From Vulcanimicrobiales bacterium (GTDB lineage Bacteria; Vulcanimicrobiota; Vulcanimicrobiia; Vulcanimicrobiales; Vulcanimicrobiaceae): 35,395 nucleotides of DNA. The DNA is taken from positions 1 through 35,395 of the forward strand of contig JBBQQR010000022.1 in assembly GCA_038215615.1 (NCBI GenBank), in the 5' to 3' direction. The notes below the pieces were generated by a model. The model saw nothing but the letters and a program-made list of their open reading frames with translations. It ran no database searches and was not told the origin of the DNA. The position numbers and the translations under genes were made by a program. Shown here one piece after another: positions 1 through 35,395 of this stretch. Every line of letters starts with the position of its first letter. Positions within the stretch are counted from its first letter, which is position 1.

Positions 1-2
1 TG

Positions 3-485
3 CCGGCCAGATCGGGTCAGGTAGAGAATGCGCGAGACGCATTTTACTATCTGCTAAATTTCATCACGCTAGGATTTTGGACGGTCGCGCTCGGCCAAGT
101 TTTTTACATTTTGATAGCCCACGCGTTCCCGGACGCGGCGCAGAAGCCTTATTACGCCGAATCCCTACGCGACCAGATTTCATGGCAAATTGCCGTTGTT
201 GTGATCGCTTTCCCGGTGTTCGCCTTTGTCCATTCGCTGATTGGCCGCGAGCTTTCCGTGCGTCCGGATCTTTATGACTCCGGGGTGCGGCGATGGCTTA
301 CGTATCTGGCGCTCGTTATTGCAGCGGTCGTCGTGCTGATTGACGGAGTCTGGTTTATCAGCGCGCTGCTGCGCGGCGAGCTCACGATTCGATTTGTTCT
401 CGATTCGCTCGTGCTGCTCGTGCTTGGCGGCGGCGTCTTTCTCTACTATTTAAAAACAATCGACGCTCCCGCCGCTCAAGCGTGA
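3..485 (+). CDS. DUF5671-like membrane protein, 5'-truncated by the window edge
   Basis: The frame is open from base 3 (PARSGQVENARDAFYYLLNFITLG...), upstream of the track start at 111. Four hydrophobic segments; motif VRRWLTYLALVIA. Confidence 0.7.
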   Translation, partial: PARSGQVENARDAFYYLLNFITLGFWTVALGQVFYILIAHAFPDAAQKPYYAESLRDQISWQIAVVVIAFPVFAFVHSLIGRELSVRPDLYDSGVRRWLTYLALVIAAVVVLIDGVWFISALLRGELTIRFVLDSLVLLVLGGGVFLYYLKTIDAPAAQA

Positions 486-910
486 AGCTCGACCGCGTTT
501 TCGGTGCCGCGGCATGCGTCATCGTGGCGCTGGGTTTGATACTTGCGTTCCTCGTCATTGGTCCCCCGAGCCACGCGCGGCCCGTCGCGCTCGACCAGCA
601 GCGTATAACCGATCTCGACAACATCGCGTCGGGAATGCACGACCGTTTCGGCGGAACCACGGACGGCCTGCCAAAACGCTTACCGAAGAACTTGGAAGCA
701 TACGATCCCGTTACGCGACGCCCGTACGAATTCCAGAGGGTCGACGCCAGGCACTACAGGCTGTGCGCACGTTTCGCGCTAGCGGCTGAAAGCGAGACCA
801 TCGAACAGCAGCCGCCATCCCCGCAAAGCTGGGCGCATCGCGCCGGTCGGACCTGTTATACGTTCAATGTCTCGGCCTCCGGGGTCGCGCCGAGTATCGT
901 TCGGCAGTGA
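482..910 (+). CDS. Membrane-anchored hypothetical protein (usual DUF5671 partner)
   Basis: GTGA overlap with the upstream stop; N-terminal TM helix, then LDQQRITDL ... DPVT..PYEF ... YRLCARF. Confidence 0.7.
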   Translation: MKLDRVFGAAACVIVALGLILAFLVIGPPSHARPVALDQQRITDLDNIASGMHDRFGGTTDGLPKRLPKNLEAYDPVTRRPYEFQRVDARHYRLCARFALAAESETIEQQPPSPQSWAHRAGRTCYTFNVSASGVAPSIVRQ

Positions 911-952
911 CGGACTGAACGGAATGAGAAGACCGGGCGTTGGAGGCGCGTG

Positions 953-1024
953 GGGCCCGTAGCTCAGCGGTAGAGCGGCCGGCTCATAACTGGTTGCGCG
1001 CAGGTTCGAATCCTGCCGGGCCCA
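953..1024 (+). tRNA. tRNA with CAT anticodon, most likely tRNA-Ile2 (lysidine type); CCA not encoded
   Basis: Cloverleaf: acceptor GGGCCCG/CGGGCCC, D arm GCTC..GAGC, loop CT-CAT-AA (CAT 985-987), T arm GCAGG-TTCGAAT-CCTGC. The GGGCC start and CTCATAA loop favour Ile2 over Met. Confidence 0.9.
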
Positions 1025-1055
1025 GGCCCTCCGAGCGCGAAAAACATGACCACGC

Positions 1056-1130
1056 GGCGCCATCGTCTATCGGTTAGGACATCGCCCTTTCAAGGCGGGA
1101 AGACGGGTTCGATTCCCGTTGGCGCTACCA
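1056..1130 (+). tRNA. tRNA-Glu(TTC); integration target
   Basis: Acceptor GGCGCCA/TGGCGCT, loop CT-TTC-AA (TTC 1089-1091), T loop TTCGATT, encoded CCA at 1128-1130. Confidence 0.95.
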
Positions 1131-2382
1131 CAAAAGACCCGTAACGACGGGCTTTTTTTATTGCCGAACGCTCAACGTGGCACCGCTGTGGCACCGACGT
1201 CCTCGGTGCCTCCTCTTCGACGCTGGCCTGGGAACGCTTCACGGTGCTTGCGAGGACTGTGTCGAGGCGCGCGGACGCGTCGCGCTGAAGTTCTCCCACC
1301 GCGTGCATATACGTGTTGGCCGTGACACTGATCGTAGAATGGCCCATAAGTTCTGAGAGGGTCTTAAGGTCAACATTAGCGGCTCGTGCGAAAGTGGCAT
1401 AACTGTGACGCAGGTCATGGAACCTAAGGTGGGGCAGTTTGTGCCGCTTGATGAGTCTCGCAAAATGCAGCGAAAATGCGCCAGGCTCCCATGGGGACTC
1501 GTCCGCCCGAGTAAACACCCAGCCGTCGTCGTCTCGCCCCATGCCTAGAAGAAGCCGCCGTTCCGCTTGCTGAGCCTTACGCGCTCGTAGGGCTTCGACA
1601 ACAAACGCCGCCATTGGATGCTGTCTGGCGCTTCGTGCAGTCTTTGGCGGTTTCGTTCGCAATTCTCCGTTAACGGTTTCAACTGAGCGATTTACCGTGA
1701 GCACCGCTGTCGAAAAATCTACGTCACTCCAACGTAGCCCAAGTAACTCGCCGCGGCGTAGGCCCGTTCCGGCTGCGACGATGATTGCGGCGTTCAAGTC
1801 GGTCTCGCATGCTACTTCGAGTAGTTTCCCGAACCCCTCAACGTTGACGGTTTGCATTTCACGGCGCTCCACTCGGGGACCGGTAACCGCGTCTGCAGGA
1901 TTGCCAGACGCAAGGCCCATCCTCACAGCCCAGCGGAATACGCTCTTCAGAGTATCCAGGATATGCTTGACCGAGCGGGGCGAGAGCCTACCATCTTGCC
2001 TATCATTTCGTTTGCCTCCAATCCAGGAGCCGAGGGCGGCCTCGATATGGGCGGGGCGCAACGTCCCCACTCGCATTGACCCAAGTGATGGGACGAGGTA
2101 GAGGCGGGATATGGAGGCATATCTAGCCTGTGTCTTCGTGCCCACGCGATGCTCCGTAGCCATGAGCCAGTGCGCGCACAGGTCTTTGAAAGTTATGCGA
2201 GCGGCATCCAACCCTCCGGTCTCCGCTTGGCGTAGTAAATGACGTAGTCGACTCTGTGCCTCAGCCTTGGTCCCCCAAAATGTTTCACGCCGCTGTCGTC
2301 GTCGACCATCGGTGGCACGCGTCAACTCGACGCGAAGATACCACGTTCCCTGGACGCGACCCGGTCTTATGTGGCCTCTCAT
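1090..2382 (-). CDS. int: Tyrosine recombinase/integrase
   Basis: TGLRRGELLGLRWSD (R), RFHDLRH (HxxR), LMGHS...TANTY (H, Y). The 3' end overlaps tRNA-Glu antisense. Confidence 0.95.
   Translation of the reverse strand: MRGHIRPGRVQGTWYLRVELTRATDGRRRQRRETFWGTKAEAQSRLRHLLRQAETGGLDAARITFKDLCAHWLMATEHRVGTKTQARYASISRLYLVPSLGSMRVGTLRPAHIEAALGSWIGGKRNDRQDGRLSPRSVKHILDTLKSVFRWAVRMGLASGNPADAVTGPRVERREMQTVNVEGFGKLLEVACETDLNAAIIVAAGTGLRRGELLGLRWSDVDFSTAVLTVNRSVETVNGELRTKPPKTARSARQHPMAAFVVEALRARKAQQAERRLLLGMGRDDDGWVFTRADESPWEPGAFSLHFARLIKRHKLPHLRFHDLRHSYATFARAANVDLKTLSELMGHSTISVTANTYMHAVGELQRDASARLDTVLASTVKRSQASVEEEAPRTSVPQRCHVERSAIKKARRYGSFVVAPTGIEPVFPP
1108..1131 (+). repeat. att core, tRNA-proximal copy: TTCGATTCCCGTTGGCGCTACCAC
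   Basis: 3' end of tRNA-Glu; exact match at 17643-17666. Confidence 0.92.
1132..1159 (+). terminator. Intrinsic terminator after tRNA-Glu, supplied by the element
   Basis: Hairpin CCCGT-AACG-ACGGG followed by T7 and preceded by an A-run. Confidence 0.65.
1177..1198 (+). repeat. Putative integrase arm-binding sites (left)
   Basis: GTGGCACCG-C-TGTGGCACCGAC tandem repeat; 21/22 match to 17505-17526. Confidence 0.7.
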
Positions 2383-3434
2383 TTTCCATCCCTTCGGGGT
2401 TTATTGGTTTGACGCGTGGCAGCCAGTGAGGTCGCTCGGTCCTCCCCACAAACGATTGGTAGTAACAATGCCGCATCAAAAAAATCTATATGCAGCGTGG
2501 TCTGGATTATGTCACGCAAAATATGCGCGCTCGCCTTTATCGCATGCCTGCGCGGATATAATAGTGCATCGGTTTTTCCATTTCCCGCCTTAGTAGATTT
2601 GTGTTCGGTCGGGTTACAAAGTCGGATTTTAGCCGTGTCGTTTTTTTCGATAGGGTCGCAAAGTCGGATTTTAGCGGGGTCATTTTCGACAGGGTCACAA
2701 AGTCGGAATACGCAGCGGAGCGCCTGACTATGGATATCGTCGATGAAAACAAAAGCTGGAACCTCTTTCTCACCCCCCTCTCTGAGCCATGCACTTCCGA
2801 TTTGACCCAACTCTGTGAGCAGGTTCTGGGCTAGGTCCATGACGGCAAGGCGTTCGACTAGATTTGTCGTTCGTGAGGACCATTGGGTGAAAAGGAAGGC
2901 TGCCACGATGGTTAACTCGCGGTACCGCTTTGCGCGCAGCAGTTTGTCCATCAGCACCACAAGATGTTGATAGTACCCAACGTCACAAAACGATACAATC
3001 CAAGACTCATCCAGTGCCTCGCACATTCGCCGAAGTTTGTCTGGCGAAATTCCTCGCCCCTTGAGCCATTCCGCGACATCGCGCCGCCAGGAGAAGTCTG
3101 CTTCGTCCGGTATTTTGTCGGCAATAAAATTCCCGAAGGCAGATGCAGCGGCTTTCGGTATTCTTGCTGGTGCTATGGGCAGCGGCCAACGCGCCGATTC
3201 CGACACACTGGGAACCATGGCTTCGTCGATTCCAAATGCGCGTAGCATCTTTGCTACGCTGGCGGGACTCGTGGACCCAGCATAGATTCTGGGGTCATGG
3301 TCGCTGCCTTTCGGCATCCATGTTTGACCATTTGCGTGGCTAGCGAGCATCCGACTCACCAGGCTAGGGGTCCTTACTTTGACAATTCGAGCCTGAGCGT
3401 CGGGGCGTCCACCGCGTACTGCTGCTGCTTTCAT
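2379..3434 (-). CDS. Hypothetical protein coupled to int; start uncertain (3434, 3350 or 3317)
   Basis: Long ORF whose TGA overlaps the int ATG (ATGA). The track start at 3542 would overlap xis, so a downstream ATG is preferred. Confidence 0.55.
   Translation of the reverse strand: MKAAAVRGGRPDAQARIVKVRTPSLVSRMLASHANGQTWMPKGSDHDPRIYAGSTSPASVAKMLRAFGIDEAMVPSVSESARWPLPIAPARIPKAAASAFGNFIADKIPDEADFSWRRDVAEWLKGRGISPDKLRRMCEALDESWIVSFCDVGYYQHLVVLMDKLLRAKRYRELTIVAAFLFTQWSSRTTNLVERLAVMDLAQNLLTELGQIGSAWLREGGEKEVPAFVFIDDIHSQALRCVFRLCDPVENDPAKIRLCDPIEKNDTAKIRLCNPTEHKSTKAGNGKTDALLYPRRHAIKASAHILRDIIQTTLHIDFFDAALLLPIVCGEDRATSLAATRQTNKPRRDGK
2611..2707. repeat. Three in-frame tandem repeats (42/39-bp period)
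   Basis: CAAAGTCGGA at 2617, 2659 and 2698; encodes RLCDPVENDPAKI / RLCDPIEKNDTAKI / RLCNP on the - strand. Confidence 0.8.
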
Positions 3435-3530
3435 ACGAGTTATGTGTTTTCGTGTTGCTGTGTGATTTTCCTTGTTGTCGTACCTTGTGGTTGGGGTTTG
3501 GTCCCCTCCTATCACATCCAAGGAGACAGA

Positions 3531-3731
3531 ATGGCGAAACATATTGACTTAGAATGCGCAATGCTCACCGTCGAGCAGGCCGCAGTCAGACTCGGGATTA
3601 GCCGAGGGCTCGCATACGAAGCGGCCCGCCGAGGCGACATTCCAGCCGTGCGCATCGGGAAACGCTTATTGGTGCCCGCAAACGCATTGCAGGCCTTGCT
3701 CCAAGCGTCAGAAGTGCGGGGGCTGACGTAA
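3531..3731 (+). CDS. Excisionase-family HTH DNA-binding protein
   Basis: AAGGAG RBS then ATG 3531; LTVEQAAVRLGISRGLAYEAARRGDIPAVRIGKRLLVP is a typical Xis-type HTH. Confidence 0.9.
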   Translation: MAKHIDLECAMLTVEQAAVRLGISRGLAYEAARRGDIPAVRIGKRLLVPANALQALLQASEVRGLT

Positions 3732-3734
3732 CCC

Positions 3735-5936
3735 ATGGATACAAACGAAAAGCCGGACGCTGCAAACGCCCGGCCCTCTTCTGATGACTTTTCCGATGTA
3801 CAACCTTCAACGCGCACTGCGCAGAATCCGTCTGAGAACGGTGCAGTGCATGCAGCGCCGAGCGACAACGAACCGGCATCAAACGGCTTAAAAAGCGCCG
3901 CGCTTTCATATGCTGCACACGGGTTGCCGGTATTTCCCTGTGTCCCCGGTGAAAAGCGACCCTTAACAAAACACGGATTCATGGATGCGACGACTGACGT
4001 TGCCCAAATTTGCCGCTGGTGGGACGAGCATCCAACGGCAAACGTGGCGGTAGCTACTGGCTCTGCTGGCTGGGTCGTTGCAGATGTGGATCCGCGTAAC
4101 GGCGGCGATGAAACCTTCGATGTGCTACGCAGCGAACTCGGACCGGGTTCATTTGATACCGTTACCGCGATCACGCCGAGCGGTGGCCAACATCTCATCT
4201 ATGGATCGCGAGCGGTTCCTGTGAAGTCCGGCAATAACGCTCTCGGTCAAGGAATAGATATTAAAGCGGATGGCGGTTACATACTCGTCGCACCGAGCGT
4301 GGTCAATGGCAATACATACACGTGGGAAGTTGGATATAGCCCCCTAGATCGGGAGCCGCAGCCATGGCCGGAGTCACTAAACTCCAAGATCGTCCGCAAG
4401 GCTGCTCACCGGGCATCAGACGAAAATGAACCGATACTCGGAGGCGACCGAAACGACTGGCTCGCGAGCATTGCCGGAACGATGCGCCGCCGCGGTTTCA
4501 GTGGCGAGGCCATCTTTGCCGCTTTGAAGGTTACCAATTTAGAGCGGTGCACACCGCCCCTCGAAGAGAGCGAAGTCCGAAGTGTAGCGTATGGGATGAA
4601 TCGTTATCCTCCGGAAGAGGGGAAAAAACGCACAGTCCATTGGGAAGATGCGCGACCTTGGCCAGTTTTACAGGAGGCAGCGTTATACGGTCTCGCCGGT
4701 GACATTGTACGAGTGCTCGGACCGCATACCGAAGCAGACCCCGCCGCTATCCTAGCGACGACAATGGGAATGTTTGGTAATGCTGCGGGACGTGCGGACG
4801 GTACTTCGCCGTTCGTTCGAAGGGGTTCCGTTCAACATCCACCACGTCTCTTTGCCTTGATTAGCGGTGCCACAGCCAAGTCACGCAAAGGGCAGTCCTA
4901 TAGCGATGTGAGCCTACTGCTCTCCGTAGCCGACCGTGAATGTTTGAATACGACAGCTCTTTCCGGGCTATCGACTGGCGAGGGCCTCATTCATCATTTG
5001 CGTGATAAGAAGCCCGATTTTCATTCGGACGACGAGAATCACATCGAACCTGCCACCGAGAAGCGCGCAATGGTCCACGAGGCTGAATTCTCGCGCGTGC
5101 TAGCAGCCGCAAGCCGGAAGGAATCAACGTTGTCTGCTATTCTTCGGGATGCATGGGATAAGAAGCCCCTGCGTGTGCTTACGCGTAAGGACCCGTTAGA
5201 AGCCAAGAACGCACACATCTCGATCGTCGCTCATATTACGCAAGACGAGTTGATTGCGAAGACCTCCGACCTGGATATTGCCAATGGCATGCTAAATCGC
5301 TTCGTCATTGTCGCTGTTAAACGAAGCAAGGTGCTTCCGAACGGAGGTCGCCTGAGTACTGACGAGGTTGTCAAATTAGGAAATCGTATCAAGTTGCTGC
5401 TCGATCGAGCACGCAGCATCAGCGAGGTGACGTTATCTCCAGCAGCAGAGGAAGCATGGGGCCACATTTATTGCACCGGTTTTTCAGAGGAAGCAGGCCT
5501 GGTCGGCTCTATTGTTGCGCGTGGAGATGCGCAAACGCTGCGGATGGCATTGATCTATGCGCTGATGGATGAATCCACATACGGCTTCGATGGTGGACCC
5601 TTCCAAATACAACAAGAGCACATACGTGCTGCGTACGCCTTTTGGCAATACATTGAAGCCTCGACAAGACACATCTTTGGTGCGCGCTTGGGTAACGTCA
5701 AAGCGGACCGGCTCCTCAACGCGCTTCGCGACGTGTTTCCTGAGGGCTTGGACTTCACTGCGCAACGTGACCTCTTCAAGCACCACGCGAGCGAAAAGGA
5801 ACTGAATGATATACGCGCGGTATTGGACTCCCGAGGGCTCATTCGAACCGAGACGGTTGAAACCGGTGGCAGGCCAAAAACTATCTCGTATGCCATTCCA
5901 CCCGGCGACAAAAGCGACGAAACGTCTATGGCTTGA
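3735..5936 (+). CDS. Bifunctional DNA primase/polymerase with PriCT-1 and C-terminal DUF3987-like ATPase/helicase region
   Basis: VFPC..GEKRP, NVAVATG, VADVD, TPSGGQH, DIKADGGY..APS (Prim-Pol); GDRNDWL..AGTMRRRG and N..RC.PPL...EV (PriCT-1); GATAKSRKG, STGEGL, EFS..L, GMLNRF. Confidence 0.88.
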   Translation: MDTNEKPDAANARPSSDDFSDVQPSTRTAQNPSENGAVHAAPSDNEPASNGLKSAALSYAAHGLPVFPCVPGEKRPLTKHGFMDATTDVAQICRWWDEHPTANVAVATGSAGWVVADVDPRNGGDETFDVLRSELGPGSFDTVTAITPSGGQHLIYGSRAVPVKSGNNALGQGIDIKADGGYILVAPSVVNGNTYTWEVGYSPLDREPQPWPESLNSKIVRKAAHRASDENEPILGGDRNDWLASIAGTMRRRGFSGEAIFAALKVTNLERCTPPLEESEVRSVAYGMNRYPPEEGKKRTVHWEDARPWPVLQEAALYGLAGDIVRVLGPHTEADPAAILATTMGMFGNAAGRADGTSPFVRRGSVQHPPRLFALISGATAKSRKGQSYSDVSLLLSVADRECLNTTALSGLSTGEGLIHHLRDKKPDFHSDDENHIEPATEKRAMVHEAEFSRVLAAASRKESTLSAILRDAWDKKPLRVLTRKDPLEAKNAHISIVAHITQDELIAKTSDLDIANGMLNRFVIVAVKRSKVLPNGGRLSTDEVVKLGNRIKLLLDRARSISEVTLSPAAEEAWGHIYCTGFSEEAGLVGSIVARGDAQTLRMALIYALMDESTYGFDGGPFQIQQEHIRAAYAFWQYIEASTRHIFGARLGNVKADRLLNALRDVFPEGLDFTAQRDLFKHHASEKELNDIRAVLDSRGLIRTETVETGGRPKTISYAIPPGDKSDETSMA

Positions 5937-6566
5937 GGGCTTTCGTCGCTTTAAACGCTTTCGTCGCCTGCTAGCCGCTCGTAAGCCCCCGGTTTGGATC
6001 CTGAGGAGACCCACAACGACTTAATGGGGGGTAAGCAAATTATGTAAACCGATTTTCCCTCGGCAACGGGCACCGATGATGATGGGGCCCTCGTTCCCGG
6101 CATTTACAAAAATAAAGAGTGCCGGGGTTCCGCACTCTATGGGCTTGTGATTGTTGGTTAGAAGAATCGTGGCAACCGCGGAGGTTAGTGTTTAAATATG
6201 TGTTCGCGATTTTATGCTGTGTAAGCCTGTTGCTTGGTTCTCATGCCTTGGATATGCGCATTAGGAAGAATGCTTGGCGAAGGCCCGGACCGGGAAGGTC
6301 ATCGCAGATTGCGACTTGGCGCGTTCAACCGTTGACGTTGCTGAGAACGGGCGTAAACGAAAAGTCGGTGCAACAGCACTTGGCTCCGCCGCTTTAGAAT
6401 ACAGTTGGTCCCTTGCAGATATTTGCATGGGTGCGGTAAAACGGGCGTGCGGGTTAATCATAGGTTAATACCTCTCACGTCCATTATCTCACGACGGGGT
6501 GCCGTGTTCAACGGGGCGCGATTGGTGGTGCTAGGCGACAAAAGCGACGGAAGCGACGAAACCCTC
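5904..6566. other. Candidate replication origin: 9-bp-period GCGACRAAA iterons in both orientations
   Basis: Direct units at 5904-5923, inverted units at 5941-5968, three direct units at 6534-6562; immediately after the replication gene. Confidence 0.5.
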
Positions 6567-6793
6567 CTCCGCATAACTGGCGCAGCGGTAGAGCAACCAA
6601 AAGATTTTCGAAAACTTGAGGAGTTCACAATTGCCGAACCCAATAGTATCCATTTGTTGAGCCAGGGTTCCCATAGTCGTCGTAGGTACCAGGTACAACC
6701 GTTAACGGGTTGATGTGCTCGAACGTGCCGCTAGAAGAATAAGAAGGCAAATAAAATGGATAAATAGAGGCCGGCGAACGCACGCAGGGTTTC

Positions 6794-6961
6794 CTAGGGT
6801 GCGAAATCGTCCGTTATTCCTTTCTCAAACATAAAAGCCGCTTCCATGTCAAAAATGCGAGCCACCAGCGCCCTCGGGATGCCGGTCCCTTCGCGTCGCA
6901 ACTTTTCGACCACGTAATCGGTCAACTCGTCAACATTTAGAACCGGCTCTTCATCAGCCAT
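6794..6961 (-). CDS. Small acidic helical protein (55 aa), absent from the ORF track
   Basis: GGGAG RBS 5 nt before the ATG; MADEEPVLNVDELTDYVVEKLRREGTGIPRALVARIFDMEAAFMFEKGITDDFAP. Confidence 0.6.
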   Translation of the reverse strand: MADEEPVLNVDELTDYVVEKLRREGTGIPRALVARIFDMEAAFMFEKGITDDFAP

Positions 6962-7148
6962 GTTTACTCCCATTCCCGTTTGTCTCTTGACTTCGTGCGA
7001 AACACTTCAACGATTTTTTTTATATTTTGGCGAGACGGTACCCGACCCGTTTGGTCCAAATTCTGCAGTAAAAATTGGCTTACCTAAAATGTCGCGATAA
7101 CTGAGTGAGGCTAAAGGCACTAGCAAAAAGGGGCAATAGACACGAAGG

Positions 7149-7208
7149 TCGGCTCTCGCGAAGCCGCCGAATCTTCTCGCCAACCATAATGGCTAACTCC
7201 TTGGCGTT
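7149..7208 (-). pseudogene. Possible N-terminal remnant of an XRE-family regulator
   Basis: AKELAIMVGEKIRRLRESR resembles XRE helix 1; the similarity stops abruptly. Confidence 0.3.
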
Positions 7209-7321
7209 CGGTTTAGTATTGAAGCACTTATGCCTTCGAAAACGGCCCAGGCGCCCTTAAGATACACTTTGTATTATTCACTGACGTAAACGTAGCAAGT
7301 ACGACTACCATAAAGCCTCGG

Positions 7322-7447
7322 CTATTTTCCGACAGACTCTAATGATTTTATGCCGATGGCGATAAGGATTATCAGAAGAACCAGAACTAGGATGCCGACG
7401 ATCGCCATCCAGGCCATCATGGGCCACATCATCCACGGCGACATCAT
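7322..7447 (-). CDS. 41-aa Met-rich single-pass membrane protein; last gene of the efflux operon, absent from the ORF track
   Basis: ATGA overlap with the upstream stop; MMSPWMMWPMMAWMAIVGILVLVLLIILIAIGIKSLESVGK. Confidence 0.65.
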   Translation of the reverse strand: MMSPWMMWPMMAWMAIVGILVLVLLIILIAIGIKSLESVGK

Positions 7448-7842
7448 TTGACCTGCTTACTGAACCTTGCGGTCGTAGTCTTCCCATTCGATATCGCAGT
7501 TACGCTGAACACCCACTGCGTCGCGTAATTAAGATTGGTTTGCGAAACATACGTTCCGTCGCCTTTGTCCCTTGCAGTGAGCGTGGGTGCGGTCATGGTC
7601 ATCTTCGGCATGCTCGGCGCGATTGTCACCGCTGCGCCGCGCAAGGGGTTGCCGTTGCGTTCCTTCAGCATTATTGTGATCGCTTCGGGACCTTGTTTGG
7701 GCGGGTCGGGCGAAAAAACTGCAGCGATGCTCACGCTATTGCTTTGGACAGTCTGCGCGCCGCCATTTTTGGAACTTCTGTTTCCTCCGCATGCCCCGAG
7801 ACCGAGTGTCGCAATGATGAGAAGCAGGGCCAATCGATTCAT
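7444..7842 (-). CDS. YtkA/FixH-like lipoprotein
   Basis: Lipobox LGAC; PDPPKQG, GAAVT..PSMPKM, GDGTY, W.F.V are YtkA-like features. Confidence 0.8.
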   Translation of the reverse strand: MNRLALLLIIATLGLGACGGNRSSKNGGAQTVQSNSVSIAAVFSPDPPKQGPEAITIMLKERNGNPLRGAAVTIAPSMPKMTMTAPTLTARDKGDGTYVSQTNLNYATQWVFSVTAISNGKTTTARFSKQVK

Positions 7843-7857
7843 CGGGAATTCCTTTCG

Positions 7858-9135
7858 CTAGTAGAGGTTTGTGTCGCCGGCGGCATGATGCACGCCAAAG
7901 ACCGCCGCATTCAAACGTGCGACCGCGTGCAGTTCGTTCTCGCGAGCTGCGGCATCGTCGGACAATGCGCTCAACGTCTCCAAGGGTATGCCCTTGCCCG
8001 CGCGCTCGCGTAAACGCGCAATGCGCAGAGCCTCCGCGGCGTTAGCTTCCTGCACGTGCGCCGTCTCCAGATTGCGCTTCGCCGCTTCGTACTCACGCCA
8101 CGCATTTACGACATCGCGCTGCGCGTACAACCGTGCTTCATCCAACGCGGCCTGCGCTTTCGCGATCGCCGCTTCCGCTACGTGCACTGCCGCAGGACGG
8201 CCACCGCCGTCTGCCAGCGGCAGGGAAATGGTCACGCCGACTTGGTATCCGCTCGCGCCCAACGCCGGATTGGATCGACCGTTGTATGTCTGCACGGAGC
8301 CCGTTGCGCTAGGCAGGTATTGCGCGCGAGCCGACGCGAGTTGCCCCTGCGCGGATGCGATCTGTGCCTGCGCGGCAAGCACTTCGGGCCGCTGCAGCAA
8401 CGCGTTGCGTTCGTAGGTGGCCGAGTGACCCGCTAACGGAAAAAGTGAAAGCCGGTCCGACAGCGTCAACGCTGAAGTCAGATCGATATCAAGCATCGCT
8501 TTCAGATTTACGAAGGCCTCATCACGATCGGCAGCTGCATCTTCAGCTGCCTGCGCTGCGCTGGCTAAAGCGGCTTGGCTCTGCGCCAGTTGATAACGCG
8601 CTGCCTTTCCGACACGATACCGATCTTGGAGATCGCGTACGTTGCGCCGCTGATACCCCACGGTTACGTCGCGCGCGCTCACGATGGCTTGCGCCAGCAA
8701 CGTCCGCTCGTATTGTTGTGCGGCGGAAAGCGCCGCATCGTTTTGTTGAGCGGCCGCCGTGAATTGCGCTGCATCCGCCGTGCGCGCCGCGGCCCACGCG
8801 CTCGCGGCGGTGGAGGGGACGAAGAGTGGTACGCTGGCGGATGCCAGCAGATACGTCTGCCGGGCAACAGGCATGCCGAGCTGAGCGATGCCGCCACTCA
8901 TCGTGGTTCCGCTCACACCGAGCTGCGGGAACAGCGTCGCGCGTGCCGCGGCAGCTTGCGCCGCAACGGCTTGCGCATCGGCCCGCGCGATACGAGAATC
9001 GAATCCGGCGGTGCGGGCGCGTGTGATCGACTGCGCGAGACTCAACGTGCCGGTCCACTCCAACGGCTGCGCCGCAGCGATCCCGAGCATACAGGCCGCA
9101 AGTGCGGCCGCCATGGCCGGCACGCGTTTACGCAT
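7858..9135 (-). CDS. TolC-family outer membrane efflux protein
   Basis: Signal peptide, LSLAQSI..A, two OEP repeats (A.LFPQL; RPEV..A...LPS). ATG 9135 overlaps the RND stop. Confidence 0.88.
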   Translation of the reverse strand: MRKRVPAMAAALAACMLGIAAAQPLEWTGTLSLAQSITRARTAGFDSRIARADAQAVAAQAAAARATLFPQLGVSGTTMSGGIAQLGMPVARQTYLLASASVPLFVPSTAASAWAAARTADAAQFTAAAQQNDAALSAAQQYERTLLAQAIVSARDVTVGYQRRNVRDLQDRYRVGKAARYQLAQSQAALASAAQAAEDAAADRDEAFVNLKAMLDIDLTSALTLSDRLSLFPLAGHSATYERNALLQRPEVLAAQAQIASAQGQLASARAQYLPSATGSVQTYNGRSNPALGASGYQVGVTISLPLADGGGRPAAVHVAEAAIAKAQAALDEARLYAQRDVVNAWREYEAAKRNLETAHVQEANAAEALRIARLRERAGKGIPLETLSALSDDAAARENELHAVARLNAAVFGVHHAAGDTNLY

Positions 9136-12100
9136 CGACTTGTTCCACTGCGATGACGCGCCGGCGTTGCGCAAAGAACTCGTCGAGTACGTCGTAGAGC
9201 ACCGGAATCACGAACAGCGTGAGCACGGTCGATACCGCCACGCCGCCAATGATTACCGTGGCCAGCGGCGAGTATGCGTCGACACCGGTCTTGGGGAAGA
9301 ACGCCACGGGCGCGAGCACGATGAGCGAAACGATCGTCGTCATCAAGATGGGCGAAAGACGGACCGGGCCGGCCCACAGAATCGCATCCTTGCGCTCGAG
9401 CCCTTCACGGCGTTTTCGCACGATGAGATCGAGCAACAGGATCGCGTTACTCACCGCCATGCCGTTCGCGACGACGATGCCCAAAATCGAAACTGTCGAG
9501 AAGCTCTGGTGCGCGAGCAGCAACCCGGCGAAGATGCCGAACAGTTGCAGTGGAATCGCGAGCAGCATCACGAGCGGTTGCAAGAACGAGCGAAATTGAG
9601 CGACGAGCAGCAGAAAGATAAACAGAATCGCGATTTTTATGGCGTTGAGCAGCCGAGCGAAGCTCTGCATCATCTCCGTCATGTCGCCGCGCATCTCAAT
9701 CGAGTAGCCCTGCGGCAGCGGGATCTGTGCCAGGGCCGCCATCTCCGCGTCGTTGAACAGCGTCATCTCGCCACGCGATCCTTTGCGATAATACCCGAGA
9801 ACCGAAACGCTGCGGCGCAGGCCGTCGCGCTCGATCAGCGTCGGAGCGTCGGTCTGACGAATCGTCGCGATGGCGGAAAGCGGAACGATCTGTCCATCTG
9901 CGCCCACGATTTGCACGTAGCGCAGATCCATCGGCGTGCTCCGTTCGGCGCTCGCGTAGCGAATCAGGATCGTCGTATGCCGTACATTCTCGGGATTGTA
10001 GAATCCGGTCGTGTTACCACCGTGCATCGCGTAGTACGCCTGCTCGTCGACCTGCTCCGGAGAGAGTCCGATTTGCGACGCCATTGTGCGATCGACGTTA
10101 ATGACCTCTTGCGGCTGCTGCATCGCCGATGATGTCGACACTTGTACGAGACCCGGCGCTCGTGAGGCCAGCGCCGCCGCTTTATCCGCGATGTCATGCA
10201 AGCTTCGGAGATTGGGACCCGTAATGAGCAGATCGACCGGCGCATCATTGCTGGCCATCACGTCGGAACCCATCTCCTTGAGCGCCAACCGCCGAATTCC
10301 CGGAACGGTCTGGATCATTTGGCCGTACACCGCGTCCATAATCTGCCAGATCGAACGCCGCCGCTGCTCTTTCGGCATAAACGTGATGAGGTATGATGCG
10401 TCATTGACGCCGTTCATCGCCTGTCCGGTGATGTAGCCGTTTGCGGTTTGCTCGCCGACCTCGGCCGAAACACGTTGCACTTCCGGCTGCGCGAGCAGAA
10501 GGCGTTCAAATGCCGATGCCTTAGCGGATGTCGCTGCGAACGACGTGCCGGGCGTCGTCTCGAGAAACGCATACGCTTGTCCCGTATCGGCTAGCGGCAT
10601 CATTTCGCTGCCGATGAACGGAAAGAGCTGCAGGCCGATGTACGTCATAAGCGCCGCGCCGCCGAGGACGATCGCGCGGTTGCGCAATGCCCAGTCCAAC
10701 CCTTGGCGATAGCCGTTCTCCAAGCGAACGCGCTGCATGCGCAGCGGAGCGAGCACACGGAACACGGCGGCGTCCAAGCGCGTGCGCCACGGCGGGCGCA
10801 CCGCATCGCGGCCGTGAAACAGATACGTGGCCAGCAGCGGCGTCAACGTTAGCGACACCGCCAGCGAAGCGAGCAGCGCGAAGATAATCGGCCACACCAA
10901 ACCGACGAACATGATCTGCGTGATGCCGCCGCTGGTCAGCAGCGGAACGACGGCCAGGATCATCACGCCGGTCGCGGCTGCGATCGGCAGAACTACTTCC
11001 ATCGTTCCGTCAACGGCCGCCCGTACCGGCGTCTTGCCCATCGCGAGATGGCGGTGAACGGAGTGGATCACGACAATCGAATCGTCCACGAGACGCCCGA
11101 TTGCCAGCAATAAACCGACGAGCGTGCTCGAGTTGATCGAGAGCTGCAGCGGTGCGAATGCCAGGACGGCGAGGGCCAAACACGTCGGGATGGCTGTCAA
11201 CACGATCGCCGTTGCGCTTACATCTTCCAAAAAAATCAACAATACGAGACCAGCGAGGAGCACGCCGATCAGCAGCTCCTCGAACATATTTCTCTTGAGA
11301 TCGCTGACGAAGCGGCTGTTGTCGTAGGCAGGCGTGAACTGCAGGCCCGGGAGTCGCTGCGCGACCTGCTGCAATCGCTGCATAACAGCGGCGATTACTT
11401 GCGGCGAACTTGCATCCGGATTCTGGATAATCGATAGTTCGACGGCGTCGTTTCCGTTGAAGCGATAAACCTGCCGCTGCTCCGCAGGACCATCCGTCGC
11501 TGTCGCCACGTCATGAACGTAGATCGTTCGACCACCAAGAGTTTTGATCGGATAATCCACGACGTCCGCGGGACTCTGCACGCGTTGTCCCCCGCGTATT
11601 TCGTATTCGCTCGTGGCGTTCGTAACAACACCACCCGAACGACTGACGTTTTGCCGGTCGATTGCGTCGCGAATGTCCGTCAGCGAAAGCCCGTAGGAGG
11701 CCGCTGCGGCGCGATCGGCCACGACTTGCAGTTGCCGTTGCCGCCCGCCGAAAACGATCGCCTGTTGTACGCCCGGTACGGTCTTGAGTGCATCGACAAC
11801 GTCGTTGGCGATGAATTGGCGAAGTTGCACAGGATCCCAGCCGCTGCCCGTGACGGCGAGTTGCAGGACCGGTGTATTGAGCGGATCCACCGGCACGACG
11901 TAGGACGGTTTGAGGTTGGCGCGATCGTACGGCAGATCGGCCTGCGCTTGCTGCACGAGCTGCTGTGTGTCGACGAGCGCGCGCTGTATGTCGTACCCGT
12001 ACGGAAACTGCAGCGTGACGATCGAGAGGCCTTGCTGAGAAATCGAACGCACGAAGCGCACGCCTTTGAGATCGGTCACGCGCTCTTCAATCGGTTTGGA

Positions 12101-12301
12101 GAAATACGTCTCCACCTCTTGCGGCGCATACCCCGGCGTCATGGTCACGACGGCGATTAGCGGACTTTGCACGTACGGCATCATGCGCGTCGGCAAGACA
12201 TAGAGGGCCGATGCGATCGCCGCGATGACCAACGCAAAATAAAACGTAAAGACTGCAAATGGATTGCGGATTGCCCACGCGGCGATGCTACGATCGTTCA
12301 C
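9128..12301 (-). CDS. RND efflux transporter permease (AcrB/CusA/CzcA superfamily)
   Basis: 1057 aa; PQEVE..FSKPIEE, LVDDSIVV, SLTLTP, NAILL, RLSPILMT, ST.LTLFVIP. Confidence 0.95.
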   Translation of the reverse strand: MNDRSIAAWAIRNPFAVFTFYFALVIAAIASALYVLPTRMMPYVQSPLIAVVTMTPGYAPQEVETYFSKPIEERVTDLKGVRFVRSISQQGLSIVTLQFPYGYDIQRALVDTQQLVQQAQADLPYDRANLKPSYVVPVDPLNTPVLQLAVTGSGWDPVQLRQFIANDVVDALKTVPGVQQAIVFGGRQRQLQVVADRAAAASYGLSLTDIRDAIDRQNVSRSGGVVTNATSEYEIRGGQRVQSPADVVDYPIKTLGGRTIYVHDVATATDGPAEQRQVYRFNGNDAVELSIIQNPDASSPQVIAAVMQRLQQVAQRLPGLQFTPAYDNSRFVSDLKRNMFEELLIGVLLAGLVLLIFLEDVSATAIVLTAIPTCLALAVLAFAPLQLSINSSTLVGLLLAIGRLVDDSIVVIHSVHRHLAMGKTPVRAAVDGTMEVVLPIAAATGVMILAVVPLLTSGGITQIMFVGLVWPIIFALLASLAVSLTLTPLLATYLFHGRDAVRPPWRTRLDAAVFRVLAPLRMQRVRLENGYRQGLDWALRNRAIVLGGAALMTYIGLQLFPFIGSEMMPLADTGQAYAFLETTPGTSFAATSAKASAFERLLLAQPEVQRVSAEVGEQTANGYITGQAMNGVNDASYLITFMPKEQRRRSIWQIMDAVYGQMIQTVPGIRRLALKEMGSDVMASNDAPVDLLITGPNLRSLHDIADKAAALASRAPGLVQVSTSSAMQQPQEVINVDRTMASQIGLSPEQVDEQAYYAMHGGNTTGFYNPENVRHTTILIRYASAERSTPMDLRYVQIVGADGQIVPLSAIATIRQTDAPTLIERDGLRRSVSVLGYYRKGSRGEMTLFNDAEMAALAQIPLPQGYSIEMRGDMTEMMQSFARLLNAIKIAILFIFLLLVAQFRSFLQPLVMLLAIPLQLFGIFAGLLLAHQSFSTVSILGIVVANGMAVSNAILLLDLIVRKRREGLERKDAILWAGPVRLSPILMTTIVSLIVLAPVAFFPKTGVDAYSPLATVIIGGVAVSTVLTLFVIPVLYDVLDEFFAQRRRVIAVEQVDA

Positions 12302-14079
12302 GGTGAAGCCTGCGTGACTGCCTGCCCCTCGATCAGCAAAGCGGCGCCGTCCGTGACTATCAACGCGCCGCGCGGAATCGCACCTGACACGATGGCCGTC
12401 GTTCCGTCGTTGGACAACACGCGCACCGCAACGGAATGCGCCGTTCCGTCACGATCGATCCAAATTCGTGGGTTCATCGTTCCGCCGAGCACGGCGGCGG
12501 CCGGCACCGGGATGCCGCCCCGTTGCACGCGCGGGCCAACATAAATCCTAACGTTGACGAATCCGCCGGGCTGCACGGCCCGACCGGTATTTCGCACGAT
12601 CGCTTCGACGAGGGCCGTGTGCGTTTGCGGATCGGCAACCGGCGAGAGGGAGCTGACGCGGCCGTGCACGACCGAACCGTCCGCCATGGTCGCATCGAGC
12701 GGGTCTCCGACCTGCACGCGCGGTAGGTCCGTTTGCGAGACGTTCGCTTGAACGCGCAGCTCGTCGAGCACCGCAATGCGCGCGATCACCGTACCGGCTT
12801 GAACATAGCTTCCTGGATCCACCAGTCGCTTAACCACGACGCCGTCATCCGGCGCCGTGATCGATCGGTACGACGCAATCGTTGCCTGCGTCTGTGCCTC
12901 GCTTGCCGCTTGGCTATACTGGGCTCGCGCCTGGTCGACCGACGCGGCTGCATCCGACGCTTTGATGACGGCGTTGCGTAGCGCAGCTTGCGCCGACGCG
13001 TCCTGCGCGACTTCATCCTGATATTCTTGCTGCGAGACGGCGCCTTCGCGTAGGAGCATCCGTTCGCGAGTGATCTCCTGCGACCAGTATTGCGCCGCGC
13101 GTTGCTTTGCCGCAATGTCATTCTGCGCCATGCGCACGTCGTTGGGGGCATGGTGCGCCGCTTCGATCTCTGCGGCCGCTGCGGCCGCCCGCGCAGCATC
13201 GGCGGTGCTGCCGAGTTCGGATGCCTGGAGAAAGGCGATCTGCTCGCCGGCTCGCACGCGATCGCCCGTGTACACCGTAAAGTCTTGCAGAATGCCGCTG
13301 ACTCGCGCCGCCACATCCTGCATCAGGTACGGCGAAACCGTGCCCGGCGCGAGAACGGTCTGCGTCGACTCTTTCTGCGTTCCGACACGGATGGTGCGAA
13401 CCGCCACCGGCGCACTGCCCGCAACGTTTGCCATCGTGGTCATGTCCATCGTCGGCGCCGTGTAGCGTGATTGCGCGATCGCAAGCACCACGATCGCGAC
13501 GACTGCCACCGCGCCGAGCGCGAGCACAACCGGACGGCGATCGCGCTGCAAAACGAAATATCCGACGATGACCAAGATCAAGAGCGCGAAGAACGCCGTT
13601 TCCCACGGCAACGGGTTGCCGGCGCTCATGCCGGCAATTGGCGCATTTTGCGTTTTTGAAGTAATTGCGGTTGTCGTCGAAGCACTTGTACCGACGTCGT
13701 AGCGAAACGTCGCCGAACCGTCTAACGCACCCGTAAATGCAATCTGGACCGCCCATTGCGACGCCATGCCTAGAGTCGCACTGAACCGCCACGCGGTTGC
13801 GGAAGTGCGTGTCGCAAAGCCTTGCGGGCCCGTCATGTTCATCGAGGGCATTACGGTTGCAAAACGCACCGTCGCATGATCGAGCACGGACAGAGGCTCC
13901 CCGCTGACACGAACGGTGAAATCATTCGATCCGACACGCGGTGGGTCGGGCGAAACGCCGAGCGTTACTTGCGCAGATCTTCCGACACTCTGCGACAGGG
14001 GCGCCGCCGACGCAATGGCCGACGGAAGTGCCAAGGCGCTTGGCAGTATCGCGCATAAAAAAAACAGTCGCCGGATCAT
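12298..14079 (-). CDS. RND periplasmic adaptor fused to an N-terminal YtkA/FixH-like domain
   Basis: ATG 14079 overlaps the M56 stop. Signal peptide, PDPPRVG..MPSMNM domain, two TM helices, then MFP motifs (VSG..V..GDRVRAGE; ITAPDDGVV; DPQTHT; PGGFV). Confidence 0.9.
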   Translation of the reverse strand: MIRRLFFLCAILPSALALPSAIASAAPLSQSVGRSAQVTLGVSPDPPRVGSNDFTVRVSGEPLSVLDHATVRFATVMPSMNMTGPQGFATRTSATAWRFSATLGMASQWAVQIAFTGALDGSATFRYDVGTSASTTTAITSKTQNAPIAGMSAGNPLPWETAFFALLILVIVGYFVLQRDRRPVVLALGAVAVVAIVVLAIAQSRYTAPTMDMTTMANVAGSAPVAVRTIRVGTQKESTQTVLAPGTVSPYLMQDVAARVSGILQDFTVYTGDRVRAGEQIAFLQASELGSTADAARAAAAAAEIEAAHHAPNDVRMAQNDIAAKQRAAQYWSQEITRERMLLREGAVSQQEYQDEVAQDASAQAALRNAVIKASDAAASVDQARAQYSQAASEAQTQATIASYRSITAPDDGVVVKRLVDPGSYVQAGTVIARIAVLDELRVQANVSQTDLPRVQVGDPLDATMADGSVVHGRVSSLSPVADPQTHTALVEAIVRNTGRAVQPGGFVNVRIYVGPRVQRGGIPVPAAAVLGGTMNPRIWIDRDGTAHSVAVRVLSNDGTTAIVSGAIPRGALIVTDGAALLIEGQAVTQASP

Positions 14080-15041
14080 GAGAGGGAACCCATCTGCGAA
14101 CAATGCACGGCGAATGCGGCGAGCTGCGGTACTGCAACACTGGCCACCATTGTAAGCGCGAGCGCCGACGCAACCGCAAAGCGCATCGTGCTGCTCACCG
14201 GTTTGGGCGCAGAAGGCCGAAGCAACGCATCCAGGCGGCCGCGTACCATCTCAATATCGGCAAATAGCGAAGCGTGCGCCGGCGCGAGAATCGGACGCGC
14301 GACGCGCAACAGTGCGCCGGCGAGTTCGGTGCGCTCGACGTACGACAGTGCGTATTCGTCGGCGCAAAATTCGCGCGATCGCCGATAAAGCCGCACCAAA
14401 TTGTCGACAGAAAGCGGCAGCAGATCAGCAAAAAAGTGCACGGCCGGCGCGATCCGATGATCGTGCTGCAGATAATGCGCGCGCTCGTGATGGAGCGCCG
14501 CGCGCAGTTCCTCGTCGCTCAAGCGTTCGAGTGCGTTCGTCGACACATATACTGCGGGACGGCGCGTGCCGGCAAACATGACGACCGGCCGTTCCGAATC
14601 GGGCAATTCATAGACCGCAACGCCGATTTCGGCCCCAAAGCGCGCGAGCCGGTGCGACGGCGAATACGCTTGAGCGACCAGCGCATTCATTTCACGCTCG
14701 CGGCGTAGGGCAAGCAAAAGCGACCGAAGGATTGTCCCAACCATCAGCGCAGAGAGTCCACCGAACAGGACCCGGCCTGGGATCGTTTGTAGGCACGGCG
14801 ATGATGCACTGCTGGACAGTCCGTACGCAACCAATGTAATGAAGATGAAGCCCGGTGTGATCGCAGCAGCGGCCGCAAGGGCCGATTGCCATCGCCGATC
14901 GTTCTCCATGCTCACAATCTCGGGAGTGAGGCGACGCACAATGAACCATGCTATAACCGGAATAGTGAGCGCCGCGCAAAGCGATGTAAAAACTGCGCCC
15001 GACGCGATGCAGGACTGAAGCGTCTGCAGCAACGCGTTCAT
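14076..15041 (-). CDS. M56 (BlaR1-type) membrane zinc metallopeptidase without penicillin-binding domain
   Basis: HHERAH (HExxH), REFCADEYA, LA.ALLR; N-terminal TM helices; coupled to blaI by ATGA. Confidence 0.88.
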   Translation of the reverse strand: MNALLQTLQSCIASGAVFTSLCAALTIPVIAWFIVRRLTPEIVSMENDRRWQSALAAAAAITPGFIFITLVAYGLSSSASSPCLQTIPGRVLFGGLSALMVGTILRSLLLALRREREMNALVAQAYSPSHRLARFGAEIGVAVYELPDSERPVVMFAGTRRPAVYVSTNALERLSDEELRAALHHERAHYLQHDHRIAPAVHFFADLLPLSVDNLVRLYRRSREFCADEYALSYVERTELAGALLRVARPILAPAHASLFADIEMVRGRLDALLRPSAPKPVSSTMRFAVASALALTMVASVAVPQLAAFAVHCSQMGSLS

Positions 15042-15454
15042 CGCCGACGGCCCTGCCGCTGCTCTTGCAGCAACCGTTCGAACTCTTCGAGTGAAGCATC
15101 ATCATGCGCAAGTTGCTGCGCCATGTGCGCGAGCAGCGGATTGCGATAATTGCGCATCAGCCCGGTGAGTACGCCACCAACTACGCGACGCTCGAATTCA
15201 TCCCGGCTCACCGTCGCTGAAAACGCGTTCGCTTTGCCGAGTGGCTGTTTTTTGGCGTAACCCTTCGAAACCAGGGTATTGAGTGTGGTCTTCGCTGAGG
15301 AATAATGGACGGGATGTCCCCCCCGCTCGAGCCGCTCGACCACCTGGCCGACCGTCGCAGAAGCATCGATATCCCAAAGCGCGTTCAGGACAACGCTTTC
15401 AAGGGGACCGAGCACCGAGGCACTACCGGGCGTTTCAGGGCGGAAGACATGCAT
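15038..15454 (-). CDS. BlaI/MecI/CopY-family repressor
   Basis: LGPLE..VLNALW, TVGQV, YSS.KTTLNTL..KG, SRDEF; contains no Cys. Confidence 0.9.
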   Translation of the reverse strand: MHVFRPETPGSASVLGPLESVVLNALWDIDASATVGQVVERLERGGHPVHYSSAKTTLNTLVSKGYAKKQPLGKANAFSATVSRDEFERRVVGGVLTGLMRNYRNPLLAHMAQQLAHDDASLEEFERLLQEQRQGRRR

Positions 15455-15539
15455 GTGCCAACCACCTTAGCACTCCGCTCCTCGACGTCCTTCAGAGCCC
15501 TATGGTAATCATAACCACCACGCCGAGCGAGTGTCCAAA

Positions 15540-16103
15540 TTACGGTACGTTTCCAAAAAAGTGTGGAATCGCATGACTGGCAATTAGCCACGCCCCAAGT
15601 AATATGAAGGCGACGCCCGCGAGAAGACCGGCGCGTCGAGATGCTTTTGCGCCAAGTTTCGCACCGAAAGAAATACCAGCATAACCGAAGATGAACGCTT
15701 GCGCCGCGATCGCGAGGAGCACCCAGGGAATCGGAAGACCTTCCGTTGCCAAAGGAAAACCGATAGCAACCTCATCGATGGATACCGCAAGTCCTGCCAG
15801 CATCATTGCGCGCAGTGTTGTGAACATGAGGCGTTCCGCCTCTTCGACCGTTTCGGCGGCTTCCTTGAACGCATGGAGCCCTAGCCCGATAAGGATTACT
15901 CCGCCGGCATATTCGGCGACGTTTTGAAAAGTATGTGAGATCAGGGATCCAAATAACACGCCAATGAGCGGCATTGTGCCTTCGGCGACCGCAAAAACAA
16001 TGGCCGGTCTAACGGGTTTGATACCACGCAACCCAACCGCAATGGCGATGGCGAGGGTATCGAGGCCTAACGGCAGCACAAAGGCCGCTATCTTTAAGAG
16101 CAC
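15540..16103 (-). CDS. mntP: MntP-family manganese efflux pump
   Basis: LGLDTLAIAIAVG, AEGTMPLIG, AVSIDEVAIG; six TM segments. Confidence 0.85.
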   Translation of the reverse strand: MLLKIAAFVLPLGLDTLAIAIAVGLRGIKPVRPAIVFAVAEGTMPLIGVLFGSLISHTFQNVAEYAGGVILIGLGLHAFKEAAETVEEAERLMFTTLRAMMLAGLAVSIDEVAIGFPLATEGLPIPWVLLAIAAQAFIFGYAGISFGAKLGAKASRRAGLLAGVAFILLGAWLIASHAIPHFFGNVP

Positions 16104-16141
16104 TCCAAGACTATATCCTATGGACCCCGGCTACCCAGCCG

Positions 16142-16561
16142 TCAGGCAACACTCGGTAAGAAAGTCCCATTCTTGGACGATTGGTTACTCGGAAGTGGTT
16201 GCAATTTGGTTGTAGTCAACCACAAACGATAAGGGCTCCCAGTAACCTTTGACGACCTCGTGTTCTGATTTCGTCTGCGTCGGCAACCGCTGGCAACTTT
16301 CGGTGACCTTTGATCGCGGCATTTATAGACCGCCTTCGTGAGATGAGCATAATGTTCGAATGGGGCCTCTGGCGGCACGACTGCCTTTAGCGTGGCCTGT
16401 TGCACTGTGTAGCTGGCGGTTTCGGCATTACCGGCCATCGGTATCACAGCCCGCAGCGCGGAGTCAGGCGTCTCAGCCTCCACCGTGTACGAAAGTTGCA
16501 AATCGACGATGAATCGGCTTGCGGGTTTTTCCAAATGTGAGCGGAGAGATCTGTTATTCAT
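16142..16561 (-). CDS. Hypothetical protein, probably chimeric or truncated
   Basis: The first ~80 aa look protein-like, the tail does not. The ATG overlaps the VOC pseudogene stop. Confidence 0.3.
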   Translation of the reverse strand: MNNRSLRSHLEKPASRFIVDLQLSYTVEAETPDSALRAVIPMAGNAETASYTVQQATLKAVVPPEAPFEHYAHLTKAVYKCRDQRSPKVASGCRRRRNQNTRSSKVTGSPYRLWLTTTKLQPLPSNQSSKNGTFLPSVA

Positions 16562-16944
16562 GGCATACTACTTCAAGGCGATAGCCATCAGGATCGTTCA
16601 CGAATGCACAAAGTACTTCTCTCCATATTCCGGATGCAACGCCGGCGCGGCGTCCTCGATTGCTCCGCTAGCCATTGCCGCGGCGTAGGACGCGATCACG
16701 ACCTCCCGGGTCGTTGCAAAGAAAGCGATATGTGATCGTTGGCTGGTGCCTACGGTTTTGGATGATTCAAGTTTGATCGCAAAAGCTTCATCGGTCTCCC
16801 CCGGCGCGCCGTATCCCGCCGCATGATCATCGCTCCAAACGCGAACGCGTTCGATCGGCGCAAGAATAGCATCGTAGAACGCAATAGATCGCGCAAGATT
16901 TGAAACGCCAATTGAGAGGTGGTCGAGGACCTTGTTTCATGCAT
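16554..16944 (-). pseudogene. VOC/glyoxalase-family pseudogene with two frameshifts
   Basis: Manual translation: VLDHLSIGVSNLARSIAFYDAIL...HIAF...HPEYGEKYF /shift/ AFVNDPDGYRLEVVCHE*. The GGAGG-ATG start is out of frame with the body. Confidence 0.85.
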
Positions 16945-16999
16945 CGCCTCCAATGCACCGGGAGTACTCGACCAGCAATCGAACACCCGTTCGCTGTGT

Positions 17000-17160
17000 A
17001 CACCTCGGCCAGCTTTCGCCGCAGAGGCGCTCTCGTACGCGTGCAGATAAACCTCCTCGTATTTCAGTGAGCGCCAGAAACGCTCGATGAAAACATTATC
17101 GCGCCAGCAACCCTTGCTCGTGAAGCTCATTCGCGAGGAGCACGGCATCGCGCTCAGCAT
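17000..17160 (-). mobile_element. IS3-family transposase fragment
   Basis: KGCWRDNVFIERFWRSLKYEEVYLHAYES matches the catalytic-Glu region of IS3 OrfB; the rest is absent. Confidence 0.8.
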
Positions 17161-17503
17161 GGGCCGAGGTCAGGGTTCAAGAGATGCAAGAGTAGAGGAG
17201 GAAATGCGTCTTAATTGGCCCCCCGAAAGGCTGATTGATCTAGTGCTCAATAAGGGCCGCAGTTCGCAAAAACACGCACGAAAAGTCGAAAAAAGTGAAC
17301 GCTCGTGGAACCAAGTTCGCGCGACCTGCAGTATCCCAGGTTCGACTTGAACTATGGTTCGCTAAGGCAGCTCATGCAGTGACCCATTCGCGCGCGTGGG
17401 GAAGCCGCTCCGGCGACATTTGCGCAATTGGGTAAGTCGATTTTCCCCGAAAAAGGGAACCCATCCGAGGGCGGCTCCCTACTCATCGCCTCTACGCAAA
17501 ATT

Positions 17504-17526
17504 TGTGGCACCGTTGTGGCACCGAC
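17504..17526 (+). repeat. Putative integrase arm-binding sites (right)
   Basis: TGTGGCACCG-T-TGTGGCACCGAC, ~117 bp inside the right att core. Confidence 0.7.
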
Positions 17527-17642
17527 TCCGTGCTACGGGGCATTCTTAAATGACACAGAGCATCACGGTGACGTGTGCGAAACCCTCACGGGAGAGTACT
17601 TTGCGATACTCGACGCTACTCGTCGGCATCAACGTTTTCAGA

Positions 17643-17666
17643 TTCGATTCCCGTTGGCGCTACCAC
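17643..17666 (+). repeat. att core, tRNA-distal copy (tRNA-Glu 3' fragment)
   Basis: Exact 24-bp copy of 1108-1131. Confidence 0.92.
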
Positions 17667-17667
17667 C

Positions 17668-17694
17668 AAAGCTCGATAACCACGGGCTTTTTTT
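17668..17694 (+). terminator. Terminator-like hairpin, homologous to 1132-1159
   Basis: GCTCG-ATAACCA-CGGGC followed by T7. Confidence 0.5.
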
Positions 17695-17725
17695 GTTTGG
17701 AGCGATCGTTTTCTCTACCCATGAG

Positions 17726-18085
17726 TCACCACGTCTCTGCCCCGTTTATCAGTCCGGCGCCGAACACGGCAAAACCGGGCCGCAGCAGTAAGGCCCCCAC
17801 GAAAAACAAAACCCCGGCGCAAAAAATGAAGACCGAACGGCGCGCCAGATTTTCCCACCGCCACCGCACGTCGGTGAAGCGCGGAATCACGTGAAGCAGG
17901 ACGCTCGTTGCGGCGGTGGTTGCCGAGCCGAGGGCGACAACGTGGATCCACGCAATTGCCAAGAACCCGAGCGATGAAACCGAACCTGCTATCCCGACCC
18001 AGGCGAGAAGAAGCCACGATGCGCCGTACGAAAGCTGTGCGAAAATGAGTGCGCCGGGTGGAATCCAGTGCCGCCGATTGAACAT
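17726..18085 (-). pseudogene. 3'-truncated copy of the 412-aa membrane protein gene at 28539-29777
   Basis: Near-identical for ~113 aa, then NGAETW*. Confidence 0.85.
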
Positions 18086-18580
18086 GATTGCATCCTATCA
18101 TGCCCGTTGAAAGCCGTCTCTTCGTCAAAGCCAGCCTAGTCTGGCTCTGTGCTACTTTTGCAGTGGGCGCCGTACTGCTTGCCCTCAAAGCGCTCGGATT
18201 ATCGCTTCACTATGACCTTTCGATAGTTCATGCACATATGGGTTTCGTCGGCTGGCTGGTGAACCTGGTGATGGGCATCGCGCTGTGGTTTTTGCCGGTG
18301 AACCGTGAGCGGTTTCCGGAAAATCGCGGACGGTACCCGGCGGTGATCGTACGCTTTATTTTCGCCATGCTCAACATCGGTCTCGCGCTCCGAATCGCTT
18401 TCGAGCCGCTCGTCGACAAAGCGGGACCGACGCCTTTCTATTCGGCAATGCTGCTCGCGAGCGCGGTGCTGCAGCTCGCAGCGATCGTGCTATTTGCCGC
18501 TATCGCGTGGCTGCGCGTTCGGCTGGTTTAAGGGCCGCTTACTTAATAACGCGGAAAGTCATGTGCATCTTCCCGTGGCC
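17748..18580. repeat. ~830-bp direct repeat, copy 1 (copy 2 at 29440-30273)
   Basis: Constant 11,692-bp offset with one 1-bp indel near the end; roughly 90-95% identical by eye. Confidence 0.92.
18100..18531 (+). CDS. 143-aa four-TM protein with HAH..VGW motif (heme-copper oxidase subunit I/NnrS-like module), copy 1
   Basis: MPVESRLFVKASL...HAHMGFVGWLVNLVMG.A.WFLP; mostly synonymous differences from copy 2. Confidence 0.75.
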   Translation: MPVESRLFVKASLVWLCATFAVGAVLLALKALGLSLHYDLSIVHAHMGFVGWLVNLVMGIALWFLPVNRERFPENRGRYPAVIVRFIFAMLNIGLALRIAFEPLVDKAGPTPFYSAMLLASAVLQLAAIVLFAAIAWLRVRLV

Positions 18581-18895
18581 GATGCCACAGAAGATCGCGC
18601 AACGAGCGTCAAATGTTCCGACTTTTTGCGGCGTTACCATAATAGAAGTCGGCTTGCCGGTGATCGTTACGGTTTGAGTCAAACCGATCTGCGGCACCGT
18701 TATCCCGTGCGTGCCCTGCTTGCTGACGAGGGTCAGGCGAACGGGCTGTTTGACTTTGAGGACAACGACTGCCGGCGTGAAGGAGAAATTTCGGGCAGTA
18801 ATCGTCACGCTTTTGGGCTGCGTGCTTGCGCCGGCATATAACGGCGTAACCATTGCCATGGTGGCGAGACAGAAGATAGCGAGTGTGTGTTTCAT
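18539..18895 (-). CDS. Secreted cupredoxin with CuA-type ligand set
   Basis: Signal peptide; NFSFTP, HG, C-AIF-C-GIG-H-GK-M; AGGAG RBS. Confidence 0.88.
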   Translation of the reverse strand: MKHTLAIFCLATMAMVTPLYAGASTQPKSVTITARNFSFTPAVVVLKVKQPVRLTLVSKQGTHGITVPQIGLTQTVTITGKPTSIMVTPQKVGTFDARCAIFCGIGHGKMHMTFRVIK

Positions 18896-18979
18896 ATAAG
18901 TCTCCTATTCGGCATTGATTCTTTGTGACCTCATCCGGCGCAAAAGTGCTATAGTTCAAGGTGTCGGAGGACTAAAGTA

Positions 18980-19132
18980 ATGGTAGAAGTCAAGCGCTTG
19001 AGATCGACAGTCGTCTATTCAAACGGTGTCATCAATGTGCGAGGCAACGGACGCGTGGCCCATCTCGTTATCGCTTCCACCGCGGCAACGGTGAACGGTA
19101 ATCCGTTTACTATGGATCAAAGGAACAGTTGA
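18980..19132 (+). pseudogene. 50-aa chimeric ORF containing a copper-amine-oxidase N-terminal (stalk)-like fragment
   Basis: GGAGG RBS; VVYSNGVINVRGNGRVAHLVIASTAATVNGNPFTMD; ends inside the duplicated hemerythrin 3' scrap. Confidence 0.4.
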
Positions 19133-19272
19133 TGAGTGGAGTCCCAGCCTAAGCTTCTTACGTTAGGTCGCACGACAGGAAACTCCGGGCGCACATCCCG
19201 ACCGCCGGAAGCAGAGTCACGGGCGAAGGACAGTTGCGCTACGACGTTTTGTTTAGCGAGGAAGCCGTCTAA
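19118..19272 (+). pseudogene. Remnant of the hemerythrin 3' end plus an internally deleted DUF488 gene
   Basis: 19118-19167 matches 35165-35214 at 49/50. 19171-19272 reads HDRKLRAHIPTAGSRVTGEGQLRYDV..., resembling DUF488 C-termini. Confidence 0.65.
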
Positions 19273-20729
19273 CCCAGGCCACGTTCGATGCCGTCACTGA
19301 AAGTTGGATCGGCTTTGCGGAAATTTTCGATTGCACGAAGCTGAATCTCCCTCTTCACCAGGCCCATGTGCGCAACGATGTTGCCAATCAGGCGCTCTTT
19401 TTCATCCGGTTTCATCAAACGATAGAGATCGCCAGCCTGCTGGAAGTCGTCGTTTTTATACGACCTTTGATCGTAGCGTCCGACCGCGCCGCTCAGCGCA
19501 AGAACCTCCGGTTCCGCGCCGGCTCCGGTTTGGATCGGGCCGCCGAAACTGTTCGGCTCATAGTTGACCGAATTGCCGCCGTTATCGTCAAAGCGCATGA
19601 AGCCGTCGCGTTGATAGTTGTTTACCCTGGCATTGCGTGCACGATTTACGGGGAGCAACGCATAGTTGACACCGATCCGATGGCGATGCGTATCGGCGTA
19701 CGAGAAGATGCGGCCCTGCAGCATCTTGTCAGGCGAGAACCAGATGCCGGAAACCATGTTCGACGGTTCAAAACTGGCTTGCTCGATCTCCGCGAAGTAG
19801 TTCTGCGGATTCTTATTGAGCACCATCTTGCCGACTTCGATCAGCGGATAGTCTTTGTGAGAAACGACCTTCGTGACGTCGAAGATGTCCCACTTATAGT
19901 TGAAACCCTCTTCATATGGAATGATCTGGACGTACATCGTCCATTGCGCCACCTCGCCGCCGCCGATCAAATCGTAGAGGCTCTGGAGGTGATGGTTCGG
20001 GTTTTCGCCGGCCATCCGCGCTGCCTCTTCGCGAGTGAAATTCTTGATGCCCAAATCGGTCTTGACATGGTATTTCACCCACGATGGTTTGCCTTCGCGG
20101 TTGATCCACATGAACGTATGGCTGCCGTAGCCGTTCATGTGCTGCCACGCCGCCGGCGTGCCGCGATCGCCCATTAAATACGTCACTTGATGTGTCGATT
20201 CCGGCGAAAGCCCCCAGAAATCCCACACCATGTTCGGATCTTGCAAGTGCGTTTGCGGATGGCGTTTTTGTGAATGGATGAAATCGGGGAATTTCATCGC
20301 ATCGCGAATGAAGAAGATCGGCGTGTTGTTGCCGACGAGATCATAGTTGCCTTCTTCAGTGTAGAATTTCAACGCAAAGCCGCGCGGGTCGCGTACGGTG
20401 TCAGCAGACCCGAGTTCGCCGGCAACCGTCGAAAAGCGGGCAAGCATTTCCGTACGCTTGCCAACCTCGCTCAAGAAATCGGCTTTCGTGAATTCGGCGA
20501 CGTCGTTTGTTACCTCGAAATACCCGAGCGCACCGCCGCCCTTGGCGTGGACCACGCGTTCGGGCACGCGCTCGCGATCGAAGTGCGCCAGCTTTTCAAT
20601 CAGATGCATATCTTCGAGCGTGGTCGGGCCATGCGTTCCGGCTGTACGCGAGTTCTGATTGTCTCCGACGGGTGCCCCGAAGTTCGTGGTTAGCCGGTTG
20701 TCGCTGCTTTTGCCGTTCTCGGAAGCCAT
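19269..20729 (-). CDS. katA: Monofunctional small-subunit heme catalase
   Basis: [15 protein letters not shown] active-site motif, [24 protein letters not shown] (proximal Tyr); 486 aa; GGAAGGA RBS. Confidence 0.97.
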
Positions 20730-20921
20730 ATCGTTCCTTCCATATTGCCGTTTCCAGTAAACTGAACTAGAGGGTGAGCGAGCATGGCGGACCTTGGCGT
20801 CTTCGCCCTACGACAGTCGGCGCAAATGCGGGCCGTTTCGAAAACAAGAATCGCGCAGGCGTTCAGGCGCCACGACCGAGTGCATACACATTGCGCGCTC
20901 ATGGAGCGCGCTCGTTTCGCC

Positions 20922-21176
20922 TTAGCGACGGCGGCTGTTTACGCCGGGGCGCCGTCCGGCTCCGCGGCCGTTGGCCACCGAGTCCGTAAGGTTAGCACCC
21001 TCTTCGAGCAGAGGGCCGGCGACTTTCAGCCGCGTTGCGACCGTGCGCGCGGTCTTGGTTGCAGTCTTGGCAGCTTTCTTTGCCGTTGGTTTCGCGCGCT
21101 TGGCGGATCTCCGGGTCGATTTCCGGGCTGGTTCCCGTGACGATGTTTTCGTCGCTTTTCGTTTGCGAGCTGGCAT
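20922..21176 (-). CDS. Small Lys/Arg/Ala-rich basic (histone H1-like) protein
   Basis: MPARKRKATK...KPTAKKAAKTATK; GGAG RBS. Confidence 0.55.
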   Translation of the reverse strand: MPARKRKATKTSSREPARKSTRRSAKRAKPTAKKAAKTATKTARTVATRLKVAGPLLEEGANLTDSVANGRGAGRRPGVNSRRR

Positions 21177-21406
21177 TAATAGTGCTCCGTTTCATAACAA
21201 GCGTTCCCTGATCTGCACGCAGGCTAACCTTGCGCCCTCGCGCGCACGCGCATGGCGCCCTAGCGCAACCGGATGTTTTGCGCGCCTTGTGTAGTCTCAA
21301 GCGCCTGGACATTTTCCTGAAAACCCGCCGACTCCAGACCTTGGGCGAACTTCCCGATGCCACCTTTCAGAGGCCCGCGGTGTCACATTGGGTATGGAGA
21401 ACAGTA

Positions 21407-21697
21407 ATGGCTTCACATGATCGACGCAAGGTAACATGTCAGTCCTGCGGCTACCAACAGGAAATCGCAGTCAAAGATTCTTTGTGGATTTGTGAACGAT
21501 GCAGCCATTCGCAACGCGAGCCTAGCGGGCGCGATGCGGGTATCCCCAAGAGCGCCACCGCGCAAACGCGCCAGCCTGGTTATACGGTCCAGACGTCAAC
21601 CGATGTGGTGCATACATTGACTCCGGAAACCGCCGAGTTAACGTCGAACAGCAAGCGCGCCAATTCCATACGCACGCAAAAAAAAGCCTGTCGTTAA
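21407..21697 (+). CDS. Small zinc-ribbon protein
   Basis: GGAGA RBS, ATG 21407; CQSC-x14-CERC. Confidence 0.55.
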   Translation: MASHDRRKVTCQSCGYQQEIAVKDSLWICERCSHSQREPSGRDAGIPKSATAQTRQPGYTVQTSTDVVHTLTPETAELTSNSKRANSIRTQKKACR

Positions 21698-21792
21698 GGC
21701 CACGTGCGACGCCCGACTTGACGCGTCTGTACAACCTTGGCGCTCGCTACACTTTGTCTTACCAATCCGCAAAGTCGGGAAAGGGACGTATT

Positions 21793-22260
21793 ATGCCCGT
21801 GCTTACGACGCCATCCGAAACTCGCGAACTCTTAGCGCACTACGGAATCAAACCGGTCAGTGACGATACAGGGGGTGGCGTGCTTGTCACAATTGTGGGG
21901 CGTGTCGACGAAGCGGGTCACAAGGTCATTGAGCTAACGCGTGACAAGCACCGAGTTCTTCGTACTTGCCCCGTCTCGGAAGGCGAGGTGCGAGCAATGG
22001 TTGATGCGCTCCTCACCGCAGGCAAAGACGTTAGCTTCGAGCACCTGGTCAGGCATTTAATCGCCCGCGTTTCGCATATGTATGCGGAGAGCGGCATCGA
22101 CGCATTCCATTTGGAATCTGTCCGTTTGCATCCCACCGGCCACACAATTGGCAACGCGAAGGCGTGGCGCACGCAGCCGCTTCATCTACGACCGCGGCAG
22201 CAATCTGAAGAGCACGCTCTCCACCAGAGTTTTCCGCACCGGCCAGGCGGCCGGCGTTGA
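21793..22260 (+). CDS. Stand-alone reduced domain resembling the ATP-grasp part of ADP-forming acyl-CoA ligases
   Basis: E.RELLAHYGI, CPVSEGEVRAM, LIARVSHM, LESVRL; AAGGGA RBS. Confidence 0.55.
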   Translation: MPVLTTPSETRELLAHYGIKPVSDDTGGGVLVTIVGRVDEAGHKVIELTRDKHRVLRTCPVSEGEVRAMVDALLTAGKDVSFEHLVRHLIARVSHMYAESGIDAFHLESVRLHPTGHTIGNAKAWRTQPLHLRPRQQSEEHALHQSFPHRPGGRR

Positions 22261-22269
22261 ACGCCAACC

Positions 22270-22410
22270 GTTCGGGCGGTGCAAAAGGTTCTTGGGCACA
22301 CAGAAGCGAGCACCACGGCAAACATTTATGGGCACGTCGATCGAGAGCATAACGCGGCCACCATGACGCGAGCCTACGCGCGGCTTTTGCCCACGGAACA
22401 CAGCGTTTGA
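22270..22410 (+). pseudogene. C-terminal fragment of another tyrosine recombinase
   Basis: VRAVQKVLGHTEASTTANIYGH (box II with catalytic Tyr); no start and no upstream domains. Confidence 0.75.
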
Positions 22411-22498
22411 ACCGGGGTCGGTTCGAACGATACGGCGAGGCGCTCAGCCGCTCGTTTATCGCCTTGCTGGGCGTGGTGTTTGCGATCATTCCGACGCT

Positions 22499-23182
22499 CT
22501 AAGCTGTCGTCCGCGCGAGTACGGCTAGCAATCGCTTTGGCAGACCGCCTTCTTCTAGTTCGCGAACTTGCAAGATTTCATCGTCGGTCGTAAGCCGTTG
22601 GATGAGGGGCCGGTCGAAGAAGCGGACAGCATAGCCGTCGACTTCAAATGTGCTGTCACTAAGATGAATACCGCTGCCAAAATCGGGATCTTGCATCGAG
22701 CGTACCGTAAAAAAGTGCAGACCGCCTGGCTTCAAGACCCGACGCACTTCACGCATAACAAAATATACCTGGTCTTCAGTAAAGGCCATGCACAGCGTCA
22801 TATGCGAGTAGACGGCGTCAAAGTAATGACTTTTAGACGGTAGCGGCTCACGAAGATCGTGGTGTAGCGGTCGGAGCCGATCGGCAAGACCTTCCTCAGT
22901 CGAACGAACCGTAAGGGACGCGACAGCCGCTTCCGAATAGTCAAGTGCTGTAATTTCAAAACCGGACCGCGCGAAGTGCCGCGCATCGCGACCGGGACCA
23001 CAGCCCAGCTCCAAGAGCGAGGTCACGCCAAAATTTTGAAAATCGTGCGTCGCTAACTGCGCCGCCTCGCTAGGCGCTCACCCGAACTTCAGGGGCTCCC
23101 GTCGATAGACTGTTTCCCAGTGACCACGCTGTTCTTTCGGCTCGGAATCGGGGCCGGGGTTCCGTGGCCTTTCGCTCATCAT
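22499..23182 (-). pseudogene. Class I SAM-dependent methyltransferase with an in-frame TGA at 23078-23080
   Basis: MMSERP...HWETVYRREPLKFG*APSEAA...LLELGCGPGRD, ALDYS, FDAVYS, RVLKPGG. The track ORF 22499-23026 is the part after the stop. Confidence 0.75.
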
Positions 23183-23245
23183 TTAAACCGTGCTTCATTT
23201 CGGGCGACGGCACCCGTTGCCCGAGCGTTGACGCTTTTTGGGCGT

Positions 23246-23352
23246 AGTGCTAAGTCGGTTGACACATGCATGTCTTCCGCCCTGAAACGCCCGGCACCGG
23301 CTCGGTGCTTGGTCCTCTTGAGAGCGCCGCACTGAACACCCTCATTTGGTAG
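23246..23352 (+). pseudogene. Promoter and first ~25 codons of a second blaI-like gene
   Basis: ATG 23266: MHVFRPETPGTGSVLGPLESAALNTLIW*, versus MHVFRPETPGSASVLGPLESVVLNALW at 15454; shared upstream AGTGCTAAG. Confidence 0.85.
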
Positions 23353-23650
23353 TTGCGTCGTGCCCGTCAGTTGTGGAAGCGCTGTCGGATTTTGTCAGCG
23401 CGTTGTAGGTGACCGCAATTACTGCGCCGGCGATCCCTCCGGCAAACGCGATCCAGATGATTCCGCCGAGGAACGTCCACGTGCCCATCCTCATTCCGGT
23501 ACCCATTCCCATTCCGTTTGGAAACGCATTTGCGTGCATGCCCGATATCGAGAGCTGCATCGGCAGAACGAGGACTACAGCAATGGCGAGTGACCCGAGC
23601 GCAAAGCCAATGGCTAACGCAAGGGGCTTCAGCTCAAATCTGGATTGCAT
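23342..23650 (-). CDS. Two-TM membrane protein with a Met/Gly-rich loop
   Basis: AAGGAG RBS; loop GMHANAFPNGMGMGTGMRMG; ends IAVTYNAL. Confidence 0.75.
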   Translation of the reverse strand: MQSRFELKPLALAIGFALGSLAIAVVLVLPMQLSISGMHANAFPNGMGMGTGMRMGTWTFLGGIIWIAFAGGIAGAVIAVTYNALTKSDSASTTDGHDATTK

Positions 23651-23694
23651 GATTATTTCTCCTTCGTAAACGAGATTAGTGGCGTATGTGAGCT

Positions 23695-25305
23695 TTAGTG
23701 GATTTGGGTGGAGATGTACAAGGCAATATCGTGGAGGTCACGTTCGGACATTTTCCAACGCGGCATCACCGGGCTCAGCGTATCGCCGTTTTCATCGACT
23801 CCCGTCGAAATCGATCGCTCGAAAAGTGCAAGCGTCCAGGGCGTCTTTGACATTTTCGTAGAGCCCATGGAGCCCGCCTGATCTAGCATGTGGGCGTTGG
23901 ACCCAAGTTTTGCACTTATTGCTCCATCTGCGAGTAGCACGCCACCGGCGCCGTCGGGACCGTGGCAAACTGCGCAACTTTGATAAAATCGCGACGGGGT
24001 AGCCGTCGTGATTTGCGCGCCGTTCAAGTCCTTACCCGTAAGGTAAATCGAGCGCCCGTTCGCAATCGCTCCGGAATCAGCGGTCGTGGACGTGGGCATC
24101 GGCATGGCGGTCGCCGTTGCTCCGGGCATTGGCATGGCGGTCGGCATTGTTCTAGGCGGGAACCGATCACGATACCACGGCCCGGCCCAAAGCAGCTGGT
24201 ATTTTAGCGCCGGTCCCTTGCCGACGCTTGCGAGATCTTCGACTGTTAAGATGATGTTCGGTCTTACGTTGAAGGCGGCAGCGAGTATATAGTTGACTGT
24301 CAAGTTGCCTAGGCCGTCGTCGGTATGTTCGTACCGAAGATCGACGTGCAGCCACGACTGCGGAGCGTAGATCGTCTCGAACGAGACGCCGTGGCTGTTC
24401 GCCGACGGCGACGCACCGTCGTTGGGATTATTGTCTTGGCCCGCGATTCCCATCGCGATGAGTTCGTAGCGATCACCGCTGTACGAGGCAAGCGCCGCCT
24501 CACGCGTGTAGCGATCTTTCGCACCCGATGGGAGCGGATATGAACCGCTCAGGCCAGCTATACCACCGGACCATTTCGATTCGGGGGACAAGTACTGTAC
24601 CGAACCCGTCCAGGCCGTGCCCTCGCCGGCGCTACGAAAAGCACGCTCAACTGGCCCAGTCCCTTCCAAATATGACACGTTGCCTATCAATCCAAGATGT
24701 CCGAATTGCGTGTACGATGCGCCCCAACGGTTGTCGGCGATCGTCGAACCGTTCAATCCAACCTGCAAGCTCGCGAACCCATAGCCTGAGAGCGAGAGCG
24801 ACTGGCTCGTCCATGGCGCAAAGATTGGCGTCGGGAACTTTCCGATTTGCACACTGCCATTTCCGTTGGAGATTCCGTTGTAGGCGACCCACACCTGATC
24901 GACCGCCTTCGCGGGGAACCCTCCAGTTACGACAGGGACTGATGCGAAATACGAAACGTTGGGCCCGATGAAACCACCGGATAGGAACTGCACAAGCGCG
25001 CTGTGGATCGCCGGAAGCATCGGATCGGGCTGATTCGATGCATTGGCGGTAACTTCCAACGCCACCGGGAGGCTACGATTCTGCATCATTTGTAGGTGCT
25101 TATTGAGGCCTCTGGAAAAATTTGTCATCAAGACGTAACGGCCGTAACTATTGAGATGCGGCACCGCCGTGTGGCAGAGGGCGCAGTTAACGCCGCCTTG
25201 TCCGTTTGCAAATACAGGGATCGCCAACGCTGACTTTGGAGCGCCCAATGACCACGCGAGAAATATCGTCGTAGAGAGCGCCGGTATCCAAGTGCACTTC
25301 CTCAA
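23695..25305 (-). CDS. Cyc2-like cytochrome c-porin fusion with an additional C-terminal c-type cytochrome domain
   Basis: Signal peptide ALA/IPVF, N-terminal CALCH..P.LN.YGR, beta-strand-rich middle, Met/Pro/Thr linker, C-terminal CAVCH ... MPRW. Confidence 0.75.
   Translation of the reverse strand: MRKCTWIPALSTTIFLAWSLGAPKSALAIPVFANGQGGVNCALCHTAVPHLNSYGRYVLMTNFSRGLNKHLQMMQNRSLPVALEVTANASNQPDPMLPAIHSALVQFLSGGFIGPNVSYFASVPVVTGGFPAKAVDQVWVAYNGISNGNGSVQIGKFPTPIFAPWTSQSLSLSGYGFASLQVGLNGSTIADNRWGASYTQFGHLGLIGNVSYLEGTGPVERAFRSAGEGTAWTGSVQYLSPESKWSGGIAGLSGSYPLPSGAKDRYTREAALASYSGDRYELIAMGIAGQDNNPNDGASPSANSHGVSFETIYAPQSWLHVDLRYEHTDDGLGNLTVNYILAAAFNVRPNIILTVEDLASVGKGPALKYQLLWAGPWYRDRFPPRTMPTAMPMPGATATAMPMPTSTTADSGAIANGRSIYLTGKDLNGAQITTATPSRFYQSCAVCHGPDGAGGVLLADGAISAKLGSNAHMLDQAGSMGSTKMSKTPWTLALFERSISTGVDENGDTLSPVMPRWKMSERDLHDIALYISTQIH
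24094..24147. repeat. 30-bp-period repeat encoding the TAMPMP linker
   Basis: GGGCAT(C/T)GGCATGGCGGTCG at 24094 and 24124. Confidence 0.7.
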
Positions 25306-25358
25306 GGAGACATCTTCCTATTTGGCCGGTTCAGGTTAATGCGTAGTGTAACCTTTTT

Positions 25359-25763
25359 TTAAGCGGCTTCCCCAATGGCAGCCAGCAGTCGAGAGTTGAC
25401 CTCTTCGGCAACCCCACCGAGCCTGTCGTTCCCTACAACGGACATCATGGTATGCGCATTAATTGCGCTGATGAACGTCTTGCCATCCTTGCGACGAACC
25501 GTGACGTTGCACGGCAGAAGTAAACCCAACTGTTCTTCCATCTGCAGGGCTTCATGAGCGAACTGTGGATTGCAAGCGCCTAGTATCAGATAGGGCTCGC
25601 GCTCGACACCAAGCTTTTGCTTAAGCGTTGCCGCGACATCGATCTCGGATAGCACCCCGAAACCCTGTTTCTTGAGTGTCTCTGTGACACTCGCCACGGC
25701 CTGATCAAACGGCTTGGCCGACTCGATCGAAAACCCATACCGCTCGTGCACTATGTGAGCCAT
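25359..25763 (-). CDS. DUF302 domain protein
   Basis: GFGVLSEIDV..TLK.KLG, YLILGACNP, GLLLPCNV; ATG 25763. Confidence 0.9.
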   Translation of the reverse strand: MAHIVHERYGFSIESAKPFDQAVASVTETLKKQGFGVLSEIDVAATLKQKLGVEREPYLILGACNPQFAHEALQMEEQLGLLLPCNVTVRRKDGKTFISAINAHTMMSVVGNDRLGGVAEEVNSRLLAAIGEAA

Positions 25764-25891
25764 TTGTACTCTCTCTTTCTGATTGGTTATACGTGGAGCT
25801 GATCGGGTTTCGGGGAAGGGTGTTGATTGGACGTCAGGCGGCTTGGCCATCGAATCAGGAATATCTTGTGAATTTGTAGTATGCTATCTGC

Positions 25892-26392
25892 GTGGTCCTC
25901 ATCGGATTCCTTGTGGCTGCAGCGGCGATTCTCGCGGTCATGGCTGCGGTCGCGAGAACGACAATCGAGCCGGCGGCCGGGCAAGCAAATGTTACTTCCA
26001 TGGGTTATCGCTTGCGAAAGGGTTGGCTGTGGGCGCTCGCCGCTGCAGCTGTGGTTGCGCTTGCGATTTCGATACCATCGTTTCCCTATGGAAAACCAAC
26101 GACGCTTTCCGGGAAGCACTACACGGTCGTCGCATCTCAATACAGTTTTGAACTTCCGCCCGCCGTGCCGGTTGGCAGGCCCGTCGTTTTCGACGTGACC
26201 TCCAAAGATGTGAATCACGGTTTTGGCATCTACGACCCGCAAGGACGCCTCGTTGCGCAGGTTCAGGCGATGCCTGATTACGTGAATCATCTACCGATGC
26301 GGTTTAGCGTGAAAGGTCATTATCTGGTGCGTTGTCTTGAATACTGCGGCATAGCGCACGCGGCAATGCAAGGAGCTTTCGACGTAAGATGA
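25892..26392 (+). CDS. Heme-copper oxidase superfamily subunit II with CuA site (NorS-like)
   Basis: Two TM helices; DVNHGF, QAMP, C-L-E-Y-C-G-I-A-H-A-A-M. Confidence 0.9.
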   Translation: MVLIGFLVAAAAILAVMAAVARTTIEPAAGQANVTSMGYRLRKGWLWALAAAAVVALAISIPSFPYGKPTTLSGKHYTVVASQYSFELPPAVPVGRPVVFDVTSKDVNHGFGIYDPQGRLVAQVQAMPDYVNHLPMRFSVKGHYLVRCLEYCGIAHAAMQGAFDVR

Positions 26393-27834
26393 CGGGCTCG
26401 CGGCGGATCATGTGGGCGTTCCTATCTACGGGTATTGCCATTTTCGGTCTCATGACGCTGGTCGGGTTCGCAATGCGTATCGAGCAGGCGCAATGGGTTG
26501 CCTACGATCCCGGCGCGTTTTATGCATTGATGACGCTGCACGGTTCGGGCATGATTGTCGCCTTAGCGCTCTGCGGAATGGGCGGCTTGTGGTTCATCAT
26601 GGATCGCGAGCGACCGATGAATCAGGGGCTTGCGTGGTCCGCGTACGCGTTGATCGTGATCGGTGTCGTCGCAGTAATTCTGAGTGTGTTTCCCGGACGG
26701 TTTGGAGCGGCGTGGACGTTTCTCTTCCCGTTGCCATTCATCGGTGCGACGTGGCCGAGTTGGGCGACCGGAGCATTCCTTATCGGCGTTGCGCTCATCA
26801 TGCTCGGCTGGACCGTCTATTGCGTGCAGCTGCTCGGGTGCGTCCTTATGAAGTACGGCGGCCTACGCGGCGCGACGGGCTGGGATCTCGTTTTCCACCA
26901 CGACGCGTTCGTTGCATCCGGGCGCCCGGAGCCGCCGCCTGCGGCGTTCGCCGCGCTCATCACGGCTGTGGATGGACTCTTTGCGGTGGCCGGCGGCATG
27001 CTCGTCGGCGTTGCGCTCATCATCCACTGGATCGATCCAACGGTTGCCATCGATCCGCTGTGGGCAAAAAACCTCACGTATTTGTTCGGCCACACGTTCG
27101 CGAACCTTACAATTTATATGGCGATTGCCTTCGTTTATGTTGCACTTCCGCGGTACGCAAATCGCGAATGGCACACTTCGCCGGTTCTCGCGATCGCGTG
27201 GTGGGGAACGCTCCTGTTCGTCGCGACCGCGTATTTCCATCACCTGTATATGGATTTCGTGCAGCCGCGCGGCCTTCAGTACGTTGGCGAAGTCGCGTCG
27301 TATCTTGCTGCGTTTCCACCTGCCGTCGTTACGATCTTCGGCGGCGCACTATTAGTGTATCGTTCGAATTTGCGCTGGACGATGGGTTCGATGTTCATGT
27401 ACGCGGGACTCGTGGGATGGCTCATCGGCGGGGTCGGAGCGCTGATCGACGCGACCGTTCCAATCAATTCCTCACTGCATAACACGTTGTGGGTGCCCGC
27501 GCACTTCCATACGTATCTGCTCGAAGGCGTCACGTTGTTCATCCTCGGTTGGATTTTTGCGGATCTGGAAACGCGATCCGGGCTGGTGAGCTCGCTCTTA
27601 ACGCGATGGATGGTCGGCATAGGAATTTTCGGCGGCGGCGCTCTGCTGTTGTTGGGCTGGTACGTTGCAGGCGCAGCGTCCGTTCCGAGACGCTACGCGA
27701 TGCAGCCATCGCCGGGCCCCGCAATCTCCGCGTGGGCATCGGTTGGAGCGATCCTCCTCATATTTGGATTGGTGCTCTGCCTAGCCGAAGCGGTGAGGCT
27801 GGCGCGGGCGCGCAACGCGGAGCCGGTTGTATGA
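26389..27834 (+). CDS. Heme-copper oxidase superfamily subunit I, sNOR/NorY-like (putative NO reductase)
   Basis: All six His present (MTLHG, FGH, HH, HFH); helix VI reads GHTFAN rather than GHPxVY; ATGA-coupled to subunit II. Confidence 0.85.
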   Translation: MTGSRRIMWAFLSTGIAIFGLMTLVGFAMRIEQAQWVAYDPGAFYALMTLHGSGMIVALALCGMGGLWFIMDRERPMNQGLAWSAYALIVIGVVAVILSVFPGRFGAAWTFLFPLPFIGATWPSWATGAFLIGVALIMLGWTVYCVQLLGCVLMKYGGLRGATGWDLVFHHDAFVASGRPEPPPAAFAALITAVDGLFAVAGGMLVGVALIIHWIDPTVAIDPLWAKNLTYLFGHTFANLTIYMAIAFVYVALPRYANREWHTSPVLAIAWWGTLLFVATAYFHHLYMDFVQPRGLQYVGEVASYLAAFPPAVVTIFGGALLVYRSNLRWTMGSMFMYAGLVGWLIGGVGALIDATVPINSSLHNTLWVPAHFHTYLLEGVTLFILGWIFADLETRSGLVSSLLTRWMVGIGIFGGGALLLLGWYVAGAASVPRRYAMQPSPGPAISAWASVGAILLIFGLVLCLAEAVRLARARNAEPVV

Positions 27835-28547
27835 CGCTGCGCAAACTCATTGTCATCGTATCCGCGCTTGCCGCGCTCGTTTTTTCCGCGATGCCGGTGA
27901 TTACGGGCGCTCGCGACATCGGCGTGCATCAACATCACCTCGATCACGCCGTGCTGATGCTGCTCGGCGCGATCGCGGGGCTCGCATTGTATTCGGGCAG
28001 CAGCGATCGCGAATCTCCGCCGTGGCTGTGGGTTGCGGTGCTCTGTCCTTTCATCGCAATGCTGCTTATGTCTCCATCGCTTTATTCATTGGTGGATCAA
28101 ACCCCGTGGCTGCATTCGTTCGACCACATCGTCTTTGTGGTGCTCGCGGTGATGACGGCATATGCCGGCCAGCGATACGTGCGCGGCGTCGGCTGGGCCA
28201 CCGCGCTGATGCTCGAATCGATGGCGATAGTTGCAGCTTTCGGATATGGTGTCGCTCCCGCAGTCACCGTTCTTTCGCCAAGCGCGGCCGTAACACAGCG
28301 AACCGAACCTTCCGGAGATGTCGCGCACGGCAGGGTGCTCTTCGCGCAGAACTGTGCCGTGTGTCACGGTGCTCGCGGCGAGGGTGGTGAGGGGCCGCCG
28401 CTCAAGAACGAAGTATCGCGCAAGGATTTCGCCCAAGCGCAAGCGTGGATAAAGAAACCCGCGCCGCCGATGCCGGCGTTGTATCCCAATCCGCTGAGCG
28501 CAAAAGATGTCGCCGACGTCGCCGCTTTCGTCGAATCCCTAAAGTAG
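27831..28547 (+). CDS. His-rich membrane domain (CtaG/DUF1404-like) fused to cytochrome c
   Basis: ATG 27831 overlaps the upstream stop; HQHHLDH, WLHSFDH, C-terminal CAVCHG...MP. Confidence 0.8.
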   Translation: MTLRKLIVIVSALAALVFSAMPVITGARDIGVHQHHLDHAVLMLLGAIAGLALYSGSSDRESPPWLWVAVLCPFIAMLLMSPSLYSLVDQTPWLHSFDHIVFVVLAVMTAYAGQRYVRGVGWATALMLESMAIVAAFGYGVAPAVTVLSPSAAVTQRTEPSGDVAHGRVLFAQNCAVCHGARGEGGEGPPLKNEVSRKDFAQAQAWIKKPAPPMPALYPNPLSAKDVADVAAFVESLK

Positions 28548-29777
28548 CGAGATATTCGCCTGTTTCATCGCTCTCGCTCGCGCGACTACAAGATTGCACA
28601 TCATCGCGAGCCAGCCGATCATGCCGACGACGGCACCGGCGCTGACAGCGGCTGCGTTCTGCGCGAGCAGCCCAAAAGCCACGCTCGCGATTGCGAGTTG
28701 AAAAGTCGCGAATGATACCCACGAGAGGCGCGAGTCGAGCACTTCTTGCGGACGCGTTTCATCATCCTCACCGCGATAAGCCGTAAGCAGCACGCGTACA
28801 CCGATGTGATAGACATGCGCGTTGATCGCCTGTCCGATCCAGCCCGCCAACAGAACGAAACCGTAGGCGAGCTGCCATGAATTGCCGGCCAGCGTTCCCG
28901 CGCCCAGCCCCAAGCCGCAAAGCAACCACACGATCGCGGCGAGCAAGAATGCTTGCGAAGCGGTGCGCGGGCCGGCAGCGCGTCGTAGGACATCGAGGAG
29001 ATCGAGAGCATAGACGAGCGCCGCACAACCGAAGAGGATCGCGCCGGGCCAGATAAGCCAAGAGATGCCGCCAAGGCCGATCGCCAGCAGCGGAACGCCA
29101 ATCACCGTGAACGAGCCGACGGCGATGTGCGCCGCCGGAAAACGCGATCGTTCGCCGGAAATTGGACGCACCGTTCGAACTGAAACACCGAATATCAACA
29201 GCGAAAGCCATCCGAGCATTCCAAGATTCGCGTGCGCCGCCGGCAGCGACGCGATCCAGGGCGGCGTCACGTATCCCGAGATCGCGACGCTCAGCGCGAA
29301 ACCCAAGAGCGCCGTCACGACGAGGAACAGCAGCGTTATCAATAGCGCGCGCGCGATGGCGCGCTCCATACGCTCTCCGCGAAATGCCTCGACTAGTGTG
29401 GCAACAGCGGCTATCGTATATGCGAGCAACGCGAACGCGATCAATCCCGCCCCGAACACCGCAAGGCCGGGTCGCAGCAGTGCGGCCCCCACGAAAAGCA
29501 AAACCCCGGCGCAAAAAATGAAGACCGACCGGCGAGCCAGATTCTCCAATCGCCACCGCACGTCGGCGAAACGCGGAATCACGTGGAGCAGGACGCTCAT
29601 CGCGGCTGTGGCTGCCCAGCCGAGGGCCACAGCGTGGATCCATGCAATTGCTAAGAATCCAAGCGATGAAACCGAACCCGCTATCGCTGCCCAGATAAGA
29701 AGAAGCCACGACGCGCCGTGCGAAAGCTGCGCGAAGATGAGTGCGCCGGGTGGAATCCAGTGCCGCCGATTGAACAT
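28539..29777 (-). CDS. ~12-TM membrane protein with repeated H...LGW modules (NnrS/heme-copper oxidase subunit I-like)
   Basis: WIHAVALGW, AHANLGMLGW, YGFVLLAGW..HVYH; 412 aa. Confidence 0.75.
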   Translation of the reverse strand: MFNRRHWIPPGALIFAQLSHGASWLLLIWAAIAGSVSSLGFLAIAWIHAVALGWAATAAMSVLLHVIPRFADVRWRLENLARRSVFIFCAGVLLFVGAALLRPGLAVFGAGLIAFALLAYTIAAVATLVEAFRGERMERAIARALLITLLFLVVTALLGFALSVAISGYVTPPWIASLPAAHANLGMLGWLSLLIFGVSVRTVRPISGERSRFPAAHIAVGSFTVIGVPLLAIGLGGISWLIWPGAILFGCAALVYALDLLDVLRRAAGPRTASQAFLLAAIVWLLCGLGLGAGTLAGNSWQLAYGFVLLAGWIGQAINAHVYHIGVRVLLTAYRGEDDETRPQEVLDSRLSWVSFATFQLAIASVAFGLLAQNAAAVSAGAVVGMIGWLAMMCNLVVARARAMKQANISLL

Positions 29778-30273
29778 GATTGCATCCTATCATGCCCGTT
29801 GAAAGCCGTCTCTTCGTCAAAGCCAGCCTAGTCTGGCTCAGTGCGACTTTTGCCGTGGGCGCCGTACTGCTGGCCCTCAAAGCGCTCGGATTATCGCTTC
29901 ACTATGACCTTTCGATAGTTCATGCACATATGGGTTTCGTCGGCTGGCTGGTGAACTTGGTGATGGGCGTCGCGCTCTGGTTTTTGCCGGTGAACCGAGA
30001 GAAGTTTCCGGAAAATCGCGGACGGTACCCGGCGGTGACCGTCCGCTTCATTTTCGCCATGCTCAACATCGGCCTCGTGCTGCGCATCGCCTTTGAGCCG
30101 CTCGTCGACAAAGCGGGACCAACGCCTTTCTATTCGGCAATGCTGCTCGCGAGCGCGGTGCTGCAGCTCGCAGCGATCGTGCTATTTGCCGCTATCGCGT
30201 GGCTGCGCGTTCGGCAGGTTTAAGGGCCGCTTACTTAATAACGCGGAAAAGTCATGTGCATCTTCCCGTGGCC
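29440..30273. repeat. ~830-bp direct repeat, copy 2; includes a 3' scrap of the cupredoxin gene (30231-30273)
   Basis: Matches 17748-18580. Confidence 0.92.
29792..30223 (+). CDS. 143-aa four-TM HAH..VGW protein, copy 2
   Basis: Paralog of 18100-18531 with ~6 aa differences. Confidence 0.75.
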   Translation: MPVESRLFVKASLVWLSATFAVGAVLLALKALGLSLHYDLSIVHAHMGFVGWLVNLVMGVALWFLPVNREKFPENRGRYPAVTVRFIFAMLNIGLVLRIAFEPLVDKAGPTPFYSAMLLASAVLQLAAIVLFAAIAWLRVRQV

Positions 30274-30298
30274 CTTTGGACCAGATGTTAATAGCATC

Positions 30299-31183
30299 TC
30301 ACGCGTTCTTCGCGCGGCTTAGTCGCCCGAGAAGCAGATGAAAGTACAGCATTCCTTGCATATCGTCCAAAGAAACGAGCACTTCTTCGAGACTGATTTC
30401 GGGGTCGCCGGAAAGCATCTTAATGTTTCGTGCCGCACCCGAATCGGTAGGCGGGAAAACGTCGAGACGTCCAAAACCGCGCAAGAGAATGTTTGCCGCG
30501 CTCCAGCGCCCGATGCCGGGAATCTTCTGCAGTTCTAACAGCGCGACCGAGGTGGAAAGCGATTCGATATGCGTCGCCGTGACGGAATGCGACGTAACCG
30601 CGTTCGCCGCATTTTTCAGGTATGCCGCCTTTTGTCGACTTAGCCCTAAACGCTGTAGCTGCAAATCGCTCGTTCCAGTAATGTTGCCGGCGGCGGGAAA
30701 TGGATACAGGCACGCGCCCTCATGTTCGATCGGATTGGAAAAGCGCTCCACGAAACGTCGCATGATCGTGGAGGCTGCAGCGATGCTCAGTTGCTGGAAC
30801 ACTATCCCGTTGCACAATGCTTCCCACAGATCGGGATAGCGCGGCGGCTTTAATCCGCGAAGATCTCGCGCCAGCGCGGTCAACCAGGGAAAACGCGCAA
30901 CACGTCGATACCAGCGGCGTAGATCGACACCGGTGCCCAACATTGTCCTGACCGTTTCCAAACGATCTCGGGCATTGCGCCCGGTAATGCGTATCTCGAG
31001 TCGATCGCTTCGCGTCTGCTGCGCTTCGATGATGTTGACGCCATCGTTATCCGAGAAGGCTCGCAGATACTTTCCGTCGGGCGTGACGACATCAACGATG
31101 TTACTACTCACGCGGCGGAGCGCGCGCGTCGTCAAGTCCAATCGGTACGGCGAGACAGGTACGATGGTCGTGTGAAGGCTCAT
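30299..31183 (-). CDS. alkA: DNA-3-methyladenine glycosylase II (HhH-GPD)
   Basis: WEAL...IVFQQLS, FP, LGLSRQKA, IPGIGRWSA..ILLRG.GRLDVFP.TD. Confidence 0.9.
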   Translation of the reverse strand: MSLHTTIVPVSPYRLDLTTRALRRVSSNIVDVVTPDGKYLRAFSDNDGVNIIEAQQTRSDRLEIRITGRNARDRLETVRTMLGTGVDLRRWYRRVARFPWLTALARDLRGLKPPRYPDLWEALCNGIVFQQLSIAAASTIMRRFVERFSNPIEHEGACLYPFPAAGNITGTSDLQLQRLGLSRQKAAYLKNAANAVTSHSVTATHIESLSTSVALLELQKIPGIGRWSAANILLRGFGRLDVFPPTDSGAARNIKMLSGDPEISLEEVLVSLDDMQGMLYFHLLLGRLSRAKNA

Positions 31184-31197
31184 AGGGTCACCCGGTT

Positions 31198-32877
31198 TCA
31201 GATATAGGGCAAAAGGTCAAAGTACTCGTCGTCTTCGTTGACCCCGCCGCGACCTTTGCCGATCGTCTTCTCCGTCTCGATGAAGCGGATTTCGCGGATC
31301 CACTTGACCATCTTGAAACCCAGCTGATTTTCAACGCGCAATCGAAGCGGTGCACCGTGCACCTGTGGAAGGGGCGCGTCGTTCATTTCGTAGGCGAGGA
31401 GACACTCCGGTTTGACGACATCCTCGAGCCGCTGTGTATCGTAATAGACACCGCCGAAAGTCCCTTCCCCGAACGATATGAACTCGACGACGCGCGCGGC
31501 CGGCAGCGGCTTCACAAATCCAATCAGCCGCACCATCGAGATACCACCCCACTGAGCGACGCCGCTCCAACCCTGAATACAATGATGCAACGCCACGTGC
31601 TCGTCGTACCCCAGCGCCCGTATCTCTTCGAGACTCAAATCGGCGGGATTCTCTACGCAGCCGCTGATGCGCAACCGGTAATCGCGGAAGTCGCCGGCCG
31701 CGAGCCGTTGCCATTCACCGGAATCCGGTATCTTGCCGTTTGTCCAGAAGTACGGCGAGATGTCTTTACGCGTGTAGCGCTCCGCCGGATTGAAGCGCTT
31801 CGAAGCGCCCACGCCCAATTCAAGCGGGAAGATAAGCATCTTCTGAAGGCGTTGAATGGCACGGGGATAGCGCCAGGCGAGAATGTGCGCGGCGGCCCAG
31901 GATGCGATCACGACGCCGAGGCCAATGCAGCCGAGGATCAACCCAATTGGATGTGTATCGTCCGTGCCTATAACGATATGATTGAAGTTCCGTTGCGCTC
32001 CGGTCGAGAGTACCAGCGTGACGTGCACGATAGTGAACGCGATATATCCGAGCAGGAGCAGGAAGTGGAGCGAGCGGCCACCCTGACGTCCGCCGAAGAT
32101 CCGCGGATACCAAGGGAATGCGTTATCGAGCGCCGGCGACATTGCGATTCCGGTCAAGATGGAGAGCGGTGCCATGATGAACACGACACCGAAGTATCCA
32201 AGCTGTTGAAGCGCGTTGTACGCGTAGTAGCCGTTCGGCTCGACCGGAAAGTGGAAGGTTGCGTAGTGTACGAAAACATCCCATGCATGCGGAAAGATCG
32301 CCCACGATGTTGGAACCAGGCGCGGCCATTGGCCGCTGATGAACAAGATGCCGACGTACGCCACCCCGGTGAGAACGAAGCCATAGTCGGTGATGAAATG
32401 CCACGACCGGCCCATTCCAATCGTGTGCCGGTAACCGGGCAGCGCGATGATGGGCGAGATATAGCGCGCGTCTTCCTTTGCGGTCCAGACGCGATCTTTG
32501 GGAACGGTCAGCGGCGTCAACCGTAACCACTCGGTCCCCGGAGTACAATGGTTGTTCCAATAAAGCCGGGGATGATCCATGAGAATTGAGAGGCCGCTGC
32601 GCATCAGCAAAAACAGAAAGAACAGATTCGCATAATGGGTCCAACGAATCCATATGGGAAAGCCGCGCGGCGCGCCACTCGACGCGCCGGCGGTAACCAC
32701 GGCGACCGGAGATGACGCGGAGTGGATGCCGAGCGTCAGTAGTTGCAGCCATGCGAGCGCGATCGGAATGGCAATGAAGGCGATGAGCCAGATGACGTAA
32801 CGGCGTCGTAAGATGGCGACCGTGCGCCGATCGTTTGGTAGATGAACCCGTTCGTGCGCATCATCGAAACGGACCAT
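31198..32877 (-). CDS. Cytochrome b domain fused to a sulfite-oxidase-family (MsrP/YuiH-like) molybdopterin domain
   Basis: RWTHYAN, RSWHF, YNALQQL.Y, RSLHF...HV (heme His); HHCIQGWS (Mo Cys), HGAPLRLR....GFKMVKWI. Confidence 0.88.
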   Translation of the reverse strand: MVRFDDAHERVHLPNDRRTVAILRRRYVIWLIAFIAIPIALAWLQLLTLGIHSASSPVAVVTAGASSGAPRGFPIWIRWTHYANLFFLFLLMRSGLSILMDHPRLYWNNHCTPGTEWLRLTPLTVPKDRVWTAKEDARYISPIIALPGYRHTIGMGRSWHFITDYGFVLTGVAYVGILFISGQWPRLVPTSWAIFPHAWDVFVHYATFHFPVEPNGYYAYNALQQLGYFGVVFIMAPLSILTGIAMSPALDNAFPWYPRIFGGRQGGRSLHFLLLLGYIAFTIVHVTLVLSTGAQRNFNHIVIGTDDTHPIGLILGCIGLGVVIASWAAAHILAWRYPRAIQRLQKMLIFPLELGVGASKRFNPAERYTRKDISPYFWTNGKIPDSGEWQRLAAGDFRDYRLRISGCVENPADLSLEEIRALGYDEHVALHHCIQGWSGVAQWGGISMVRLIGFVKPLPAARVVEFISFGEGTFGGVYYDTQRLEDVVKPECLLAYEMNDAPLPQVHGAPLRLRVENQLGFKMVKWIREIRFIETEKTIGKGRGGVNEDDEYFDLLPYI

Positions 32878-32900
32878 CCAAGTTCAACCCGCCGCCGGGG

Positions 32901-33158
32901 TCATAGTTCTTTTCGGTTATTAGGCGACAACTGTGATGCGACATCACGATAGACATGTCTCATCGCTTCGCCGAGAAGTCCCCCAACGCGAAAGATCGCG
33001 TCACCGGACAGGCGCAGCCCCGTCCAAGGCGTCCCGGCATGCCGCTGCACCAGCAGGTAGGTGTCCTCTCCAAGTGCATAGATCGCAAACTGATCCGATT
33101 GGGCTATCGGCGTCTTGCCGGCGACAGCTGACGGCTCGAGTTGCTCAATGAAGTCCAT
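32901..33158 (-). CDS. Hypothetical protein (85 aa)
   Basis: Fills the operon gap; its start overlaps the reductase 3' end. Confidence 0.6.
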   Translation of the reverse strand: MDFIEQLEPSAVAGKTPIAQSDQFAIYALGEDTYLLVQRHAGTPWTGLRLSGDAIFRVGGLLGEAMRHVYRDVASQLSPNNRKEL

Positions 33159-34347
33159 AATTATCGTCGCTCAGCATTCCTACGTCTAGGTCCGTGCGTC
33201 CAAGCAATTTCGTCGCGGCCACCGACTCGGACCAGCGATTGACGCTGCAAACCGCATCGATTCTGCGGTTTTTCAGATAGAAGGCGCTGAATGAACCCTC
33301 CTGCGGCTTACCGCGAATGGCGACCTTGTCCCATGCAAGGGCGTATCCTCGGTACAGTAAGCTAAACCCATACTGATCTGAAAAGAAGAATGGCACCGTG
33401 TCAAACGCCTCGAGCTTACCCGCCATCGCTTTGCCGGCGGCTTCACCTTGACGTTGCGCGTTATCGAAGTGCTCTAACCGCACATGGCGCTTCAATCGCG
33501 GGTGCCAGGAGTTTGCGACGTCGCCCGCCGCAAAGATCCCGTCGACGCTCGTCCGGCAAAATTCATCGGTGACAATTCCATTATCGATCTTGACGTGGCC
33601 GGCAACCAGTTCTACCGAAGGTTTGACGCCGATTCCGACTACGGCCAAATCACACGTCACGGCGCTGCCGTCGGAGAAGACCGCCTCCTCGACCCGTCCG
33701 CTACCGCGAAACGCGGTGACCTTTGCTCCAATTTTCAGCGTGACGTTTTCGGCACGATGGTACCCCGCGTAAATCTCGCTCAGTTCTTTGCCGAGCACGT
33801 GCGCTAGCGGAAGCTCCGGACCCGTCAAGGTGACCTCGCAGCCGAGCTTTCGCGCCGACGCGGCCACCTCGCATCCGATAAAACCCGTTCCGACGATCAA
33901 CACCTTAGGATGCTGCTGCAGGCTGGTGCGGAGCGCATCGCAGTCGCGCAGCGTTCGCAAATATGCAATTCCCGCTAAATCGTGTCCGGGAACGTCCATA
34001 CGCCGCAACGCCGCGCCGGTCGCGATAAGCAGCTTATCGTAATGAAGATCCGGCTCGTTTGCGATCTGCACGGATTGCGTCGCCGGATCGATGCCGGTAA
34101 TCCGTTGGTTCAGCCGGAGATCAATCGCGTATTTTTTGTAAAAGCGGGGAAGCTCTAAGAATATACGCTGTTCGGATATTTCGTCGCGTAAGCGATCTTT
34201 GGAAAGCGGCGGGCGTTCGTACGGCGGATCGGGTTCCTCGCCGAAGAGCACGATCTCTCCGTCGAAGCCTTCGGCGCGCAGCGCCCGCGCCGCGCTAAAA
34301 CCCGCCAGGCCACCACCGGCAATGACGTAGGTCTTCTTTTCACTCAC
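33145..34347 (-). CDS. FAD-dependent NAD(P)H:ferredoxin reductase-type oxidoreductase
   Basis: GGGLAG, YERPPLSK, LIATG, GTGFIGCE, FAAGD, PFFFSDQY. GTG 34347 overlaps the CDGSH stop. Confidence 0.9.
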   Translation of the reverse strand: MSEKKTYVIAGGGLAGFSAARALRAEGFDGEIVLFGEEPDPPYERPPLSKDRLRDEISEQRIFLELPRFYKKYAIDLRLNQRITGIDPATQSVQIANEPDLHYDKLLIATGAALRRMDVPGHDLAGIAYLRTLRDCDALRTSLQQHPKVLIVGTGFIGCEVAASARKLGCEVTLTGPELPLAHVLGKELSEIYAGYHRAENVTLKIGAKVTAFRGSGRVEEAVFSDGSAVTCDLAVVGIGVKPSVELVAGHVKIDNGIVTDEFCRTSVDGIFAAGDVANSWHPRLKRHVRLEHFDNAQRQGEAAGKAMAGKLEAFDTVPFFFSDQYGFSLLYRGYALAWDKVAIRGKPQEGSFSAFYLKNRRIDAVCSVNRWSESVAATKLLGRTDLDVGMLSDDNYGLH

Positions 34348-34570
34348 GGTGAGCCGTCGGATCCCCTTCACGGGATCTAAAGCCGACCTTTTCGTGTGTT
34401 CCATCACAGAACGGCTTGTTATTCGATCTTCCGCATCGGCACAAATAAATGGCGCCGTCTTTATCGGCCTCAGCGCTAAGATCGATTTTGTCACCGCTCG
34501 GCCATTGAAGTTCGCCGAGGCCGGTAACCATATTAGGGCCGTCGACTGTTGGGACAATACGAAGGTTCAT
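34340..34570 (-). CDS. CDGSH iron-sulfur domain protein
   Basis: DGP.MV.G ... LCRCGRSNNKPFCDGTH; AAGGA RBS. Confidence 0.92.
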   Translation of the reverse strand: MNLRIVPTVDGPNMVTGLGELQWPSGDKIDLSAEADKDGAIYLCRCGRSNNKPFCDGTHEKVGFRSREGDPTAHRE

Positions 34571-34728
34571 GTTCTTTCCTTTCGCGCGCGCGATCTAGGC
34601 GCTTTTTTTACTGCATTAGAGCCCACCTGCGACGCACGGCGCCTGCTTGGTTTCGCTCAAGCGTCGCTTCAACGGCTGCCCTAACGGGTACGGATCTAAA
34701 CACCGAAAAAAAGGGAGACGCGTTACCT

Positions 34729-35199
34729 ATGGATGCGATTATGTTATTGAAAGCCGACCACGCGAAAGTCGGCGGCCTTCTGGAGGAAATCGACCGTTTG
34801 AGCGAGTCCGCGCACGCAGAGCGCCGCGAAATCTTTGAAAAGATCGACCACGAGCTCAGGGTGCATTCTAAAATCGAAGAAACGATCTTCTATCCAGCGT
34901 TGAAAAAGAAAGCTAACACCGACAAGGATGACGGCGCGAAGCAGGAAGTACTCGAGGCGTACGAAGAGCACGCCAACGTTAAGAACATGTTAGAAAAACT
35001 CGAAGAGACGGATGCAACCGACGAAACGTACAACGCGAAGCTGCAAGTCCTGAGCGAGCTTATCAAGCACCACGTCCATGAAGAAGAACACGAAATGTTC
35101 AAGGAAGCGCGCAGCCTCATGGACGAGACAGAACTCGAAGAACTCGGCAAGGAATTAGCGCGCGCAAAGGAACAGTTGATGAGTGGAGCCCCAGCCTAA
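34729..35199 (+). CDS. Hemerythrin/HHE-domain protein
   Basis: LLKADH, H...EETIFYP, EEH, HHVHEEE..MF; GGGAG RBS. Confidence 0.9.
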   Translation: MDAIMLLKADHAKVGGLLEEIDRLSESAHAERREIFEKIDHELRVHSKIEETIFYPALKKKANTDKDDGAKQEVLEAYEEHANVKNMLEKLEETDATDETYNAKLQVLSELIKHHVHEEEHEMFKEARSLMDETELEELGKELARAKEQLMSGAPA

Positions 35200-35395
35200 G
35201 CTTCTTACGTTAGGGCACGGAACCGCAACCGCGGACGAACTTGCGGCCCTGATACGCGATGCCGGCATCGAGCTGATCGTGGACGTCCGGACGGTGCCCA
35301 AGAGCCGCCGGCATCCCCACTTCTGGCGCGAAGCAATGGAAGTCTGGGTTCCGGAACGCAGTGGGAGCGCATATCTCTGGCAACCGGCGCTCGGC
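35183..35395 (+). CDS. DUF488-family protein, runs off the window end
   Basis: Manual translation from GTG 35183: LLTLGHG...LIVDVRTVPKSRRHPHF...Y.W..ALG. Confidence 0.8.
   Translation, partial: MEPQPKLLTLGHGTATADELAALIRDAGIELIVDVRTVPKSRRHPHFWREAMEVWVPERSGSAYLWQPALG

Follow-up and report, generated by a model that had tools for sequence, protein, structure and literature searches.

Divergent gene blocks encoding a putative sNOR-type nitric oxide reductase and a two-haem Cyc2-like porin in a member of the Vulcanimicrobiales

Cyc2 is defined by an N-terminal CxxCH motif with a PxL motif four residues after it, a single haem, a 16-strand OprO/OprP-like barrel, a length of >365 residues and the motif AxPxFAR[Q/K][T/Y] (Keffer et al., 10.1101/228056). 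In Acidithiobacillus its gene is part of the rus operon, with the order cyc2-cyc1-cup-coxBACD-rus (PMC10654088). The sNORs, which include NorSY of ammonia oxidisers, are haem-copper oxidoreductases (HCOs) in which an Asn (N243 in B. azotoformans) replaces the cross-linked Tyr; they are described as having Y247, Y254, T319 and E255 together with a CuA-containing subunit II and as lacking an equivalent of Ser309, and their NO reduction is still putative (Murali et al., 2024; PMC11214002). According to the same work, NO but not O2 is a substrate of the Tyr-less eNOR, the sNORs share the active site of bNOR, and several genera of the Baltobacteraceae carry sNOR (Dataset S6), so that the enzyme is already catalogued in the host family considered here. 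For Ferrigenium straubiae and culture KS, a recent report describes nitrate-reducing Fe(II) oxidation together with Cyc2, MtoAB and eNOR (10.64898/2026.01.22.701106).

The window analysed here, a stretch of 35,395 nucleotides from a Vulcanimicrobiales genome, contains two gene blocks that diverge from a 128-bp spacer (25764..25891, no strand). The left block, on the minus strand, consists of the genes for a DUF302 protein (25359..25763; domain match), a two-haem Cyc2-like protein termed type A porin (23695..25305; domains, motifs and folding), and a membrane protein of two helices whose loop is rich in Met and Gly (23342..23650) and which had a weak DUF5676 match below the cut-off. The right block, on the plus strand, encodes sNOR subunit II (25892..26392; CuA ligand motif H...CLEYCGIAHAAM), sNOR subunit I (26389..27834; six His, H235-x3-N239-x3-Y243, Y250 and T315) and, as gene 3, a four-helix His-rich membrane domain joined to a class I cytochrome c (27831..28547). 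These are followed by an NnrS-like membrane protein (28539..29777, minus strand) and a small His-module membrane protein (starting at 29780 or 29792 and ending at 30223, plus strand; weak COX1 match below the cut-off), both His-bearing and arranged head to head, and by a cupredoxin scrap (30224..30273, minus strand). The initial annotation had named these genes, the spacer and the membrane proteins behind the subunit II/I/cytochrome c block between 23342 and 30273, and all were found in place; it had further proposed that the two blocks form one module for outer-membrane metal oxidation wired to NO reduction.

The motifs of the right block identify it as an sNOR, a putative NO reductase of known type. 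Subunit I is of B-family descent, and its six haem and metal ligands (H51, H235, H284, H285, H372 and H374) were kept in 81 of 81 sequences. The cross-linked His-Tyr that is the hallmark of O2-reducing HCOs of the A, B and C families is absent, with Asn at the A/B position: N239 aligns with Y237 of ba3, and Asn occupied this position in all 81 sequences. This is in line with the previous designation of subunit I as an NO reductase, the activity being predicted. The channel residues, matched to the sNOR reference by their offset from the Asn, likewise agree with the described enzymes (Y243 and Y250 in 81/81, T315 in 78/81), and the position of Ser309 holds Ala, Val or Thr. Subunit II carries the CuA motif H...CxExCxxxHxxM and is encoded in all 80 related loci. 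In a quick tree the sequences formed one clade with the references from R. pomeroyi and T. roseum (SH-aLRT 90), apart from the A, B, C and cNOR-like rows; the reference sNORs used for comparison were plasmid-borne sequences. When a set of 5.8 billion proteins was searched with a distant subunit I as the starting point, no sNOR of a named nitrifier or of Bacillus was reached.

Three features distinguish this sNOR from those described. Where B. azotoformans has E255, the present protein has Val, as do 78 of the 81 sequences; a different glutamate, E301, is conserved in 75 of them. Since T. roseum has Ala and R. pomeroyi Glu at the E255 position, and both genomes are counted as sNOR-bearing, Glu is not universal in sNOR. 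Gene 3 takes the place of SenC/SCO. Its membrane domain, with H35, H36, H39, H95 and H99 invariant, resembled the Caa3_CtaG Pfam family weakly (3 of 18 members matched, best E 0.19), and the haem domain was fused to it in 39 of 73 homologues. Finally, a search for nitrite reductases in the host was negative: its genome, 100% complete, yielded no NirK over the cut-off and no NirS, NIR_SIR, NosZ or RuBisCO, and a NirK-like match occurred in only 3 of 53 sNOR genomes. The NnrS-like protein had no Pfam match, its nearest atlas clusters being automatically named NnrS family (score 0.95); of the 80 sNOR loci, 15 have this gene close to sNOR, and 15 the small His-module gene.

The porin of the left block is a Cyc2-like 16-strand barrel with a second, C-terminal haem, as indicated by its motifs and modelled structure. 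A signal region and a CxxCH (residues 41-45) precede the barrel (about 75-375), which is connected by a Met/Pro linker to a cytochrome c with a further CxxCH (444-448) and a Met-rich loop. As in Cyc2, the N-terminal CxxCH is followed by PxL (CALCHTAVPHL), and the predicted fold has 16 strands with OprP (2O4V), the template named for Cyc2, as best structural match (Z 25.4, rmsd 2.3, 274 aligned residues). The folding thereby bears out the earlier reading of the gene as a cytochrome-porin, with the addition that it contains two CxxCH motifs and not one. Unlike Cyc2, the porin reads AIPVFANGQ, the strict AxPxFAR[Q/K][T/Y] motif was found in 0 of 96 homologues, and a second cytochrome c follows the barrel. 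Two CxxCH motifs were present in 70 of the 96 homologues; this fusion family of 70 two-haem homologues departs from the one-haem definition of Cyc2, and a literature search for a cytochrome-porin-cytochrome fusion family retrieved no description. None of the porin, DUF302, Met-loop and NnrS-like genes could be named by NCBIfam, and for the type A barrel the atlas returned only unnamed clusters. The DUF302 gene accompanies type A in several loci, and the Met-loop protein has homologues in 9 of 250 family genomes; in one locus (L117) all three genes occur together without sNOR. Copper-type genes neighbour type A in L111/L138, L134, L136 and L166, but most type A loci lie amid housekeeping rather than copper genes. 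By eye, the two other haem-porins of the host genome adjoin a multicopper oxidase and a cupredoxin/SCO-like pair.

The linkage of the two blocks, on which the proposed module depended, was not repeated in other genomes. Type A and sNOR shared a contig in 0 of 18 other genomes having both, sNOR occurred in 0 of 27 type A loci (23 of which extend for 1.4 kb or more on the side in question, some loci being redundant), and a type A orthologue in 0 of 80 sNOR loci, counts that are limited by the shortness of many contigs. Matches at 48-57% identity, mostly shorter or with one haem (e.g., in G057, G018 and G150), were excluded from the type A count; none lay on the same contig as an sNOR match. DNA homology with the four closest sNOR loci was confined to 25894-30222, ending at the start of subunit II; upstream of it the context of all four differs from that in the window, with phosphoketolase-acetate kinase in three. 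No homologue of the spacer beyond 25780 was detected among the fetched loci. A promoter scan gave 2 sites against 3.0 expected, none inside the spacer, and no FNR-like box was found there at up to two mismatches; such a box was present in 9 of 77 sNOR upstream regions. By eye, each side has its own -10-like hexamer, TATAAC before DUF302 and TATGCT 6 nt before the GTG of subunit II, whose transcript is possibly leaderless. GC3 was 0.62-0.65 in the left genes, low in subunit II (0.575) and 0.72 in subunit I, with a genome mean of 0.73.

The surrounding island carries an integrase, a primase-polymerase and three duplicated remnants. One remnant, at 23242..23337 on the plus strand, comprises the initial ~25 codons of a gene for a BlaI/CopY-family repressor together with the region preceding them, and is 84% like 15383-15478. 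The cupredoxin scrap corresponds to the last ~13 codons of a CuA-type cupredoxin (GHGKMHMTF...); it is the end of an 834-bp duplicate, 92.6% identical, of 17748-18580, and its source is the intact soluble CuA-type cupredoxin (H...CAIFCGIGHGKM) at 18539..18895 on the minus strand. As the end of a duplication with a frameshift, the scrap was rejected as a working gene and is debris, not a component of the suggested module. A misassembled junction was also considered and rejected: a 4,426-bp contig from run X1 covers 25341-29766 with zero differences, so that the junction is not an obvious misassembly, although X1 is possibly the stretch's own source and its support hence not independent. Runs X2 and X3 contained small shares only, with short and divergent contigs. 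Since no examined relative repeats the pairing, gene shuffling is its likely origin; together with the three duplicated remnants, this favours the possibility, already raised in the initial annotation, that the adjacency is an accident of a mosaic region.

A connection between metal oxidation and NO reduction could also exist across the family rather than in this locus. The haem-porin would then oxidise Fe(II) or another outside reductant and pass electrons through its second haem or a CuA cupredoxin to an sNOR that respires NO formed chemically from nitrite, with type A having replaced type B, its one-haem paralogue, in the host genome. The type A/sNOR pair is not linked in any other genome examined. 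Of 35 genomes, 6, from four genera, have type B directly after sNOR on the same strand, no more than 3.5 kb downstream and accompanied by a soluble CuA-type cupredoxin; with the limit set at 13.5 kb the number is 13. In L035, L042, L046 and L057 and, frameshifted, in L036, a single strand carries the genes for subunit II, subunit I, cytochrome c, cupredoxin and porin-cytochrome in this order; one type B/sNOR locus has an additional three-haem cytochrome. Because the sister porin directly follows sNOR in several relatives, a putative metal-to-NO route stays conceivable, and the original proposal survives in this indirect form. A type B match is absent from the host genome and present in 8 of 9 congeners, for which reason type A could stand in for it there. 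Genomes with type A also carried sNOR more often (18/22) than others (35/228), a difference inflated by kinship, with 11 of the 22 belonging to one genus. In the Ferrigenium straubiae report, Fe(II) oxidation combined with eNOR is proposed, and each cell similarly has a candidate outer-membrane Fe(II) oxidase and a B-family-derived NO reductase; as described there, that organism differs in having eNOR, its own Nar/Nir and carbon fixation, and the eNOR operon described does not include cyc2. Against such a chain, type B occurs about equally or more often near a B-family O2 reductase (within 3.5 kb in 14 of 80 cases, within 6 kb in 22), shared island residence may explain its position, and its loci are also located amid low-oxygen stress genes. 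Moreover, type B was found in 139 of 251 genomes, mostly without sNOR, the sNOR is broken in one of the six linked cases (G182), and no type A homologue has the strict Cyc2 motif; that of type B, AMPPFAKAY, is closer to the consensus but still not strict. On balance we regard a family-wide chain of this kind as unlikely.

The low-oxygen genes around related loci, the lack of nitrite reductase in most carriers and the absence from the host of the B-family oxidase that 127 of 251 genomes possess would also suit a high-affinity, NO-tolerant O2 reductase, acting in a rus-like Fe(II)-to-O2 chain or as a plain low-oxygen oxidase. The invariant Asn, the NO specificity of Tyr-less eNOR and the bNOR-like site of sNOR, the adjoining NnrS-like gene and the caa3 and cbb3 oxidases already present in the genome make this improbable. 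Alternatively, haem-porin and CuA-type cupredoxin might reduce and import copper and load CuA sites, which would explain why the pair recurs beside CuA oxidases of two families, sNOR and B-family oxidase. By hand comparison, about 14 of 36 homologues of the window's cupredoxin have a haem-porin no more than 1.1 kb away. By eye, the C3 paralogue of the haem-porin has a YtkA-like tail at its end, and an SCO-like gene adjoins the C5 paralogue. Copper binding and transport by the pair are, however, predicted only, and type A was linked to no oxidase (0/18 per family); we consider copper supply a very improbable explanation.

The locus shares with the rus operon the neighbourhood of a porin-cytochrome, a cytochrome c, a cupredoxin and a CuA-type haem-copper enzyme, but its porin and haem-copper blocks are divergent and not conserved together, only a scrap of the cupredoxin is adjacent and its motif is of the CuA type, and the enzyme lacks the O2-reductase Tyr in a genome without detected RuBisCO. 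The sNOR-cupredoxin-porin strings of the relatives come nearest to that operon. For the window itself we favour, as the probable reading, the separate acquisition of two cassettes, one an sNOR that would scavenge NO and the other a haem-porin probably related to copper, with no dedicated wire between them. Gene content, motifs, predicted fold, non-conserved linkage and duplicated remnants form the basis of this two-cassette reading. Electrons would reach the sNOR either from the pool of periplasmic cytochromes c or through the cytochrome c domain of gene 3 and be conducted via CuA and the low-spin haem to the Tyr-less binuclear site, where two NO would yield N2O as end product. Since the genome yielded no nitrite reductase, the NO would be external, produced by neighbouring organisms or by nitrite chemistry under the action of acid or Fe(II). 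The type A porin would likely move electrons between a metal, probably copper, and the periplasm: inside the barrel the metal and the plug haem would exchange an electron, which the second, tethered haem would relay into the periplasm, with Cu(I) being bound by the Met-rich loops. Cross-talk between the two cassettes would not require linkage because periplasmic carriers are shared.

In the wider family, the recurrence of porin and CuA cupredoxin beside B-family oxidases and sNORs offers operons for probing electron uptake from outside the cell in these abundant bacteria of acid soils, which also bear on whether the putative sNOR reduces NO or O2. Speculatively, and with considerable doubt on our part, Vulcanimicrobiota (Eremiobacterota) of acid soils and sediments might plug interchangeable Cyc2-like porins and CuA cupredoxins into haem-copper enzymes of the B lineage, giving either a rus-like route to O2 or, via sNOR and without a nitrite reductase, a genetically linked route from extracellular Fe(II) to NO that takes up NO from chemodenitrification and releases N2O; the host genome of the window would then be a case in which a two-haem porin with its own relay was swapped in. 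If the NO route were true, these organisms would represent a biological sink for chemically formed NO and a source of N2O that is missed by nir/norB surveys.

All elements listed in the initial annotation were present in the window, which forms contig C22 of the 2.2-Mb genome G000 (completeness rating 100%), and the divergent spacer (25764-25891) between the left block of DUF302, porin-cytochrome and Met-loop genes (minus strand) and the right block of subunit II, subunit I and a third gene (plus strand) measured 128 bp. An error-free 4426-bp contig of sequencing run X1, a possible source of the window, joins DUF302, spacer and oxidase genes. C22 has a GC content of 0.577, below that of most large contigs of G000, and has genes for an integrase, a primase-polymerase, MntP, a catalase and a haemerythrin, along with an RND efflux operon that has a BlaI/CopY-type repressor. 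The tyrosine integrase and the primase-polymerase/DUF3987 gene (1090-5936) constitute a mobile element integrated at the island's left end, and the efflux operon (7444-15454) encodes a membrane-fusion protein with a YtkA domain, a free-standing YtkA lipoprotein and a BlaI/M56 pair of regulators. The cupredoxin scrap is the tail of an 834-bp copy of 17748-18580 (92.6% identical), a duplication that takes in the small His-module gene and a portion of its large counterpart as well; the cupredoxin gene is intact at 18539-18895. Further remnants are a repressor-gene start (23242-23337) and a 57-bp repeat located before the catalase (19118-19174) and after the haemerythrin (35165-35219), and contig C36 of the same genome repeats pieces of the window contig end.

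The nearest named relatives of subunit I were found in the Vulcanimicrobiota (Eremiobacterota), with a Ca. Rubrimentiphilum record on top (87%). Among solved structures ba3 was closest, with Asn replacing its cross-linked Tyr237. Six His, N239, Y243 and Y250 were invariant across the window protein and its counterparts at 80 related loci, and T315 was kept in 78 of the 81 sequences. This residue set agrees with the column for sNOR, a putative NO reductase class, in Dataset S1 of Murali et al. (2024; PMC11214002), except for E255, whose position is Val in 78 of the 81 sequences, Glu in R. pomeroyi and Ala in T. roseum. Both of the latter genomes are counted as sNOR-bearing there, and a quick tree grouped their proteins and the window-family subunit I in one clade (SH-aLRT 90). 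The function of sNOR is a prediction in that publication, whose Dataset S6 had, among the matches listed, already catalogued sNOR in Rubrimentiphilum, Cybelea, Tumulicola and SCRA01 genomes before the present analysis; for N. europaea, an O2-scavenging role has been argued (PMC6967387). Gene 3 came after subunit I at 75 of the 80 loci, and of its 73 called copies 39 had a fused cytochrome c; the large His-module protein was NnrS-like by an atlas lead only. The His-module genes stand head to head (29777-29792; starts 2-14 bp apart) in the window and its four closest loci and are co-oriented in other loci. A -10-like TATGCT lies 6 nt upstream of the subunit II GTG, which has no ribosome-binding site (25880-25894; similar in locus L004), and the subunit II transcript may possibly be leaderless. 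In locus L003 (7260-7490), acetate-kinase remnants and what by eye resembles a tRNA immediately precede the sNOR block, which suggests that the block moves as a unit. A fusion of a cytochrome b561-like and a molybdopterin oxidoreductase domain (31198-32877) also occurs immediately downstream of sNOR in L008 (76%) and close to sNOR in L075.

The porin of the left block (536 residues; referred to with its orthologues as type A) was predicted to form a 16-strand barrel (mean pLDDT 71; below 50 in the N-terminal haem region and linker), and the top structural match of the barrel was OprP, which has been named as template for Cyc2 (10.1101/228056). It contains CxxCH and PxL, followed beyond a Met/Pro linker by a second cytochrome c. 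The strict AxPxFAR motif was absent from this protein and from all 96 type A homologues, 70 of which had two haem motifs. Type A shares the build of Cyc2 but fails two of its defining features, and was therefore not filed as Cyc2. Cyc2-like genes have been mentioned earlier for the phylum Vulcanimicrobiota (PMC8357290, PMC13594681), whose sole cultured member has an outer membrane (PMC9758169); a literature search, with subscription papers outside its scope, returned no relevant passage on a second haem in Cyc2. Elsewhere in G000, contig C3 (43227-46363) encodes a porin-cytochrome that has a second haem and ends in a YtkA-like tail; it resembles 31-32% matches in congeners and is immediately followed by a multicopper oxidase. 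On C5 (4678-7458), a third porin-cytochrome is accompanied by a plastocyanin-like cupredoxin, an SCO-like gene and a two-component pair (by eye), and on C6 (26959-28800) a ZIP-like membrane domain is apparently joined to a multicopper-oxidase domain (by eye). Neighbours of type A in related loci included a YHS/HMBD P-type ATPase with DUF411 (L111/L138), DUF305 with DUF302 (L136) and P-type ATPases (L134, L166). Met-rich loops, like DUF411 and DUF305, have copper roles. The case for a copper-related role of type A is moderate because the remaining type A loci mostly lie among housekeeping genes.

The initial annotation suggested that both blocks might form one module wiring outer-membrane metal oxidation to NO reduction. 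As a conserved unit this module was not supported: type A orthologues occurred in 22 of 250 family genomes (20 nearly complete, 2 truncated at contig ends) and sNOR in 53, and in none of the 18 genomes with both did they share a contig. The window's porin was found in none of the 80 sNOR loci, 8 of which held its paralogues or fragments of them, and sNOR in none of 27 type A loci read out up to 9 kb (some redundant, one a one-haem form, 4 short of room upstream). DNA homology to the four closest sNOR loci was confined to 25894-30222, and three of these have phosphoketolase and acetate kinase directly upstream. The porin, DUF302 and Met-loop genes recur in changed order without sNOR in L117. 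In L131 and L132, a catalase 93% like that of the window adjoins type A, together with DUF302, a cupredoxin and the one-haem paralogue (type B); these loci represent a sister island with no sNOR within the locus DNA examined. GC3 was 0.62-0.65 in the left genes, under the fifth percentile of the genome (0.66), 0.72 in subunit I and 0.575 in subunit II. The window is best read as an orphan sNOR cassette that probably came to lie beside a separately acquired two-haem porin cassette.

No NirK over the cut-off, NirS, NIR_SIR, NosZ or RuBisCO was found in G000, which leaves its sNOR as an orphan that must draw on NO from an external source, in keeping with detoxification as well as with the metal-dependent chemistry first proposed. 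Three weak NirK matches resemble multicopper oxidases, and molybdopterin matches resemble formate dehydrogenase and NuoG (by eye); the haem-copper oxidases are caa3, cbb3 and sNOR. NirK-like matches, all below the cut-off, were seen in 11 of the 251 genomes, and 3 of the 53 sNOR carriers had one.

An electron chain from metal to NO is unlikely, given that type A-sNOR linkage is absent from the other genomes surveyed, although sNOR was present in 18 of the 22 type A genomes versus 35 of 228 others. One genus supplies 11 of these 22, and within genera holding both kinds of genome the difference was weak (about 4/6 versus 9/30; hand count). Type B, found in 139 of 251 genomes (positions given for 131) and with few exceptions preceded by a gene for a soluble cupredoxin of the CuA type, also speaks for such a chain: it lay up to 3.5 kb downstream of sNOR on the same strand in 6 of 35 genomes with both (4 genera; sNOR broken in one case) and within 13.5 kb in 13 of the 35 (8 genera), against a chance expectation of roughly 1% per copy (rough arithmetic). 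These genomes overlap the loci of the subunit I relatives, and the two sets are not independent. The NO-specific reading is weakened because 22 of 80 genomes also had type B at most 6 kb away from a B-family oxidase that bears the Tyr. Other type B neighbours were USP, BON, radical-SAM, CRP-type and two-component genes. At the thresholds used, G000 had neither type B nor a B-family oxidase.

Some counts include unpublished genomes. G019 and G171, on which a cupredoxin-DUF302-Met-loop-porin-DUF4396 cassette (L084, partly L083) is based, are among the 22 type A, 18 type A plus sNOR, 53 sNOR and 35 type B plus sNOR genomes, and among the roughly 14 of 36 window-cupredoxin homologues situated up to 1.1 kb from a haem-porin (hand comparison). 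G028 is among the 53, G134 and G109 are among the 36, and G041, G134, G029, G021 and G109 are in the type B tally (G109 also in the B-family tally); none is among the 13 type B-sNOR-linked genomes.

A literature search (subscription papers outside its scope) found no work combining sNOR with Cyc2, nitric oxide and iron oxidation; Fe(II) oxidation coupled to a B-lineage NOR has already been proposed for F. straubiae (10.64898/2026.01.22.701106). L155 (6901-10817) has a broken sNOR with genes for a cytochrome c, a cupredoxin, a cytochrome c with three haems and a porin-cytochrome behind it on one strand, and an intact B-family oxidase adjoins this string. A rus-like arrangement, with type B and a CuA-type cupredoxin near a B-family O2 reductase, occurs in the Vulcanimicrobiota (e.g. 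L159, L162, L168, L127) and may merit a study of its own.

Follow-up and report, generated by a model that had tools for sequence, protein, structure and literature searches.

Cyc2 and its relatives are outer-membrane cytochrome-porins. In the passages of Keffer et al. 2021 (PMC8406198) covered here, they are marked by the motif AXPXFAR[Q/K][T/Y], a CXXCH and a PXL four residues downstream; the same passages leave the function of divergent homologues open and caution that Fe oxidation should not be assigned to distant ones. Porin O is given as the best template for Cyc2 in the excerpts of a review (PMC13741234). For the tested Cyc2TAG1_1, the consulted parts of PMC13692758 describe an acidic lumen and state that its periplasmic partner is still to be found, as holds for most Cyc2 proteins. 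Eremiobacterota are called predicted iron oxidisers in the covered portion of PMC13594681. Two proteins of Eremiobacterota MAG 15 (k99_46640 and k99_99254) are named Cyc2-like in a 2021 supplement (PMC8357290, File S3), so that the family, including a two-heme member, is already in print under that label; in the published tree of this source, as far as it was available, a long branch (1.06) beside Sulfuro_AR holds two relatives. No published description of a two-heme Cyc2 was found in titles, abstract openings and passages; supplements outside this set may hold one.

The window (the whole stretch of DNA that was analysed, 35,395 nucleotides from a Vulcanimicrobiales bacterium) encodes a cytochrome-porin of this kind whose chain carries a second CxxCH behind the barrel region. 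The gene, its parts and its nearest neighbors are listed below, with the evidence for each in parentheses.

23695..25305, minus strand: two-heme Cyc2-like cytochrome-porin, 536 aa (ORF, Pfam, AlphaFold2 model, fold match)
25222..25305, minus strand: probable Sec signal peptide, residues 1-28, ending ALA (sequence; model helix 6-19)
25066..25221, minus strand: Cyc2-type heme domain, residues 29-80, IPVFANGQ...CALCH...PHL (alignment)
24181..25062, minus strand: predicted 16-strand beta-barrel, residues 82-375 (AlphaFold2, Foldseek, OprP match)
24076..24174, minus strand: low-complexity Pro/Thr/Ala/Met linker, residues 378-410 (length and Met content vary)
23698..24075, minus strand: tethered class I-type cytochrome c, here called cytochrome 2, residues 411-536 (PF00034; alignment)
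23848..23892, minus strand: His/Met-rich loop inside cytochrome 2, HMLDQAGSMGSTKMS, residues 472-486 (alignment)
25359..25763, minus strand: DUF302 protein, upstream on the same strand (Pfam PF03625, E 7e-26)
23342..23650, minus strand: small two-helix membrane protein with a Met/Gly loop, downstream (weak DUF5676, below cut-off)
25892..28547, plus strand: divergent operon of CuA subunit II, heme-copper subunit I and a membrane cytochrome c (Pfam)

The open reading frame starts with TTG and runs for 536 codons without a stop. Residues 1-28, judged from the sequence, are a probable signal peptide, and the mature protein begins IPVFANGQGGVNCALCH at residue 29, directly after ALA. There follow IPVFANGQGGVNCALCHTAVPHL, the barrel region, the linker with MPTAMPMPGATATAMPMP, where 30 nt are duplicated in tandem (24094-24153), and finally a CAVCH...MPRW domain at the C-terminus. 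The original prediction had recognized the mature start, the beta region, the linker and the CAVCH...MP cytochrome from the letters alone, and the ORF, Pfam and the AlphaFold2 model bear this observation out. Because at least two CxxCH motifs are carried by 72 of the 97 homologues, the two-heme fusion is not an assembly artefact; in addition, one contig covers 23265-25029 without differences, although the sequencing run is possibly the window's own source. A scan of the locus for promoters and terminators gave a chance-level result.

The C-terminal domain has the early CxxCH (CAVCH, 444-448), the distal Met-Pro (M514-P) and the terminal helix of class I cytochromes c, and it passes Pfam PF00034 at 23.6 bits against a cut-off of 21.3. 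M514 is invariant (35/35), and model helices lie at 408-423 and 521-534. When residues 405-536 were used to search the ESM Atlas, solely generic cytochrome c clusters were matched, and the domain folded by itself reached a pLDDT of 44. A sequence search of the PDB turned up no solved structure related to the barrel, and for cytochrome 2 no more than a weak match, to 8gy3_A.

At the N-terminus, the first heme motif reads CALCHTAVPHL, with C41, C44, H45, P49 and L51 invariant in 80 alignment rows; H70 (kept in 94%) and M73 (91%) are candidate sixth ligands of heme 1. The AxPxFA part of the Cyc2 motif is present in AIPVFANGQ, and NGQ replaces R[QK][TY], so that the strict Cyc2 motif fails here; PxFAR[QK][TY] occurs in 0 of the 97 homologues. 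CXXCH and PXL are both found and a 16-strand OprO/OprP-like barrel is predicted, whereas the monoheme character of Cyc2 is lost with the second CxxCH. Profile comparison by hhalign nevertheless aligned this barrel family with PxFAR[QK][TY] barrels over 330 columns (probability 99.9%, E 8e-36), a match that is partly circular, since the canonical-motif profile (A3) was drawn from distant hits to the profile of the present family (A2), and that is to canonical-motif barrels, none of them a biochemically tested Cyc2 sequence. A single CxxCH is present in every one of 118 further canonical-type barrels (112 with the strict motif), of which 116 have F or Y as their last residue. As judged from these alignments, the protein is a Cyc2 homologue beyond the strict Cyc2 definition.

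The barrel has no Pfam or NCBIfam match. The AlphaFold2 model (80-row alignment, mean pLDDT 73, falling below 50 in the heme-1 region and the Met loop) places 16 strands across residues 82-375; Foldseek matches are 16-strand porins (E ~1e-10), and the best VIA match is OprP 2o4v (Z 24.0, rmsd 2.7, 276 aligned), in line with the barrel that had been anticipated. Strand connections alternate between long (5-33 aa, mean ~12) and short (2-6 aa), as in porins, which argues that both termini lie on the periplasmic side; in the model, the N-terminal heme domain and the exit of strand 16 are predicted to share one side, conventionally the periplasm. D136, D191, R193, D264, R268, D291, E310, H320, D322, R324, E326, D330 and E356 are conserved in the barrel, and strand 13 shows an H-x-D-x-R-x-E stripe. 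With 21 Asp/Glu, 14 K/R, a pI of 5.1 and 2 Met, neither of them conserved above 74%, the barrel bears little resemblance to a Cu(I)/Ag(I) channel. What speaks for iron is the homology to Cyc2, together with the acidity of the barrel and its conserved Asp/Glu.

Cytochrome 2 has free relatives. It is 48% identical to a lipoprotein-type cytochrome encoded alone in the host genome (G000:C9:36451-36987), and a second free copy of this type sits in locus L003. A single clade (support 0.999; 100 for 9 rows in a quick tree) unites the 35 barrels that carry this "long" cytochrome, and its sister is a barrel with a different, short cytochrome; unfused forms branch around both. Other barrels end in one or two short cytochromes, in a cytochrome plus YtkA-like domain, or in a CuA cupredoxin (P0103). 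Tails fall in three separate supported clades (SH-aLRT 95-100; quick tree, 44 of 126 rows), fused and unfused sister pairs in that tree include P0122/P0127 and P0105/P0104, and parsimony on the 126-row tree requires at least 8 tail changes, some of them caused by truncated records. Carriers (cytochromes, and once CuA itself) have thus been joined to barrels several separate times. In one further case, P0275, a canonical-motif barrel is joined to a cupredoxin/carboxypeptidase-regulatory protein; the junction contains a signal-peptide-like stretch and may be a read-through of two genes.

The presence of a tail was scored against the neighboring genes in 84 fetched loci, three regions of the host genome and the window, after 7 partial pieces had been set aside, as well as 6 rows whose upstream sequence was shorter than 700 bases. 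A co-directional gene with a CuA motif immediately precedes 39 of 45 unfused barrels (at a distance of 62-313 bases) and 0 of 37 fused barrels, which is the new observation of this analysis; these counts are inflated by kinship, since 9 unfused and ~11 fused rows each represent one syntenic set, and three of the 37 fused rows are C-terminal pieces of frameshifted genes. Among the fused rows, one has a CuA gene 1.1 kb off with two genes in between; in three, a CuA motif occurs downstream or on the opposite strand. Note that genes were called with a home-made codon-model caller, by which some were missed or truncated. The pattern held in 40 regions fetched once the markers were fixed: 34 contain a copper-protein marker, against a background of 4-7% in the host genome, and these comprise 30 of CuA type (some perhaps oxidase subunit II) and 4 multicopper oxidases. 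In 7 of the 40, subunit II, subunit I (GHPLVY, Tyr kept), CuA and barrel follow on one strand, and triheme cytochromes adjoin barrels in four more. The seven rus-like oxidase-CuA-barrel operons are those of L070, L072-L074, L081, L083 and L085. A HiPIP gene (L040:3249-3509) lies directly upstream of a short-cytochrome fusion. In the window itself, 18539-18895 (minus strand) encodes a small secreted CuA-motif cupredoxin (CAIFCGIGHGKM), 4.8 kb from the barrel gene and of the same type as the gene preceding unfused barrels in relatives.

The simplest reading of a CuA gene upstream of unfused but not of fused barrels is that CuA and tail do the same job, passing electrons on from heme 1 to a terminal oxidase, and most likely the tether replaces the separate periplasmic carrier of an inward electron path. 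We regard this tethered carrier in place of the CuA partner as the firmest result; it is common to the two readings with Fe(II) and with a non-iron donor that are set out below. The idea that the protein brings its own tethered periplasmic carrier, present in the original prediction, gains support from the topology, the 48% identical free cytochrome and the mutual exclusion with the CuA gene. Alternatively, the cytochrome might be a passenger that is exported with the porin and then cleaved or acts independently. A low-complexity linker that ranges from ~20 to 75 residues would suit this, as would a model (pTM 0.68) that fixes no docking pose. We give it very little weight, since different carriers were repeatedly joined at the same barrel end, the CuA neighbor is gone whenever a tail is present, and all 37 of the 37 longer proteins found with the cytochrome 2 domain are barrel fusions.

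For the protein as a whole, we put at about an even chance the reading that it is an outer-membrane heme-porin with a built-in carrier that passes electrons inward, the donor probably being Fe(II). Both CxxCH motifs would attach a heme. Electrons would enter at heme 1 from a reductant outside the cell, probably Fe(II) in solution; heme 1 would pass them across the flexible linker to heme 2, and heme 2 would deliver them to inner-membrane heme-copper oxidases. The ancestral unit in the class would have been a two-gene pair, a small CuA cupredoxin and a one-heme barrel, often behind an oxygen reductase. Several lineages would then have swapped the separate carrier for a C-terminal fusion, and the present one would have taken a lipoprotein-type cytochrome as its tail and added Met-rich loops.

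The host genome (G000) holds three heme-copper subunit I genes, BamA and one cytochrome c assembly gene. The oxidase operon beside the barrel gene (25892..28547) is a possible electron acceptor and is not a conserved neighbor. Its subunit I reads GHTFAN, lacking the active-site Tyr of H-x3-Y O2 reductases; since this adjacent oxidase is without the Tyr for O2 reduction and is not conserved, it argues against the inward-conduit reading. The Asn at the Tyr position is what we take to indicate an sNOR-like enzyme, and this tyrosine-less oxidase with a CuA subunit II is probably NO-reducing. Tyrosine-less heme-copper families are described in the covered part of PMC11214002.

Named homologues come mainly from Vulcanimicrobiota (Eremiobacterota). 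The A2 barrel profile matches 181 of 251 genomes of the phylum, with 1-6 matches per genome; 175 of the 181 genomes of the host class (three families) have a match (170 of 176 without the five unpublished genomes G237, G127, G245, G247 and G232, on which nothing else in the analysis depends), as do 5 of 69 elsewhere in the phylum. RuBisCO had no match in the host genome, whose marker completeness is 100%. Barrels in 175 of 181 class genomes, together with no RuBisCO match, form a distribution broader than iron lithotrophy predicts, and the motif change, the long branch and the class-wide spread speak against a dedicated iron role. In 16 genomes the match reaches about 400 bits or more, and five genomes of the same genus all stay at or below ~315 bits; since strong matches are sparse and none is in a same-genus genome, this gene copy was probably acquired.

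These data bear on a related possibility, an inward conduit whose donor is not iron but reduced humics or quinones, Mn(II) or another soil reductant that aids low-oxygen heterotrophic respiration. The near-universal, multi-copy presence across the class and the divergent N-terminal motif fit it, and among the 71 neighbors scanned the association is with oxidases and not with iron genes (one VIT1, no iron permease). It is still rather unlikely, as every biochemically tested Cyc2 in the literature covered, in the portions available, oxidises Fe(II), and relatives come from acid-mine and tailings MAGs.

The direction of flow could also be reversed, with the tail cytochrome feeding heme 1 and surface Fe(III) or Cu(II) being reduced for uptake or redox balance. 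One Cyc2 homologue lies at -130 mV in the consulted part of PMC13692758, so that the fold by itself gives no direction. Partners co-encoded with terminal oxidases are CuA, HiPIP and His/Met cytochromes, and the scanned neighbors include no recurring quinol dehydrogenase or metal permease, both of which tell against outward flow; we consider it very unlikely. CuA, HiPIP and His/Met cytochromes are typically high-potential.

Some features of this subclade call for a separate discussion. Met-rich segments and copper-homeostasis neighbors are subclade-specific and are unexplained by iron oxidation. A rival reading takes the protein as a copper-handling device, in which the linker and the HMxDxM loop would catch periplasmic Cu(I), heme 2 would oxidise it, and the barrel would release Cu(II) or dump electrons, in the manner of CopA/CopB or CueO rather than of Cyc2. 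The linker was dropped as a conserved metal site in favor of the better conserved loop of cytochrome 2. Linker Met counts range from 0 to 10 in long-type proteins (none in 5/39, at least 4 in 19/39) and are 0-1 in 19 of 19 short-type proteins, a difference that favors the copper device. In the loop, M473 and D475 are invariant (35/35); in 38 of 41 parsed cases it measures 18-39 aa and contains 3-11 Met+His. Relatives extend it to long runs of MGS or MPG, and neither of the two free cytochromes has it. At L009:9174-9680, the loop is expanded to ~14 MGS/MSS repeats. The Met-rich loops added in this subclade may bind Cu(I), as the Met-rich domains of CueO recruit Cu(I) (PMC11494321, in part). Because the Met-rich parts would be periplasmic, any Cu(I) bound would arrive from inside and not via the pore.

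Copper-type genes were counted within 4 kb: they are present in 14 of the 24 long-type loci and in 0 of the 9 short-type ones, and the corresponding count for the host genome is 83 of 2080 genes. CPC-motif P-type ATPases are found in L001, L006 and L028. A paralogue in the host genome (G000:C3; L045:3156-7467), a barrel with a short cytochrome and a YtkA-like domain, is followed by genes for a multicopper oxidase and an SO_0444-like permease, which also favors the copper device; its order of barrel, then oxidase recurs in L075-L077 and L086. DUF302, DUF305, DUF411 and DUF4396 are linked to copper. Against the copper device, the markers were picked from the same neighborhoods in which they were counted, 8 of the 14 positive loci belong to a single syntenic DUF305 set, and 10 of the 24 long-type loci have no marker within 8 kb (some of these loci being short). 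The Met-poor barrel counts against it as well, as does an RND/YtkA element in the window (1108-17697) that excludes the barrel gene. Overall, we hold the copper device to be unlikely.

The copper hint of the original prediction is accordingly carried by the cytochrome 2 loop and the genes near 14 of 24 subclade loci, and weakened by an acidic, Met-poor barrel and by a linker whose Met content varies from 0 to 10. That prediction had also read the two flanking genes as a sign of copper, which does not survive comparison: DUF302 adjoins the barrel gene in 2 of 44 loci (L002 and L006 only), the Met-loop gene does so in 3 of the 44 (L002, L003 and L006), and both were ruled out as fixed partners. 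A second host paralogue (G000:C5; L046:1682-4333) is a one-heme barrel after SCO-like/cupredoxin genes and beside a two-component system.

Several other features of the surrounding DNA were recorded. An integrative element at 1108-17697, bounded by 55-nt repeats and placed at the 3' end of a tRNA-Glu gene, carries an integrase, a primase, an RND efflux operon with YtkA-like domains, a BlaI/CopY-type repressor with an M56 protein, and MntP. The barrel gene was ruled out as part of this element by the positions of its repeats (1108-1162 and 17643-17697). A 50-nt direct repeat (98%; 19118-19167 and 35165-35214), one copy of which is at the 3' end of a hemerythrin gene, bounds a 16-kb stretch that holds the barrel gene along with a catalase, the oxidase, an AlkA-like gene, a molybdo-oxidoreductase/cytochrome b fusion and a ferredoxin reductase. 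At 23242-23342 (plus strand), an 83% copy of the 5' end of a BlaI/CopY-type gene (15378-15478) abuts the end of the DUF302-barrel-Met-loop gene string. A divergent pair of membrane-protein genes with no clear Pfam family is duplicated (17726-18531 and 28539-30223), and its 412-aa gene is truncated in the left copy.

Since a natural fusion unites porin, heme and acceptor in a single chain, donor specificity and direction are measurable without guessing the partner, and the exclusion between CuA and tail indicates the partner of unfused barrels. The class is widespread in soil and acid drainage and has been labelled as iron oxidisers from cyc2-type hits; either Vulcanimicrobiia are overlooked electron scavengers, or these iron-oxidiser labels are wrong. 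A more far-reaching proposal, which we put forward as doubtful, is that nearly all Vulcanimicrobiia import external electrons via a heme-porin with a swappable carrier, here made into a fused two-heme wire with an expandable Met-rich loop that would also be a heme-based Cu(I) oxidase feeding copper detoxification into respiration.

Four described systems allow direct comparison. The fused cytochrome-porins Cyc2 of A. ferrooxidans, M. ferrooxydans (Cyc2PV-1) and G. bivora (Cyc2TAG1_1), and Cyt572 of Leptospirillum, have in common with this protein a signal peptide, a short CxxCH domain with AxPxFA and PxL, and a predicted 16-strand OprO/OprP-like barrel with acidic residues; unlike theirs, its chain continues past the barrel into a tethered second heme domain. 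The Cyc2-like proteins of Eremiobacterota MAG 15 are of the same family and include both heme forms, k99_46640 (L024) having two hemes and 61% identity to the present protein and k99_99254 (L029) one heme. PMC8357290 treats them as ordinary Fe(II) oxidase candidates, and the second heme, the CuA partner and the motif change go unmentioned in the parts of that source covered here. With CueO and PcoAB(CopAB), the protein shares Met-rich flexible segments near a redox centre and the coupling of an outer-membrane barrel to a redox protein; unlike them, it has c hemes and a Met-poor barrel that matches 16-strand porins. The rus operon chain of Acidithiobacillus (Cyc2, rusticyanin/Cup, Cyc1, heme-copper oxidase) offers a parallel in its logic of porin-heme, then carrier, then oxidase, and unfused relatives form oxidase-CuA-barrel operons. 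Unlike in the rus chain, the carrier of these relatives has the CuA-type motif CxxxCGxxHxxM and not a type 1 site, and in the present protein the carrier role would be taken over by the fused cytochrome.
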